NCBI GenBank assembly: GCA_902610995.1
Contig: CACLXU010000001.1
Coordinates: forward strand, 47,207-111,206
Reading direction: 5' to 3'
Source of the DNA: an uncultured SAR86 cluster bacterium
Lineage (GTDB): Bacteria > Pseudomonadota > Gammaproteobacteria > Magnimaribacterales > TMED112
Length of the DNA stretch: 64,000 nucleotides
Shown here in pieces: positions 1 through 64,000 of this stretch. The notes below the pieces were generated by a model that saw nothing but the letters and a program-made list of their open reading frames with translations, made no database searches and was not told the origin of the DNA. Position 1 is the stretch's first letter; each line of letters starts with the position of its first letter. Position numbers and translations under genes: made by a program.

Positions 1-1566
1 TGAGGCTCTATCAACCTTACATAAAATATCATCGGACATATAAGTCTTAAAATCGCTGATCATCATTTTATCAAGAATATCTTCGTTAGCATTTTCATTA
101 AAAGAACTTTCAATAATTTGGTTGTGGATGATCTTATTACTATAAATTTCATCTTCATCCCTCCATTCAGAGACCATAGAGTTGTAGAAGTCTAGATCTG
201 ATTCAATACCCTTAATCTTTCTTGCACCTTTCTCAAAGCGATCTTTAAAGGAACCAGATACAAGATTTGGTGCTATCTTATCAACAAGCCAGCCTATGCT
301 TGAACTTATCCCAGATTTTGAGAGATCATGCATGAAATTCTTTCCTACAGAGGGTATATTTGATATCAATTTGGAATATTTTTTTCCAAGCAGGTATCTG
401 TTATAACCACCAAAAAGCTCGTCTCCACAATCTCCAGTTAAAATTACTTTTACTTGTTCTGATGCCAAACTAGATATTAACATCGTGGGAATCTGTGAAG
501 AATCAGCAAAGGGTTCATCGTAAGCCATGTGAATTTTTTGTATTTCATTAAGTGCTAACTCTTTTGAACATACTAAGTTCTCCATCTTTAAACCTAAATG
601 TTCTGCAATTTTCTTAGCATATTTTGACTCATCAAAACTAGAAAACTCAAAACCAATATTAAAACATTTAATATCATTAGAATTCTTTGAGATAAGGCTA
701 GTTATCAAGCTTGAATCTATTCCACCTGAAAGAAATGTTCCAATTGGCACATCAGAGATTTGCTGCATTTTTGTTGAATTAAGGAGAGTTTCTCTAAGTC
801 TATCTTTCGCATCTTCCTTTGAAAGCCTCTTTTTCTCAATAGACGGAAGCTCCCACCAAGCACTAATATCAATATTACTGTAATCTTTAAAATCATTTAT
901 TTGCTTAATTTTCTTTAATATCAGTTTATTTAAATTAAAGTGCATCTTTGAACCAGCAGGAAGCTTAAAAGAGCTCTCATAGATGGAAGCAGGAGAAGGA
1001 ACATAACCATATCTAAGATACATACCCAACGAGTTTTGAGAAATTGTCGAGTCGAAATCTTTCAGTAGGCGACTTACTCTTAAATCTGAGGAAAATGAAA
1101 GAAAGGAGTTTGATGATGAGCAATACAGTGGCTTCTCTCCTGCCCGGTCCCTAAAAATTTGAACATCGCCCGTTTTTTCGTCAAGCAATACAAATGAAAA
1201 CATTCCTCTGATATCCTTCATAAATTTAGAGTAGTCGTATTGTTTAAATAGCTTTATAAGTGTTTCAGTGTCTGATGTGGTTCTGAATTCTTCATTCTTT
1301 AAGAACTTTTTTCTTAAATCGAGGTGGTTGTATATTTCACCATTAAATATAATGTGCAAATGGCCATCACTAAATGGTTGATTTGCATTCTCAGATAAAT
1401 CTAGAATTGAAAGTCTTGTATGTCCAAGCACTACATTAAAATCTCCGAGTTTATAGCGCCTTGCTGCTCTTGCATCAGGGCCTCTATTTTTCAGAATATC
1501 AAGTGACGAATTAACTACATCATCGCTGATTTCTTCTTTGGAAACAAAACAAAATATTCCACACAT
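1..1566 (-). CDS. asnB: Asparagine synthase (glutamine-hydrolysing)-family amidotransferase, polysaccharide-cluster type; 3' end runs off the window
   Basis: Translated by hand from ATG at 1566: MCGIFCF (Ntn Cys2), RGPD, HTRLSILDLS, FNGEIYNH, FLSGGIDSS, LTGDCGDELFGGY. Confidence 0.93.
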   Translation of the reverse strand, partial: MCGIFCFVSKEEISDDVVNSSLDILKNRGPDARAARRYKLGDFNVVLGHTRLSILDLSENANQPFSDGHLHIIFNGEIYNHLDLRKKFLKNEEFRTTSDTETLIKLFKQYDYSKFMKDIRGMFSFVLLDEKTGDVQIFRDRAGEKPLYCSSSNSFLSFSSDLRVSRLLKDFDSTISQNSLGMYLRYGYVPSPASIYESSFKLPAGSKMHFNLNKLILKKIKQINDFKDYSNIDISAWWELPSIEKKRLSKEDAKDRLRETLLNSTKMQQISDVPIGTFLSGGIDSSLITSLISKNSNDIKCFNIGFEFSSFDESKYAKKIAEHLGLKMENLVCSKELALNEIQKIHMAYDEPFADSSQIPTMLISSLASEQVKVILTGDCGDELFGGYNRYLLGKKYSKLISNIPSVGKNFMHDLSKSGISSSIGWLVDKIAPNLVSGSFKDRFEKGARKIKGIESDLDFYNSMVSEWRDEDEIYSNKIIHNQIIESSFNENANEDILDKMMISDFKTYMSDDILCKVDRAS

Positions 1567-2669
1567 TATTCTTCCAAAATTTTTAAATACTGCTTAAAAA
1601 TTTTATCTCCACTAAACTTATCGATTGAAAATTTTCTTGACGCTGATCCCATAACACCAATAATTGCTTGATTTTGTACAAAATGCTCCATTTTCCTCAA
1701 AATATCTCTTGAAGAACGAATCTTAATAAAAAATCCATTATAACCATCTTCTAAACATTCCTTACACCCCGGTACTTCCGTCAGAATCAAGGGCATACCA
1801 CTTAGTGATGCTTCTATTGCTGCTCTGGGCAATCCCTCCCGGTATGAAGGCAAAACGAATATATCGTATTCTTTATAAAGTTTTATGACTGCGTTTTGTT
1901 TTATATCTCCAAAAAATCTTATTTGTTGAGATTCATAATTCTCTTTTAAGTGATCAATATCCAAATTTGCAGGATTATTTTGATCAATGCCTCCCACTAT
2001 TCCAATTGATACTCGATCTTTATACTTATTGGCTAAATCTTTAGAAGCATCTAGAAATTCGATAAGACCTTTATCAGATAGAAGTCTACCCACAAAGAGA
2101 AATTTAATTATTGATAAATCTTTCTTTGGACTATTATCAATAAACTGGTGATGATCGATGCCATTTCCATAAATTATTCTAAGACTCTCTTCTTTGAAGC
2201 CTTTAGATATAAAGAAATCATAATCATCTTGGTTTTGTACTATGCATATTGAACTACAAATAGATACTGAAGATTTCAAAATCATTAGGTAAATTGATCT
2301 TATAATTTTAATCAAAAAATTTTTACTGATGAATAAATAACCAAGGCCAGAAAATACGTAAATAAATTTTTTTCTATAAAACAAAAAGGAATTAAATATC
2401 CCGATGAGAATCAACCTAGTTGAAACAAAAAATACTTTTTTTTCATTTGTGTTCTTAAGAATTTTAAATGCTTTAATAAAATCTTGAAAAATCTTAAAAA
2501 TATTCAAGGAAGCATCCGAAATATTTGCATTTATGAATGTTATATTTTTTGAAATGTCGGCTGATTCGTTCATTTTACAAACAACAAATATTTTTTTGTG
2601 TTTAGCAAGAAATTCAATTAATTCTCTTCTGTGAGTCTTAAAAAAAGAGTAACTGCTTATAAAAAACAT
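1566..2669 (-). CDS. Glycosyltransferase family 4
   Basis: FVGRLLSDKG and PSYREGLPRAAIEA (EX7E) GT-B motifs. Confidence 0.93.
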   Translation of the reverse strand: MFFISSYSFFKTHRRELIEFLAKHKKIFVVCKMNESADISKNITFINANISDASLNIFKIFQDFIKAFKILKNTNEKKVFFVSTRLILIGIFNSFLFYRKKFIYVFSGLGYLFISKNFLIKIIRSIYLMILKSSVSICSSICIVQNQDDYDFFISKGFKEESLRIIYGNGIDHHQFIDNSPKKDLSIIKFLFVGRLLSDKGLIEFLDASKDLANKYKDRVSIGIVGGIDQNNPANLDIDHLKENYESQQIRFFGDIKQNAVIKLYKEYDIFVLPSYREGLPRAAIEASLSGMPLILTEVPGCKECLEDGYNGFFIKIRSSRDILRKMEHFVQNQAIIGVMGSASRKFSIDKFSGDKIFKQYLKILEE

Positions 2670-3850
2670 TAGTTTCTCGCACGCTTATTTTCTGAAATGA
2701 GAAAGATGAAAAATATAATGAATGGAAAATAAATGGAAAAGCGATACCTTGAAAAGGTTCCATAATTTGATGCTATAAATCCATAAAGCAGTGCAGTAGC
2801 GAGCAAACCAATAGAGAATATTAGAAATGTTTTTTTATCAATACCAAAATAATCAAGCCTGGAGATGAAATACACAAAAAAACCATATAGCGCTAAGACC
2901 TCTAAAAATACAGCTACACCAAATAAACCTCCTGCCTCAAAAGGTAACGGTCTTATAAGAAAGTCTACGAATGAGGGTATAAGGTCAGATAGGAAAGCAA
3001 AGTAACCATCGTTTATGTTAAAAGTGTATTCCAATTCTCCTCCTCCATCTTCAACATGAAAAGCTAACTTGTATAGATCTAAGTATGGTATGTAGTAGTC
3101 ATAAAGTATGAAGCTCATTGCTAACAGCAAAATAGAATAAAGCGCGATTCTAAAATAATTCTTTTGCAAATTTAAAAAGTATCCAATAGCAATCACTATT
3201 AACCCAGGCACATTTTGAATTTTAATGAAAAAAAGGAGCAGAATTGAAATAAATGTCAGCATGTACTTTTTTTTGTACATAAAAATTAGTGCGAGAGTAG
3301 CAAATATAATTATGGGAATTTCTCTTAAAGATAGTGAACTATAAAGTAGGAAGCTTGGAATAATGAGTGTGAAGGTAATCAATTTTTTGTCGGCAATTTT
3401 ATATAAGTAGCAATAAAAAATAAGTAACAGAAATTTGTTAATGAAGGCTCCTGAGACAACTGTCATAGTTGAAAAAATTGGAACATATGACCAGATTGTC
3501 GCCACAAGATATACCGTACTTACTGTGCTGAATCCAAATTTGTCGAGAAATTTGTCTGGAATATCTGCTCCTTGATGAACAAAATTTAAGACGCCCATAT
3601 ATCTGAATTGATCCCCCATATATCCTGGATCAAATAACAAATAATTAAAGAAAAATGGTGTTATTAGAAATATAAGCCAAATTATGAAATATTCTTTTGG
3701 AATAAGTTTTATTCGAACAAAGATAATTAAGAAAAGAACTAATAATAAATAGTTTGAAAGCTCTGATAGAAAGTACTCTAATGAATATCCGGAAAAAAAA
3801 CCCAAAGCTTGATCAACATTAAAGATGTTAGTTACATCAACGTTAAACAA
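2669..3850 (-). CDS. Polytopic membrane protein, putative Wzy-type polysaccharide polymerase
   Basis: About 10 hydrophobic segments; SLSLRE and NYGTFSRYR motifs; lies next to a Wzz-like gene. Confidence 0.6.
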   Translation of the reverse strand: MFNVDVTNIFNVDQALGFFSGYSLEYFLSELSNYLLLVLFLIIFVRIKLIPKEYFIIWLIFLITPFFFNYLLFDPGYMGDQFRYMGVLNFVHQGADIPDKFLDKFGFSTVSTVYLVATIWSYVPIFSTMTVVSGAFINKFLLLIFYCYLYKIADKKLITFTLIIPSFLLYSSLSLREIPIIIFATLALIFMYKKKYMLTFISILLLFFIKIQNVPGLIVIAIGYFLNLQKNYFRIALYSILLLAMSFILYDYYIPYLDLYKLAFHVEDGGGELEYTFNINDGYFAFLSDLIPSFVDFLIRPLPFEAGGLFGVAVFLEVLALYGFFVYFISRLDYFGIDKKTFLIFSIGLLATALLYGFIASNYGTFSRYRFSIYFPFIIFFIFLISENKRARN

Positions 3851-4733
3851 TATATCTTCTCAAGTAGGTTATAAGTACCGAGCCTGCCCAAGAAATAAAC
3901 ACAAAAGCAATAAAAACAAAGCTTGGTGAAGTTATGCGTGGATTTTCATGTATGAAAGGCTCTTCAATCACTTCAAAATATAATAATCCATCGCCACTTA
4001 ATAGACTTTTTTCAAGTAAGTTTTGCCTTACCAATGAATTAAGCGAGCTTCTAGCATCTCTATCCATAGTTTCCTTAGCCTCTTCTCTCAAAAAATCCAT
4101 TTTAGCGTTTATTGAAATAAGCTTTCTTTCCTTAATAAATTCATCCGTGACCTTTACGAGCCTCTTTAAAAGAGAAAGGTCTCTCTCAGGAGAAGTCGTA
4201 TCAATATATAAAATGTAAAGATCCTTGGTGCTTTTATCCCTTAGAAAGTTTACTTTCCCATTAATTAAGTTTTTTAAATCATTGTGATTGTATGAACGTT
4301 TTGGTTCCAAGTTAAATATAAAATTATTAAAACTTTGCCCAAATGTAGAATTGTATCTATAAATATCATCTTCCTCATCATACGCAAAACTATAGTAAAC
4401 TTTATTAAAACCCTCATCCCAAAGCTTTTTAGCAACTTGTGAAGAGTTAAGCTGCCAAAAAAACATATCAAAGTTTTTTGAACTTTCTTGAACGCTAAAA
4501 AGATTTGATAAAGCACTATCTTGAAGGGAAACAGTCGATTCCTGAACTTCATTAAGCTTTGTTTCAACTCTGTAAACTGGATCAAGAGATGTAAGATAGA
4601 AAAAAGCAAGAACTGCAGATACTCCTACGAGAATCAAATTTAGTTTTATTTTTTCAAAAAAAATAGAGAAAAGGCTTTTTATTACGCCAATAATGCTTTC
4701 GTTGCCTAAGAAGGAGCTTGATTCACTTTTCAC
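3843..4733 (-). CDS. wzz: Wzz-like polysaccharide chain-length determinant
   Basis: N- and C-terminal TM helices flanking a periplasmic coiled-coil region; Pro-rich motif (IEEPFIHENPRITSP) before TM2. Confidence 0.75.
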   Translation of the reverse strand: MKSESSSFLGNESIIGVIKSLFSIFFEKIKLNLILVGVSAVLAFFYLTSLDPVYRVETKLNEVQESTVSLQDSALSNLFSVQESSKNFDMFFWQLNSSQVAKKLWDEGFNKVYYSFAYDEEDDIYRYNSTFGQSFNNFIFNLEPKRSYNHNDLKNLINGKVNFLRDKSTKDLYILYIDTTSPERDLSLLKRLVKVTDEFIKERKLISINAKMDFLREEAKETMDRDARSSLNSLVRQNLLEKSLLSGDGLLYFEVIEEPFIHENPRITSPSFVFIAFVFISWAGSVLITYLRRYIV

Positions 4734-4740
4734 TGATGAG

Positions 4741-4749
4741 ATTGTAGCA
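4741..4749 (-). promoter_or_regulatory. Extended -10 element (TG-C-TACAAT) 7 nt upstream of the wzz GTG; candidate leaderless promoter
   Basis: Motif read directly; no SD sequence present. Confidence 0.5.
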
Positions 4750-4757
4750 ACAATTTA

Positions 4758-5831
4758 TCAACTTGTTAATTCTAAATACTGCTTTGAAGCCTCATCAATA
4801 GAGAATTTCTTCGATCGCTCAATTAAAACTTCTGGAGAAATTGGATTTTCAATTCTAAATTTTATTGCCTTTGCCATTGCTTCATAATTTCCAACTTCAA
4901 CTAGTGAACCAAATTTTCCATTATCAAGAATTTCTGATGGCCCATGTGGTGTATCTGTTGAGACAACATTCTTGCCACATGATATTGCTTCAAGAATAGC
5001 CATCGAAAATCCTTCAAAATTTGAGGAATGAACTAATAAATCTGCATCAACTAAGTGCTTGAAAATATTCTTTTTGAACCCCAGGAAAGATATATTATCT
5101 AGGAGTTTTAAAGTTTTAGCCTCATTCCTGAGCAATTCAAGATTTGGTCCATCACCAATGATTTTTAGCTTAATCTTAATTCCATCTTCTTTTAGTAGGG
5201 CCAATGCTTTAAATGTCGTTTGGTAGTCTTTGTCGTCACTTAATCTTCCAATTGAAATAATTTCAATATTTCCAGGTTGTACTTTGCTGGGCTTGGGGAT
5301 TGTGGGGAAGGCTTGAAGACCATTGTAAATGGTATGTATTTTTCGCTTATCGACATATGAAATTTTATTTATTGAGTTGGCTACTCCTTTTGAAACACAA
5401 ACTACACCATCTGCAAAGCCATAAAATATTTTCATTGAGAGTGAAATCTTCCCAAGATTGGTTTTCATTATATTTTTAGCATTTCTTTCATTAAAAGAAG
5501 TGTGTTCTACCAAAAAAAGCTTTCCTAATCTGCCTGAGAAAATCCATGAAATAATTGAAATTATTGTAAGAGGCCACATTGCTGTATAAATTCTGTCTGC
5601 TTTCTCCTCATCAATAACTTTTTTTAGGGGAAAAATTAGATCTCTTATTTTTCTACAATTTAGATGGATTACATTGATTCTTTTATCTATTTCAAATGGG
5701 CTATCTGGTGTTATGAGCCCTGAACAAATAGTTACTTCATGACCGTTTTTAACCCAATTATTTGCGAGAGAAATATGAACCTTCTCTGCTCCTCCGCCTC
5801 CTAGATTTGGAAGTATGACTAATATTTTCAT
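4758..5831 (-). CDS. Glycosyltransferase family 4 (PglJ-like)
   Basis: LGGGGAEK N-terminus; IGRL..DKD; SSNFEGFSMAILEA. Confidence 0.93.
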   Translation of the reverse strand: MKILVILPNLGGGGAEKVHISLANNWVKNGHEVTICSGLITPDSPFEIDKRINVIHLNCRKIRDLIFPLKKVIDEEKADRIYTAMWPLTIISIISWIFSGRLGKLFLVEHTSFNERNAKNIMKTNLGKISLSMKIFYGFADGVVCVSKGVANSINKISYVDKRKIHTIYNGLQAFPTIPKPSKVQPGNIEIISIGRLSDDKDYQTTFKALALLKEDGIKIKLKIIGDGPNLELLRNEAKTLKLLDNISFLGFKKNIFKHLVDADLLVHSSNFEGFSMAILEAISCGKNVVSTDTPHGPSEILDNGKFGSLVEVGNYEAMAKAIKFRIENPISPEVLIERSKKFSIDEASKQYLELTS

Positions 5832-5836
5832 TTAGT

Positions 5837-5923
5837 TGGTGCCCAGGGCCGGACTTGAACCGGCACGAAGTTTCCTTCGAGGGATTTTAAGTCCCTTGTG
5901 TCTACCAATTTCACCACCTGGGC
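5837..5923 (-). tRNA. tRNA-Leu (anticodon UAA), CCA encoded
   Basis: Acceptor stem GCCCAGG/CCTGGGC; anticodon arm AGGGA-CTTAAAA-TCCCT; long variable arm CGAAG-GAAA-CTTCG; T-loop GTTCAAGT. Confidence 0.97.
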
Positions 5924-5935
5924 AAATAAGAGCAA

Positions 5936-6787
5936 CTAATCAATTACTGCTCGCCCTTTTAATTTCTCCCAGTCCTTTTCAGGCCTTACTTCTAAATTTG
6001 TTTTCCATGCACCCTTAACAACATTTAAGTCAAGATTATTTTTTTCTGCAAAGTTAATTAATGCTTGAATATCTTTTGGAAAACAACTGCCTCCAAAGCC
6101 CAATTTACCATCGTGTCCTGGAACATTTGTATGTGAACTGCCTACCCTTCCATCTCTAATAAATCCTTCAATAACTTTTTCCCAATCAGCATCGATAGAA
6201 TCTGATATAAGTTTCATTTCATTGAGGAAGGATACTTTAGTTGCAAAATAAATATTGCAAACATATTTTATAAGCTCTGCAGTTTGAAAATTAGTTTCAA
6301 TTATTGCTATAGACTCACCAAATCTATCTTTGTATAAATCCGCAACTTCTGATGTATCTTTATCTTTGCCTCCTAAGATATATCTAGTTTGTGACAAGAA
6401 ATCAAATGTTGCAGATCTCTCTGTTAGAAATTCAGGATTAAATACAATCCTTAATTTCGGAAATTTATTTTGAATATCTTCACAAGTTCCTGGAACTACT
6501 GTTGATCGAACTAAAACTATTGGACTGTTATCCTTTAATGCATCCTCTATTTCAGAAATACATGCATAAAGAATGTCTAAGCTGATGCTGCCATCTTTAT
6601 TGGAGGGAGTTGGAACTGAAACAAAAATAAAATCACTTTTATTAACAACATCATCTAAACTATCAACGGATTTAAGAGGATCTTTGTCATAAACAAGCAC
6701 ATTCGCGTTATACCCTACTGCAGGTGAGAAACCATGAGCAACTGCGCTTCCGACAAAACCCTTCCCTACAACACCTATATTTTTCAT
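5936..6787 (-). CDS. UDP-glucose/GDP-mannose dehydrogenase family protein, short form lacking the C-terminal domain
   Basis: GKGFVG, VSVPTP, RSTVVPG, FNPEFL, AELIKY, GFGGSCFPKD (catalytic Cys); only 283 aa. Confidence 0.85.
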   Translation of the reverse strand: MKNIGVVGKGFVGSAVAHGFSPAVGYNANVLVYDKDPLKSVDSLDDVVNKSDFIFVSVPTPSNKDGSISLDILYACISEIEDALKDNSPIVLVRSTVVPGTCEDIQNKFPKLRIVFNPEFLTERSATFDFLSQTRYILGGKDKDTSEVADLYKDRFGESIAIIETNFQTAELIKYVCNIYFATKVSFLNEMKLISDSIDADWEKVIEGFIRDGRVGSSHTNVPGHDGKLGFGGSCFPKDIQALINFAEKNNLDLNVVKGAWKTNLEVRPEKDWEKLKGRAVID

Positions 6788-6982
6788 ATCTCTCCAAAAA
6801 TAAAGTCAATATATTATCTGATATCGCCTGAAAAAACTAATGATAATAGTTAATTTAATTATCTCAGCTTTAAAAAAACCATATTTCTATAATTTATTAT
6901 CTTTCTAAAAGAAAGCTTTTAAAAGTGATACTATTTCTAATATTGGCAAAAATGATATTATTTACGTTTTTTAGGGATAAAT

Positions 6983-7963
6983 TTGAGTAAAAAAATTGTA
7001 ATTACAGGGGGATGTGGTTTTATTGGTTCACATCTTGTCGAGCTTTTATCCGAAAGCAATGAAGTTATTGCATTCGATAGATATAACAGTGAATCAGACC
7101 ATTACTGGCTGACTAATTCAAAATTTAAAGACAGGTTTAGTGTTGTTCTTGGAGATATTAGAGACTATGACTCTGTTCAAAGTGTTTTGAAAGGTGCAGA
7201 TGTTGTGATTCACATGGCAGCACTAATTGGTATTCCTTATTCATATGTTTCACCATTAGCCTACATCAGAACAAATGTTGAAGGGACTTATAATGTCTTG
7301 CAAGCATCTAAAGAGCTTGAACTAGATCAGGTAATGATTACAAGCACGAGCGAAACTTATGGTACTGCACAGTACGTACCAATGGATGAAGATCATCCGA
7401 AAGTTGGTCAGTCACCCTATAGTGCAAGCAAAATATCTGCTGACCAAATTGCGATAAGTTACTATAGATCATTTGATTTACCAGTCACAATAGTAAGGCC
7501 TTTCAATACATATGGTCCTAGACAATCCTCGAGAGCAGTCATACCAAATATTGTTTCACAGATATTAACCAATAATGGGGAGGTAAATTTAGGAAACATC
7601 TCTCCAACTAGAGATTTTACCTTTGTTGAAGATACATGTAGTGCATTTGAATCAATCATTGGATGTAACAAGTTAATTGGTGAAGAAGTAAATATTGGCA
7701 CTAATTCAGAAATTAGCATAAGAGATCTTGTAGAAGAAATTTCAAATATTATCGGCATCGAAGCAAAAATAGTTGAGGATGATCAGAGAATGAGAGCTGA
7801 GAAATCAGAAGTTGATAGACTTGTTTGCAAAAATGAAAAGCTTCTTGCCTGTACAAGCTGGAAACCGAAACATAGTCTTGAACAAGGATTAATAAAGACA
7901 ATTGATTGGATAAAAAAAGTTGATTCAGATAAATTAAAAAATATGAGTCAGTACAATGTCTAA
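6983..7963 (+). CDS. legB: NDP-GlcNAc 4,6-dehydratase, LegB type
   Basis: GGCGFIG, HMAALIGIPYSY, TSTSETYG, QSPYSASK, RPFNTYGPRQS. Confidence 0.85.
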   Translation: MSKKIVITGGCGFIGSHLVELLSESNEVIAFDRYNSESDHYWLTNSKFKDRFSVVLGDIRDYDSVQSVLKGADVVIHMAALIGIPYSYVSPLAYIRTNVEGTYNVLQASKELELDQVMITSTSETYGTAQYVPMDEDHPKVGQSPYSASKISADQIAISYYRSFDLPVTIVRPFNTYGPRQSSRAVIPNIVSQILTNNGEVNLGNISPTRDFTFVEDTCSAFESIIGCNKLIGEEVNIGTNSEISIRDLVEEISNIIGIEAKIVEDDQRMRAEKSEVDRLVCKNEKLLACTSWKPKHSLEQGLIKTIDWIKKVDSDKLKNMSQYNV

Positions 7964-9086
7964 AGTAATTCCGTTATCAGAACCAAACTTTTCTAAAGAA
8001 GATCGAAAACTGTTATTAGAATCATTTGATTCGACTTTTATATCTTCCTCAGGAAAATTTTTAGATAAATTTGAAGATAAAATTGCAAAATTGACAAGAT
8101 CTGAATGTTGCACCTTAACCACTAATGGTACTTCCGCTATACACTTAGGTTTAAAAGCATTAGGCGTAAAGGAGGGTGATGAGGTAATTTGTCCTTCATT
8201 GACCTTCATTGCATCCATCAATCCAATTTTATATTTAAATGCTAGCCCAATCTTCATGGATTCAGATGAATATTTTTGTATGGATCTTGAAAAACTTAAA
8301 CATTTCTTAACCAAACATACTTATACAAACAAAATGGGAACATTTAATAAAATCACAAAAAAAAGAATATCTTCATTGATCCTTGTGCATGTCTGGGGAA
8401 ATGCTGGAAAAGCTATTGAGATTGTGAAGGAGTGTAAAAAAAGAAAAATTAAAGTGCTCGAGGATGCAACAGAATCTTTAGGAACAAAAATTAAAAAAGA
8501 AAATTTGTATACAGGAACCATCGGCGATGTTGGCTGTTATTCCTTCAATGGGAATAAAATTATCACTGCTGGCGGGGGTGGTGCTGTTGTTTCAAAAAAT
8601 AAAAATTTAATCAATAAAATTAAATTTTGGTCAACCCAATCAAAGAGTGATCCATTCAACTATATACATAATGAGCTAGGGTTTAATTATAGGCTTAGTA
8701 ACATGCAAGCAGCTATAGGCTTATCACAACTTAAAAGATTGAGAAAAATAATTAATCAAAAGAAGGAGTTACGTAAATATACAGAAAAGGCCCTCCACTC
8801 AAAAGGATATAAGCTGTATGAACTGCCTCCGTACTCTGATAATAACTGCTGGCTTTTTGTCATGAAATGTAAATCCTCTGAAAGAATGAAGCTTCTAAAT
8901 AAACTCAATTCAAACAATGTGATGGCAAGGCCTGTTTGGGGTTTGTGCCATAAACAAAGATATACAAAACAATTTCAAAGTTTTGAAATAGAGAAATCTG
9001 AAAAACTTTTAAAAGAGTCAATATGCTTACCATCATCTTCTGGGCTGACAAAAGCTCAAATAAACTTTTATGTTAATTTGCTTTAA
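7956..9086 (+). CDS. legC: PLP-dependent DegT/LegC-type sugar aminotransferase
   Basis: NGTSAIHLGL, EDATESLG, SFNGNKIITAGGGG, GFNYRLSN. Confidence 0.85.
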   Translation: MSKVIPLSEPNFSKEDRKLLLESFDSTFISSSGKFLDKFEDKIAKLTRSECCTLTTNGTSAIHLGLKALGVKEGDEVICPSLTFIASINPILYLNASPIFMDSDEYFCMDLEKLKHFLTKHTYTNKMGTFNKITKKRISSLILVHVWGNAGKAIEIVKECKKRKIKVLEDATESLGTKIKKENLYTGTIGDVGCYSFNGNKIITAGGGGAVVSKNKNLINKIKFWSTQSKSDPFNYIHNELGFNYRLSNMQAAIGLSQLKRLRKIINQKKELRKYTEKALHSKGYKLYELPPYSDNNCWLFVMKCKSSERMKLLNKLNSNNVMARPVWGLCHKQRYTKQFQSFEIEKSEKLLKESICLPSSSGLTKAQINFYVNLL

Positions 9087-9813
9087 TGTCTTTTATTGCA
9101 TCCTGAAAGTAAGACTTTAAAGCTGCTGAATCATTATAGAAGGCAATAAAATCATAACCAATATCTGAAAGAATTTTTGCATATTCAACATCCTTTGCCA
9201 TGCTTCCTACCATTACACCATTAGCTTGAATAATTTCCTTTGTATCTTTCAAAAGCTTTAGTATTTTTGGATCTGTAAGATTGTCAACCATCCCTATAGT
9301 CTTTGCTAAATCAAATAAGCCAATGTAAATCAAATCTATTCCTTGAACTTTTGAAATTTCTGCAATGTTTTTTATTCCCTCTTCGCCTTCAACTAAGAGT
9401 CCAAGAAATTGATTTTCATTTGCATGAGAAAGGGAATCACTAAGATTTTGATCTGAAAAATTATGTTGTCTTGTGTATGGTGATAGCCCTCTACTGCCTT
9501 CGGGGGGATATTTTACAGATTCAACTACTTTCTTGGCGTCATTTGCTGAAGAAATATGAGGTACCATTAGTGCATTTGATCCTGCTTCTAAGATTCTAAG
9601 CAAGTGCTGTTTATCATCATTAGATGACCGAATTATAGCTTGCTTACCTCTGGCCTCACACGCGCGGACCATATTTTCCATTCCTGCAAAACTTACAGAG
9701 CTATGTTCTTCATCAATGATGACAAAATCTAGATCAGTACTACATATTACATCTACGGCATTCACAGAGTTAAGTGAACACCATGTACCAAATCTTTGTT
9801 TAAAGTTACCCAT
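9073..9813 (-). CDS. HpcH/HpaI class II pyruvate aldolase family
   Basis: DFVIIDEEHS, LMVPHI, KYPPEGSRG, LVEG..G, IYIGLFDL. Confidence 0.88.
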   Translation of the reverse strand: MGNFKQRFGTWCSLNSVNAVDVICSTDLDFVIIDEEHSSVSFAGMENMVRACEARGKQAIIRSSNDDKQHLLRILEAGSNALMVPHISSANDAKKVVESVKYPPEGSRGLSPYTRQHNFSDQNLSDSLSHANENQFLGLLVEGEEGIKNIAEISKVQGIDLIYIGLFDLAKTIGMVDNLTDPKILKLLKDTKEIIQANGVMVGSMAKDVEYAKILSDIGYDFIAFYNDSAALKSYFQDAIKDIKAN

Positions 9814-10572
9814 TTATTTGTACCCTGACAGAAAAATATCGTCATTTTTCATTAACTTTTCTGCTTCCATTCTATCATTTTCATTATCAACTGACTTTGT
9901 TTTAAACTTTGTCTCAACCATCCTTACTTTAAAACCATGCTGAATTGCTCGATTCATTTCAATTGATTCTTGTAATTCAAGTGTTGTTGGGTGTAATTCA
10001 TTATTGAATTTCTTCATAAACCCCCACTGAAATGGCATAACACACACTTGCTTAAAAAATTTAGTTCGAACTTCTTCGTGGTCTTGAGAGGGTATTGGAG
10101 CTCTAGACATATAAAGGGCATTCATATCATTATCACAAACAACTTTAATTTCTGCTGGATCATTAAGATCTTCGATATCGGCCTCGTAACATCCATTAGA
10201 GACAAATACTTCTCCAGAAACAACTGGTTCCAGAACACTGTCTATCATTTCTGGCCTAATAAGAGGCTCATCGCCTTGTAAAACAACAACAATGTCGTCA
10301 TCGTTAAGATTTAGACTTTCTGCCGCCTCTGCCACTCTAAGACCTGGCCTAGTAATATTTTTATTCGTATCAATATAATTTCCTTCGAACCGAGCTACTT
10401 CAGTCTGGATTTCTTTATCGCACCCGGCGACAAATATTTCTGATGCAACTTGAGATAAGCACGATCTCTTATAACAATGCTCAATCATTGTATGATCAAG
10501 AATTTTGCATAAAGGCTTTCCAGGGAATCTTGTTGAACCCATTCTTGCTGGAATGCCTATTACTACTCTCAT
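9814..10572 (-). CDS. KdsB-like CMP-ulosonic acid cytidylyltransferase
   Basis: IPARMGSTRFPGKPL, LQGDEPL, ALYMSRAPIP, LELQESIEMNRAI, SVD. Confidence 0.88.
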   Translation of the reverse strand: MRVVIGIPARMGSTRFPGKPLCKILDHTMIEHCYKRSCLSQVASEIFVAGCDKEIQTEVARFEGNYIDTNKNITRPGLRVAEAAESLNLNDDDIVVVLQGDEPLIRPEMIDSVLEPVVSGEVFVSNGCYEADIEDLNDPAEIKVVCDNDMNALYMSRAPIPSQDHEEVRTKFFKQVCVMPFQWGFMKKFNNELHPTTLELQESIEMNRAIQHGFKVRMVETKFKTKSVDNENDRMEAEKLMKNDDIFLSGYK

Positions 10573-11321
10573 TATGTATCAGTAAATCTTTTTAGGTCTT
10601 CAAGAATATCTATATTCTGTTCATTAGCAAGTTTAATCGAGCTTTCATTAACATTGCTCCATGCTGCTAAAAAACAATTAAAACCAGCATTTTTTGGACC
10701 CAGAAGATGAGCAATATTATCATCAATAAAGACTATCTCCTCTTTCAAAATTTTCTTTGATTCAATTATTCTGTTTAGAGCTTCAAGTTTTGTCTTTATC
10801 TCGAATTGATCAACTACAAGATCAGGATCAATTTCAAGATCATAGTGTTTGAGAATTTTCATTACACTATCTTTGTCTTTAAGAGTTGCAATCATTAGTC
10901 TTTCACGATCCAAATTCTCCCTTAGAAAGTCAATTACCCACTCGTAAACTGTATGAAGATCCAACCAATTTGAAAAATTAAATTCTTGCAGTTCATTTCT
11001 TGCTTTATAAAAATGAGGCTTATATGTCTCTGATTCAACAAGAAATGTTTTGTGAACCTCATCAAAAACATTTTGTGTAATTGTTTCAAGATTCATCTTT
11101 GATCTCAATATCTGATATAGGGTATAGTACTGAGAGCCCCCTTTTACAAAAGGTCTTAAGGCGCTGAAGCTGTGTATTAGTTCTTCCGAAAAATCCGATA
11201 AATAATATTTGAAATTTGAATTTCCATCTAATTTTTGCATCGCATTTGATGAGCAAACTAAACACTCATTGGTGCTATCACATACAACTCCATCAAAATC
11301 AAAAACGTAGTAATTATTCAT
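10572..11321 (-). CDS. HAD-superfamily hydrolase/phosphatase
   Basis: Motif I FDFDGVV; motif IV FIDD. Confidence 0.82.
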   Translation of the reverse strand: MNNYYVFDFDGVVCDSTNECLVCSSNAMQKLDGNSNFKYYLSDFSEELIHSFSALRPFVKGGSQYYTLYQILRSKMNLETITQNVFDEVHKTFLVESETYKPHFYKARNELQEFNFSNWLDLHTVYEWVIDFLRENLDRERLMIATLKDKDSVMKILKHYDLEIDPDLVVDQFEIKTKLEALNRIIESKKILKEEIVFIDDNIAHLLGPKNAGFNCFLAAWSNVNESSIKLANEQNIDILEDLKRFTDT

Positions 11322-12091
11322 TTGGTAAAACGATTACTAAGTATTGGTAACCCTTCTATTTCTATTCTATATTCGTCTCCATGCTCAAGAAACTGTCTAT
11401 CCCTAACCCTTTTTGGTGCTCCTGTAAGAATTAAATCCCCAGGGTTAAGCGTCATCCATTTAGATAATTCAAATATTATCTTCGATGGGCTCCAGATGAA
11501 TTCAGATGTGTTCCCATCTCTTAGAAGCTGATCATTATGGTAGGCTCTAATGAACTTATTTTTATGGTCATAAGTGGTATCAATGTATTCACCTACAGGA
11601 CAAAAATTATCTGCACTCTTTGATCTTGCTAAATGGTGATCCCTATTAGAGATATTGTCACATGAAACATCATTACATGGCAGGAAGCCAAGAATTGAAT
11701 CAGATACATTTGGTTCCTCTTTTTTTTGACTCTTGATGGTCTTCTTTATAACAAATCCTAATTCTGATTCTCCCCAACATTTAATGTTAAAAGGCAAATG
11801 AATAGAACTGCCATTAGTAGTTATTGTATTAGAGCCCTTAAGAAAGATCACAGGTTCTAGCATTTCATTGCTAACCCCAGTTGCACCTGAAAAATTTGTG
11901 GCTATGCAGATGATATTTCTTGGCGATACCGGGGGCAAAATTCTAACTTCTTTTAAATCACGAGGCTTATCAATTAATTCAATTTTATCAGCATATGGTG
12001 AACTGGTGATTTGATGGAATTTTTCACCCTCAAGTTTTCCATAGCAAATTTTTTCAGGGTTATTTTTTTCTTCAAATCTTATGAGTTTCAT
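11318..12091 (-). CDS. Fumarylacetoacetate hydrolase (FAH) family protein
   Basis: PVIFLK, GESELGFVI, CNDVS, RSKS..NFCPVG, TLNPGDLILTG. Confidence 0.88.
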   Translation of the reverse strand: MKLIRFEEKNNPEKICYGKLEGEKFHQITSSPYADKIELIDKPRDLKEVRILPPVSPRNIICIATNFSGATGVSNEMLEPVIFLKGSNTITTNGSSIHLPFNIKCWGESELGFVIKKTIKSQKKEEPNVSDSILGFLPCNDVSCDNISNRDHHLARSKSADNFCPVGEYIDTTYDHKNKFIRAYHNDQLLRDGNTSEFIWSPSKIIFELSKWMTLNPGDLILTGAPKRVRDRQFLEHGDEYRIEIEGLPILSNRFTK

Positions 12092-12114
12092 TATATTTTA
12101 AAAAATAAATTAAA

Positions 12115-12984
12115 TTATTCTTTATCAGAAATTCCTTGGATAACTTGAAGCAAACCGTCTCCAAGGTCAGTAAAGTTTTTCAAAACTATTCTCTTCGCAC
12201 TATTTATCTTGTAAGAATATGGGGTAATTCCATAGTGCAATTGGTTATTGTCTTTTTCTTTGTATGAAATTTTAATATCACCCCCTAAAATTTCATTTAT
12301 CATCACTAACAGGTCTTTAACTTTTATTTGCTGATTTCCAGAAATAAATACGTGTTTATTTTTGTAATCCTCAGAGAGTGTTTCATAGGTCATTTCTGCA
12401 GCATCATTTATAAAAACGTACTCTCTTATTTCTTCGCCATCACCACTTCGTTCAATTGATTTGGTTGATAGCGCTGATTCAATAATGCTAGATATTGAAT
12501 TGAATTCATTTGCATTTGGACCATAAAGTGATCCGTATCTTAAAATAGTGAAGTCAAGCCCATACCTTCTTGAGTATTCTTCAATAATTTTTTCACAGCA
12601 TTGTTTTGACACTCCATAAAAGCTTCCATGCTTGCTGTTTACATAAACTGAACTAGAGAAGAAAAAACGTTTTAAGTTTAAATCTTTAACTTTCTTCAGC
12701 AGGTTGATTGTTCCTTGAATATTGTTTTCAAGCGTTTCCTCTGGATTTTCTTCAGAGTAGTCAATATCAGCTTGTGCGGCAAAGTGAAGAACAATTTCAA
12801 CATTCTTTAAAGCCTGCTCTAGGCTCTTTTCATCAAAAAGATCACCTTTTACAAATGATTGATTATCAAGAAGGTTTTGTGGCTTACACTTATCAAAAAT
12901 TATTATTTCGTGGCCATTCTTGGAAAAAAAATCAGAAATGCTTTTCCCCAAAAAACCACTACCACCTGTTACTAATATTCTCAT
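12115..12984 (-). CDS. NAD-dependent epimerase/dehydratase (extended SDR)
   Basis: TGGSGFLG, HFAA, FSSSVYV, YGVSK, LRYGSLYGP. Confidence 0.9.
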   Translation of the reverse strand: MRILVTGGSGFLGKSISDFFSKNGHEIIIFDKCKPQNLLDNQSFVKGDLFDEKSLEQALKNVEIVLHFAAQADIDYSEENPEETLENNIQGTINLLKKVKDLNLKRFFFSSSVYVNSKHGSFYGVSKQCCEKIIEEYSRRYGLDFTILRYGSLYGPNANEFNSISSIIESALSTKSIERSGDGEEIREYVFINDAAEMTYETLSEDYKNKHVFISGNQQIKVKDLLVMINEILGGDIKISYKEKDNNQLHYGITPYSYKINSAKRIVLKNFTDLGDGLLQVIQGISDKE

Positions 12985-13898
12985 AAAGATTTCCTTAAGT
13001 TTTCTAATGCTTCAGTTTCTAAATCTTTTCTCACATTAGATGTATACCCCCCAATGTGTGGAGTAAGTATAACATTCTCTAAGCTGGTGAATTCACCTTT
13101 GTAAGGCTCACTTTTAAATACATCCAAACATGCTCCAGCAATTGCATTATTTTTGAGCGCTTCAAGAAGGGCAAGCTCATCAACATTATTCCCTCTAGAC
13201 GTATTAATTAATAAGGTTTTTGTATTCATTAAAGAAATCTGATCGCTTGAAATTAAGTGTTTATCGGAGTTTTTGCTATTAGCATGAATAGAAATAATTT
13301 CCGCATTTGAACACAAATAATCCATATCGCAGTATTCGATAGAATACTTCTTTGCAAAATCTTCATCTTTACACAAATCACATGCTAAGAGTTCGAAGTT
13401 AAATCCCGAAGTGATCTCTACAAGTCTTTTACCAATTTTTCCCAAACCTATAATCCCTAGTGTTTTTCCATTTATGGTTTCCCCCATTTTCCTTTTCCAT
13501 AGATTTTCTTTGAAATCTTTGTGATGACTAGGTATGTTCCTATAGAAGGACAGTATCTGTGTGATTACAAGTTCTGCAACTGAATATGATAGGTCAGTTT
13601 TGGTAGAAAGTACGGCAATATTTGCCTCTTGGCAAAAATCTAAATCAATATTATCTATGCCAATACCAACCCTTGAAATTACCTTCAAATTTTTTGCATG
13701 ACCTAAGATGTCTTTGGAATATTGTTCCGTACCCGCAATGATTCCCTCTACATCAACTATTAATTTTGATAACTCTTCACTAGTTAACTTTCTTCCAGTT
13801 TGATTAAATACGCACTCATACGAATCTTGTAACTTGTCCAAAATTGTAGGATCTAGTTCTCCAAATGATGCTGTAGCAATAAGAATTTTTTGTTTCAT
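12981..13898 (-). CDS. D-isomer-specific 2-hydroxyacid dehydrogenase (SerA-like, no ACT domain)
   Basis: SRVGIGIDNID, GIIGLGKIG, INTSRG, LDVF.SEP, LTPHIGG. Confidence 0.9.
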   Translation of the reverse strand: MKQKILIATASFGELDPTILDKLQDSYECVFNQTGRKLTSEELSKLIVDVEGIIAGTEQYSKDILGHAKNLKVISRVGIGIDNIDLDFCQEANIAVLSTKTDLSYSVAELVITQILSFYRNIPSHHKDFKENLWKRKMGETINGKTLGIIGLGKIGKRLVEITSGFNFELLACDLCKDEDFAKKYSIEYCDMDYLCSNAEIISIHANSKNSDKHLISSDQISLMNTKTLLINTSRGNNVDELALLEALKNNAIAGACLDVFKSEPYKGEFTSLENVILTPHIGGYTSNVRKDLETEALENLRKSL

Positions 13899-14929
13899 AA
13901 TTTGAAATCTAAATAACGTGAGACATAATTTTCAACTAACCTTTCAACGCGTTTCATCATATTTGATTTTAGATATCCACGCATCTCATTGAGTTCATCT
14001 TTTATTTGATCTTTTGCAGAAATATGTTTTTCTGGTTGCCTCCATCCATATGCCTGAAAAATGCTACTTTTTGGGGCATCATCTAAGGATTTTCTTGGCA
14101 CTTTTTGTCTTCTCATTTCTCTTAATACATTGTCAGACAGCTCTACATCTAATCTGGATGAAACCTTTTGGATGTACTTTTTAGGATTAAAAACAAGCAT
14201 TTCAAAAGGGACTTCAATTATCTGATATTTTTTGTTTTCAACTGCTTTATTACCCTCCTCTATCCACTCTTCTAACATAATAATTGCTCTTTCATATTCA
14301 TTTGCATTGGCGTATTCATCAATTCTTTCCAGAATAAAATGAGGAACCATTTCACCGTTTATATCATTACACATCATTCCATTTCTTGATTCATTACCCC
14401 ATCTTTTACTCCATCGAGCTAAGTGATTAAGCATATACATGCTTGAAGGGCATCTCATAAGTCTGCAAAAAATTAATCTGTTTCCAAGAGCCTTATGAAT
14501 TGGCTCAATGTGAGAGGTAATTCCATGACTCATGAAATGTAGAACCCTCTTCTCATTTATAAACTTTTCAAAAAGCTCCAGATCATTTGAGTTTAAAACC
14601 CGCTTTAGATATTCACTTTTTTTTGGGAATTTAAAGACACTTGAATGATCAAAATGCCTAAAATTTTGATCTCTCAATAAAGCCTGGCAATAAATTTCGT
14701 TATCAAAGCAACAATTTAAAAGACTAACAGCAGTATTTAAATCGATATTTTTATGTGCATACAGACCAGATACTTGCTCAACTAATGGCCTATGTACCCA
14801 CATTTCTACTTTATCTAAGCTTGATACAAGTTGGCAAAATAACGTCTTTCCACCTCCAACAAAACCATCAACAAAGATAATTTTATTTTCTAAATAAGAT
14901 TTTCGAGTTAATTGTCCCTGTGGTGACAT
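13895..14929 (-). CDS. Sulfotransferase-like P-loop protein
   Basis: IIFVDGFVGGGKTL resembles a 5'-PSB loop; RLMRCP and VPFEMLVFNP resemble sulfotransferase motifs; likely start is the ATG at 14929. Confidence 0.5.
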   Translation of the reverse strand: MSPQGQLTRKSYLENKIIFVDGFVGGGKTLFCQLVSSLDKVEMWVHRPLVEQVSGLYAHKNIDLNTAVSLLNCCFDNEIYCQALLRDQNFRHFDHSSVFKFPKKSEYLKRVLNSNDLELFEKFINEKRVLHFMSHGITSHIEPIHKALGNRLIFCRLMRCPSSMYMLNHLARWSKRWGNESRNGMMCNDINGEMVPHFILERIDEYANANEYERAIIMLEEWIEEGNKAVENKKYQIIEVPFEMLVFNPKKYIQKVSSRLDVELSDNVLREMRRQKVPRKSLDDAPKSSIFQAYGWRQPEKHISAKDQIKDELNEMRGYLKSNMMKRVERLVENYVSRYLDFKL

Positions 14930-14930
14930 A

Positions 14931-15740
14931 TTATTTTTCAATTTTAAAAGATACAAATCTGTCTTTTGTTTTCTTTGCCATTCCTTTTTGTATCATCTGT
15001 TTCCAGTCACTTTGAAAATAATCGAAATAAATATCATCAGTCATAAGTTTTTCAAAATCGTTTTCAATGCGCTCAACTTTCTTAAATTTCTCTGAAAGAA
15101 ATTGTTGTATTTCCTCGTGGTATGGTTTGCAAACATTGCTTATTGGCTGTTCAATCGACGGAAGCTTAAGTTTTGTCCTAAGCATATTTATATAAGAAAA
15201 ATTTTCCTCTTTATTAGTATAGTTAGCATCGTCCAAAACAACGTAAAAAATATCAGAAGCAGAATCTGAATAAGCATTGATTTCAGCAATTAAGTGGTCA
15301 AGTGTATGTAAACTATCAAAAAAACCTAAAGTCGGCTTAATTTTCATTTCACTAAGAACTGCTATGCCTAGGTGATTGTTTGTGCTGTCAAACGCAATAA
15401 ACTCCCAATAATCATTGATATTTGCATTTAGCGGTTTACAAATAGCCTCATTAATAACACTCTTTAAAAAGCTTCCTTTTGAGGGATTTGTGTCCCATGA
15501 AACAACTTTACAGTCATTCAAAATTGCGTGAAACACTAAAGCAATAGAGCTTGCACCACAGCCAGTTTCAATTAGTGCAGTTTTCTTTAAATTATTGACT
15601 TTTAAGATCCTGTAAAGTGCTAAGCACTCACTATCCGGAATTCCATTTATCCACCTCGGAAGCATCCTCTTTGTAAAAAGAACAAACTCCTCATCATTTT
15701 TAATAATTTCATCCCTTGTACCAAAGTGAAAGTCAAACAT
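14931..15740 (-). CDS. Class I SAM-dependent methyltransferase-like protein
   Basis: LIETGCGASS, VSWDTN, FFDSLHT, VVLDDA motifs. Confidence 0.7.
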   Translation of the reverse strand: MFDFHFGTRDEIIKNDEEFVLFTKRMLPRWINGIPDSECLALYRILKVNNLKKTALIETGCGASSIALVFHAILNDCKVVSWDTNPSKGSFLKSVINEAICKPLNANINDYWEFIAFDSTNNHLGIAVLSEMKIKPTLGFFDSLHTLDHLIAEINAYSDSASDIFYVVLDDANYTNKEENFSYINMLRTKLKLPSIEQPISNVCKPYHEEIQQFLSEKFKKVERIENDFEKLMTDDIYFDYFQSDWKQMIQKGMAKKTKDRFVSFKIEK

Positions 15741-15822
15741 TCAAATACCTCATAAATAGCTATCCTAAGATTATGCGTAATTGTAAAACATATAATTATC
15801 ACTTAAAATACTCCATCTTAAA

Positions 15823-16506
15823 ATGATGCCTATGGATATTTCTGAGATTTTAGAAAAAATTGATATTTGGGATGCAGAAAACGTCTTTCATTTAAAATCT
15901 GATCCATCAAGATTGAAAAAGATTATTGCTCACTATGAGCTCTTCAAAAAAATACAAAATGTTGAGGGTGATTTTCTTGAGTTTGGTGTGTTTAAGGGAG
16001 CATCTTTCCTTAGATTTGCCACATTCTCAGAAATATTTGAAAATCAAAATAGACAATTTTTTGGATTTGATTCTTTTGAAAAATTTCCAAGAGACGACAT
16101 AAAGCTTGATTCAGACAATGAGTTTATATCACGTTTTGAAGAAGCATCCGGAGATCCTATAGGTAAAGAGAAATTAGAAGAATTAATTAATAATAAACAG
16201 TTCACTACACCAGAAAACATTAAATTGATTAAAGGAAATGTATTTGAAACTGTTCCCGCTTTTCTTGAAAATAATCAAAATATTAAATTAGCTTGCATTC
16301 ATCTTGATATGGACGTTTATGAACCAACTAAATATTGCTTGGATCTGCTTTTTCCTTTTTTACAGGAAAACGGAATTATTATATGTGACGATTATAATCA
16401 AGTAGATGGGGCTACAAAAGCTTTTGATGAATTCTCAGAGAAACATGGAAAAAATATAAGCAAATTAGAGTTCAGTAAAACCCCATATTTCATTGAGAAT
16501 AACTAG
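15823..16506 (+). CDS. TylF/MycF-family sugar O-methyltransferase
   Basis: GDFLEFGVFKGAS, GFDSFE.FP, HLDMDVYEPT, IICDDY. Confidence 0.88.
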   Translation: MMPMDISEILEKIDIWDAENVFHLKSDPSRLKKIIAHYELFKKIQNVEGDFLEFGVFKGASFLRFATFSEIFENQNRQFFGFDSFEKFPRDDIKLDSDNEFISRFEEASGDPIGKEKLEELINNKQFTTPENIKLIKGNVFETVPAFLENNQNIKLACIHLDMDVYEPTKYCLDLLFPFLQENGIIICDDYNQVDGATKAFDEFSEKHGKNISKLEFSKTPYFIENN

Positions 16507-16519
16507 CCTTGTATTACCT

Positions 16520-16525
16520 TATAAT
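16520..16525 (+). promoter_or_regulatory. -10 hexamer TATAAT 6 nt upstream of the neuD ATG; candidate leaderless promoter
   Basis: TATAAT-TAAATA-ATG; no SD. Confidence 0.5.
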
Positions 16526-16531
16526 TAAATA

Positions 16532-17134
16532 ATGAGTGGAAAAAGTATTCTAATTACTGGTAATGGCGGTCACGCTGTTTCCTGTAGAGAAGTAATTGAA
16601 TCAGTTGAAGATCTAGTTTTTTCTGGCTTTGTCACTAAGGATGGGACTGAAAATGGGCCAGAAGTTATTGGTACAGATCAAGATCTTGAATCTATTTTCC
16701 AAAATACTAAGCTCGCATGTGTAGGTATGGGGCAAATTAAAACAAATGAGCACAGAGTAAAAAGCTTCAATAAATTAAAGCAAATTGGATATACTCTCCC
16801 AATTATTATAGCCTCAACGGCTTACGTTGCAGATTCAGCTAAAATTCATGAAGGGACAATAATTATGCATAGAGCTTTTGTTAATTCTCAAACAATCATT
16901 GGAATTAATTCAATTATTAATACTGGAGCAATTGTTGAGCACGGGGCAAACGTTGGAAATCATTGTCATGTTGCAACAAAAGTTACAATTAATGGAGATG
17001 CTATCATTGGAGATAATTCATTTATTGGCAGTGGTGCAACTGTGTTACAAGGTGTAAATATCGGTGAAAATTGTATCGTAGGTGCAGGAGTTATAGTTAA
17101 GAAAGACTTAGAGAGAGGTTCAATATTAAAATGA
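16532..17134 (+). CDS. neuD: NeuD/PglD-family sugar acetyltransferase (probable N-acetyltransferase of the legionaminic acid route)
   Basis: GNGGHA N-terminal domain followed by hexapeptide repeats (IINTGAIVEHG...IGSGATV). Confidence 0.85.
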   Translation: MSGKSILITGNGGHAVSCREVIESVEDLVFSGFVTKDGTENGPEVIGTDQDLESIFQNTKLACVGMGQIKTNEHRVKSFNKLKQIGYTLPIIIASTAYVADSAKIHEGTIIMHRAFVNSQTIIGINSIINTGAIVEHGANVGNHCHVATKVTINGDAIIGDNSFIGSGATVLQGVNIGENCIVGAGVIVKKDLERGSILK

Positions 17135-18138
17135 GTACTCTAATAATTGCTGAAGTTGGTGTTAATCATAATGGCCACTTAAATGAAGCGTTTAAGCTTA
17201 TCAAAGAGGCAAAATCGTGTGGGGCTGACTTCGTAAAATTTCAAATATTTAAATCTGAAAACCTTGTTGACGAACAAGCAGAAAAAGCACCATACCAACA
17301 AAAGAATATGACAGATACATCAAACTCACAGTTTGAAATGCTTAAAAAACTTGAATTGTCGTTTGAGGATTTCGTTAAAATTAAAGAGGAATGTGAAATA
17401 AATAATATAAGATTTATGGCCTCAGCCTTTGATCTTGAATCTTTAAATTTCCTTCTAAATCTTAATTGCGATTATGTGAAAATTCCCTCAGGAGAGATTG
17501 GCAATGTTCCTTATCTAAGAGAATTTAAAAATTGCACCTCGAAGATTATTTTATCTACAGGGATGTCAACTATTCAGGATATAGAGTTTGCATTGGAAAT
17601 GCTTAATTCAGTTGGGGTTGATATAAAGAATATCTCACTTCTTCATTGTACATCGAATTATCCATGTGATCTTGAAGAGATAAATATGAATTCAATGGTC
17701 ACAATTCGCAAAAGGTTTGGCCTTAATGTGGGTTATTCTGATCATAGCAACGATAATGCTGTTTCAAATACTGCTGTTGCAATGGGTGCTTCAATAATCG
17801 AAAAGCATTTCACATTAGACAATCAATTAGAGGGCCCTGACCACAAAGCAAGCCTAAACGTGGAAGACTTTAAAAAATTTGTGAAGAGTATAAGAAAAGT
17901 TGAAAAAATTCTTGGTTCTAGCGCTAAAAAACCAACTAATTCCGAAATGGAAACAAAGAGATATGTTGAGAAAAAAATATTTGCATCAAAGCAAATTTTA
18001 AAAGGAGAAAAATTTTCAGACTTAAATATGACTACTAAAAGATCAAAATCTGGAATAAATTCTAGAGATTGGGATTTAGTTTGCTCAAAAGAAGCGTCAA
18101 AAGATTTTCAAGTAGGTGATTTAATTGAAATCGAATAA
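17131..18138 (+). CDS. neuB: Nonulosonic acid synthase (NeuB/LegI)
   Basis: IIAEVGVNHNG, ADFVKFQ, KIPSGE, LHCTSNYP, GYSDHS, IEKHFTLD, GPDH. Confidence 0.93.
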   Translation: MSTLIIAEVGVNHNGHLNEAFKLIKEAKSCGADFVKFQIFKSENLVDEQAEKAPYQQKNMTDTSNSQFEMLKKLELSFEDFVKIKEECEINNIRFMASAFDLESLNFLLNLNCDYVKIPSGEIGNVPYLREFKNCTSKIILSTGMSTIQDIEFALEMLNSVGVDIKNISLLHCTSNYPCDLEEINMNSMVTIRKRFGLNVGYSDHSNDNAVSNTAVAMGASIIEKHFTLDNQLEGPDHKASLNVEDFKKFVKSIRKVEKILGSSAKKPTNSEMETKRYVEKKIFASKQILKGEKFSDLNMTTKRSKSGINSRDWDLVCSKEASKDFQVGDLIEIE

Positions 18139-19288
18139 AAGAAAATTAGTTTTAGTGGTTTCTTCAAATAGAGCAGATTATGGTCTTTTAGAGCCTTTGA
18201 TGAAGCAACTTATTTCTGAGAAAGAAATAAATTTTGGATTAATTGTTACAGGATCACATTTGTTAAAAAAGTTTGGGTTTACCTTCAATGATATTGACCC
18301 GAAAATTCAAAGAAAAGCACTTGCAAAAATCAAAGTACTTGAATCTACTTCTAAAACAACAATGATAAAAAATACTGGATATCTAATTGAAAAATTCTCA
18401 TCTATCTTCAAAAGACTAAAGCCAGACTTAGTAATAATACTTGGAGACAGATATGAAATATTTTCGGCAGCTACTTCATGTCATCTTCTTCAAATCCCAT
18501 TGACGCATATTCATGGAGGGGAAGTAACATCAGGCGCATTAGACGATGGTTTTAGACATTCAATCACAAAATTTTCTGATTTACACTTTACTTCATCCGT
18601 TGCACACAGAAAGCGAGTAATTCAACTTGGAGAACAACCAAGAAAAGTCTTCAATGTAGGTCCTATGGTTCTTGATAATTTTTTGAATCTTAAATTTTTG
18701 TCTAAGACTGCATTACGAAAAAAATTAAAAATTTCAAGAGCAAAAAAAGATTTCATCGTTTGCTTTCATCCAGAGACAATAGGAAATAAAAATAATTTAG
18801 AGACACTTAATAACTTAATTATAAAAATTAAAGAATATAAAGACTATAACTTCATTTTTACAGCCTCAAATAACGATCCAGGAGGAGAAAAATTAAATTC
18901 AGCTATAAAGAAAAATGTAAAAATATATGACAATTTTTATTTCTATGATTCTCTTGGAAGTCAATTGTACTATTCGCTGCTTCATTGTTGTGATGGTCTT
19001 ATTGGCAATTCTTCAAGTGGCATTATTGAAAGCCCTTTGTTTCAAAAATTCTCACTCAACATTGGAAGCAGGCAAGAAGGAAGAGAAAAAACAAGATATA
19101 CGATTGATTGCGGAATAAGTGAAGCTCAGATTCAGAGGGGGCTTAAAAATCTATTCAGTAAACCTAATAAAGTAATCAAATCAAAAATAAAATATGAAAG
19201 TCCATCAAAATTAATTTTAAATAAACTTAAAGAAAAGCTTTTTGGAAAGCTCGAAAAAAATAAGTCATTCCACGACCTTAAAACTTAA
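18125..19288 (+). CDS. neuC: Hydrolysing NDP-sugar 2-epimerase (NeuC/LegG)
   Basis: NRADYGL, LGDRYE, HIHGGE, RHSITK, FHPET, IGNSSSGIIE. Confidence 0.93.
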   Translation: MKSNKRKLVLVVSSNRADYGLLEPLMKQLISEKEINFGLIVTGSHLLKKFGFTFNDIDPKIQRKALAKIKVLESTSKTTMIKNTGYLIEKFSSIFKRLKPDLVIILGDRYEIFSAATSCHLLQIPLTHIHGGEVTSGALDDGFRHSITKFSDLHFTSSVAHRKRVIQLGEQPRKVFNVGPMVLDNFLNLKFLSKTALRKKLKISRAKKDFIVCFHPETIGNKNNLETLNNLIIKIKEYKDYNFIFTASNNDPGGEKLNSAIKKNVKIYDNFYFYDSLGSQLYYSLLHCCDGLIGNSSSGIIESPLFQKFSLNIGSRQEGREKTRYTIDCGISEAQIQRGLKNLFSKPNKVIKSKIKYESPSKLILNKLKEKLFGKLEKNKSFHDLKT

Positions 19289-19301
19289 TGTAAAAAAATA
19301 A

Positions 19302-19307
19302 TATACT
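19302..19307 (+). promoter_or_regulatory. -10 hexamer TATACT 6 nt upstream of ATG; candidate leaderless promoter
   Basis: TATACT-TAAACT-ATG; no SD. Confidence 0.5.
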
Positions 19308-19313
19308 TAAACT

Positions 19314-20357
19314 ATGAAATTTGTAGGGAAAACTATAACAACCGATACCACTATCTATGATGCTTTTAAAGTTCGAGCAGAGGCTGGGGTATCTCTAGTT
19401 GTTGTAGATGAAGAATTTAAATTACTGGGAACTCTGAGTGACGGCGATCTTCGTAAGGCGATTCTTACAAAGAATAATTTATCAGACAGCATAAGCAAAA
19501 TTTATAATTCAAGCCCAATTGTTATTGATGAAAATAAATATTCAAAAAACTTTGCAAAAAATCAGCTCATTAAAAATAAGATTGATATGGTTCCAGTTAT
19601 AGATCAAAGTAGAAAGCTAATAAATATTGTTTACCTAACAGACTATCTCTCAGATCCAGTAAAAGAAAAAATTAAAATCCCATTAATAGTTATGGCAGGC
19701 GGTAAAGGAACTCGTCTTGCTCCTTTTACTGATATTCTTCCAAAACCATTAATTCCTGTAAATGGTAAAACAGTCATTGAAAGGATAATCGGAGGATTTA
19801 CTGAATATGGCATTGAAGAAATTTCATTAGTTGTAAACTTCAAATCTGAAATATTGAAAGCGTACTTCTCAGAACTTGAACCATCCTATAAAGTTAATTT
19901 TATCAATGAAAAAGAGCCTCTAGGTACTATTGGTGGTGTAAACTTAGTAGATCTAAACAATCATAAAACTTTCTTTTTAACCAATTGCGATATTTTAATT
20001 AATATTGACTATTCAGATTTATATCATCACCATAAAAACTCAAATAATGATCTAACTTTAGTAGCTTCTACGAAACAATTTACAAACCCCTATGGGGTTT
20101 GCGACTTAGATGAAAGTGGAAATTTAAAAAATATAATCGAAAAACCATCAAGTGAAAGCCTTGTAAATACTGGTTTATATGTTATCAATTCATCAATTCT
20201 AAATCTTATTCCAAACAACAAAGCATTCAATGCGACAGATTTAATTGAAGAATTACTCAAAGGCAAAAAAAGAGTTGGAATTTATCCTATAGATGAAACT
20301 CAATGGTCAGATGTGGGACAATGGGATGAGTTCAGGAAAACAATTGAAAAAATCTAA
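19314..20357 (+). CDS. CBS-domain sugar-phosphate nucleotidyltransferase (PtmE/LgaF type)
   Basis: CBS pair (GTLSDGDLRK) followed by MAGGKGTRLAPFT..LPKPL, EPLGTIG, EKP. Confidence 0.88.
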   Translation: MKFVGKTITTDTTIYDAFKVRAEAGVSLVVVDEEFKLLGTLSDGDLRKAILTKNNLSDSISKIYNSSPIVIDENKYSKNFAKNQLIKNKIDMVPVIDQSRKLINIVYLTDYLSDPVKEKIKIPLIVMAGGKGTRLAPFTDILPKPLIPVNGKTVIERIIGGFTEYGIEEISLVVNFKSEILKAYFSELEPSYKVNFINEKEPLGTIGGVNLVDLNNHKTFFLTNCDILINIDYSDLYHHHKNSNNDLTLVASTKQFTNPYGVCDLDESGNLKNIIEKPSSESLVNTGLYVINSSILNLIPNNKAFNATDLIEELLKGKKRVGIYPIDETQWSDVGQWDEFRKTIEKI

Positions 20358-21252
20358 CCTGAAAGTTGTAATCATTGGCTTTGGCTCAATAGGCAGCAAA
20401 CATCACTCTTATTTAAAGAACAGACCAGAGGTTGCCAAAATTGCAATTCTCTCTAGCAGATCTAAAGATGAGCTTCCTGAGATGAAACTTGAAAAATTTG
20501 AAGATGTAAAAAAATTTGATCCAGATATTTTATATATATGTAATCAAACCTCGAAGCATGAATTAGAGTTAAGCAGAATTGAAAAAAATTTTTCTAAAAA
20601 AATTATTATCATTGAGAAGCCTCTCTCTAACAATTACATAAACTTAGATTTATATAAGCTAAACAAGTATTTTGTTGGATACAATCTTAGATATCATCCT
20701 TTAATTGACTTTTTAAAGAATAAAGTTGAGCTATCTGGCTTTGTCAAAGCTGAAATTTCAGTTCAAACAGATCTAAGGAAATGGAGAAAAACAGATTACA
20801 AATCTAGTTATAGTGCAAAATCTAATGAAGGTGGAGGTGTTGCTCTAGATTTAAGTCATGAAGTTGATTATTGCAGATATTTATTTGGAGACCTTGATAA
20901 AATATTTTCAGAGAAGAGAAAAATTTCGAACTTAGAAATTGATTCAGAGGATCAATTTAGTTTAATTGCACAGATCCCTAATGAAGAGAGTTTATTGAAT
21001 TTTAATTTTTCTTATTTTGCTCAAAAAGAAGAAAGAAGTATTAAGATTTTTTTTAATGATAAATTACTTCACTGTGATCTAATAAATTCATCAATTATTG
21101 AAATAAAAAATGGAGAAGAAAAATTGATTAAACTTGATGCCTACGTCCAAGAGCGTACTTTAGAAGAACAGTTTATTGACATTATTTCAAATGATGCACC
21201 TAAAGCAGCTACAATTACTGATGGACAGAAAGTTTTGGAACTAGTTTTATGA
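20344..21252 (+). CDS. Gfo/Idh/MocA oxidoreductase (PtmF/ElaA-like)
   Basis: IIGFGSIG, IEKPL, VGYNLRYHP, GGGVALDLSHEVD; likely start is the TTG at 20344. Confidence 0.85.
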   Translation: MKKSNLKVVIIGFGSIGSKHHSYLKNRPEVAKIAILSSRSKDELPEMKLEKFEDVKKFDPDILYICNQTSKHELELSRIEKNFSKKIIIIEKPLSNNYINLDLYKLNKYFVGYNLRYHPLIDFLKNKVELSGFVKAEISVQTDLRKWRKTDYKSSYSAKSNEGGGVALDLSHEVDYCRYLFGDLDKIFSEKRKISNLEIDSEDQFSLIAQIPNEESLLNFNFSYFAQKEERSIKIFFNDKLLHCDLINSSIIEIKNGEEKLIKLDAYVQERTLEEQFIDIISNDAPKAATITDGQKVLELVL

Positions 21253-21948
21253 AGAATAAGCAGATTCTATGTACTATTTGTGCAAGAGGTGGCTCAAAGG
21301 GCCTGCCTAATAAAAACTTATTAAAGATTGGTGATAAAAGCCTGATTGGACATACATTGTCTCAAGCTAAAGCAATTGATGCTATAGATTGCATAATTGT
21401 TTCATCAGATTCTAATGAGATTCTTAAAGAGGGCGAAATCTATGCCGCAGATATTCTTTTGCAGAGAAGCGCCAAACTTGCTTCTGACGATGCAGGAAAA
21501 ATAGATGCAATAATTGATTGTCTTAATCATGCTGAGAGTAATCTTAATAAGCATTTTGATTATGTTATAGATCTTGATGTTACATCACCTCTTAGAAACC
21601 TAATTGATATTGAAAATTGCCTTGAATTTACTAAAGATCAGGGGTTTAAAAATCTTATAACTGTCACAAATTCAAAAAAAAAATCCATACTTTAACCAGA
21701 TAGAGATTACAAATGAAGGTCCACAACTTGTAAAAAGTGGGCATAATATCAAAGGCAGGCAATCTGCGCCAAAGGTTTATGACATGAATGCCTCAATATA
21801 CGTTTGGTCTAGAGATTTTTTAATAAATGAAAAAACTCTATTTTCCAGAGATACTATTGTTTATGATATGCCTGAGGAAAGATCATTAGATATTGATAAT
21901 GAGTTAGATTTTAAAATTGTGAAACACCTAATAGAAAATGAGCTTTAA
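21249..21948 (+). pseudogene. neuA: CMP-nonulosonic acid synthetase (NeuA/LegF/PtmB), frameshifted at an A10 tract
   Basis: ICARGGSKGLPNKN and LDVTSPLR in the first frame, which stops at 21695. Removing one A from 21674-21683 gives SKKNPYFNQ...RQSAPKVYDMNASIY...SLDIDNELDF, a 232-aa protein ending at TAA 21948. Confidence 0.9.
21674..21683 (+). repeat. A10 homopolymer at the neuA frameshift
   Basis: ttc-aaaaaaaaaa-tcc, counted directly. Confidence 0.9.
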
Positions 21949-22723
21949 AGTAAATACAAGTCTTGATGGCAAAAAAGTTATCTTGCTGGGAGCTGGCCAG
22001 ATTGGCGCTAAAGTTTTGGACTATATTAATGAATTTGATACAGAAGTGTTGATTATTGATATAGATAAGCCGGGGAATATTAAAGAGGACAACCAATTTG
22101 AGCACTTTGATTGTACAAAATTAGACAAAATTGCATCTACATTTGAAAACGTGATACTAGAGTTCGGAGTGCCTGATTTTTTTATAAATGCTTCATATCC
22201 AAAAAATTCTAATTGGGCTAATTGTGATTTTGATAATCAAAACTCCCTAGATACGATTGAAAATATAAACTTCCATTTAGGTTCGTATACTGTTTTATCA
22301 AAGATCGTTTGTGAAAAAATGAAATCAGCAGATGTAAGTGGATCAGTTGTTCTTTTAAATTCAATTTATGGAATTGTTGCTCAAGACGAAGAATTATATG
22401 CAGAAGAAAAGATAAATATGAGTGTGCCTTATCCAGTTATTAAATCAGGGATTGGTGGACTTACAAGACAGCTGAGCTCTTATTATGGAAAATATGGTAT
22501 AAGAATAAATTCAATTTGTTCTGGGGGCATTAAGGGCAAAGTTTCTGGTTCAGAAGCAGATATGGATAACAGTTTTGCTGAGAAATACCTTAAAAAGGTC
22601 CCTCTTAGAAGGATGGCAACAACTGATGATATTGCAAATATGGTATGTTTTCTAGGATCAGATGCATCGAGTTATATCACCGGTCAAAACATTCCAGTTG
22701 ACGGTGGGTATAGTGTTATATGA
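21938..22723 (+). CDS. SDR oxidoreductase (PtmA/ElaC-like)
   Basis: GAGQIG, INASYP, NSIYG, YPVIK, IRINSI, SYITGQNIPVDGG. Confidence 0.85.
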   Translation: MSFKVNTSLDGKKVILLGAGQIGAKVLDYINEFDTEVLIIDIDKPGNIKEDNQFEHFDCTKLDKIASTFENVILEFGVPDFFINASYPKNSNWANCDFDNQNSLDTIENINFHLGSYTVLSKIVCEKMKSADVSGSVVLLNSIYGIVAQDEELYAEEKINMSVPYPVIKSGIGGLTRQLSSYYGKYGIRINSICSGGIKGKVSGSEADMDNSFAEKYLKKVPLRRMATTDDIANMVCFLGSDASSYITGQNIPVDGGYSVI

Positions 22724-23937
22724 CCGAAATACCAAAGTGGCTTATATCTGATCAGATAATTACAAACTCATTTCGAAACTTATCTATCGAAAAAGGTGTT
22801 GGATTTCAGAGGATTATTTTCTTTTTTATTGCGTCAATGAGCATACCTCTAGCTTTTTTATTATCAAACTTAGTATTAGCAATTTATAAGGTGAGGAATA
22901 GAAATGTTAACAAAGAGTTTAATCACAATGACTTTCTTATTGGTAATGACTACGAGACTGACTATTTTTACTCAAAAAGAATCTTAAAAAATAAAGGAAA
23001 GAAATTTGAGCAATTTAATCAGTTTGATCCATCCAATTTTGTTAATAATGATATTGGTTTTTTTGATTATCAAATAATTTTAATTGAAGCATGCAAAGAC
23101 CTTCTCAAAATCACAAAGGTTGTAGGGGCAAATGCAAAGTTTTTAATATTTATTTCATCGCTAAGAAATATATTATTTTACGTAATTTATAGGACATTCT
23201 TTAGATACCATAAAAAAAGGGGTGTTAGTGATATTCATCTAATTTCAATGCCTTTAAATCTTATGTGTGCAATTGAAAAGGAAGGTCTTAATTGTAACGT
23301 CTATCTTCATGGATTATCAGTAAAAGTTCTTCCGGACCAAGTTCCAACTTTGACTAAACTGTTCTTATTTTCAAGAGATGAAAAAGACTATTTTTCAAAA
23401 TTTGTACCTATTGAAAAAATTCAAATTTATGACACAAATAAAATCAAAGATCATAATAATGTTGCCATTATATTGTTAAGGCAAACTCTAAAATTTGATG
23501 AAAAATCAGATGATAAGATGAATATGGTTGATATTGAAGCAGTGAAGACATTTGCAGACAAAAATAATCTAGAACTATATTTTAAGATTCATCCAAAAAC
23601 AGACGAAAATAAAATAAATACTCTAAATAAAATTTTAAAGATTGATGAAAATCAACTGCTTTTAAACAGAACACCAGTTGTAGAAAATATATTGGCACTA
23701 AAACCAAAAATAATTTTTGGTTGGTTTTCTAGCGGCTTAGCGGAGTCATTGAATTATGATGTTCTGCCAGTTGCAATAGAGGAAAAATCAAAATCAAAGA
23801 AAATAAATGAACTATCAAATTTTGATTATAAGAAAAGAAGTTTGAGCTTTTATGATCAAACAACAATTCTTAAAGATGCAATTCAAGATAAAAATCAGTT
23901 TAGAGAAACTATTAATCTTTTAAAGAACAATGAATAG
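22720..23937 (+). CDS. Hypothetical protein; candidate nonulosonic-acid transferase
   Basis: Long ORF with YLHG, FKIHP and WFSSG motifs recalling the HP and S/T-S motifs of CMP-sugar GT-B transferases; supported by context. Confidence 0.45.
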   Translation: MTEIPKWLISDQIITNSFRNLSIEKGVGFQRIIFFFIASMSIPLAFLLSNLVLAIYKVRNRNVNKEFNHNDFLIGNDYETDYFYSKRILKNKGKKFEQFNQFDPSNFVNNDIGFFDYQIILIEACKDLLKITKVVGANAKFLIFISSLRNILFYVIYRTFFRYHKKRGVSDIHLISMPLNLMCAIEKEGLNCNVYLHGLSVKVLPDQVPTLTKLFLFSRDEKDYFSKFVPIEKIQIYDTNKIKDHNNVAIILLRQTLKFDEKSDDKMNMVDIEAVKTFADKNNLELYFKIHPKTDENKINTLNKILKIDENQLLLNRTPVVENILALKPKIIFGWFSSGLAESLNYDVLPVAIEEKSKSKKINELSNFDYKKRSLSFYDQTTILKDAIQDKNQFRETINLLKNNE

Positions 23938-24856
23938 AGAACCTAAGATCTCAGTAATTATGTCAGTTTTTAATGGTTCAAAATTTCTAGCTGATGCAAT
24001 TCAAAGCATTCTTAACCAGACTTTTAAAGAGTTTGAATTGATTATTGTAGATGATGGATCAACAGACAATAGTCTAAATATTATAAGATCGTTCGAATCT
24101 GCAGATTCCAGAATAAAAGTTATTTCTAAATTAAATGAGGGGCTAGCAAAATCATTGAATGCTGCAATAAGTGCTTCTCAAGGAGATTTCATAGCAAGAA
24201 TGGATGCTGATGATATCAGCTATAAAAATCGACTTGAAAAACAGTATGAATATATGCAAAAAAATAAATCTATTGATTTATGTGGTTGCAGTATGGATAT
24301 CATTGATGAACATGGCAATGTGACTTCAGAAAAGATTCAGATATCAAATCCTGATGAAATTCTTAAAAAGAGATACTTTCAATCACCAATTCTGCATATT
24401 ACATTCTTTGGAAAAAAATCTTTTTTTGCAAAACATAATGGCTACAGAGAGGAATTCAAATATGCACAAGATTATGACCTAGTTATGAGAGGAATTAATG
24501 CAGGTGCCAAAATTTGCAATATAAAAGATAAATTGGTTCAGTATAGAGACTATCAACAAAAAGTTGAGCCAATAAAATTTATACAACAATTTAGAATGAC
24601 AGAGCTTATAGTTAAGCTCTCTAAAGAAAGGGAACACTTGGGGAAGGAAGTATCCAATTTAAATTCCGAAATTTCTGCAATCCTTAAAGTGAATAGCTTT
24701 GATTTGTTAGTTACAAAAATTTTTTTAAGCACATATTTTTTAAAGAATTCTTTACTTAATAGCATATTGAAAAAAATTGTTAATCTCTTTGTATTCGTTT
24801 TAAATCGTGACTTAAGACGGTTGTTGATTCGAGATTTTAGAGCATATAAGTTATAA
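23930..24856 (+). CDS. Glycosyltransferase family 2
   Basis: ISVIMSVFN, IIVDDGSTD, ARMDADD, AQDYDL. Confidence 0.93.
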   Translation: MNREPKISVIMSVFNGSKFLADAIQSILNQTFKEFELIIVDDGSTDNSLNIIRSFESADSRIKVISKLNEGLAKSLNAAISASQGDFIARMDADDISYKNRLEKQYEYMQKNKSIDLCGCSMDIIDEHGNVTSEKIQISNPDEILKKRYFQSPILHITFFGKKSFFAKHNGYREEFKYAQDYDLVMRGINAGAKICNIKDKLVQYRDYQQKVEPIKFIQQFRMTELIVKLSKEREHLGKEVSNLNSEISAILKVNSFDLLVTKIFLSTYFLKNSLLNSILKKIVNLFVFVLNRDLRRLLIRDFRAYKL

Positions 24857-24857
24857 T
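24852..24857 (+). promoter_or_regulatory. -10 hexamer TATAAT, overlapping the GT2 stop codon, 6 nt upstream of ATG; candidate leaderless promoter
   Basis: TATAAT-CCCGAC-ATG. Confidence 0.45.
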
Positions 24858-24863
24858 CCCGAC

Positions 24864-26321
24864 ATGAGTAAATCATCAAGTCTTAAAAAAGACTTTTCTG
24901 CAAGAGCTTTATGGGTTAACTATAGATCTTCAGCTATATTCCCTTTTTTTTTAGGAGCGTGTGAAGATACTCTTCTGGTCTTTCAAAACTATTGGCAGTG
25001 GAAAAGTAAAATTGAAAATCTTATTGCGAATATATTTGTAAGAGATCTAAGCGGAAAATTAATTCATTCTGAATCTTTGCAAATTGATACCCACAATCAA
25101 ATATCAATTAAGAATATTTTATCTGATGCAGAAGATATAGATAAAGGGACCATTGAAATTGAAGTAATAGGCAACAAGAATTTAGGATATCCTTTCCCTG
25201 CCATTCTTTGTTATTACAGGTCCAAGGATTACATTAGTGTTGTTCATTCTGCCGGAAGGATCTTAAATTCAAATGAAGATCATCAGACTAACACTTGGAG
25301 AGAATCAAACTTTTTATCTATTTATGATGATAACTTGTCTCCTTTTATATCGATCTTTAATGGGCAGGACGCAATGAACACAGAATTGTCTATTAAATTT
25401 TTAAAATTACCGGTTAAAGATTTAATTTTGGAAAAAAAATTTCCCTTAGAATTAAACCCTTTTGGGTCTAAAATCTTCTATGCAAATGAGTTCCTTGATG
25501 ATTCGGAGAAAAAACTCTTAAAAGGAAAAAGGTTTTTTATAGAGTTTGAACACGAAAATAAAGGTATCTTTGGAAGATATGTTGTTGGAAATTATCTCAA
25601 AAAAGCAAACATGCACTTTTGCACGCATTCATTCATGTCCGTAACTGAAAGTGGAGATATTATAGAGAGTTCCAAAGAGAACCCAGTGACTTCATTTTTA
25701 CCAGCCTTTAATAAAAAACCTTTAAACTTAAGATTAATTTCATATCCAACTAATATAAAAAGCAATGTAACTTTTAAATCTAAAGAAGCAAATATTGATG
25801 AGATAATCGAACAAGATACAGATAATATATTTAATTTTAATTCAGGCGAAGAAGCATTTGAGGGAGAACTAACAGAAGATAAATTCGTAAAGTTTTACTC
25901 AACAGATCACTGCCCTGCAAGGCTAAATATTAGTTATAACTTCTCACTTCCAAACTCTAAACATCCCACCGATATAGCTACAGGTTTTAAAGGAAATGTT
26001 TACCCAAAGAAAACTAATCATTGGGGTTCGATTGTAAATCTTCCTGATTGGAAGACTGTTTTTTTTGTGAGAAATTGCTCTCATAATCCTAAAAAAACCA
26101 AAAGTGGTGATTTAGATTTTACCTTTTTTGATAATACTAATTCGATAGAAAAACATGTTCATGTGAAAGCTGAAACATGTACAATCCTCGAATTTGAAAT
26201 GAACACTGATTTCTCTGATTTTGTTTCCTGGAAGTGCAACTCATCTGTAGGAACGATTGAAGTGTTTTGGGTTTGCTTTAACGAAGAAACAGGGGCAATA
26301 TGTGGGGACCATTCTTTTTGA
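24864..26321 (+). CDS. Hypothetical 485-aa protein with apparent internal beta-rich repeats
   Basis: Long ORF with no recognised family; three segments end in VHS / THSF / DHSF. Confidence 0.75.
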   Translation: MSKSSSLKKDFSARALWVNYRSSAIFPFFLGACEDTLLVFQNYWQWKSKIENLIANIFVRDLSGKLIHSESLQIDTHNQISIKNILSDAEDIDKGTIEIEVIGNKNLGYPFPAILCYYRSKDYISVVHSAGRILNSNEDHQTNTWRESNFLSIYDDNLSPFISIFNGQDAMNTELSIKFLKLPVKDLILEKKFPLELNPFGSKIFYANEFLDDSEKKLLKGKRFFIEFEHENKGIFGRYVVGNYLKKANMHFCTHSFMSVTESGDIIESSKENPVTSFLPAFNKKPLNLRLISYPTNIKSNVTFKSKEANIDEIIEQDTDNIFNFNSGEEAFEGELTEDKFVKFYSTDHCPARLNISYNFSLPNSKHPTDIATGFKGNVYPKKTNHWGSIVNLPDWKTVFFVRNCSHNPKKTKSGDLDFTFFDNTNSIEKHVHVKAETCTILEFEMNTDFSDFVSWKCNSSVGTIEVFWVCFNEETGAICGDHSF

Positions 26322-26322
26322 T

Positions 26323-26396
26323 TGGAGGCTGAGAACGGAATCGAACCGATGTACACGGAGTTGCAGTCCGCTGCATAACCACTCTGCCACTCAGCC
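26323..26396 (-). tRNA. tRNA-Cys (anticodon GCA), CCA encoded
   Basis: Acceptor stem GGCTGAG/CTCAGCC; U discriminator; anticodon arm GCGGA-CTGCAAC-TCCGT; T-loop GTTCGATT. Confidence 0.97.
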
Positions 26397-26398
26397 AA

Positions 26399-28105
26399 TT
26401 AAATACTTGAAGCCTTTCCTTTATCCAAGAAAATTGTTTTATCAAACTTCTCGACAATCTCTCTTCTGTGGGTAACACATAGGATAGTAATATCTTGTAT
26501 ATTTTCCAATAGATTCTTAATTTCTATCTCTGACTTTTTATCAAGTGAACTAGTAGGCTCATCTAAGATAAGAATATTTGGTTTTTTACCAAGAGCTCTT
26601 GCTAAACATAACCTTTGTATTTGGCCGCCAGAAAGTTTGTCTCCAATATTCCCTATTTCTGTATCAAGTCCGTCTTCAAGTTTATTCATAAAACCTAAGC
26701 AATCAGTTCTCTGAAGAATCTCTATAATTTCATCATCAGTTATATCCTCTTTTGACCACTTGAAGTTTTCTCTAATAGTTCCTGGAATGAGAGTAGGTTT
26801 TTGAGGAACATAACCCATAATATTCCTTATCGAACCTGAGGATATTTCTTCAATGTTTTTTTGATCAATCAAAATTTTACCCTCTCCTGGCCTCTGAAAG
26901 CCCATCAACAAATCAATTATTGTAGATTTACCTGCACCAGATTCGCCGACAATTGCGACTTTTTCTCCCTTTTGAATATCAAATGAGGCTTCGTTTAGTA
27001 CTGAGTTCTTTGCATCGTAGGAGAAAGAAACTTTATCAAAGCTTATTACCTTTTGTAGCTCATTCAATTTTTCTCCTTTCATTCTCTCTTTGTTTTGATT
27101 GAGGAAAGAATGAATTTCAAAAAACTGTCTGTATGAAGGAATATAGCCATAGTATTGATTTAAAGATGTAAAAAAGATGTTTAAAAATAATCCAAGACGA
27201 TTTGCTGAAAACATGAATGCTACAAGAAGGGGAATGCCAAGATCAAGGTAATTTTGTGAATAATAAGCAATTACAACAATAATTATAAAAATTAATGGCT
27301 CAGTAAGTGTTGCATTAACAGATGATGTCAAAGAGGATCTAAATATTGAGTCACGTAACCCTGAAATATTGCCATCAAGATTTTTAATAGATCTCTCCTC
27401 ATTACCAAAGCCTTTAACAAGTTTTATATTCGACAAAATGTTATATGTGTTATCACCAAGAAAATTCAGATTATTTACATATTTCTTTTGATAATAAGTT
27501 TTTAGGCTGTTGGCTAGCCAGGTTATTGGGAAAAATAAGAGCAACCCTAAAGCCGCCATCAGAATAGATAATGCAGGAGATATTACAAACATTGTTGATG
27601 CAAAGGCTACAACAGTTACAAATGAAAAAACTACTTTCATCAAAGCATCCATACCTGCACTCATTTTTTGAGTTTCATTTGTTAAGGTATTGGAAAGCTT
27701 TCCATAGCTATTTTTTTCAAATGAAGGAATCTTTGCTCTTACCACTACAGAAAAGAAATCGACAGAAAATATTTTTAAATAATCATAAATAGTTTTGAAT
27801 CTAAAATAATTTTCTAAGAAATTTATTAAAACTCTTAAAAGAATAACTACAACGAGAGTAGCTCCTAAAGATATCATGGAAACAGAAAAACCTATTGAGG
27901 TGATAAAATCAAATATTACCCTGCTTACTGCACTTAAATCTTCCCTGTCAGTCTGAGATACGAAGTCAACAATGGGTATTATCCCAAACACAGTCGTTGC
28001 TTGAAGCAACGCAGATAATGACATCAAAAAAAATACTACGAAAAGTGAGATCTTTGAGGATTTTACAAAACCCCAAAAGAACCCTCTGAAAGAATCAAAT
28101 TTAAT
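26399..28105 (-). CDS. MsbA/PglK-like ABC transporter (fused permease and ATPase); probable glycan flippase
   Basis: TM domain plus Walker A GESGAGKS, signature LSGGQ and Walker B LILDEPTSSLD. The frame stays open upstream of the tracked TTG at 28027 to an ATT at 28105; the start is uncertain. Confidence 0.85.
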   Translation of the reverse strand: MKFDSFRGFFWGFVKSSKISLFVVFFLMSLSALLQATTVFGIIPIVDFVSQTDREDLSAVSRVIFDFITSIGFSVSMISLGATLVVVILLRVLINFLENYFRFKTIYDYLKIFSVDFFSVVVRAKIPSFEKNSYGKLSNTLTNETQKMSAGMDALMKVVFSFVTVVAFASTMFVISPALSILMAALGLLLFFPITWLANSLKTYYQKKYVNNLNFLGDNTYNILSNIKLVKGFGNEERSIKNLDGNISGLRDSIFRSSLTSSVNATLTEPLIFIIIVVIAYYSQNYLDLGIPLLVAFMFSANRLGLFLNIFFTSLNQYYGYIPSYRQFFEIHSFLNQNKERMKGEKLNELQKVISFDKVSFSYDAKNSVLNEASFDIQKGEKVAIVGESGAGKSTIIDLLMGFQRPGEGKILIDQKNIEEISSGSIRNIMGYVPQKPTLIPGTIRENFKWSKEDITDDEIIEILQRTDCLGFMNKLEDGLDTEIGNIGDKLSGGQIQRLCLARALGKKPNILILDEPTSSLDKKSEIEIKNLLENIQDITILCVTHRREIVEKFDKTIFLDKGKASSI

Positions 28106-28119
28106 AAAATACCCCGTAC

Positions 28120-29475
28120 CTAGTAAGAGTAGCTATCTTCTTTAAATGGGCCATCTTTATCGACCCCAATGTAATCAGCCTGTTCATTTGTTAATTTAGT
28201 CATTGTGCCACCAAATCCTTTAACCATCAATTCAGCTACCTCCTCGTCTAATTTCTTCGGAAGGACTTTTACGTATAAGCTTTCGCTCTTTTTGTCTGGA
28301 TCTAGATCAGCAAATTTTTCCTTGAAAAGATGAATTTGAGCCAAAACTTGATTGCAGAAAGATCCATCCATTACTCTACTTGGATGACCAGTAGCAACAG
28401 CTAAATTGACTAATCGACCCTCAGCTAAAAGTAACAGGTAATCATTCTCACCTCTTATTATTTTGTGAACTCCAGGTTTAATCTCAAGCCATTCATATTT
28501 TTTTAGGTATTCAACGTCAATTTCATTATCAAAATGACCAATATTACACACAACACATGAAGACTTAAGCTCATCAAGAACATATCTATCTAAAACATTT
28601 ACATTTCCAGTTGTTGTAACAACTAAATCATACCTCTTAAGCAAATCACCATTTACATTTTTACCATCTTCAGTAACAACTCCTTCTTTATATGCTGAGA
28701 CTACCTCATAACCATCAAAACAAGCCTGCATTGCACAAATAGGATCAACTTCTGTAACATCAACAATCATCTTTTGCTGTTTCAGGCTATCGGCTGAACC
28801 TTTACCAACATCTCCATAACCTATAACTAAAGCTTTCTTTCCAGACAAAAGCATATCAGTTGCTCTCTTGATAGCATCATCTAGACTATGTCTGCAACCA
28901 TACTTATTATCGTTCTTTGATTTTGTAATTGAATCATTAACATTTATGGCAGGTACTCTCAAGGTTCCTGAGGATAGCATCTCTTTGAGCCTATGAACCC
29001 CCGTTGTTGTTTCCTCAGAAACCCCATGTATAGTCTCTAACATATCTGGATACTCATTATGAATCTTGGCAGTCAAATCCCCTCCATCGTCAAGAATCAT
29101 ATTTGCATCCCAAGGCTTTCCATCTTTGCAAATTGTTTGTTCTAAGCACCATTCATATTCATCTTCAGTCTCACCCTTCCATGCAAACACTGGTATTCCT
29201 TGATCAGCAAGTGCTGCTGCAGCATGGTCTTGTGTTGAAAAAATATTACATGAAGACCATCTCACCTCTGCACCTAGATCAATAAGTGTTTCAACTAGTA
29301 CAGCAGTTTGAATGGTCATATGAATACATCCAACAATTCTTGCACCTTTTAAAGGTTGTTCTGATCTATATCTCTCTCTTAACTGCATTAGAGACGGCAT
29401 TTCATCCTGTGCAAGAAGAATTTCTTGCCTTCCAAATTCAGCTAAATTTATATCTTTGACTTTATAATCGCTCAT
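28120..29475 (-). CDS. ahcY: Adenosylhomocysteinase
   Basis: [47 protein letters not shown]. Confidence 0.97.
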
Positions 29476-30605
29476 AGTTTTTTAACTCTTTCCCATGTAA
29501 ATGAATCTTCATTTCTTCCAAAATGACCATACGATGCCGTTGGCTGGTATATTGGAGAAAGTAATTCTAAGTCATTTATGAGGCCTTTTGGTGTTAAATC
29601 AAAATTTTTATCAATAATTTTATTTATTTCTGTAACTGGAATTTTTTCTGACTCGAAGGTATTAACATAAACAGAAACCGGTTTTGAAACTCCAATGGCA
29701 TAAGCAACCTGAATTTCACAATAATCACATAAATCTGCTGCCACAATACTTTTTGCTATATGTCTTGCGGCATATGCGGCAGAACGGTCTACTTTAGAAG
29801 GATCTTTGCCTGAAAAAGCTCCACCCCCGTGTCTTGCCATGCCTCCATAAGTGTCTACAATTATTTTTCTGCCGGTTAACCCACAATCGCCTACAGGTCC
29901 TCCAATCACGAATGCTCCGGTTGGGTTAACAAAAAAATTTGTTTTTGAATCGATTAATTCTTCTGGAAGTGTTGTCTTAATAATATTGGATATAACAAAT
30001 TCTCTTATTTCTTCCTGAGAAATATCTGGTGAATGTTGAGTTGAAATTACAACAGAATCAATTCTTTTAGCCTTAAAATTTTCATCGTATTCAACTGATA
30101 CTTGTGACTTAACATCTGGTCTTAACCAAGATGTACCTAAATTTCTGAGGTCTGCTTGTTTTTTGACCAATAGATGCGACAAGTGAATTGGTAATGGCAT
30201 CAAGACATCTGTTTCTTTACATGCATAACCAAACATAAGACCCTGGTCGCCTGCTCCTTGCTCTTTATCGATGCCTTTTCCCTCATCCACCCCTTGAGCA
30301 ATATCAGGAGATTGCTTAGAAAGAAAATTAAAAAAATTTAGAGTATTCCCATTGAATCCGAGCTCATCATCATCATAACCAATTTGATTGACTACTCTTC
30401 TTGCAACTGATTCAAAATCTACCTCAGCGAGTGTTGATATTTCCCCTGCAAGAAAAAGATTGTTATCTTTTGCCATGGTTTCACATGCAACTCTTGAATT
30501 TTTATCTTGTTCTAAGCAAGCATCTAAAACAGCATCTGAAACTTGATCACATACTTTATCTGGGTGGCCCTCTCCTACGGATTCTGATGTAAAAATGTAC
30601 GACAT
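29472..30605 (-). CDS. metK: S-adenosylmethionine synthetase
   Basis: [39 protein letters not shown]. Confidence 0.98.
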
Positions 30606-30613
30606 TATTTCTC

Positions 30614-31648
30614 CTAACTATTTATAAATTTTTCTAGTTCATCCTTGTATTCTTTCGTTAAATACAAAAAACTATCGTGTCCTCTAGTACCCTTTAGGTT
30701 TTTATGTTTAGAATTAACTCCTTTCAACTTTAAAAGTTTGTGAAATTCTACCATATCCTTAGCAGGAAATAGCAGATCATCATCAAAACTTATCAATAAA
30801 ACTTTACTTGAAATATTGTCTATTTTTGACTCATCAAAATAAAAACTATCCATTGCCTTTGTCATTAGGATAAATGAATCTTTGTTAAATCTCTTAACAA
30901 ATTTTTCACCGTGATATGAAAGATAGTTTTCAGATTCATATACAATATCATCTGAAATTTTTGTTTCTAAATCTTGAGTATTATATTTGAACCTGTCTTG
31001 TAAAAAATCGTTTGAAATATAGCTAACATGCGATAGCATTCTTGCCACTTTTAAAGCATCAGAGCTATCGTCCAATTTTAAAATCGACCTTTGAACATGA
31101 TTCAATAAAATATTTAATTGTCTTGGTTTATGTGTTGCTCCAATTATTATTCCTTTTTTAACATCAACATCTTTTTTTGAGATTAAATCCATCACCTGCA
31201 TGCCTCCCAAACTTGATCCAACTGCAACGCTTATAGTATTTATTTTTAAAGAACATAAGAGATAAAAAATTGCTTGGTTCCAATCTTTAACAGATATTTC
31301 TGGAAAGTTTTCTCCATACGATGTATTTGTTAATTCATTTAGACTAGATGGGCCAGTACTTCCAAAACAGCTTCCAATATTATTTACGCAGATAATGTAA
31401 TTTTTATTAGTATCAAATACCTTATTCGGACCTATAAAGCTGTCCCACCAGCCTCTATCTTGATCACTCTCTAGTTTTCCAGCAGCATGATGACTTCCAG
31501 AGAAGGCATGAAAAATTAGAATAACATTGTCTTGGGCTTCATTTAGGCAGCCATATGTATCATAAATTAAATCAAAAGATTCTAGAGCCGTTCCCGACTC
31601 TAGAATTAAAGGCTGGGAACTTGAAAAGATCTCTCTTTGATGATTCAT
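30614..31648 (-). CDS. metX: Homoserine O-acyltransferase (MetX alpha/beta-hydrolase family)
   Basis: [39 protein letters not shown]. Confidence 0.9.
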
Positions 31649-31665
31649 CAAAAAGATCTTATCTT

Positions 31666-32946
31666 TTAAGCCTTTTCTAACGCTTGTTCAATATCTGCAA
31701 TGATATCATCGACATGCTCAATGCCGATTGATAATCTTACAAATCCTGGAGTTACTCCGGCATCAGATAGCTCATCCTCAGATAGTTGACTATGCGTTGT
31801 ACTTGCAGGATGAATTGCTAACGATTTTGAATCTCCAATATTAGCAACATGATAAAGAAGCTCTAAAGCATTTATAAATTTCTTTCCAGCATCTCTGCCT
31901 CCTACAATTTCAAAGCCCATAAGACCACCATTACCACCATTTAGATATTTCTTTGCTCTATCAACTGCAACTTCTGAGGGATAAATTACTTTTTCTACCT
32001 TTTTATGATTTTTTAAGAAATCAGCAACTTTTTCTGCGTTTTTTGAGTGCTCTCTCATTCTTAAAGGCAGGGTTTCCATGCCTGTTAAAAACATAAATGC
32101 ATTGAATGGGCTCATTGCAGCGCCCATGTCTCTAAGAAGTGTAACTCTAGCTTTGAGGATGTAGGCAATTGGTCCTAGTGGCTTCACTGCTTCTGTCCAA
32201 ACAGCCCCTGCATATGATGGGTCTGGGGTATTTAATTTAGGCTGTCTTTCAGGAAATTTCTCCCACTCAAAATTTCCACTATCAACAAGGATTCCTCCAA
32301 TTGAATTTCCATGACCACCAATATACTTTGTAGTTGAATGAAGTAATACACTAACACCATGATCAAAAGGCTTACAAATCACTGGAGCAGCAGTGTTATC
32401 AACTATGAGAGGTATACCTAATGGCTTTCCTAAATCAGCAACCTCTTTAAGGGGGAAAACTTCAAAACTGGGGTTAGGAAGAACCTCTCCATAGTAAGCT
32501 CTGGTTCTATCGTCTGTAGCCTTTAAAAAATTCTCTGGGTCTGCGGGATCAACAAATCTAACTTCAATACCCATATCTTTTAAAGGGTTTTTGAATTGAT
32601 TATAAGTTCCTCCATACAAGTGTGAAGATGCCACAAAATTATCTCCTGCTTCGCAAATATTTTGAATTGCATACGCAGAAGCAGCTTGGCCAGATGCTAA
32701 TGCTAAAGCACCAACACCGCCTTCCAAAGCGGCAACTCTTTCTTCCAGAACTGCATTTGTAGGATTCATTATTCTTGAATATATATTTCCTAACTCAGAA
32801 AGCGCAAACAAGTTGGCTGCATGATCAGCATCATCAAATTGATAACTAGATGTTGCATGAATAGGAACAGCAACCGAATTAGTAGATTCGTCTTTTCTCC
32901 ACCCAGCATGAAGTGAAATTGTCTCTGGATTTTTTGATTTAGTCAT
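31666..32946 (-). CDS. metY: O-acetylhomoserine aminocarboxypropyltransferase (sulfhydrylase)
   Basis: GNIYSRIMNPT, ALEGG, HSTTKYIGGHG, ANIGDSKSL.IHPASTTH. Confidence 0.93.
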   Translation of the reverse strand: MTKSKNPETISLHAGWRKDESTNSVAVPIHATSSYQFDDADHAANLFALSELGNIYSRIMNPTNAVLEERVAALEGGVGALALASGQAASAYAIQNICEAGDNFVASSHLYGGTYNQFKNPLKDMGIEVRFVDPADPENFLKATDDRTRAYYGEVLPNPSFEVFPLKEVADLGKPLGIPLIVDNTAAPVICKPFDHGVSVLLHSTTKYIGGHGNSIGGILVDSGNFEWEKFPERQPKLNTPDPSYAGAVWTEAVKPLGPIAYILKARVTLLRDMGAAMSPFNAFMFLTGMETLPLRMREHSKNAEKVADFLKNHKKVEKVIYPSEVAVDRAKKYLNGGNGGLMGFEIVGGRDAGKKFINALELLYHVANIGDSKSLAIHPASTTHSQLSEDELSDAGVTPGFVRLSIGIEHVDDIIADIEQALEKA

Positions 32947-32951
32947 TATTT

Positions 32952-33021
32952 TCTCCTAGCCGAATGCTTGGAGGGGTTAACTATTTAGCAGTTTATGCCT
33001 GCAAGCGTTACAAATCGGCAA
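32952..33021 (-). ncRNA. SAM-II(/SAM-V)-type riboswitch with an SD-sequestering hairpin, upstream of metY
   Basis: Minus-strand TGCC-GATTTG-TAAC-GC-TTGC-A-GGCA-TAAACT-GCTAAATA-GTTA: P1 TGCC/GGCA, conserved GAUUU, UUGC and GCUAAA, pseudoknot TAAC/GTTA. Followed by CTCCAAGC-ATTCG-GCTAGGAG, a hairpin covering the GGAG SD. Confidence 0.8.
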
Positions 33022-33032
33022 TTAATCGCTAT

Positions 33033-33061
33033 ATATTAACCTCATAAGTCCCTAAGATCAA
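33033..33061 (-). promoter_or_regulatory. Sigma70-like promoter of the metY leader
   Basis: TTGATC-N17-TAATAT immediately upstream of the aptamer. Confidence 0.65.
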
Positions 33062-33070
33062 TTATTGGTG

Positions 33071-34537
33071 TCAATTGATTCTTTTGAGGTGATCGGCAAG
33101 TCGTAATCCTAATGCTACTATTGTAAGGGTTGGATTTGAGCTGCCTGAATACTGGAATACAGATGAACTACACAAGAAAATGCTCTCTGAATCTACAACT
33201 CTCAAATTTTTATCGATTACGCTATCATCTAGATTCTCTGACATGGGTATGCCTCCAATGTGATGACTAGAATCTTGAAAAAATTTATCCCTAAAATTAA
33301 TGGTCTTGTATTGGTCAGCTACATTATCTGATAATTCAGAAACAAGTTTTTGGTGAAGGATCTCTAGATTAATGTAATCTTTTTCAGAAAAGTTTACTTC
33401 ACTATTCAATGAGCCTCTATCAACAAATATTTTATTTTTTGCATTTGGAGCCATTTCACAAAAATATTCTAGATCGTAATTTTTTATCTTATCTTTAAAT
33501 AAACCTACCCTACATCCAATATGAAAGATTATTTTTAAAATTGAAAAAAAATTAAATCCATAATCTTTTAGATACTTTGCAAAAATCTTTAAGGCATTAA
33601 ATTTATTAAAGTAAATATTAGCCGCACAAATAAATTCTTTCGTATGCTCGTCTTTTGAAATAGGATGAAATGTAAAATAAGTATTCTTTAGGCCATATTT
33701 TTTTTGAAGATCATCTGAAAGACTATAACCATAAAAATTTGAATCATTTTTATCTCTTAGAACAAAGGGTGAGAAAGATGGAATTGAAGTAAAAAAATTA
33801 TTAAACGTAATTTTAGGATGATTCATATAATTTTTTGAGATGATTTTAGATTTATCGCTTTTAAGAAAACCTTTTTCAAATGAATTCTTCAACAAAAGGG
33901 ATGAATGCAAGCCTCCATTAGCAAGAATTATTTTTTTGAAATAGATTTTCTCTTTAAAGGTATCAGAGAATTCAACAAGTAAAAAAGATCCAATTTTGTC
34001 TTCTCCAACAGCAGTTATTTTTGATTCAACGACGATTTGAATATTATGCTTTTTCAAAAGTTTTTCTGCTCTTAGAGGTTTTTTTTGTTCAGGCAGCACT
34101 CTTTCTTTAAAATCAGTTACATTTTTCTCAACTTGTATGAAATTTTTAAAACCAAAAAACTCCCATGATTTTTTATAGTATTTGGTACTTAAATCATAAA
34201 AAATTTTTGAGGCCTCTTTGTTTTTTCCACAAAACTCCTGATGATTCATTTCTGATAGCCTTCCAGTCCATGTATTTGAAGCACCTCCTACTGATTCCTC
34301 AATTGAATTTTCTTTCAATGAGAATGTTCCATTATTTTTAATTCTAAGACCACGGAGAAGCAATGGATTAAAATCACCCCCTTTTTCAAAAACTATTATA
34401 TTTTTTGATTTCAGACCCTCTACAAGTGACAACGCAGCAAAACTTGAGCCAACTACTGCATAAAATTCTTCTAATTTATGCAATTCACAAAATTTTAAAT
34501 ACTTGTCTTTGTTAATAAACCTATTTAGATTTGCCAT
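33071..34537 (-). CDS. GMC-family FAD oxidoreductase-like protein
   Basis: Degenerate Rossmann motif VVGSSFAA; VGGASNTW, LANGG, NYMNHP, SSHHIGG, SNPTLTIVAL. Confidence 0.75.
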   Translation of the reverse strand: MANLNRFINKDKYLKFCELHKLEEFYAVVGSSFAALSLVEGLKSKNIIVFEKGGDFNPLLLRGLRIKNNGTFSLKENSIEESVGGASNTWTGRLSEMNHQEFCGKNKEASKIFYDLSTKYYKKSWEFFGFKNFIQVEKNVTDFKERVLPEQKKPLRAEKLLKKHNIQIVVESKITAVGEDKIGSFLLVEFSDTFKEKIYFKKIILANGGLHSSLLLKNSFEKGFLKSDKSKIISKNYMNHPKITFNNFFTSIPSFSPFVLRDKNDSNFYGYSLSDDLQKKYGLKNTYFTFHPISKDEHTKEFICAANIYFNKFNALKIFAKYLKDYGFNFFSILKIIFHIGCRVGLFKDKIKNYDLEYFCEMAPNAKNKIFVDRGSLNSEVNFSEKDYINLEILHQKLVSELSDNVADQYKTINFRDKFFQDSSHHIGGIPMSENLDDSVIDKNLRVVDSESIFLCSSSVFQYSGSSNPTLTIVALGLRLADHLKRIN

Positions 34538-35495
34538 AAGATTTTAGTAACTTAAGAGCTACTGAAGTTTTATTAAAACAAATGTCAAAGAAAATATTAA
34601 GTCGATTAAGAATTGCAAAAACCAGACTATCGTATGCCCCGTCAATAAATGAATAATCTTCCTCTTGATTAACAAATTTTATTTTCAGAGATAGAATTTT
34701 TTCAATGTTTTCATAGTGATTTAGCTCTGTTTTTATAGAATGAGCAATACTTTGGATTTCTATATCTTTAGTTTCATCAGTTGTATATGTGTAAGTTATT
34801 TTTTTTTCTTCTAAAGTTCTCTGGACAATAATTTCATCCTTTTTGGGTGTTTCATAGCTACCAGATATATCTTTAACTACACCTCTCTGAAATTTAAAAA
34901 TTGTAGAGCAGTTATCATAATCTTTAGGATTGATAATCTTCATTTTCTTACCGCTAAAGTTAAAAAAATAATTATTTCCTTTTTTATAACCAAAAGATAA
35001 GGCTCTTCGATAAATTTTTCTTGATATAGCTAGGGAATGATAGGAAAAACCTGAATTTTGAAAAGTAATCTCATTTAAATCACCTAAGTTTTCATCTTGG
35101 GCAATTTTTTTGATGATGGAGAAGACTGGCTTACTGATCCAATCCTCAGTAACAAGTGTTTTTTTAAATTTATTTTGCAATTTAAGTAATTTCACATTTT
35201 TAAATCCTCCAAAGAAAGGCGTATCTAAGAATAAAACAATATTTTTTGAGAGCTTATCATCAATTCTCAGCAAATACTCGTAAGCTTCATTGGAGGGAAT
35301 CGCTATACATAATCTAGAAATACTTTTCGGCAGATTTCTTAAGCTTGAAAGATGTGAGCATCCTGTTGCTTTGCAAAATGCCTCAACTTTTTCTGAATCT
35401 CTTCCATGAATAAAAATTTCTCCCTCAATTTCTTTTAGCGCGGGAATAAGTGTATTTCTTGCCCTGTTGCCATTCCCAAGAATTAAGGTATCCAT
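34521..35495 (-). CDS. Hypothetical Rossmann-fold oxidoreductase-like protein (divergent Gfo/Idh/MocA-like)
   Basis: ILGNGNRA N-terminus; FLDTP where EKP is usual; YHSLA. Confidence 0.5.
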   Translation of the reverse strand: MDTLILGNGNRARNTLIPALKEIEGEIFIHGRDSEKVEAFCKATGCSHLSSLRNLPKSISRLCIAIPSNEAYEYLLRIDDKLSKNIVLFLDTPFFGGFKNVKLLKLQNKFKKTLVTEDWISKPVFSIIKKIAQDENLGDLNEITFQNSGFSYHSLAISRKIYRRALSFGYKKGNNYFFNFSGKKMKIINPKDYDNCSTIFKFQRGVVKDISGSYETPKKDEIIVQRTLEEKKITYTYTTDETKDIEIQSIAHSIKTELNHYENIEKILSLKIKFVNQEEDYSFIDGAYDSLVFAILNRLNIFFDICFNKTSVALKLLKSYGKSK

Positions 35496-35500
35496 GCTAT

Positions 35501-36283
35501 TTATTTTAAATCATCATTTGAAAAGTACTTGTACCTTTCAATATCGTCTTCTGATGTCTTTTCACCATATTGAATTTCAAGAATTTTGCACTCCTCTTCG
35601 TATGGATTAAAAATTTGGTGCCACTCTGAGCGTTTAACAGAAAAAATATCATCTTTTTTTAATAAAATTTCATGAAAATCTTCAGGGGAGTCTTTTGAAA
35701 AATTTACCTTGCACCTACCAGATGAAATAAACCATATTTCATCTCTTAATGTGTGTCTTTGCATGCTCATTCCCTTGCTTGGGAGAATTGTCAATTCCTT
35801 TAACTTCACACGAGAATCAGAAAATAAAGTGTAGAAATTCCCCCATACTCTCTCCTCTGATTCATATTTCCAATCCTTTAATATCCAGCTACTTGAATTA
35901 TCCTTATTATTGCCTCCAACCCCAAATTCAAATTTAATTCCTTGGACCTGCATTTCAGGAATATTATCTTTTTTTCTATCACCACCGTTGCAAAAAATTA
36001 TAGTGTCATTTGGGTATTCTGATTTAATTATTTCTAATCCATTTATACAGCTCCCAACCTGGTCATCTTTAAATCCAATAACTTTGTCAACATCTTTAAT
36101 GTTCTCAAGTATTTGTTTTCTCTCAGAAAAAGGCATGAAAGGCTTACCTTTCTTATCTTTCAGCCACTCATCACTATTGAGCATAACAATTAGAAGGTCA
36201 CCCATCTTTTTGGCTGCGGAAATATAGTTAATGTGGCCAGAATGAATAGGGTCAAACCCTCCACTTACCACAGAGATTTTCAT
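35501..36283 (-). CDS. Cytidylyl/adenylyltransferase (HIGH family) fused to a C-terminal cupin of the type II phosphomannose isomerase kind
   Basis: SGGFDPIHSGH, LNSDEWL..KKG, NGGDR, SSSWIL; then ERVWG, SMQRH..RDEIW, WHQ, LEIQYG..EDDIER. Confidence 0.85.
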   Translation of the reverse strand: MKISVVSGGFDPIHSGHINYISAAKKMGDLLIVMLNSDEWLKDKKGKPFMPFSERKQILENIKDVDKVIGFKDDQVGSCINGLEIIKSEYPNDTIIFCNGGDRKKDNIPEMQVQGIKFEFGVGGNNKDNSSSWILKDWKYESEERVWGNFYTLFSDSRVKLKELTILPSKGMSMQRHTLRDEIWFISSGRCKVNFSKDSPEDFHEILLKKDDIFSVKRSEWHQIFNPYEEECKILEIQYGEKTSEDDIERYKYFSNDDLK

Positions 36284-36284
36284 T

Positions 36285-38225
36285 TTATAATCCTTCGATT
36301 TTTATTCCATCAGTGGACATAGAAATTTGAATTATCTTATCCATTACTTTATCAACTTCCTTATCTGTTAAGCTTTTTTTATCTGATTGAAATTTAAAAC
36401 GATAACCCACTTTTAAGATATTCATTTTCTTATTTTCAAAAAAGTCAAAAACAAATAACTCCTTCAAAATCTTGGATTCAGAACATACTTTCTCTATTTT
36501 TATATTTAGATCATCAATTAGTTCAAGGGTATCTATTGAGAATGAAAGGTCTCTATAGATTGCAGGATATTCAGAGACTGGCTTTGATGTCACTGTAGGA
36601 AGTTCAATATTCGTTATGTCTATTTCAAAGCTGTACACGGGCGATTTTGATTTTGAATTTACAAAATTATTTGATAATTTTCCTAAAGCACCAATCTTTC
36701 TGCCGTTAAGGCTTACTGCTTCGACAAAATCATAATTTTCTCTTATCTCTGCAATAAAATCTATTTTTGTTGCAAGTAGCTCACTAAGCATTGTTATAAG
36801 AATCCCTTTTAAGTACGAGTAGTTTAATTTTGAGCTAAATTCATTATAATTTTTACCCTCGCGTCCATTTACAATTACACCAATTGATCTTTCTCTTCCA
36901 GTTTTTGTGTATACGTCAGATATTTCAAACAGTTTTATTGAGTCTTTTTGCCTATTTTGGTTGTAAACCACATTAGCTGCCAATGATTTTGTAATGCAAA
37001 CCCTAATCTTTGATCTCTGTTTATCTAATGGGTTATCAATAATATTTGCCTCTTCATTCTCGGTATCATTAAAAGGGAAGTTAATTACCTCAAAAAATCC
37101 AAGGTTTACAAGAAAATCTCTACATGACTCTTCAAAAGAATGTTCCATAGATTTAACATTTACAGGAAGCATTAGGGGCTTTGGTATTATATTGTTATAC
37201 CCTATAACTCTGGTAATCTCCTCTGCTAAATCATTTGCTTGATCAATATCAGATCTATGGCTAGGGATTACGATAGAATTTTTTTCTTTCTCAAACCCTA
37301 GAGCTTTTAGAATCTTCACTTGCTTATTCTCTTTGACTTCATCTCCGATGATTTCATTGATCTTTTTTGAAGAGAAATTAAGTTTGTGTCTCACTTTTTT
37401 CTTGAGGTTTTGATTTATTGCCATTGATTTAATTTCAGCATGCTCACCAACAATAGCTATGAATCTCCTAAGCACCATTTCTTGGCACATAAAATCAACA
37501 CCTCTTTCAAACTTATACGCAGCCTCTGAATTTAGATTATATTTTCTGGCTTTTCCTAATATCTCTTCAGGTTTGAAATAAGCACACTCAACCCAAACTT
37601 TAGTTGTAGAATTACTGCAACTAGTACTTTTTCCACCCATTACGCCAGCCAAGCTTATGGTTTTATTATCAAGTGTAAAAACAAGATTTTGCCCTTTCAG
37701 CTCAATTTCATCATCTAAAAGAGTTTTGAACTTTTCATTTTTCTTTCTTTTTTCAAGTTTGAAAGTACCGTCCATTTTTGTTGCATCAAAGCAATGTGTT
37801 GGCTGTCCAGTCTCATATGCCAGGTAGTTAGAGATATCAGTGAAAAAATTGTTTTTGTTTATTCCCAAATCTTTAAAGTAATTTTCCAGATAATCTTTAT
37901 ATTTTTTTACTTTTCCAGTTATTTCTATCTCGAGGAATGAAATATTTGGACATATCTCTTCTGATTCATTTTTGAGTTTAGGATTAAATTTTTTAAGGTT
38001 GCCTGAATAGACTTTTGTATTACTTTTCATGGGGTAAAAGAAGTTTAGATCCCTTGCAATTCCATTTAAGGATAAACAGTCTCCTCTATTTGGAGTTATT
38101 TCCAGGTCAAAAATATTATTTTCTAGTTCATGTTCATGGCCAAGCTGAAATAGTAAATCAGATATTTCTTTTTTGGAGGGTTTGTCTTTTAAAAGCCGCA
38201 ATATATGTGAATAAGCTAATTTCAT
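36285..38225 (-). CDS. pheT: Phenylalanyl-tRNA synthetase beta subunit, lacking the B2 domain
   Basis: EITPNRGDCLS, GQPTHCFD, FERGVD, RSDI...DLAEEI.R..GY, C-terminal FDX-ACB (YPAIYRDLSF). Confidence 0.95.
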   Translation of the reverse strand: MKLAYSHILRLLKDKPSKKEISDLLFQLGHEHELENNIFDLEITPNRGDCLSLNGIARDLNFFYPMKSNTKVYSGNLKKFNPKLKNESEEICPNISFLEIEITGKVKKYKDYLENYFKDLGINKNNFFTDISNYLAYETGQPTHCFDATKMDGTFKLEKRKKNEKFKTLLDDEIELKGQNLVFTLDNKTISLAGVMGGKSTSCSNSTTKVWVECAYFKPEEILGKARKYNLNSEAAYKFERGVDFMCQEMVLRRFIAIVGEHAEIKSMAINQNLKKKVRHKLNFSSKKINEIIGDEVKENKQVKILKALGFEKEKNSIVIPSHRSDIDQANDLAEEITRVIGYNNIIPKPLMLPVNVKSMEHSFEESCRDFLVNLGFFEVINFPFNDTENEEANIIDNPLDKQRSKIRVCITKSLAANVVYNQNRQKDSIKLFEISDVYTKTGRERSIGVIVNGREGKNYNEFSSKLNYSYLKGILITMLSELLATKIDFIAEIRENYDFVEAVSLNGRKIGALGKLSNNFVNSKSKSPVYSFEIDITNIELPTVTSKPVSEYPAIYRDLSFSIDTLELIDDLNIKIEKVCSESKILKELFVFDFFENKKMNILKVGYRFKFQSDKKSLTDKEVDKVMDKIIQISMSTDGIKIEGL

Positions 38226-38941
38226 TTGAATTGCCTCAAAAAGTCTAAGTTTGATTTATAAAAGTCTCTAATGTCTTTAACTCCATATTTAAGCATTGCG
38301 ATTCGCTCAATTCCTAAACCAAATGCTAATCCTGAATATTTTTTTGTATCTATCGAACAATTTTTAAGCACCTTTGGATTCACAATGCCACAGCCAAGAA
38401 TTTCTAGCCATTTATCACCAAAAAGTATGTCGACTTCAGCAGAGGGTTCAGTAAATGGAAAAAATGATGGTCTAAAGCGCAATTTAATTTTATCGCCGAA
38501 TAGTGAAAAGCAAATTTTATATATAAGGTCTTTGAGATGAGCAAAATTCACATTCTCATCTACATATATTCCTTCAATCTGATGGAACATTGGCAGGTGA
38601 GTTGAATCGTCATCTTTTCTGTATACTTTTCCAGGAGAAATAAAAGCTATTGGCATTTTGTTTGAGAGCATACATCTAACTTGAACTGGTGATGTATGTG
38701 TTCGTAGAACACTCTTCTTATTATTCACGTAAAAAGTGTCATGCATCTCCCTAGCTGGATGTGTAGAGGGGATATTGAGCATATCAAAATTATACTTTTC
38801 ACTCTCAATTTCTGGACCCTCCGCAATCTCAAACCCAAAAGAACATAGAAGTTTTTCTAAAGAGAATTTCACCTTATTGATTGGATGTATTGATCCAAGT
38901 TCTTTATTTTTTGAGGGTAAATAAATTTCTTTTGATGACAT
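38222..38941 (-). CDS. pheS: Phenylalanyl-tRNA synthetase alpha subunit, lacking the N-terminal arm
   Basis: NFDMLN..HPAREMHDTFY, LRTHTSPVQ, FHQIEG, FPFTEPS, GLAFGLGIER. Confidence 0.96.
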   Translation of the reverse strand: MSSKEIYLPSKNKELGSIHPINKVKFSLEKLLCSFGFEIAEGPEIESEKYNFDMLNIPSTHPAREMHDTFYVNNKKSVLRTHTSPVQVRCMLSNKMPIAFISPGKVYRKDDDSTHLPMFHQIEGIYVDENVNFAHLKDLIYKICFSLFGDKIKLRFRPSFFPFTEPSAEVDILFGDKWLEILGCGIVNPKVLKNCSIDTKKYSGLAFGLGIERIAMLKYGVKDIRDFYKSNLDFLRQFK

Positions 38942-39289
38942 TTAATCTATAGCAGTTTTGACAACTTTCTCAAAAGTTGCTTTATCCTGTATAGCTAACT
39001 CTGACAACATCTTTCTGTCAAGTTTTATGCCCTTTTGATTTAAACCATAAATGAATTTTGAGTATGAGTAGCCTAAATTCCTTACTTCAGCATTTATCCT
39101 TGTAATCCATAATCTTCGAAAATCTCTTTTTCTATTTTTTCTATCTCTATAAGCGTACTGGAGAGATTTAATTAGAGACTGTTTGGCTGTTTTAAATAGC
39201 CTTGATCTTGCCCCATAATGGCCTTTTGTTCTTTCAATTACAGCTTTATGTTTTTTTGCAGCTAAGTTTCCTTTAGTAGTCCTTGGCAT
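38942..39289 (-). CDS. rplT: 50S ribosomal protein L20
   Basis: YAYRDRKNRKRDFRRLWITRINA. Confidence 0.98.
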   Translation of the reverse strand: MPRTTKGNLAAKKHKAVIERTKGHYGARSRLFKTAKQSLIKSLQYAYRDRKNRKRDFRRLWITRINAEVRNLGYSYSKFIYGLNQKGIKLDRKMLSELAIQDKATFEKVVKTAID

Positions 39290-39481
39290 TTAGGCCTCCA
39301 ATAATTTCTTCACCACTTTTAAGTTTGCACCTTCAAGATTTGAAAGACCTCTCAAATGTCTCTTCTTTTTTGTTTTATGCTTTGACAAAATATGGTTTCT
39401 CCCGGCTGATCTCATTTTGAGCCCTGTGCCAGTTGATTTGAACCTCTTTTTTGCACCAGAGTGGTTTTTTAATTTACTCAT
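39290..39481 (-). CDS. rpmI: 50S ribosomal protein L35
   Basis: [18 protein letters not shown]; lies between infC and rplT. Confidence 0.96.
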
Positions 39482-40011
39482 TTTATTTTTTTTGGAGCTA
39501 ATAAAGCACTATATGTTCTGTTTTCAAATTTTGGCTCCACTAATACAGATGCAATATCTTCGGTTTCTTTAATGATGCTGTCAAGTAATGTTTTGCCAAA
39601 ACTTGTGTTTCCAAGCTCTCTTCCCCTAAAAGTTACAGAAATCTTTACATTTGCTTTTCTTTCTATAAATGCCACGATTTTTTTGAGTTTTACATTTATA
39701 TCACCCCTGTCGATATTTGGACGCATTTTGATTTCTTTCTGCTCTAATCTCTTTTGATTTTTTTTGGCGAGTGATTGTTTTTTCTTTTGATCAAATTTAT
39801 ATTTTCCGTAATCAATAATTTTTGCTACGCAAGGCTCTTTATCAAAGGTAATTTGTAAAATATCCAAACCTCTTTCCTTGGCAAGATCAACGGCTTCGGA
39901 TTTAGAATAATTGCCAAGCTTTTCTCCAGTTTCAGAAATAACTGTTAGCTTCTCAGCTTTCATGAATTGGTTGATTGGAGCCTGAGGAGGCCTTCTTCTT
40001 TGTGGTCTCAA
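39478..40011 (-). CDS. infC: Translation initiation factor IF-3 (TTG start)
   Basis: [25 protein letters not shown]. Confidence 0.95.
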
Positions 40012-40107
40012 ATTAGTTTAAATGATTATAAATGTGCATGATTAGCACAATGGGGATTGAAATTTAATTGCCATAGAATGCAGATATTAAATGATTACAA
40101 GATTTTA

Positions 40108-40539
40108 TCAAGATTTTTTATCCCAAAGAGTTTCTGGATTTCTCATAGTCTTTAACTCAATTATGTTGTCGAAAGGATCACATAGAAACATTGTCTCTTG
40201 CTCAGGTGGCCTTCCCTTAAATCTGATAAAGGGTTTAAGCAATACCTTTACGTGTTTTTGTTCAACTCTTTCCTTTAACTTGTCAAATGTTTGCTGTTCT
40301 AGATGAACACCAAAATGAGGGACAGGAATATCGCACATATCTACAATTTTAGTAATTCCTAATTTAGAATTTTTAAGTTCTGGAAATTCATGCAAAGTTA
40401 GTTCATTTCCAAAAAAATTTATATCTGCCCAGCCAGATTCAGACCTTCCTTCATCACACCCTAAAACACCACAATAGAATTTTTTTGCCTCACTGATACA
40501 CGGAACCTTGAATGCGAGATGAAATTTGGAATACATCAT
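40108..40539 (-). CDS. VOC/glyoxalase-family protein (predicted extradiol dioxygenase-like)
   Basis: FHLAF, FYCGVLGC.EGRS, PVPHFG, EQETMF..DP..N.IELK. Confidence 0.85.
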   Translation of the reverse strand: MMYSKFHLAFKVPCISEAKKFYCGVLGCDEGRSESGWADINFFGNELTLHEFPELKNSKLGITKIVDMCDIPVPHFGVHLEQQTFDKLKERVEQKHVKVLLKPFIRFKGRPPEQETMFLCDPFDNIIELKTMRNPETLWDKKS

Positions 40540-42294
40540 CTAATTATACATTTCCTTGAGACAATCTTGAATCTTTTTAACCTTTGCCACGTTTAAATTT
40601 AACTTCTTAGATGCACTTCTATTGCTTTCTTTTGAAAGCTCTTCAAGGGACTGATACTCTTTGTAGATCTTGCTTATTGTTTTTGGCCCAATGCCTGGAA
40701 TATCTTGTAAAAAATGTTGCGTTAAATTCTTTCTTTTAGTCGAACGAAAGTTTTTGATTGCAAATCTATGGGCTTCATCTCTAACGTCTAAAAAAATCTT
40801 TGACATTGAATCGTCCTTTCTAAATTCAACTTTATTTTCTCCATAGAATAAGTTCTCTATACCATATTTTCTTTTTTCCCCTTTTCCAATTGATGCAAAT
40901 TTGTACTTCTTTTTTTTGAGGGCACCTTCGATAAACTTAAGATGATTTAAACCGCCATCAATCAAGACTAGACTTATATCAAAATTGTTTTGCAAATACT
41001 TTCTTATCCCAAATAACAGTGCTGATAAGTCAGATTTTGAATCCTTCAAGGGAACATGATAGAACCTATACTTTGATTTTACAGGACCATCATAATTAAA
41101 ATAAACACATGAAACAGTTTGAATATCTCCAACCCCTCCACTTACATCAAAACCAACTATTGAGAGACTCTCTTTATTAATACCAAAGTTTTTCTGTAAA
41201 TAATCTACTGAATGAGAGTACTTATCTGATCTTTGCAGCCGTAGGCTCAATAAGTTTCTTGCATTCCTATTTGCCATCTCAATCCAATTTTTCTTTTTGC
41301 CAGAAGTAGGAAACGTAAAGTTGATATTTGGAAAAAATGGGGAATGGAAACTTTCATCTGAGCATACAATTTCTTTTATCTGTGGATTCGCGAGAACCAG
41401 CCTGCTTATGAATTCCTCCATCAAGGCGGAATCTGACTTTGCAATTTTATTTTTAAAGGAAAATCTTCGTATATTGGTAAACGAATTTCGTTCAATATCA
41501 ATAACTACGAAACAAACATCAATGCCAAAAGCTGCCATAGCAACCACTTTGGTTTGCTCACCACCAGAAAAAATAATTTGAGACTCTTCAACTCGTTTAA
41601 GAATTCTAATTTTATTTTTTACTTCACCAGCTTTTTCAAATTCCTCTTTATCAGATAAATGCCTCATTTCATCATCAAGATGAGCTAGTATTTGTTTAAA
41701 ATTGCCTTTAAGTATTGATTTAGAAGTTTCTATATCCTTTTTATAATCAGTTTTAGAAATAAATCCAACACAAGGTGCTGAACATTTTTTTATTTGATAT
41801 TGAAGACAGGGTCTTGATCTGTTGGCAAAAAAAACGTCATTACATGTTCTTAGTTTTAAAATCTTTTGTAGCTCAGTAATGGCAGTTCTTGTGCCTTTTG
41901 CACTTATGAATGGACCAAATAGATTTTTTTCTGCTTTTGTTGTTCGTTTGAAAGTAATTGATGGAAAATCATGCTTTTCATCAATTTTTATATATGGGAA
42001 TGACTTATCATCCCTAAGCAAAATATTAAATTGAGGTTGATTTGATTTTATTAAGTTCTGTTCTAATAAAAGTGCTTCGGTCTCATTGTTAGTTGTTAAA
42101 AAATCAATATCTTCTATTCTTTCAACCAGTTTATTGGTTTTATATTCTTTTACAGAACTCCGAAAGTAACTTTGAACTCTTTTTCTAAGATTTTTTGCCT
42201 TACCAATGTAAAGGATTTTTTTATTACCAAAAAATCTGTAAACACCTGGGGTCTCTGGAAAAGATTTTGCTTTTTCTGAAATACTTTTGATCAC
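40540..42294 (-). CDS. uvrC: Excinuclease ABC subunit C
   Basis: GIY-YIG domain (PGVY...LYIGKAKNL..RV.SYF), Cys cluster, LIDGG, RDEAHRFA, HhH (IPGIGPK); likely start is the GTG at 42294 overlapping the pgi stop. Confidence 0.96.
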   Translation of the reverse strand: MIKSISEKAKSFPETPGVYRFFGNKKILYIGKAKNLRKRVQSYFRSSVKEYKTNKLVERIEDIDFLTTNNETEALLLEQNLIKSNQPQFNILLRDDKSFPYIKIDEKHDFPSITFKRTTKAEKNLFGPFISAKGTRTAITELQKILKLRTCNDVFFANRSRPCLQYQIKKCSAPCVGFISKTDYKKDIETSKSILKGNFKQILAHLDDEMRHLSDKEEFEKAGEVKNKIRILKRVEESQIIFSGGEQTKVVAMAAFGIDVCFVVIDIERNSFTNIRRFSFKNKIAKSDSALMEEFISRLVLANPQIKEIVCSDESFHSPFFPNINFTFPTSGKKKNWIEMANRNARNLLSLRLQRSDKYSHSVDYLQKNFGINKESLSIVGFDVSGGVGDIQTVSCVYFNYDGPVKSKYRFYHVPLKDSKSDLSALLFGIRKYLQNNFDISLVLIDGGLNHLKFIEGALKKKKYKFASIGKGEKRKYGIENLFYGENKVEFRKDDSMSKIFLDVRDEAHRFAIKNFRSTKRKNLTQHFLQDIPGIGPKTISKIYKEYQSLEELSKESNRSASKKLNLNVAKVKKIQDCLKEMYN

Positions 42295-43628
42295 TGGAAA
42301 TATTTCTGTGTGTTTAACTTTCCTAGCTCGACTCCCCACTGATCAAAAGCATTTATATCCCAAAATAAACTGTTAAGAATTGCCTTGTTTTCCCATGAGG
42401 CCATTAAAACCCCAATAGACAATGGAGAAATTTCTTCAATGGTTATTAATGTTGGTGTTCTATGATTTGTTATTTTATATTTCTCTATTTCCTTTTCTGA
42501 TCCGGCTATAAGAGATTCGGACTGTCCTTTGAACTGATAAAAGTTAAGAGATTCTGTTAAGGACGCAATTATGTTTATGTTAAAATCCTTCGTTCCTTGG
42601 TAAACCATTTGATAAAAGGAATGTTGAGATTCTGGGCCATATCCCCCCCAAATAATAGGACAAGTATCAATATTTATAGCTTGATTATTTTGATCAATTG
42701 ATTTTCCATTTGATTCCATTTCAAGCTGCTGAGCATACTTTGAAAAACTCCTTAATTTCCAATCATAATTTAAAATCAATGTCGTCTGATTTTTTAAAAT
42801 ATTATTGTTATAGATGTCCTGACAAGACAACATAAAGCTTGGGCTCAAAGTTTTATTTTCAAGTAAGTCATGATCTGCGTTCATGCCTCCTTCAAGAAAT
42901 GATTTATATTTTTTTTCACCCTCTAGAATAGCTAAAAGTATTGATATTGGTGACCAACACGAAAACCTTCCTCCTGTTGATCCATCAAAGGGAATAATGT
43001 TCTCTTGGGGAATGCCATACTCAAGAGCGCCATTAACATTTGACGTTATTGCATAAGTAGATTTAAGAAAATTTTTATTAGTTACTGCCTCAAAGGAGTT
43101 TATAGTCTCCATTGTTGAAAATGATTTAGATGCAACTAAAAAAATACATTTTTCTAAATTTAAGTTAAAAGTTTTTTCTGAGAATTCTTCTGGATCACTT
43201 CCTGTAATCATAACAACTTTTTCATGAAAATTTGAAATCAGTGCCTCTCCAAGAAGCAATGGTCCTAACTGAGATCCCCCTATTCCAAAGAAAATTATTT
43301 TATCAAAGGATTTTTTTGAAATTTGATCAGCTTTCTGTAGCATGAAATCGGTCTCATCTTTAAATTTTTTATGTGGATCCTTTTTTCTGTACTCAAAATG
43401 GGTTACTGTTTTATTCTCTGTTCTGTTGGCTTTTTCTCCATTATAGATAGCTTGAAATTTTTCAAAAATTCTATTTTCTTGTGCCAGCTTTTCAAAATCC
43501 TCATGAAATTTTTTGGGAATTTTATGATTGCTAAGATCAAAATTAATTCCATGGACTTTCCTGATATATTCAATAGAATTCTCTCTGTCCATATAGTTAT
43601 TTTTCTCAAAATTTAATTCACTATTCAT
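42291..43628 (-). CDS. pgi: Glucose-6-phosphate isomerase (shortened)
   Basis: GIGGSQLGP, VASKSFST, GGRFS, QQLEMESNGK, FDQWGVELGK. Confidence 0.95.
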   Translation of the reverse strand: MNSELNFEKNNYMDRENSIEYIRKVHGINFDLSNHKIPKKFHEDFEKLAQENRIFEKFQAIYNGEKANRTENKTVTHFEYRKKDPHKKFKDETDFMLQKADQISKKSFDKIIFFGIGGSQLGPLLLGEALISNFHEKVVMITGSDPEEFSEKTFNLNLEKCIFLVASKSFSTMETINSFEAVTNKNFLKSTYAITSNVNGALEYGIPQENIIPFDGSTGGRFSCWSPISILLAILEGEKKYKSFLEGGMNADHDLLENKTLSPSFMLSCQDIYNNNILKNQTTLILNYDWKLRSFSKYAQQLEMESNGKSIDQNNQAINIDTCPIIWGGYGPESQHSFYQMVYQGTKDFNINIIASLTESLNFYQFKGQSESLIAGSEKEIEKYKITNHRTPTLITIEEISPLSIGVLMASWENKAILNSLFWDINAFDQWGVELGKLNTQKYFQ

Positions 43629-44278
43629 GAGTATTCCATAATTTTCTTTTGAATATCTGAAGCATCAGTTATTGGTCTGCCGACAACAATATGATCTGCT
43701 CCCAATGCATATGCCTCTGATGAGCTCATTACTCTTTTTTGATCATCATCTACAACTTGATTTCTAATTCCAGGTACAACCTTAATTCCTTTAAACTCCT
43801 TCAAATACTGAAGCTCATGCGAGCTACAAACTAATCCATCAATTTTCGATTCTTGAGCAATACCCAAAAGTCTTTGAAATAAGTTTGAAAAAGGAATTCC
43901 ATAAGTTAACTCAATCTCATTTTCTGAAAGGCTTGTTAATATGCTCACACCTAGTAGGCGTATATCGCCAGCTGTCTCACTAGCTGCTTTGATCATATCC
44001 TTTCCACCCTTAAGATGTATGGTGGTCATTGAAATATTAAATTCTTGAATAGCTTCAAGTGCTTTTGATACGGTATTTGGAATATCATGAAGTTTTAAAT
44101 CCAAAAAAATTTCAAAGTTCTCAGATGTTAGATATTCAAGAATTTTCTCCCTTTGAGATATAAATAATTCAAGCCCAACTTTTACCATGCATTGTTCAGG
44201 ATTTAGATGAGAAACTATTTCTTTCGCTTTTGAGAAATTATTAGTATCCAAAGCGACAATAAGTCTTTTATTTGACAT
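43625..44278 (-). CDS. pyrF: Orotidine 5'-phosphate decarboxylase
   Basis: IVALD, KVGLELF, FLDLKLHDIPNTV, PGIR, VVGRPI. Confidence 0.97.
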   Translation of the reverse strand: MSNKRLIVALDTNNFSKAKEIVSHLNPEQCMVKVGLELFISQREKILEYLTSENFEIFLDLKLHDIPNTVSKALEAIQEFNISMTTIHLKGGKDMIKAASETAGDIRLLGVSILTSLSENEIELTYGIPFSNLFQRLLGIAQESKIDGLVCSSHELQYLKEFKGIKVVPGIRNQVVDDDQKRVMSSSEAYALGADHIVVGRPITDASDIQKKIMEYS

Positions 44279-44285
44279 ATAAGAA

Positions 44286-44291
44286 ATTGTA
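44286..44291 (-). promoter_or_regulatory. -10 hexamer TACAAT 7 nt upstream of the pyrF ATG; candidate leaderless promoter
   Basis: TACAAT-TTCTTAT-ATG; no SD. Confidence 0.5.
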
Positions 44292-44311
44292 TTTAATGTT
44301 GGTTTTTTTTG

Positions 44312-45625
44312 CTAGGAAACTAAAGATAATGATATTCTTTCTCTTTCTGAATCCATCCCGCTTATTGAGACATTTACTTTATCGCCGGCTTTATATTGTT
44401 CTTCAATAGAGCCATCACCCACGTTTATTTCAGAATGATGAATTAATCCATCAATTTCTCCATCTAGTTCTACAAATACTCCAAAATCAGTTACTGATTT
44501 AATTGTGAGGCCCTCTAAGATATCGCCAGCATTGTGTTTATCCTCGAATACTTTCCATGGATTTTCAGTGGTATGCTTTCTGCTTAATGAAACTTTTCTT
44601 TCTTCTAAGTCAATCTCCATGATCTTTACGGAGATCTTGTCTCCCTTATTTAATATTGAAGAGGGATTGATATTTTTATTCTTCCAATCTAGATCAGTAA
44701 TATGAACAAGACCTTCTATGTCGTCATCAAGCTTAACAAAACATCCATAATCTGTAGTTAGAGCTACTTCACCTTCCACAACTTGGCCGACATGATACTT
44801 GCTTTCTAAATCTTTCCATGGGTCTTCACTAAGCTGCTTAAGTCCTAAAGAAACCCTCATTTTATCCTCATCAAAAGATAGAACCAGAAATTCTTTCTTG
44901 TCTCCAACATTTAAAATTTCTTTAGGATGCATGACTCTTTTCCAAGAAAGGTCAGTAATATGTAGAAGGCCATCCAGTCCACCCAAATCAACAAAAGCTC
45001 CATAATCGGTAAGGTTTTTGATTGTACCTTCAATTTTTTTACCCTCTTTAATAATTTTGAGTAGTCTTTCTCGTTCTTCTGAGTTTTGTTCTTGAAGTAC
45101 GGCTTTTCTTGATAGAACAACATTTGATCTTTTTTTATCAAACTTCATTACCTTAAATTCAAGGGTTTGACCAGTGAGGTCAGGATAGTCTTTGCCTCCT
45201 TTAGGGTCTATTAAGGAGCCAGGTAGAAATGATTTTACAACATCTACAAATACCGTGAATCCACCTTTCACTTTATTTACAACTTTCCCCTCTACATAAT
45301 CCCCATTTTGATGAGAGCTTTCAAGCATATCCCATGTTTCTTGTTTTCTTGCTTTATCTCTTGATAACCTTATTTCACCAAAACCATCATCTAAAGCATC
45401 TAAAATTACTTCAACTTCATCACCTTCTTTGATTTGTATTTTGTTCGCATGATTTTGAAACTCTTCTATTGGAACCAGGCCATCAGATTTGAAACCTATA
45501 TCTAGAGTTACCCATTTTTTACCAATTTGTAAAACATTAGCTTTAACTAAAGAGCCTTGAACCAGATCAAATTTCTGGAAGCTCTTTTCTAGAAGATCTT
45601 TTAGTACGTTATCAGTATCTTTCAT
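44312..45625 (-). CDS. rpsA: 30S ribosomal protein S1 (five S1 domains, 437 aa)
   Basis: Repeated DYGAFVDLGG.DGLLH / DYGCFV / DFGVFV motifs; lies downstream of cmk. Confidence 0.96.
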   Translation of the reverse strand: MKDTDNVLKDLLEKSFQKFDLVQGSLVKANVLQIGKKWVTLDIGFKSDGLVPIEEFQNHANKIQIKEGDEVEVILDALDDGFGEIRLSRDKARKQETWDMLESSHQNGDYVEGKVVNKVKGGFTVFVDVVKSFLPGSLIDPKGGKDYPDLTGQTLEFKVMKFDKKRSNVVLSRKAVLQEQNSEERERLLKIIKEGKKIEGTIKNLTDYGAFVDLGGLDGLLHITDLSWKRVMHPKEILNVGDKKEFLVLSFDEDKMRVSLGLKQLSEDPWKDLESKYHVGQVVEGEVALTTDYGCFVKLDDDIEGLVHITDLDWKNKNINPSSILNKGDKISVKIMEIDLEERKVSLSRKHTTENPWKVFEDKHNAGDILEGLTIKSVTDFGVFVELDGEIDGLIHHSEINVGDGSIEEQYKAGDKVNVSISGMDSERERISLSLVS

Positions 45626-46253
45626 ATATAAGTTTCTTTACTCTTTTGATCGTAGTTTCGACACTCTCATTAGTGTTATCAATTTTAATTGCGCCCTCTA
45701 CAATTGAGAGCGGAGAATGAATTCTTTCAGTATCTCTGCTATCTCTTAACTCGATCTCTTTTTTAAGTTCAGAGATATTAACCTTTTGTCCAGCATTTCT
45801 CAACTGATTTGCACGCCTTTGAACTCTTTGATCAATAGATGCAGTCAAGAAAATCTTAATTTTAGAATTTGGAAATACTGTCGATGACATATCTCTGCCC
45901 TCAGCAATTAGGCCAGGCATCTTATGATACGATTTTTGTATCAAGTAAAGCTCCTTCCGTACTTCCTTACGCTGAGATAACTCAGACGACAGCAGAGTAA
46001 TTTCATTTCCTCTTAACTCCTGTGTTATATCGGTTTGGTTCCAAATTACCTGTTCCATTTCATCACTAAAATTAAATTTTAATGATGCAAGCTCTTGATC
46101 AATTTCCTGAGTTTTTTTTCTGTAAAAAAATGCATAGCACCTATATAACAATCCACTATCAAGATAATTCCACTTCAGATCGATCGATAGCTTTTTTGCA
46201 AGGGTTCCTTTTCCAGATCCAGAAGGGCCGTCAATTGTAACTATTGGTATCAT
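45612..46253 (-). CDS. cmk: Cytidylate kinase
   Basis: TIDGPSGSGKGT, LDSGLLYR, EGRDM, KIFLTAS. Confidence 0.96.
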   Translation of the reverse strand: MIPIVTIDGPSGSGKGTLAKKLSIDLKWNYLDSGLLYRCYAFFYRKKTQEIDQELASLKFNFSDEMEQVIWNQTDITQELRGNEITLLSSELSQRKEVRKELYLIQKSYHKMPGLIAEGRDMSSTVFPNSKIKIFLTASIDQRVQRRANQLRNAGQKVNISELKKEIELRDSRDTERIHSPLSIVEGAIKIDNTNESVETTIKRVKKLIYERY

Positions 46254-47488
46254 GACAAATCTATTGTAAACCCTAAGCTTGATAAGTTTTCAAAGAAATT
46301 TGGAAAGGATGTCTCAATAGAATCCACATTATTTATTTGTATATCGTCAATTGACCTCGAAGAAAGAATCGCACCACACATTGCAATCCTATGATCGTTA
46401 AAAGAATTGAATTTTGCATTTGAAAATGTGTAATTATTACCAAAGCCTTTTATTGTCAGATTATCAAGATTAGTTTCAAATTTTGCATTTATCTCAGTCA
46501 ACAAACTCCTAATTGCTTTTAATCTATCTGATTCCTTTACCTTAAGCTCACTTAGGCCCTCAAAAAACGTTGAGCCTTCTGCAAAAACTGCAAGCATTGA
46601 AAGAATTGGAATTTCATCGATAAGATTTGGAACAATTTCTTTTGCAATTGCTCTGCCTCTTAATTTGCTTGAGTTAACTAAAATGTCTGCGTACTCCTCA
46701 TTATTCTTCTCTTTAATGTTTTCCACAGAAATATCTGCATTCATTTCTTTCAAGACGTCAAAAAATGCGATTCGTGACGGGTTTATGCCAACTTCAGGTA
46801 TTAATAGTCTAGAATTTTCAGATAGAAGTGTTAGGGCAATAAAAAATGATGCTGCCGAAAAATCACCAGGGATAAAAACTCTCTTTTCTTTAATCGGAAC
46901 CTCCCCATTCAAATAGATTCTTCTTAGACTATCTTTATACTCAATCTTTATATCACACTCTAAATACTTAAGCATTTTCTCGGTATGATCCCGGGATAAT
47001 TCTGGCTCAATAATTTCAATCTTTGTTTTTCCATTCAAAGCAGCAAGTAGTAGAGAGCTCTTAAGTTGAGCGCTTGGAATTGGCAAACGATATGAAAATT
47101 CCTTTATTAAGTTTGATGGAAGAATTTTGATTGGGGGTTTTCCATTATTAAGACTTACTTTAGCGCCAAGTTCATTCAATGGATCTGCAATTCTATCCAT
47201 TGGTCTTTTGGATAAGGACATGTCTCCGCTAAGATTGAATTTTCTGCCAAGCCCTGATAAGTATCCTGTTAGAAGTCGTATTCCTGTTCCTGAATTTCCT
47301 AAGTATAAGTTCTCCTCTCCGTTGGCTATAGCATTTTTTGAAGCTAGCCTTGTAGATATAACATCACCACCAACAATGCCGTCATTTGTCTCAAGATTAA
47401 GTATTGCAGCACGTTGAGCGATAGATTTATCAAGAGGCAAAACAATCGAGCTTTTAAAACTGGACCCTTTTTTTATTAATGCGTTCAT
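46250..47488 (-). CDS. aroA: EPSP synthase
   Basis: DKSI, GNSGTGIR, RPM.RI, SAQLKS, SRDHTE, KESDRL, DHRIAM. Confidence 0.95.
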   Translation of the reverse strand: MNALIKKGSSFKSSIVLPLDKSIAQRAAILNLETNDGIVGGDVISTRLASKNAIANGEENLYLGNSGTGIRLLTGYLSGLGRKFNLSGDMSLSKRPMDRIADPLNELGAKVSLNNGKPPIKILPSNLIKEFSYRLPIPSAQLKSSLLLAALNGKTKIEIIEPELSRDHTEKMLKYLECDIKIEYKDSLRRIYLNGEVPIKEKRVFIPGDFSAASFFIALTLLSENSRLLIPEVGINPSRIAFFDVLKEMNADISVENIKEKNNEEYADILVNSSKLRGRAIAKEIVPNLIDEIPILSMLAVFAEGSTFFEGLSELKVKESDRLKAIRSLLTEINAKFETNLDNLTIKGFGNNYTFSNAKFNSFNDHRIAMCGAILSSRSIDDIQINNVDSIETSFPNFFENLSSLGFTIDLS

Positions 47489-47490
47489 AG

Positions 47491-48243
47491 CTAAATTTCA
47501 AAAGTTTTTTTTATTTTTTCTATATAACTTTGAAAGCCACCTATAGAGCCTTTAAGATTCCTTGCATTATCTTTGAATATTTCATCCCATAAATTTTTAT
47601 TGGCTTTACCTAAACGAAGCAACTCTTTTGCACTCGTTCCTAGAATATCCTCTGGTATTTCTTTTTCTTGAATATACAAATAAAAGGCTCTTCCTATTAC
47701 ATGCGGGAGATGACTAATATCGGAAAACATCTTGTCATGTACTTGAGAATCCATTTGAAAAACTTTCATACCTAATGATTTCCAGAATGAACTACAAATT
47801 TCTAAACTTTGCATGTCATTCCTAATTAAAATACAAGGCTGCTGATTGAATAGATCAGCTCTTGATTCTATAGGTCCTTTTTTTTCACTTCCACAAACAG
47901 GATGAGAAGAAACAAAATTAGCAGGAAGTTTTTTTCCATTCAGAAAAGATTTAGAGCTGGAAATATCAGTAATTAGTTCACTATGGCAAAACAATTTCAA
48001 AATCAGATCAAGAATTTGTGAAGTTGTTTCAGGAGTTGTGCAAATTATTACCTGATGAAATTTGGAATTTACTTGGTCAATCTTGTTATAAACGACATCA
48101 TAGATATTTGACTTTTCTAGAAGAACCCTATAATCCTGAACTACCTCAACGACAGATATTGTAGAATCTTTATTTGCGTCTTTTAAAGCAAGTGCTAGAG
48201 AATGGCCCATAAAACCTCCGCCAATGATTAAGGTGTTATTCAT
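47491..48243 (-). CDS. tyrA: Prephenate/arogenate (cyclohexadienyl) dehydrogenase
   Basis: IIGGGFMG, DISSSK, SHPVCGSE, HD...ISHLPH. Confidence 0.9.
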   Translation of the reverse strand: MNNTLIIGGGFMGHSLALALKDANKDSTISVVEVVQDYRVLLEKSNIYDVVYNKIDQVNSKFHQVIICTTPETTSQILDLILKLFCHSELITDISSSKSFLNGKKLPANFVSSHPVCGSEKKGPIESRADLFNQQPCILIRNDMQSLEICSSFWKSLGMKVFQMDSQVHDKMFSDISHLPHVIGRAFYLYIQEKEIPEDILGTSAKELLRLGKANKNLWDEIFKDNARNLKGSIGGFQSYIEKIKKTFEI

Positions 48244-48520
48244 TCTCGATCTGTTTGCTAAGTGAAGTTGACATTATCTGTCGAAATAATGATTTTAATT
48301 CTTCTTTAGGATACTTTGTCTCCATTGATTCTATTCTTGCCAGAATATCCTCTTCTCTTTTTATATCTTGAAACGTTTTGTTAATTTTTTCTTTGATCTT
48401 TCCCACTTCATTTGTAAGTTTTAATCTAGATTCAAGCAAGGTAATTATTTCAGAATCTATCGTGTCAATTTCTTCTCTTAAAAAATATAATTTCTTTTCG
48501 TCATCCATTTTTTTGCTCAA
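48236..48520 (-). CDS. Stand-alone AroQ-type chorismate mutase
   Basis: LREEIDTIDSEI..LLESR...VGKIK, RE; sits at the pheA position. Confidence 0.88.
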   Translation of the reverse strand: MSKKMDDEKKLYFLREEIDTIDSEIITLLESRLKLTNEVGKIKEKINKTFQDIKREEDILARIESMETKYPKEELKSLFRQIMSTSLSKQIENE

Positions 48521-49586
48521 AGTCTTTCATGAAATTTGCTAGCTCTTCTACTGATGATTTCTCCATTGAGTTGTATATACTAGCTCTCATACCGCCTACC
48601 GATCTATGCCCTTTTAAATACATGAGTCCAGCTGCCTCTGCTTCTTTAAGAAATTTCCCTTCAAGAGAATTATCATGAATAGTAAAAACAACATTATTAT
48701 CTGATCTTTGAGCTTTATTTACAGGATTTAGATAAAAGCTACTTTCATCAATAAGACTGTAAAGTATTTTAGACTTGGTTAATGCTCTTTTTTCCATTTC
48801 TATAATTCCTCCTTGCTCTAAGTACCATTTAAACATCTTGCCAGCCAGATACCATGAGAATGTATTTGGAGTATTTAGCATAGAGTTAGCTTCACTGTGT
48901 GATTTTATATTTAAGATATTTGGTAGATCTGGATTAGCTTTTGAAAGAAGTTCTTTTTTTACAATTATTAAAGTCAAACCCGAGGCACCAAAATTCTTTT
49001 GCGCGCATGCATATATAAAATCATATTTAGAAAAATTTATATTTTCAGAAAATAAACAAGAACTCATATCAACAAATACTGGCAAATCAAAATCAGGGTC
49101 CTGTTTAATGTTTATTCCCTGAATGGTTTCATTCTTGCAATAATGAATTAGTTGAGAGTCATCGTGTATTTTCCACTTATCCAGTTTATCAATTTCAGTA
49201 AAATTATTAGCCTTTGCTGTGAAACAAATATCAACATCACAGACCTTGCTTGCTTCCTTAATTGCTTTTGAAGACCAAGATCCAACCTCAGCATAACTGC
49301 CTTTTCCTTTTTTCTTTATGAAATTAATTGGGATTAGTGAAAACTGTAAAGTTGCTCCACCTTGCATAAATATAATTTCGTAGGAGTCATCGAGATTTAG
49401 AAGTTTTCTTAATTGAGCTTCACTTTCTGTTGCAAGATCAACAAACGTTTTATCTCTATGGCTAATCTCAATTATGGAGGAGCCTATATTTTTGTAATTA
49501 GTAAGCTCATCTCTTACTTCTTCAAGCACTTCAAGAGGCAGTTGTGCTGGTCCAGCACTAAAATTATGGACCCTATTCCTCTTCAT
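48501..49586 (-). CDS. serC: Phosphoserine aminotransferase
   Basis: NFSAGPA, GGATLQF, NETIQG, DMSS, AQKN, GHRSVGGMRASIYN. Confidence 0.97.
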   Translation of the reverse strand: MKRNRVHNFSAGPAQLPLEVLEEVRDELTNYKNIGSSIIEISHRDKTFVDLATESEAQLRKLLNLDDSYEIIFMQGGATLQFSLIPINFIKKKGKGSYAEVGSWSSKAIKEASKVCDVDICFTAKANNFTEIDKLDKWKIHDDSQLIHYCKNETIQGINIKQDPDFDLPVFVDMSSCLFSENINFSKYDFIYACAQKNFGASGLTLIIVKKELLSKANPDLPNILNIKSHSEANSMLNTPNTFSWYLAGKMFKWYLEQGGIIEMEKRALTKSKILYSLIDESSFYLNPVNKAQRSDNNVVFTIHDNSLEGKFLKEAEAAGLMYLKGHRSVGGMRASIYNSMEKSSVEELANFMKDFEQKNG

Positions 49587-52116
49587 CAAGACTTTCTTTA
49601 AAGCCTACAGCATCAACTAGTGACTCGCCTTCTCTTGTTGTAACAACCCTAACTCCTTGGGTATTTCTTCCTATAATGCTTATCTGATCGACTTTAGTTC
49701 TTATCATTGTTCCTCTATTTCCTATGAGCATAACCTCATCTCCATCAAGAACTTGAACTGCTGCAACCATCTTTCCGTTTCTTTCAGAAGTATTCAAGGC
49801 AATCACACCCTTGCCCCCTCTCTTTTGTCCACTAAATTCTGAAATATTCGTTCTTTTTCCGTAACCATTTTCACTCAAAGTTAGTAGATGAGATTCTGGA
49901 TTTACCTTGATCAATGAAATGACTTTATCCTCCTTGGATATATTCATTCCTTTAACTCCTCTTGTTGACCTCCCCATTGGACGTGCATCAGTCTCTTTAA
50001 AACGTATTGCCTTACCTGATTTTGAAGCTAAGCAAACTTCATCATTACCATCTGTAATTATTGTTCCTATCAGCTTGTCTCCATCATCAAGATTTATTGC
50101 TCTAAGACCAGGTGCATATCGTTTTTCAAAAGCCTTAAGTGCAGTCTTTTTAACTACTCCTTTTTGAGTAGCCATTAATACAAAATGTCCATCTTTATAT
50201 TCGTCTACTGGTAGAAAAGATGTTACTTTCTCATCCTCCTCAAGAGGAAGAACATTAGAAATAGGCCTTCCTTTTGCAGTTCTAGACATTACTGGAAGCT
50301 TATAAATTTCCAGCCAATGAACTTTACCTTTTGTTGTAAAGCAAAGAACCTGAACATGAGTATTGAGGACTAAAACTTGTTTAATAAAGTCTTCCTCCCT
50401 CAATGCGGAGGCTGTTTTCCCAACACCGCCCCTTCTTTGCGATCTATATTCTGCAAGTTGCTGTGTCTTTACAAAACCATTATTTGAAATAGTAAATACC
50501 CTTTCCTCTTCAGGTATCAAATCAGCATCATCAATTGTTAATCGTCTTTCAACAATTTCGGTACGTCTTTCATCCCCAAAGTTTTCTTTAACTTCATTAA
50601 GCTCTTCTTTTACAACTTCAATCAATCTTGACTCATTTGAAAGTATTTCTTGAAGCTCCTTAATTTGCTTAACAAGTTCTTCATATTCCTCATTTAATTT
50701 ATCGGTTTCAAGTGCAGTTAATCTACTTAGCCTTAGTTCAAGAATAGCTTTGGCCTGAACAATCGATAATTTATATTTTTTTCCATTAAGACCAAAACCT
50801 TTTTCAAGGCCCTCTGGTTTACAAATATCAGGATCTTCAACTCTATCAAGTAGCGGTTTAATTGTGCTTGAAGACCAGCTTTGCTCACATAATCTATCAG
50901 CTGCCACTTTAGTATTTTCTGATGTTTTAATAATATTAATAACTTCGTCTATATTTGCGATAGCAACAATCAGGCCTTCGAGTACATGGCCTCTATCTTT
51001 AGCTTGTCTAAGTTCATATAGCGATCGCTTTGTAATGACATCTTTTCTGTGGTCTAAGAAAATCTGTAGAAGCTCATGCAGATTACAAAGCTTTGGCTTG
51101 CCATCAACTAAAACTACATTATTTATGCCAAACACCTGCTCGAGTTGAGAATTTTTAATCAAATTATTAAGTATGACTTCAGGAACCTCACCTTTCTTTA
51201 TCTCGACCACTACTCTCATTCCATCTTTATCTGATTCATCTCGAATTTCACTTATTCCTTCAAGTTTTTTCTCCTTAACAAGTTCTGCAATTCTTTCCAG
51301 CATTCTTGCCTTATTAACCATGAATGGTATTTCAGTTATAATTATTGCTTCTTTGCCTCCTTTCATTGTTTCAAAAGATGTTTTTCCTCTAACATAGACT
51401 TTTCCCTGACCTGTGCGATAAGCTTGCTCAATACCATCTATCCCCGTAATAATTCCTCCAAGTGGAAAATCGGGTCCTTTAATAATTTTAATGAGGTCTT
51501 CTATTGATACATCCTTGTTATCAAGCATATGTATGCATGCATCAACTACTTCAGTTAAATTATGTGGTGGCATATTTGTAGCCATTCCAACTGCAATTCC
51601 AGACGAACCATTTACAAGCAAATTTGGTATTCTTGTTGGCAGAACATCAGGAATATCTTCTGTCCCATCATAGTTAGGAGAATATGTGACTGTTTCCTTT
51701 TCAATATCTGCGAGAATTTGATCTGTAATTTTCTCCATCCTTATTTCTGTATATCTCATTGCGGCAGCTGAATCTCCATCTATGCTTCCAAAGTTTCCTT
51801 GCCCCTCAATTAACGGATATCTTAGAGAGAAGTTCTGGGTCATTCTCACAATTGCATCATATACAGCAGAATCGCCATGAGGATGATATTTTCCGATAAC
51901 ATCTCCTACAACTCTTGCAGATTTTTTATAGGGCTTGTTGTAGGTATTTGAAAGTTTGTGCATTGCGAAAAGAATTCTTCTATGAACAGGCTTCATTCCA
52001 TCACGTGCATCAGGAAGTGCGCGCCCAATAATTACGCTCATCGCATAATCCAAATACGACTTTTTTAACTCATCTTTTATGTCTACAGAAAGGACTTCTT
52101 TAGCAAACTCTTGCAC
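49573..52116 (-). CDS. gyrA: DNA gyrase subunit A
   Basis: YLDYAMSVI, GKYHPHGDS, AAMRYTE, GyrA-box QRRGGVG, C-terminal pinwheel repeats. Confidence 0.98.
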   Translation of the reverse strand: MQEFAKEVLSVDIKDELKKSYLDYAMSVIIGRALPDARDGMKPVHRRILFAMHKLSNTYNKPYKKSARVVGDVIGKYHPHGDSAVYDAIVRMTQNFSLRYPLIEGQGNFGSIDGDSAAAMRYTEIRMEKITDQILADIEKETVTYSPNYDGTEDIPDVLPTRIPNLLVNGSSGIAVGMATNMPPHNLTEVVDACIHMLDNKDVSIEDLIKIIKGPDFPLGGIITGIDGIEQAYRTGQGKVYVRGKTSFETMKGGKEAIIITEIPFMVNKARMLERIAELVKEKKLEGISEIRDESDKDGMRVVVEIKKGEVPEVILNNLIKNSQLEQVFGINNVVLVDGKPKLCNLHELLQIFLDHRKDVITKRSLYELRQAKDRGHVLEGLIVAIANIDEVINIIKTSENTKVAADRLCEQSWSSSTIKPLLDRVEDPDICKPEGLEKGFGLNGKKYKLSIVQAKAILELRLSRLTALETDKLNEEYEELVKQIKELQEILSNESRLIEVVKEELNEVKENFGDERRTEIVERRLTIDDADLIPEEERVFTISNNGFVKTQQLAEYRSQRRGGVGKTASALREEDFIKQVLVLNTHVQVLCFTTKGKVHWLEIYKLPVMSRTAKGRPISNVLPLEEDEKVTSFLPVDEYKDGHFVLMATQKGVVKKTALKAFEKRYAPGLRAINLDDGDKLIGTIITDGNDEVCLASKSGKAIRFKETDARPMGRSTRGVKGMNISKEDKVISLIKVNPESHLLTLSENGYGKRTNISEFSGQKRGGKGVIALNTSERNGKMVAAVQVLDGDEVMLIGNRGTMIRTKVDQISIIGRNTQGVRVVTTREGESLVDAVGFKESLDEEE

Positions 52117-52122
52117 TGATAT

Positions 52123-52131
52123 ATTTTATCA
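52123..52131 (-). promoter_or_regulatory. Extended -10 (TG-A-TAAAAT) 6 nt upstream of the gyrA GTG; candidate leaderless promoter
   Basis: TGATAAAAT-ATATCA-GTG; no SD. Confidence 0.55.
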
Positions 52132-52153
52132 CAGGTATAAGTTTAAATGGCTG

Positions 52154-53551
52154 TTATTCTTTAAATTCTGAGACTAATTTCGAGATAGATTCTTTAGCAT
52201 CCCCGAATAACATTCTTGAGTTTTCTTTGAAGAATAATGGGTTTTGAACACCCGCAAAACCTGATGACATTGATCTCTTTAAAATAATAACAGTCTTTGC
52301 TTTATGAACTTCAATTATTGGCATGCCATAAATTGGACTTCCTGGCTGTTCAGTTGCACTTGGATTGACTACATCGTTAGCACCAATTACAAGAACTATA
52401 TCAATACTTTCCATTTTAGGATTTATATCTTTTGGTTCTAACAAATTATCATATGGGACGTTTGCTTCAGCTAGTAAAACATTCATATGTCCTGGCATGC
52501 GGCCAGCAACAGGATGTATGCCATAAGAAACTTCAGCTCCATTCTGCTCTAGAAGGTCACCAAGCTCCTTAACCACATGTTGAGCCTGAGCTACAGCCAT
52601 TCCATATCCAGGTACTATGTGTACTGTAGAAGCAGCTTCTAAAATTAGATAACAATCTTCGGCATTAATTGGCTTAATTTCTCCTTCAATATCAGAAGCA
52701 CTTGAAGCACCCTCTGAGTAACCAACAAAGAATATATTAAAAAGTGTTCTATTCATTGATTTCGCCATTATTAGGGTCAAAATTAACCCAGACGCTCCTA
52801 CCAAACATCCTGCAACAATTAAGGCTGTATTTGTCAATAAAATCCCTGCTAAGGCTGCAGCTATTCCAGATAGGGAATTTAGTAATGATATTACAACTGG
52901 CATATCCCCTCCTCCAATTGGAATAACAAAACAAAAACCTGAGAGTATTGAAACAATAAGCAATCCAAGAAATATTTGTTGGATTAGATCAAAATCTATT
53001 AATGTAATGTTTAAAATCTGAAGAATTATCTGAGTTAAGGCTAATAGAAAGGTTATGATAAAAACTATTAAAAAATACCTCGATAATTTACTTAAAATAG
53101 CACCATTAAATTTAATAATCTCTGAAAGTTTAAAGTAGGCAATAACACTACCTGAAAAAGTTATTCCACCTATGAAAACAGTTAAATATGTTATCAGGAG
53201 TAGTGGGCTTATAGCTTTATAACTTGTGAATTCAGACCATGCCAAAAAGAATGATGAAAGGCCTCCAAATCCATTGAATAATGCAACCATTTCAGGTATG
53301 GATGTCATTTTTACTCTCAGAGCGAACAATGATCCAATTGCGCTTCCTATAAGAATTGCGGATAGTACTAATATAGGCTCAATGACATTTACAAATGTAA
53401 CAACTACTGCCAATAGCATGCCAATAGCAGATACAAAATTTCCTCTTACAGCAGTTTCTTCTTTCCCGAGCATTTTGAGGCCAAAAATAAACAAAATTGC
53501 TGAAGCAACATAACCTATTTGCTGAAATATTTCGTAATTACCCTCAATCAT
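52154..53551 (-). CDS. pntB: NAD(P) transhydrogenase beta subunit
   Basis: IGGGDMPVVISLLNS, VPGYGMAVAQAQ, HPVAGRMPGHMNVLLAEA. Confidence 0.97.
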   Translation of the reverse strand: MIEGNYEIFQQIGYVASAILFIFGLKMLGKEETAVRGNFVSAIGMLLAVVVTFVNVIEPILVLSAILIGSAIGSLFALRVKMTSIPEMVALFNGFGGLSSFFLAWSEFTSYKAISPLLLITYLTVFIGGITFSGSVIAYFKLSEIIKFNGAILSKLSRYFLIVFIITFLLALTQIILQILNITLIDFDLIQQIFLGLLIVSILSGFCFVIPIGGGDMPVVISLLNSLSGIAAALAGILLTNTALIVAGCLVGASGLILTLIMAKSMNRTLFNIFFVGYSEGASSASDIEGEIKPINAEDCYLILEAASTVHIVPGYGMAVAQAQHVVKELGDLLEQNGAEVSYGIHPVAGRMPGHMNVLLAEANVPYDNLLEPKDINPKMESIDIVLVIGANDVVNPSATEQPGSPIYGMPIIEVHKAKTVIILKRSMSSGFAGVQNPLFFKENSRMLFGDAKESISKLVSEFKE

Positions 53552-53820
53552 TTCTTTTTAAACATGCGTAACATTCTATTTGTAACAAGATATCCTCCAA
53601 AAACATTGATGGTTGCGAAGGTAATCGCTAAAAATGCCAGGACTAATTGAATTGTTCCTGAAGTTTGCAAACTTAGAGCTCCAACAAGTGTAATGCCACT
53701 TATGGCATTAGCACCCGACATTAGAGGAGTATGCAAAGTACTTGGAATTTTTGATATTAGCTCAAGCCCTAAAAAAACTGATAGGACTAGTATAAAAAAT
53801 AATAAAATGAATATTTCCAT
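53548..53820 (-). CDS. pntAB: NAD(P) transhydrogenase alpha subunit part 2 (membrane)
   Basis: LHTPLMSGANAISG, INVFGG..VT.RML. Confidence 0.95.
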   Translation of the reverse strand: MEIFILLFFILVLSVFLGLELISKIPSTLHTPLMSGANAISGITLVGALSLQTSGTIQLVLAFLAITFATINVFGGYLVTNRMLRMFKKK

Positions 53821-54938
53821 TAACTAAATTCCTTCTTTAAGATCTTTCCATCTTTAACAAACATTGATGATTTTATAATTTCATCATCAAGATCAAAATT
53901 CATTTGAGCATTTTCTTTGTCATAGAAATCAATTATGAAATTGATAAGGTTATTGCTCAATGCAAAAGATGCATGATCTGATACAAATGAAGAGAGGTTG
54001 CTATAACCAATAATTTTTACACCATTAAGGTTCTGCAAAGAATCGGCTATTGAACCCTCGACATTTCCTCCTGATTCTACTGCCATATCAAATATGACAC
54101 TGCCAGGCTTCATTCGCTCAATTGTTTTTTTATCGATAAGCTTTGGTGCTGGCTTCCCAAAAAGTTGAGCAGTGGTTATTACAATATCTGAGTTTGCACA
54201 AACATCTGCTTGTAGTTCTTTTTGTTTATCAATTTGCTCTTGCGTTAATTCCTTCGCATAGCCTTGATCTGTCTGACCGGTATCTCCCAAATCAATTTTT
54301 ACAAATTTAGCACCTAAAGATTTTACTTGTTCCTCAACTATAGGTCTTGTATCGAATGCCTCTACTCTTGCACCAAGCCTCTTTGCAGTAGCTATTGCTT
54401 GAAGACCAGCAACACCCACACCAATTACAAAAACTCTAGCTGGCTTTAATGTACCTGCGGCAGTCATCATCATTGGCAAGGCTGAATTAAGCAATTTTGC
54501 AGATTCAATAACAGAAACGTATCCTGCTAAGTTAGACTGACTGCTAAGAACATCCATCTTTTGCGCCCTTGTGATTCTAGGGACAAATTCCATGGAAATT
54601 GAATTAATCCCCTTTTCAGCATGAGTTTTAAACTGTGCTTTGTTATTAAAAGGCTCCAGCAACCCAAGGATTGAAGAGCCTTTTTTTATTAATCCTATTT
54701 CATCTGATTTAATTGGCTCAGAGCACAGAATAATATCAGCTTGTTTTAAACACTCCTCTCTACTTAATGATTTTGCTCCAAGCTCCAATAGCGCTTTATC
54801 TGGTATATCTGCTTGCAATCCTATGCCACTTTCAAAAACAACTTTAATACCCATATCTAAAACAGCTTTTATGCTCTGCGGGTGAAGAGTCGTACGTTTG
54901 TCGCCAATGTTTTTTGGTGTTATAGCCCCTAAAATCAT
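53820..54938 (-). CDS. pntAA: NAD(P) transhydrogenase alpha subunit part 1 (domain I)
   Basis: PRITRAQKMDVLSSQ, GVGVAGLQA, GYAKE, ITTAQ, GGNVE. Confidence 0.95.
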   Translation of the reverse strand: MILGAITPKNIGDKRTTLHPQSIKAVLDMGIKVVFESGIGLQADIPDKALLELGAKSLSREECLKQADIILCSEPIKSDEIGLIKKGSSILGLLEPFNNKAQFKTHAEKGINSISMEFVPRITRAQKMDVLSSQSNLAGYVSVIESAKLLNSALPMMMTAAGTLKPARVFVIGVGVAGLQAIATAKRLGARVEAFDTRPIVEEQVKSLGAKFVKIDLGDTGQTDQGYAKELTQEQIDKQKELQADVCANSDIVITTAQLFGKPAPKLIDKKTIERMKPGSVIFDMAVESGGNVEGSIADSLQNLNGVKIIGYSNLSSFVSDHASFALSNNLINFIIDFYDKENAQMNFDLDDEIIKSSMFVKDGKILKKEFS

Positions 54939-54963
54939 AGAATTAAGTAAATTAAATACTAAA

Positions 54964-54969
54964 TATACT
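54964..54969 (+). promoter_or_regulatory. -10 hexamer TATACT 7 nt upstream of the ubiG ATG; candidate leaderless promoter
   Basis: TATACT-TTAACTG-ATG; no SD. Confidence 0.5.
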
Positions 54970-54976
54970 TTAACTG

Positions 54977-55669
54977 ATGAAAAACTTTGATCAACATGAA
55001 TTGGAAAAATTCACACAATTAGCAAATCAATGGTGGGACCCAAATGGGAAATTTAAACCGCTTCACCTTATAAATCCTTTGAGATCGGAATATATCGATA
55101 GCAAAATTCCAGTCTCAGGAAAAACAATTTTGGATGTTGGCTGTGGTGGCGGAATTCTATCAGAGTCTTTAGCTAGAAAGGGTGCAAAAGTTACAGGCAT
55201 TGACCTGTCTGATGGGCCTCTGAGGGTTGCGAGAATAAGAAATGAAAAAGTTAATCTTGATATTACCTATAAAAAAATTTCTACTAATGAATTATTAAAA
55301 TCTGGTAAAAAATTTGACATCATTGCTTGTCTCGAGATGCTTGAACATGTTCCCGATCCAGAAGAAATTGTTTCAGATTGTGAAAAAATGCTTAATAAAA
55401 ATGGACATATCTTTTTCTCCACTATTAACAGAAATCTAAAATCATTTATTTTAGCCATCCTTGGTGCCGAATATATCTTAAATATTTTGCCTCAAGGAAC
55501 ACATGATTATGAAAAGTTAATCAAACCATCAGAGCTCAAAAAATATATTGATAATTCAGGTTTAAACTTTACTGAAATTAAGGGAATGTCATACTTGCCT
55601 TTTTTTGACATAGCAAAACTAACTGATGATCCATCAGTAAACTATATTATTCATGCGCAGAAGAAATAA
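54977..55669 (+). CDS. ubiG: Ubiquinone biosynthesis O-methyltransferase
   Basis: WWDPNGKFKPLH.INPLR, LDVGCGGGILSE, EMLEHVP, STINR, GTHDY. Confidence 0.96.
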   Translation: MKNFDQHELEKFTQLANQWWDPNGKFKPLHLINPLRSEYIDSKIPVSGKTILDVGCGGGILSESLARKGAKVTGIDLSDGPLRVARIRNEKVNLDITYKKISTNELLKSGKKFDIIACLEMLEHVPDPEEIVSDCEKMLNKNGHIFFSTINRNLKSFILAILGAEYILNILPQGTHDYEKLIKPSELKKYIDNSGLNFTEIKGMSYLPFFDIAKLTDDPSVNYIIHAQKK

Positions 55670-56303
55670 AGCTGTAATTTTTGACCTTGATGGAACTCTT
55701 CTTAACTCAGGACTAACGTTTCATAAAATTGTTAACATGCTTAAGCTAGAGCTGAATGAAGAACCTATAGAATTTGAATCTGTAAGAAAGTTTTCATCAC
55801 GAGGTGCCAGCCTTATACTAAAGAATTGTTTTCCAGAAAAAGATGAAAATAGCATACATTCTTTAAAGGTTAAATTTCTTAACACTTATGAGAAAATACT
55901 CACAGAAAACCTTGTGTTATACAACGGAATAGATTCAATGCTCAATCTTTTTGATGACAATAGGATCTCATGGGGCATAGTTACAAATAAATCATGGAAA
56001 TATACAAAACATATCGTTAGGCAACTTGGTTGGGATAAAAGAACCTCAGCAATCATATGTCCAGATAATCTAAAAAATTCTAAGCCAGATCCTGAAGGCT
56101 TGCATTTAGCACTAAAATTACTCGAAGCAAATGCGGATAATTCTTTCTATGTTGGCGACCATAGAAGAGATGTTGAAACTGGAAAAAATGCCGGAGTGAA
56201 GACAATTGCGTGCGACTGGGGCTACTGGGAAGATGACTATAAAACTTGGAATGCAGATTTTGTTGCCTCTGATCCAAAACAAATTATCGAATGGACATCT
56301 TAA
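55653..56303 (+). CDS. HAD phosphatase (Gph/MupP family)
   Basis: FDLDGTL, VTNK, KPDP, VGD.RRD; ubiG-HAD-yciK synteny. Confidence 0.88.
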   Translation: MRRRNKAVIFDLDGTLLNSGLTFHKIVNMLKLELNEEPIEFESVRKFSSRGASLILKNCFPEKDENSIHSLKVKFLNTYEKILTENLVLYNGIDSMLNLFDDNRISWGIVTNKSWKYTKHIVRQLGWDKRTSAIICPDNLKNSKPDPEGLHLALKLLEANADNSFYVGDHRRDVETGKNAGVKTIACDWGYWEDDYKTWNADFVASDPKQIIEWTS

Positions 56304-57040
56304 AAATTCCAAAATTTACTCCAAGTAATAGCTTGCTTAAAGGCAAGGAAATTTTAATCACCGGTGCAGGATCTGGTATTGGCCGTGAAGTAGCACTAGC
56401 TTGTTCAGAATTTGGAGCAAACTTAATTCTTTTATCGAGAAATGCCAAAAAACTTTATTCTCTTCAAGACCAGATTGTTAAGAATGGGCAATCTGAACCT
56501 CTTGTAGTCGAATTTGATTTTGAAAAAGCAAAAGAAAAAGATTACTTAAATCTTTTTGAGAAATTATGCGAAGAATATGAAAAATTAGATGGTTTAGTAC
56601 ATATTGCTGGCGTGCTTGGATATCTGTCTCCTGTCGTAAATACCTCATTAAATCAACTTAATACAGTAATGAGAGTAAACTTTGAAAGTAATTTTCTTTT
56701 GACTCAGCTATGCACCCCTCTTCTATTAAAAGCTAATAACCCATCTGTTATATTTACCTCATCAGGTGTAGGCCGTAAGGGAAGAGCTTTTTGGACAAGT
56801 TATAGTATTTCAAAATTTGCAATTGAAGGCCTCATGCAGGTTTTAGCTGATGAATATGAAAGCAGTATGAGGATAAATTCATATAATCCTGGTGCAACTA
56901 GAACAGCAATGAGAGCTCAAGCTTTTCCAGCTGAAGATCCAATGACTTTAAAAACACCTCGAGACAGAGTTAATGACTATCTATGGCTTCTGTCAGATAG
57001 TAATATGAGTACTGGAAAAGCGTACGATTTTTATGAATGA
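56291..57040 (+). CDS. yciK: YciK-family SDR oxidoreductase
   Basis: TGAGSGIG, FTSSGVGRKGRAFW..YSISK, NPGATRTAMRA.AFPAEDP. Confidence 0.88.
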   Translation: MDILKIPKFTPSNSLLKGKEILITGAGSGIGREVALACSEFGANLILLSRNAKKLYSLQDQIVKNGQSEPLVVEFDFEKAKEKDYLNLFEKLCEEYEKLDGLVHIAGVLGYLSPVVNTSLNQLNTVMRVNFESNFLLTQLCTPLLLKANNPSVIFTSSGVGRKGRAFWTSYSISKFAIEGLMQVLADEYESSMRINSYNPGATRTAMRAQAFPAEDPMTLKTPRDRVNDYLWLLSDSNMSTGKAYDFYE

Positions 57041-57269
57041 TCTAATTAAAAGTTTAAAAAATGGAGTTGTTACAATTAGTTTCAAGAAAATTGATACTGG
57101 TGAGATTAGGGTTATGCCATCAACCTTAAATCCTAAACTAATACCAATGGGGTCAATAATAAATAATATTTCTGAAGATAGTGAAACTATTATGGTTTGG
57201 TCTTTAGATAAAAATTCCTGGCGAGATATCAGGGTGAATACCATCCTTGAATGGAATGTAGAAGATTAA
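57033..57269 (+). CDS. Small SH3/Sm-like beta-barrel protein (WYL_2/DUF2693-like)
   Basis: Pattern L..GVV.I.F.K..GE.R.M..TL...V.W.LDK..WR..R, as recalled for this family; translationally coupled to yciK. Confidence 0.65.
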   Translation: MNDLIKSLKNGVVTISFKKIDTGEIRVMPSTLNPKLIPMGSIINNISEDSETIMVWSLDKNSWRDIRVNTILEWNVED

Positions 57270-58030
57270 ATTTTATATGTATTTTTTAACTTTTTAATTT
57301 CTTTTGTAGAGAGCTTTTTCCATCCACTGGCTTTAAGGTTTTCTGGCAATAAAATAGAACCATACCTAACTCTAATTAATCGATTTACGATCAAACCTTG
57401 AGACTTCCATAATTTTCTTACTTCCCTATTTTTCCCGGTAAACAAGCAAACATAGAACCATTGATTTTTTGACTTTCCCTGTTTTTTTACAGCTACTATG
57501 TCTGAAAAGTTTGAAGTTTCATTTTGAATTTTTATTCCTTTTAGAAGTTTTGATAATTTTGAGTCTGTAACCTCTCCATAAACTCTACATAAATACTCTC
57601 TGTCAATATTACTGCTAGGATGAGATAACTTATTTGAAAAATCTCCATTATTAGTGAATAGAAGTAAACCAGAAGTGTTGATATCAAGCCTGCCAACCAT
57701 AATCCACTTCCCTTTCTTTCTTGGTGGTATTTTAGAAAATACAGTTTCTTTTTCATCTGTTACTGTATTTGAACAAATTTGTCCCACTTCTTTGTGATAT
57801 ATCAAAATTTCCAACTCAGGATTTAAGTCTACGATATGGTCTTCACCACTTATTGTTAAACAATCATTGTCATAAATTAAGCTTTCTGCTTTGAGTGTTT
57901 TATTTGATTTAGTGACGGTATTTTGTGCTAAAAAGTTTTTAATGCCCCTTCTGGTAGTGAATCCAGAATTTGCTAAGTATTTTTGAAGCTTCTCTTCAGA
58001 TTTCCTGAGCTGGTTGCTCTTGCTCTTCAT
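57266..58030 (-). CDS. rluB: 23S rRNA pseudouridine synthase (RluB/RsuA family)
   Basis: S4 domain EKLQKYLA; VGRLDINTSGLLL; GKNREVR; follows scpB. Confidence 0.88.
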   Translation of the reverse strand: MKSKSNQLRKSEEKLQKYLANSGFTTRRGIKNFLAQNTVTKSNKTLKAESLIYDNDCLTISGEDHIVDLNPELEILIYHKEVGQICSNTVTDEKETVFSKIPPRKKGKWIMVGRLDINTSGLLLFTNNGDFSNKLSHPSSNIDREYLCRVYGEVTDSKLSKLLKGIKIQNETSNFSDIVAVKKQGKSKNQWFYVCLFTGKNREVRKLWKSQGLIVNRLIRVRYGSILLPENLKASGWKKLSTKEIKKLKNTYKI

Positions 58031-58577
58031 CTTGCAATGTTAACTCTGGAGTAATATTTTGCAACTCAGGCAGTTCAGGGAGGCTAGGTAAATCGGATAT
58101 GGATTTTAGTGAAAAATCATCAAGAAACTTTTCTGTTGAGATAAAGAGGGCTGGTCGACCTGGAACATCTCTATAGCCTTTTATCTTTATCCAGCCCTGA
58201 TCAATTAGAAGCTTAATAACACTTGTGGCAACGCTTACACCTCTTATGTCTTCGATATCTCCCCTTGTTACAGGCTGCATATAGGCAATTATCGATAAGG
58301 TCTCCAGTGTTGCTTTGGAGAGCCTTAAAGGTTTAGCTTCCCATAGTTTTGCAACATCCTCTGAGTGAATATCATTAATTTGAATTCTAAATCCAGAAGA
58401 AACTTCTATTAAATTCATGGCTCTACCTTCATAATCCTTTTGCAATTCATATATTGCAGACATTAGCTGTGATTCATCTTCACTAGAATGAATTTCCATC
58501 AACTCCAACAAATCTTTTTGATTTAAAGGTCTATTTGATGCAAGCAAGATAGCTTCAACCCTGTTTTTAATTGACAT
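57996..58577 (-). CDS. scpB: SMC-Scp complex subunit ScpB
   Basis: LSKATLETLSIIAY.QPVTRGDIEDIRGV, PGRP. Confidence 0.95.
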   Translation of the reverse strand: MSIKNRVEAILLASNRPLNQKDLLELMEIHSSEDESQLMSAIYELQKDYEGRAMNLIEVSSGFRIQINDIHSEDVAKLWEAKPLRLSKATLETLSIIAYMQPVTRGDIEDIRGVSVATSVIKLLIDQGWIKIKGYRDVPGRPALFISTEKFLDDFSLKSISDLPSLPELPELQNITPELTLQDEEQEQPAQEI

Positions 58578-59383
58578 TAATGAACAACCTCCTCTGAGCT
58601 TTTAAAATATACTTCACCAAAGGATTCTCCTTGGACTATTTCGATATATCCTTTTCTGTTTAACTCTAAGGCCGCAACTAGTATTACTGGCACCGCAAGT
58701 TTTGATTCTCCCTTTTTAATTAGCTCTGGCAGAGAAATAAAATCCCGAGATTTTAGCTCTTCTAGCATTAACTTCATCTTTGATTCAACTGTTATGTTTT
58801 CAAGTTTTATAGTATGGCTTTTAAGTAGTGCAGCTTGATCTAACAAAGATTGAAGAGCAAAGACTAAATCAGTTTTATTGTATTTATTTTTTGGTTTAGG
58901 CATCTCAAACTCAGGCAGTTTGGAAGATGCAATAAATACATCTCTATCTATTCTTGGAATAGCATCTAAATTTTCACTTGCCTCTTTAAATCTCTTATAT
59001 TCTTGCAATCTTCTGATTAGTTCTGCTTTTGGATCATCTGAAATTTCATCTTCCTCTTCTTCCCTTGGAAGAAGAATTCTTGATTTTACTTCTGCGAGAT
59101 ATGCTGCCATGGCGAGATAATCTCCTGCGAGCTCATATTCAAAATCTTCCATGAGTTCAATGTAGGAGATATATTGATCTGTAATTTCTACTAAATCTAT
59201 CTCCAAAATATCCAGATTCTTCCTTTGAATTAAATACAATAAGAAATCCATTGGACCTGAAAAAACGTCAAGCAAAAGGAGAAGAGCTTTTGGTGGTATA
59301 TAAAGATTCTCCGGCAATTCCTGAACTGTGGTCCCTTTGACTTTAGGCAAGTTAAATTCTTGGACTGCTTCCATACACAACAT
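58577..59383 (-). CDS. scpA: Segregation/condensation protein ScpA
   Basis: LYIPP, FSGPMDFLLYLI, KSRILLP, DPKAELIRRLQEY. Confidence 0.94.
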   Translation of the reverse strand: MLCMEAVQEFNLPKVKGTTVQELPENLYIPPKALLLLLDVFSGPMDFLLYLIQRKNLDILEIDLVEITDQYISYIELMEDFEYELAGDYLAMAAYLAEVKSRILLPREEEEDEISDDPKAELIRRLQEYKRFKEASENLDAIPRIDRDVFIASSKLPEFEMPKPKNKYNKTDLVFALQSLLDQAALLKSHTIKLENITVESKMKLMLEELKSRDFISLPELIKKGESKLAVPVILVAALELNRKGYIEIVQGESFGEVYFKSSEEVVH

Positions 59384-59517
59384 ATTGTATATAATTATGA
59401 AAAAAAATACTAAATATTGTGTTATTTATTACTGTTTAACATTTTGCAAAAAAAGTTGATAAATCGACGCTTTAGCCTCCTAGGTAGTGTAGAATTTACT
59501 GTCCAAAACTATAAAAA

Positions 59518-60567
59518 ATGTACATAACAGACAATAGCAGGATACTTTCGAGGGAGGAGCTCTCTACTCCAGAGGAAATAATCGATGAGATACCAATATC
59601 AAAAGATGTTTCAAAGCTTGTTTTTGGTGCTAGAAGGAATGTAAGTAAAATCCTTCATAACCTTGATGATCGATTGATTGTAGTTGTTGGCCCTTGTTCG
59701 ATACATGATCCTAAAGCAGCAATTGAGTATGCACAAAAACTCAAAGATTTTACAAGCAAAGTTGAAGATGAAATTCTTATAATAATGCGGGTTTATTTTG
59801 AAAAACCTAGAACTACAGTGGGATGGAAAGGTTTAATTAACGATCCCAGACTGGATAACTCATTTAAAATCAATGATGGGCTGAGAATTGCAAGAAAATT
59901 ATTAAGAGATATTGCAGACATTGGTCTTCCAGCTGGCACAGAGTTTTTGGATCTTATATCTCCACAATATATTTCTGATTTAGTGAGTTGGGGTGCAATA
60001 GGAGCTAGAACCTCTGAAAGCCAAGTTCATAGAGAATTAACGTCAGGGCTATCGTGTCCTGTTGGCATAAAAAATTCAACTAATGGAGAGTACAAGCCAG
60101 CTATTGATGGCATCAAGTCAGCTCAATATCAACATGTGTTTTTAGGCACTACAAAAAAAGGGAAAGTAGCAATTTTTAAAACATCTGGAAATGATGATAC
60201 CCATATCATTCTTAGAGGGGGGAAGAAACCAAACTACGATAAAAGCGCTATAATTGATTGTGTGAGCCAATTAGAAGGCTCAGATGTAAATCCCAATATA
60301 ATGGTAGATTTCAGCCATGGAAATTCCATGAAAAAACATGAAAACCAAAAGAAGGTCTGCCTAGATATATGCAAACAGCTAAAAGATGGCAATAAAAACA
60401 TTGTTGGAGCGATGATTGAAAGTCATCTAAAGTCAGGAAACCAAAAAATTTCCGAGGATATGGAATATGGAAGAAGTATAACTGATGCCTGCATTGACTT
60501 TGAGGAAACAAAAAACCTTCTCACAGCATTATCTGATGCTGTGAAGGAAAGGAGAAAAATTGAGTAA
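59518..60567 (+). CDS. aroG: DAHP synthase class I-alpha
   Basis: GPCSIHD, RVYFEKPRTTVGWKG, IGART.ESQVHR, MVDFSHGNS, SITDAC; the feedback isozyme type cannot be determined. Confidence 0.93.
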   Translation: MYITDNSRILSREELSTPEEIIDEIPISKDVSKLVFGARRNVSKILHNLDDRLIVVVGPCSIHDPKAAIEYAQKLKDFTSKVEDEILIIMRVYFEKPRTTVGWKGLINDPRLDNSFKINDGLRIARKLLRDIADIGLPAGTEFLDLISPQYISDLVSWGAIGARTSESQVHRELTSGLSCPVGIKNSTNGEYKPAIDGIKSAQYQHVFLGTTKKGKVAIFKTSGNDDTHIILRGGKKPNYDKSAIIDCVSQLEGSDVNPNIMVDFSHGNSMKKHENQKKVCLDICKQLKDGNKNIVGAMIESHLKSGNQKISEDMEYGRSITDACIDFEETKNLLTALSDAVKERRKIE

Positions 60568-61369
60568 GCTCTTCAAGTTCGAAAAAGAGGTTGCTCAAAA
60601 CATTGGCCTTGTAAAATCGATACTTTACCAGTTTATTAAAGAGCAGAAGAAAAAAATTAATTTAAATGAAATAGTAGAAGAATTTTCTTTTTTATCTCAA
60701 GACGAAATTGTGAGTGCTATTTCGGATCTATCAGACAAAGGTCTTATTGATTTTAATCACCATAAAGAACAAATTTCTCTAAAAACTGATTTCTTAAAAA
60801 AGAAAACTTTAGCCCCCTCGTATCGTCAATCAACAAGGATTGAATCTGACTGGCAACCTTCAGATGATGTTTATGAAATTCTCAAACGCTCTGGTATTGA
60901 AGAAGTATTTATAGATGGCTTAGTTGATGAATTCATTGTTTACTGGAAAGACAGACCATCTGCTTTAATTTCTTTTAACTCAAAGTTTATTGAATACGTC
61001 AGAATAAAATGGGCTCAACATACCGCAGAAATTGATACAAAAACTAGCCCTACAGTTATAGATAAAAGCTGGAAACCCTCATCAGACTGCTTTGACATTA
61101 TAAAGATGACAGGAATTTCCAAAGAATTTGCAGAAAAACTTTTGCCGGAATTTATTTTGTACTGGAAAAACGATGGAAGAGCTTTTATATCTTGGGATAT
61201 AAAATTTTTAGATTTTATTAAAAACAAGTGGAATTTTGAAACAGAATCCTCATCTAATGGAAGTGTTCAAAAATTTGACTTTTATAACCCTTATGAAGAT
61301 GATACACAAGTTAAAAAAACTAAGGATATTGCCAAGCTTAAAGAGCTCAGAAACAAATACAAGATATAG
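60560..61369 (+). CDS. Protein with an N-terminal winged-helix-like region and two tandem DnaT-like ssDNA-binding domains
   Basis: Two repeats: WQPS...LKRSGI...VDEFIVYW...FNSKFIEY and WKPS...IKMTGI...LPEFILYW...WDIKFLDF. Confidence 0.7.
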   Translation: MSKLFKFEKEVAQNIGLVKSILYQFIKEQKKKINLNEIVEEFSFLSQDEIVSAISDLSDKGLIDFNHHKEQISLKTDFLKKKTLAPSYRQSTRIESDWQPSDDVYEILKRSGIEEVFIDGLVDEFIVYWKDRPSALISFNSKFIEYVRIKWAQHTAEIDTKTSPTVIDKSWKPSSDCFDIIKMTGISKEFAEKLLPEFILYWKNDGRAFISWDIKFLDFIKNKWNFETESSSNGSVQKFDFYNPYEDDTQVKKTKDIAKLKELRNKYKI

Positions 61370-61404
61370 CAACTTTTTTAGCAATTTTGGAGTAGTAAGA
61401 TAAT

Positions 61405-62403
61405 ATGAATAAGAAAAATTTACGTATGGCTGGTCTGATTGTCGGCGGTGTTCTTATATGGATGCTATTAGGATTATTCGCGCCTGCTGAAAATGAATTT
61501 GGAGGAAGACAAGCTACAAAGATAACAGTTCTAACAAAGAACTCCTCAGCTACTGATTATAGATTGCCAATTTATACCAAGAGTGAATCTGAAGCTTTTT
61601 CAAAGGTTGAGGTCAAATCCCAGACATCAGAAAAAATTATCAATATGCATTTCAGCGATGGAGATTTTGCAAAAAAAGGTGAAATTATTTGTGAACTTGA
61701 TTCTGGACAAAGACTGGCTAACTTTAAGAGAGCTGAAATTGAGTTTAACTCACAAACTGAGCTTAAAAAGAAGGGATTAATATCCGATTCTGCATTGGTA
61801 AGCGCAGAAACCAACTACGAGAGCGCAAAAATAGAACTTGAAAGAACAAAAATCTCAGCGCCATTCGATGGTTTTGTTGAGGATCTTGCGAAAGAGGGAC
61901 AGCTTCTACAAAATGGACAGAATTGCGCAAGAATAATTTCTTTATCCCCTCTTAAAATTGTAGGAAATATACCAGAAATATTAGTTTCAAAAGTTGAGGT
62001 TGGGCAAGATGTTGAGATCAAATTCTTGTCAGGCCAACAATATAACTCAAAGGTAACTTTTTTGAGTAGAGGAGCTGATAGTCAAACTAAAACCTTCAGA
62101 GTTGAATCAGAATTAATCAATACCGATTACTTAATAAAGGATGGTTTAACTGGTGAAATGATTATTTATACTACTCCTGTCAAGGCGCACTTTGTTCCAA
62201 CATCTGCATTTTTGCTAGCCGATAATGGTGATGTTGCTCTTGCCCAAGTAAATGATGGAAAAGTCAAGATCTCAGTAGTTAATATTTTAAGAGATACAAA
62301 AGAGGGTGCATGGATTACAGGCCTTGATGATAATGTAAGGATAATAGTCTCAGGGCAAGGATTTGTTAAACAAGGTGAAGAAGTTAACTTTTTGGATGGG
62401 TAA
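61405..62403 (+). CDS. RND efflux periplasmic adaptor (membrane fusion protein)
   Basis: N-terminal TM; lipoyl halves (GD..KKG / ISAPFDG); TKTFRVE; W.TGL...IIVSGQ. Confidence 0.92.
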   Translation: MNKKNLRMAGLIVGGVLIWMLLGLFAPAENEFGGRQATKITVLTKNSSATDYRLPIYTKSESEAFSKVEVKSQTSEKIINMHFSDGDFAKKGEIICELDSGQRLANFKRAEIEFNSQTELKKKGLISDSALVSAETNYESAKIELERTKISAPFDGFVEDLAKEGQLLQNGQNCARIISLSPLKIVGNIPEILVSKVEVGQDVEIKFLSGQQYNSKVTFLSRGADSQTKTFRVESELINTDYLIKDGLTGEMIIYTTPVKAHFVPTSAFLLADNGDVALAQVNDGKVKISVVNILRDTKEGAWITGLDDNVRIIVSGQGFVKQGEEVNFLDG

Positions 62404-64000
62404 ATGGGTATAGTCTCATCGGCAGTAGGTAAATTTAGAACAACATTATTAATAATGCTTTTCTGCATTATTGCAGGTGTTCTTGGTAGAACAAGTATGC
62501 CAATTGCCTCAAATCCTAACGTCACTTTTCCGTGGGTAAATATTTCTGTTTTTCTGGAAGGTGCCTCACCAGAGGATATGGCGAGACTTGTTGCAAAGCC
62601 CTTAGAAAATAGAATGCTAAGGCTTGAGGGGCAAGAAGAAGTTTTTTCAGTAAACTCTCAGAGCTTTACTTATGTCCGTATTAGATACGATGTCGATTAC
62701 GATATTGATCAGGCTGTCTTAGATGTAGAACGTGCTGTTTCTGAAGTAAGAAATCAACTCCCTCCTGAGGCCGAGGATCCTAGGGTTATGGAATTTGCAG
62801 ATAATGACCAACCAATTCTCGTTTATAGCGTTTATGGGTTTGCAAATCTGAGATCTGGTTTTTTAATTGCTAAGGACATTCAAGAAAGACTTGAAAAAAT
62901 ACCAGGTATTCTTGAAATTGAAATTGATGGCGTTCCAGAAGAACTATTAGAAGTAGTAGTTTCTAGACCAAAACTAGAAACTCTCGGTGTTGGTCTTTTA
63001 GAGATAGGAAATGCAGTAAGATCGAACAACGTTCTAATTCCTGCTGGTTTTCAAGATACTGGTTCCGGAAAATTTGCCGTTGAAATTCCAAGCGTTTTTG
63101 AAAGTAGAGATGATGTATATAACCTTCCAATAAAAGCATCAGGCTCAAAAGTAGTTACGCTTGGTGATGTTGCTGATATCAAGAGAACTTTTAAGGATCC
63201 TACAAGCTTTTCAAGAGTGAATGGATTTGATGCAATAACTCTCTCTATACAAAAACGTGTTGGTTTTAATGAGCTTGATATTGCAAATACTGTTAAGGCA
63301 GAGATTGAGTCTATCAGAGATGAATATCCTCCCACACTAAGAATAGAGCCGGGTTTAGATACAACTCAATTTGCTAGTGATATGGTAAGCGAGCTTGAAG
63401 GCAACATAATTACTGCAGTTGTTTTAGTAATGGTTCTTGTTGTTGCAACACTTGGATTAAGAAACGGATTGATTGTGGGAATAGCAATACCATTTTCTTT
63501 TCTAGTGACATTTGGAGTTCTTCATTATCTGCTTGATTATGAGTTCAACTTCTTGGTAATGTTTGGAATGCTGTTGGGCCTTGGGATGCTTATTGATGGG
63601 GGGATAGTTATCGTTGAATATGCTGACAAACTAATTGATAGCGGACAAGACAGAAAAGAGGCATACGTAAATTCTGCAAAACGAATGTTTACTCCGGTTG
63701 TTGCTTCAGTGTTAACAACTGTAGCAGCATTCACTCCTTTAATGATTTGGCCTGGGATGTCAGGTAAATTTATGAGATATTTGCCAATTACAGTTTTTGT
63801 TGTTTTGATGGCATCACTTGCATATGCTTTAATATTTGCACCAGTAATCGGCTCTCTATTTGGTAGACAAAAGAGAGAGACTGACCTACAAAATGATTCT
63901 GATAATACTGTAATTAAAAGAAACTATCGAAAAGCTATAGGTTTTGCAGTCAAAAATCCAATGGAAACAATTTTTTACACTCTATTTTTAGTGCTTTTTG
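62404..64000 (+). CDS. AcrB/AcrD/AcrF-family RND permease; 3' end runs off the window
   Basis: Translated by hand: GASPEDMARLVAKPLE, AIPFS, GMLIDGGIVIVE, TTVAAFTPL, GKFMRYLP. Confidence 0.93.
   Translation, partial: MGIVSSAVGKFRTTLLIMLFCIIAGVLGRTSMPIASNPNVTFPWVNISVFLEGASPEDMARLVAKPLENRMLRLEGQEEVFSVNSQSFTYVRIRYDVDYDIDQAVLDVERAVSEVRNQLPPEAEDPRVMEFADNDQPILVYSVYGFANLRSGFLIAKDIQERLEKIPGILEIEIDGVPEELLEVVVSRPKLETLGVGLLEIGNAVRSNNVLIPAGFQDTGSGKFAVEIPSVFESRDDVYNLPIKASGSKVVTLGDVADIKRTFKDPTSFSRVNGFDAITLSIQKRVGFNELDIANTVKAEIESIRDEYPPTLRIEPGLDTTQFASDMVSELEGNIITAVVLVMVLVVATLGLRNGLIVGIAIPFSFLVTFGVLHYLLDYEFNFLVMFGMLLGLGMLIDGGIVIVEYADKLIDSGQDRKEAYVNSAKRMFTPVVASVLTTVAAFTPLMIWPGMSGKFMRYLPITVFVVLMASLAYALIFAPVIGSLFGRQKRETDLQNDSDNTVIKRNYRKAIGFAVKNPMETIFYTLFLVLF

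Follow-up and report, generated by a model that had tools for sequence, protein, structure and literature searches.

An inverted cassette beside a legionaminic-type cluster

Eight closely packed genes lie on the minus strand of the window, which is here the whole 64,000-nucleotide stretch analysed from an uncultured SAR86 cluster bacterium (Table 1). The coordinates and order of the eight open reading frames are those given in an earlier account of this DNA made without database searches (the sequence-only reading), and the convergent 14-nt overlap of the legC and aldolase 3' ends at 9073-9086, also described there, was found again. The methyltransferase (MT) and sulfotransferase genes overlap by 26 nt with a TTG start, or nearly abut if translation begins at a Met nine codons later. 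The sulfotransferase/SerA-like and SerA-like/SDR junctions are overlaps of 4 nt each, SDR and FAH are separated by a 23-nt gap, FAH/HAD and HAD/KdsB-like overlap by 4 and 1 nt, and KdsB-like/aldolase has a 0-nt gap. A Pfam search confirmed the families of six of the eight genes. The eight genes are real and coupled.

Table 1. Genes of the cassette and its flanks (window positions)
Feature	Position	Strand	Basis and remarks
Class I SAM-dependent O-methyltransferase (MT)	14931..15740	-	weak PF13578; fold; accessory, predicted tailoring
Sulfotransferase-fold protein	13895..14956	-	fold, homolog PF13469 matches; accessory, predicted tailoring
D-2-hydroxyacid dehydrogenase, SerA-like, not SerA	12981..13898	-	PF02826/PF00389
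Extended SDR	12115..12984	-	PF01370
FAH-family protein	11318..12091	-	PF01557
HAD phosphatase	10572..11321	-	PF13419
KdsB-like cytidylyltransferase, apparently of a separate clade	9814..10572	-	PF02348
HpcH/HpaI-family class II aldolase	9073..9813	-	PF03328
legB-legC-like genes, left flank	6983..9086	+	best NCBIfam TIGR04180, TIGR04181, both just below cut-off
Right flank, legionaminic-type cluster	15823..23937	+	Pfam and NCBIfam

The right flank begins with a TylF-like methyltransferase gene, followed by neuD, neuB, neuC, ptmE-, ptmF-, neuA- and ptmA-like genes and a sialyltransferase-like gene. The description of the cassette as inserted is borne out by all four other congeners with a legC match, where neuD directly follows legC; the TylF-like gene is also missing between legC and neuD in these four. 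The nonulosonate pathway had been credited with its own CMP-synthetase, and this claim stands because the apparent split comes down to one extra base at 21674, which is missing in 4/4 DNA runs. An assembly artefact as the source of the arrangement is ruled out, since in independent seawater DNA runs single contigs cross the legC/aldolase junction (at least three of four runs) and the MT/TylF junction (at least two of four). Foreign base composition was also rejected, the cassette at 31-35% GC not being an outlier. A promoter scan of the MT/TylF gap returned two sites against 2.0 expected, none of them on the minus strand. Contigs from four metatranscriptome runs (three studies) cover parts of the cassette; such contigs cannot demonstrate transcription.

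Families and motifs of the encoded proteins

Canonical kdsB and waaA lie elsewhere in the genome. The cassette holds no KdsA or KdsD, as had been noted, but this does not extend to the genome, where a second DAHP_synth_1-family gene is taken to be kdsA. With separate kdsA, kdsB and waaA in the genome, the KdsB-like protein was rejected as the housekeeping CMP-Kdo synthetase. Against the KdsB equivalog TIGR00466 it scored 131.5 bits (cut-off 155.2), as compared with 188.3 bits for the genome's own kdsB copy (C7). The CTP-site residues R10, R15, K19, Q99, D101 and R157 are kept in 56-59 of 59 KdsB-like sequences. In the window, RPGLR replaces SGT(D/E)R and QVCIM replaces H(V/I)GIY, two motifs which we take to form the Kdo pocket of KdsB; the clade carries Arg75 (56/59), Gln175 (56/59) and Cys177 (57/59). 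The pocket assignment is based on alignments and on this role of the motifs. A quick tree places the clade apart from housekeeping KdsB and from KpsU. Judged by these comparisons, the KdsB-like protein is a paralog of a separate clade, with its CTP site retained and its sugar pocket apparently rewritten. Only part of the 6163 KdsB-family matches at 1e-20 come from this clade. Plasmids and phages gave no KdsB-like match above 36% identity.

One could argue that no new sugar is made here, the KdsB-like protein being a spare, KpsU-like CMP-Kdo synthetase and the other genes degrading or salvaging sugar acids. The protein does pass the broader subfamily model NF003952 (219.3 vs 193 bits), databases label its homologs kdsB, and the module draws on catabolic families, namely 6-phosphogluconolactonase (Pgl), 2-hydroxyacid dehydrogenase, FAH and HpcH. 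The replaced pocket residues and the tree position speak against this, as do the NeuA-type enzymes and the third transferase group that stand in for the KdsB-like protein in other loci. The neighbours do so too, because the O-antigen, capsule and flagellar loci concerned encode transferases for glycosyl, methyl, acetyl and sulfo groups, and we regard the reading as highly improbable.

The SerA-like enzyme contains both D-2-hydroxyacid dehydrogenase Pfam domains, and its Arg/Glu/His triad is present in 72/72 homologs. In SerA the beta3-alpha3 loop holds an invariant Arg-Ser motif for the phosphate, according to the available text of PMC6303947. The phosphate-binding Arg position is occupied by Gly in 72/72 SerA-like homologs, and the score against TIGR01327 (SerA) is 201 bits at a cut-off of 454; identity with the 3-phosphoglycerate dehydrogenase SerA was rejected on both grounds. 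We propose that the enzyme converts an aldonate phosphate to its 2-keto acid by oxidation at C2. CMP-ulosonate synthetases need a 2-keto acid, and 2-hydroxyacid dehydrogenases supply one; NAD+ oxidation of a 2-hydroxy acid is uphill and must be pulled, which counts against an oxidative route. A different use of the enzyme would be to oxidise 3-phosphoglycerate or glycerate. The HAD protein would then free hydroxypyruvate for coupling to an aldose by the aldolase, with a 3-hydroxy ulosonate (Ko, for example) as the product. Such a scheme would explain the altered sugar pocket of the KdsB-like protein, the best sequence matches of the SerA-like enzyme are type III phosphoglycerate dehydrogenases, and the HpcH family includes hydroxyketoacid aldolases (6r62). 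The missing Arg-Ser motif, an aldolase that is dispensable and a Pgl left unexplained render it very doubtful.

The DxD motif of the HAD protein is invariant, and the enzyme is proposed to strip the terminal phosphate ahead of CMP activation. The aldolase matches PF03328 (83.4 vs 25 bits), with the catalytic Arg R62, the metal Glu E142 and the metal Asp D168 invariant in 17 sequences, and falls below the equivalog cut-offs for HpaI (143/369 bits), GarL (126/407) and RhmA (99/441). The FAH metal ligands E108, E110, D141 and K158 are invariant in 12 sequences. The lid His of FAH-family acylpyruvate hydrolases is missing in the cassette protein. This His is seen in 1gtt, 3rr6 and 3qdf, and the cassette FAH does not qualify as an acylpyruvate hydrolase.

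The methyl- and sulfotransferase calls of the sequence-only reading are backed by fold. The MT has 552 homologs, a SAM-binding motif and a class I SAM fold, its model (pLDDT 96) matching MeT1, CalS11 and catechol-type O-methyltransferases. By this model it is an O-methyltransferase, probably metal-dependent, whose family has no name. The sulfotransferase gene has no Pfam match itself; 26 of 125 aligned homologs match PF13469, the best fold matches of the model (pLDDT 95) are sulfotransferases, and the GxxGxGK 5'-phosphosulfate loop of a PAPS-dependent enzyme is present.

Occurrence of the gene set

Within the genus, the SDR is found in 8/30 congeneric genomes; Pgl occurs in the same eight and in none of the 22 others, and zwf in 0/30. 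Five congeners carry a sulfotransferase-Pgl-SerA-like-HAD-KdsB-like-SDR operon in genomes without the aldolase; they include G009, a single contig that is 95% complete, and G018, whose contig stops within Pgl. Since these five genomes are near copies and not independent, the own-genus pattern amounts to about three events. The two genomes without Pgl in the cassette, that of the window included, both encode Pgl elsewhere.

In Leptospira, the SDR is present in 16/41 genomes and Pgl in 20/41, Pgl adjoins the SDR in 16/16 SDR loci, and zwf was found in 0/5 genomes tested. The cassette-type SerA-like gene lies 17-33 kb away in 5/5. Four Pgl loci of the genus are without the SDR and hold, in order, Pgl, a GmhA-like gene, the aldolase, the KdsB-like gene and a Gfo/Idh/MocA oxidoreductase, with an inositol-monophosphatase-like gene (3/4) and then a SerA-like gene downstream. 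Here an unrelated family stands in for the dehydrogenase, and in three of these loci another, the inositol-monophosphatase family, takes the place of the HAD phosphatase.

The extended SDR is the best marker of the gene set. Among 63 SDR loci flanked by 6 kb or more of sequence at both ends, HAD occurs in 56, a CMP-transferase in 56, the SerA-like gene in 35, the aldolase in 32, MT in 9, FAH in 6 and the sulfotransferase in 5. Pgl occurs in 17 and a cyclase-family hydrolase, which may serve as a lactonase, in 21, the two never together. Neither lactonase candidate is found in 25 of 49 non-Leptospira loci, a count that comes partly from weak 44-63-bit matches. FAH, each time accompanied by a subtype-A aldolase and HAD, is unlikely to be the lactonase because it co-occurs with Pgl or the cyclase. 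FAH, MT and the sulfotransferase are accessory genes.

The aldolase is optional. The sequence-only reading had it build the sugar skeleton, which does not agree with its absence from five of the eight SDR-bearing congeners (full-length HpcH in 3/8) and from 3/5 Leptospira-genus genomes, where SDR, SerA-like enzyme, phosphatase and CMP-transferase stay. The last step is filled by three cytidylyltransferase groups (KdsB-like, NeuA-type and a third); the aldolase is in 0/21 loci with the third group, and 32/32 aldolase loci have a KdsB-like or NeuA-type enzyme. Eight Desulfobacterota loci have the order aldolase-SDR-KdsB-like-HAD, with the nearest 9 kb or so free of a cassette-type SerA-like gene; in five such genomes the best SerA-like match is unlinked, with GVD, not GTE, in 4/4 read. 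In Aestuariibacter the module is present, the SDR is absent genome-wide, and no replacement was identified.

The gene set recurs in many glycan loci of many phyla, so that the co-occurrence check proposed for the cassette did not refute it. SDR matches at 1e-40 number 2160. A search of plasmids and phages gave one SDR match, a five-gene operon on a plasmid of the cultured Acuticoccus sp. I52.16.1, and no match for Chlorobium-type DNA. No strain of known glycan structure could be tied to the module, and a literature search found no such oxidative CMP-sugar-acid pathway.

A proposed oxidative route to CMP-activated sugar acids

What reaction could the SDR perform? Its Ser/Tyr/Lys triad is present in 135/135 homologs and is common to all extended SDRs. 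The nearest solved structures are NDP-sugar (UDP-hexose) 4-epimerases, which counts against a dehydrogenase; the score against GalE-type TIGR01179 is 110 bits (cut-off 262), and the protein is about 15 residues shorter upstream of the YxxxK motif than these structures. Extended SDRs include a glucose-6-phosphate dehydrogenase family (Azf, NF041293). The 45.3 bits of the cassette SDR against this model (cut-off 400) lower the case that it is an Azf, not that it works like one. It had been suggested to epimerise the CMP-sugar. It reads better as an aldose-phosphate 1-dehydrogenase, the function proposed here, because of the strict lactonase co-occurrence and the Gfo/Idh/MocA replacement.

We conclude, with a probability of roughly 0.58, that the cassette is a copy of a widespread module that makes a CMP-activated, non-Kdo 2-keto sugar acid by oxidation, for a surface glycan. 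The SDR would convert an aldose phosphate to the lactone, Pgl (from its separate locus) would open it to the aldonate phosphate, and the SerA-like enzyme would form the 2-keto-aldonate phosphate. Dephosphorylation would fall to HAD and CMP activation to the KdsB-like enzyme. The 3-OH, which Kdo lacks, would be retained in the product. Candidates are 2-keto-gluconate from glucose 6-phosphate and, where a GmhA-like isomerase is linked, a heptulosonate. The aldolase probably alters the skeleton before CMP activation in a secondary, tailoring role, either by C3/C4 epimerisation via retro-aldol or by adding pyruvate to the C2 ketone to give a carboxy-branched 3-deoxy acid, possibly a Kdo-like acid held by the extra Arg75. 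FAH, MT and the sulfotransferase would act in tailoring. Counting against the oxidative reading are the eight loci lacking a linked SerA-like gene, the SDR-free module of Aestuariibacter and the loci with neither lactonase candidate. What does find support is the general expectation of a ulosonic acid for the surface glycan that is undescribed, is not Kdo and is probably CMP-activated; neither of the two conditions named for refuting it applied, the housekeeping enzyme being a different protein and the set recurring in glycan loci.

The main alternative has the aldolase join pyruvate to an aldose (phosphate) to form a 3-deoxy-2-ulosonate, followed by HAD and the KdsB-like enzyme, with the SDR epimerising the CMP-sugar at C5 (hexulosonate, heptulosonate or Dha). 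The adjacency or near adjacency of aldolase and KdsB-like genes in almost every locus that the KdsB-like query returned, the pairing of the aldolase with two of the three transferase groups, the 4-epimerase likeness of the SDR and the eight loci without a linked SerA-like gene all favor it. However, it leaves Pgl and the SerA-like enzyme without a role, five congeners have KdsB-like operons in genomes devoid of the aldolase, and an epimerase needs no lactonase and would not be swapped for a Gfo/Idh/MocA enzyme. Dha is reported from Rhizobiaceae, and there is no Rhizobiaceae homolog among the best 120 matches, a weak point against Dha. The activated form of Dha was still unknown in 2012, according to the available text of PMC3355719, which counts for such a route. 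No finding points to Dha, and we regard the aldolase-built skeleton as unlikely.

The proposed oxidative module resembles the CMP-Kdo pathway (KdsD, KdsA, KdsC, KdsB; capsule KpsF/KpsU) in its sugar-acid phosphate, HAD phosphatase and PF02348 cytidylyltransferase with the same CTP site. It differs in having no PEP-dependent synthase, a rewritten sugar pocket, and two NAD-dependent oxidoreductases plus a lactonase, in a genome that retains its own Kdo genes. Like the CMP-nonulosonate pathways (NeuB/NeuA, Leg, Pse), it would activate a ulosonate with CMP and sits in a surface-glycan locus, and some copies have a NeuA-type enzyme in place of the KdsB-like one; it has neither NeuB nor an NDP-sugar precursor, and the leg cluster next to it relies on a synthase and a synthetase of its own. 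Zwf or Azf, Pgl and KguD (2-keto-6-phosphogluconate reductase) connect glucose 6-phosphate and 2-keto-6-phosphogluconate. The proposed chain would use the same sequence of aldose-phosphate dehydrogenase, lactonase and 2-hydroxyacid dehydrogenase. To our knowledge the uses of that chemistry are catabolic, whereas the proposed chain would end in a nucleotide sugar, and its SDR is not of the Azf family by score.

A published locus and a published glycan come close to the module or to its predicted product. The 'sru' locus of Leptospira interrogans Hardjo holds, upstream of rfb, 6-phosphogluconolactonase, phosphoheptose isomerase, a KdsB-annotated gene, an HpcH aldolase and inositol monophosphatase (bioRxiv 10.1101/771931); in the available text these are annotations, with no pathway or product proposed, and the gene list matches the Gfo/Idh/MocA variant. 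The E. coli K3 capsule is described as holding 4-deoxy-2-hexulosonic acid, a natural hexulosonic acid which by its name keeps the 3-OH and would belong to the predicted product class. Its gene cluster is without assignment in the available text of PMC10433991, and the window DNA had no match in E. coli genomes.

The chances are about even that the module represents a third way to CMP-ulosonates, in which the skeleton would come from C1 and C2 oxidation of aldose phosphates to 3-hydroxy-ulosonates, with no PEP synthase or aldolase, and would then optionally be reshaped by aldolase, radical SAM, methyl-, acetyl- and sulfotransferases. The CMP-ulosonate pathways we know of all make the acid with a PEP-dependent synthase. 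An oxidative route would be a new branch of nucleotide-sugar biosynthesis. It would correct thousands of glycan-locus proteins now labelled kdsB, serA and galE, and would give a testable function to genes merely listed in Leptospira O-antigen regions. The congeners' six-gene aldolase-free operon and the Acuticoccus operon could be tested with a few purified enzymes. If the route is real, it would define a group of surface sugars found in marine bacteria, Desulfobacterota and Leptospira alike, and orphan residues, the K3 hexulosonate among them, could be made by it.

Genes and setting of the cassette

The eight tightly coupled minus-strand genes at 9073-15740 described by the sequence-only reading were all found, and the aldolase gene does overlap the 3' end of legC by 14 nt. 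Pfam identified an HpcH aldolase, a CTP_transf_3 protein (KdsB-like), a HAD protein, an FAH protein, an extended SDR and a 2-hydroxyacid dehydrogenase (SerA-like), none of which reached an NCBIfam equivalog cut-off. Pfam support for the first two genes was little or absent. Confident predicted models of their products match O-methyltransferases and sulfotransferases, respectively, consistent with the functions proposed for them earlier, and PF13469 was found in 26 of 125 homologs of the putative sulfotransferase.

In 14 marine DNA runs from 8 studies, one of them possibly the source, the share of sampled words present was 0.83 or more, and contigs crossed both cassette ends. The close relative L005 shares this arrangement, with 59-83% identity. 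In four other congeners, legC is followed directly by neuD with no cassette between them. The two tRNA genes that flank the leg cluster and the cassette are possible integration sites. The short form of the UDP-glucose-dehydrogenase-like gene is considered real because its length is the same in L005 at 90% identity. The 485-aa ORF had no match in Pfam or NCBIfam and is 85% identical in the congener G005. The window's pheT equals that of G005 in length; the short pheS and rpsA may reflect either streamlining or a frameshift.

The proposal that the cassette is not a Kdo route was borne out. Elsewhere in the source genome (861 kb, 80% complete) there is a canonical kdsB, which passes TIGR00466 and adjoins lpxK- and murB-like genes (named from translations), so the KdsB-like protein is not the housekeeping copy. 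A second DAHP_synth_1-family gene, taken as kdsA, and waaA are also encoded separately. In alignment, the KdsB-like protein retained the CTP site, while RPGLR replaced SGT(D/E)R and QVCIM replaced H(V/I)GIY; Arg75, Gln175 and Cys177 are conserved in 56-57 of 59 homologs. A quick tree placed 24 of 25 cassette KdsB-like copies in one group (SH-aLRT 89), separate from six housekeeping or KpsU sequences. The separate nonulosonate CMP-synthetase was likewise located, as a neuA/legF-like gene in the window. Its extra base was missing from 4 of 4 DNA runs and the G005 copy is in one frame, so the split is most likely an assembly error.

Features of the window and of loci in other genomes
Locus	Coordinates	Feature	Remark
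Window	5837-5923	tRNA-Leu	
Window	5936-6787	UDP-glucose-dehydrogenase-like gene	283 aa, C-terminal domain absent
Window	21249-21948	neuA/legF-like CMP-synthetase gene	interrupted by a single surplus base in an A run
Window	24864-26321	485-aa ORF	within glycan locus
Window	26323-26396	tRNA-Cys	
Window	36285-38941 and 44312-45625	pheT (646 aa), pheS (239 aa), rpsA (437 aa)	below model length
L023	5495-7264	cytidylyltransferase-like domain	fused to SerA-like enzyme
L027	2681-4510	609-aa protein	HpcH domain at C-terminus
L043	7971-8714	kdsB-annotated gene	Streptomyces plasmid, no glycan genes near
L166	5613-14500	aldolase-SDR-KdsB-like-acetyltransferase-HAD	directly after flgG/flgA/flgH-like genes
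L179	11773-12855	AroB-related sugar-phosphate cyclase	TIGR04425 above cut-off; within the Gfo variant of the module

Distribution of the gene set

A search of GTDB genomes with the KdsB-like alignment returned 37 loci. The 26 best (at least 40% identity) come from Proteobacteria, Leptospira, Nitrospina, Desulfobacterota, Chloroflexota and Chlorobium, and most of them lie in glycan loci that also contain genes for an aldolase, an SDR, a SerA-like enzyme and a HAD protein. The set co-occurs in such loci in several phyla. The position of the L166 module hints at flagellin glycosylation. Because a five-gene form on a plasmid of a cultured Acuticoccus carries a NeuA-type transferase, the SDR is the better module marker. 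Acuticoccus sp. I52.16.1, Aestuariibacter salexigens and a saprophytic Leptospira are cultured, non-pathogenic carriers of the module. With the centre genome included, and no more than six candidates scored per genome in the large samples, the SDR turned up in 5 of 401 alphaproteobacterial genomes sampled, in 1 of 401 from the order that includes Aestuariibacter, in 22 of the 351 Desulfobacterota genomes and in 16 of the 41 from the Leptospira genus of L007.

Gene content was counted in 63 of 135 SDR loci, those with at least 6 kb on either side. HAD and CMP-transferase genes each occurred in 56, SerA-like in 35, aldolase in 32, methyltransferase in 9, FAH in 6 and sulfotransferase in 5 of these loci, which are not independent (14 of them come from Leptospira, and another eight are near-alike loci of Desulfobacterota). 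A cyclase-family hydrolase was found in 21 and 6-phosphogluconolactonase (Pgl) in 17, never both together.

Optional aldolase and linked lactonase

The sequence-only reading made the aldolase the builder of the sugar skeleton, which was not supported. Five congeners encode consecutive sulfotransferase, Pgl, SerA-like, HAD, KdsB-like and SDR proteins and no aldolase; one of them, G009, is a genome in a single contig that is 95% complete. In the genus of the source bacterium, the SDR was present in 8 of 30 genomes and Pgl in exactly those 8, with zwf in none of the 30; three of the 8 have a full-length HpcH. The five aldolase-free congeners are near copies, and the own-genus pattern amounts to about three events. 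The window genome's Pgl passes TIGR01198 and sits outside the cassette, beside a purB-like gene. The aldolase is optional, and the lactonase is tied to the SDR.

In all 16 SDR loci from the Leptospira genus, Pgl is the immediate neighbour of the SDR. Five genomes tested there had no zwf, three of them lacked HpcH, and all five had a cassette-type SerA-like gene 17-33 kb off. Four Pgl genomes without the SDR carry a variant in which genes for Pgl, a GmhA-like isomerase, an aldolase, a KdsB-like protein and a Gfo/Idh/MocA oxidoreductase precede a SerA-like gene, with an inositol-monophosphatase-like gene in between in 3 of the 4. The accessible portion of bioRxiv 10.1101/771931 lists the genes of this variant in L. 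interrogans Hardjo and gives no pathway there. Another variant of the Leptospira genus (L065, L068-L078) has the order Pgl-SDR-HAD-cytidylyltransferase-radical SAM/SPASM enzyme; its transferase belongs to a third group, and it has no aldolase. Deoxygenation or epimerisation of the CMP-sugar may be the task of the radical SAM enzyme.

A proposed oxidative route

We infer the following reactions throughout. Pgl is known to hydrolyse aldonolactone phosphates, which are formed by C1 oxidation of an aldose phosphate by a dehydrogenase. Since zwf is absent, the SDR, or the Gfo protein replacing it, would be the natural partner, and NCBIfam holds a precedent in an extended-SDR glucose-6-phosphate dehydrogenase family (Azf). 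The resulting aldonate phosphate is a D-2-hydroxy acid, which the SerA-like enzyme would oxidise at C2 to a 2-keto-aldonate phosphate. This enzyme has a full catalytic triad, and 72 of 72 copies lack the Arg-Ser motif described as invariant in SerA in the accessible sections of PMC6303947. The HAD protein and then the cytidylyltransferase would act in the manner of KdsC and KdsB. The product would retain its 3-OH, which could explain the rewritten KdsB-like pocket. Some copies have linked GmhA-like genes (L010, L179-L182), which suggest heptose 7-phosphate as their substrate; for the window's cassette, our default guess is glucose 6-phosphate. The aldolase probably alters the sugar ahead of activation, because all 32 SDR loci with an aldolase have a KdsB-like or NeuA-type transferase and none of the 21 third-group loci has an aldolase. 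It may epimerise the sugar through a retro-aldol reaction, or it may add pyruvate to the C2 ketone; the latter idea stems from its top structure match, 4tv5, which is SbnG, an enzyme with a ketone acceptor.

Several observations count against the oxidative reading. The closest structures to the SDR are NDP-sugar epimerases, and its score is far under the Azf cut-off. Eight Desulfobacterota loci, of which the one checked lies beside flagellar genes, have no linked cassette-type SerA-like gene, and in five genomes of this kind the closest SerA-like match is unlinked. An Aestuariibacter genome has the module without the SDR. A lactonase candidate is absent from 25 of 49 non-Leptospira loci; lactones open without an enzyme too.

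Literature searches, with most subscription journals outside their coverage, returned no description of an oxidative CMP-ulosonate pathway, and no glycan structure linked to the module was found. The activated form of Dha is stated to be unknown in the portion of PMC3355719 available, and the corresponding portion of PMC12168206 adds nothing on it. E. coli K3 is left without a gene-cluster assignment in the accessible text of PMC10433991, and its hexulosonic acid branch is mentioned in that of bioRxiv 2025.01.29.635457. On balance, we lean towards an oxidative formation of the module's CMP-ulosonate. The cassette itself is, with a probability of about 0.85, a real, mobile and uncharacterised module for a non-Kdo CMP-ulosonate.
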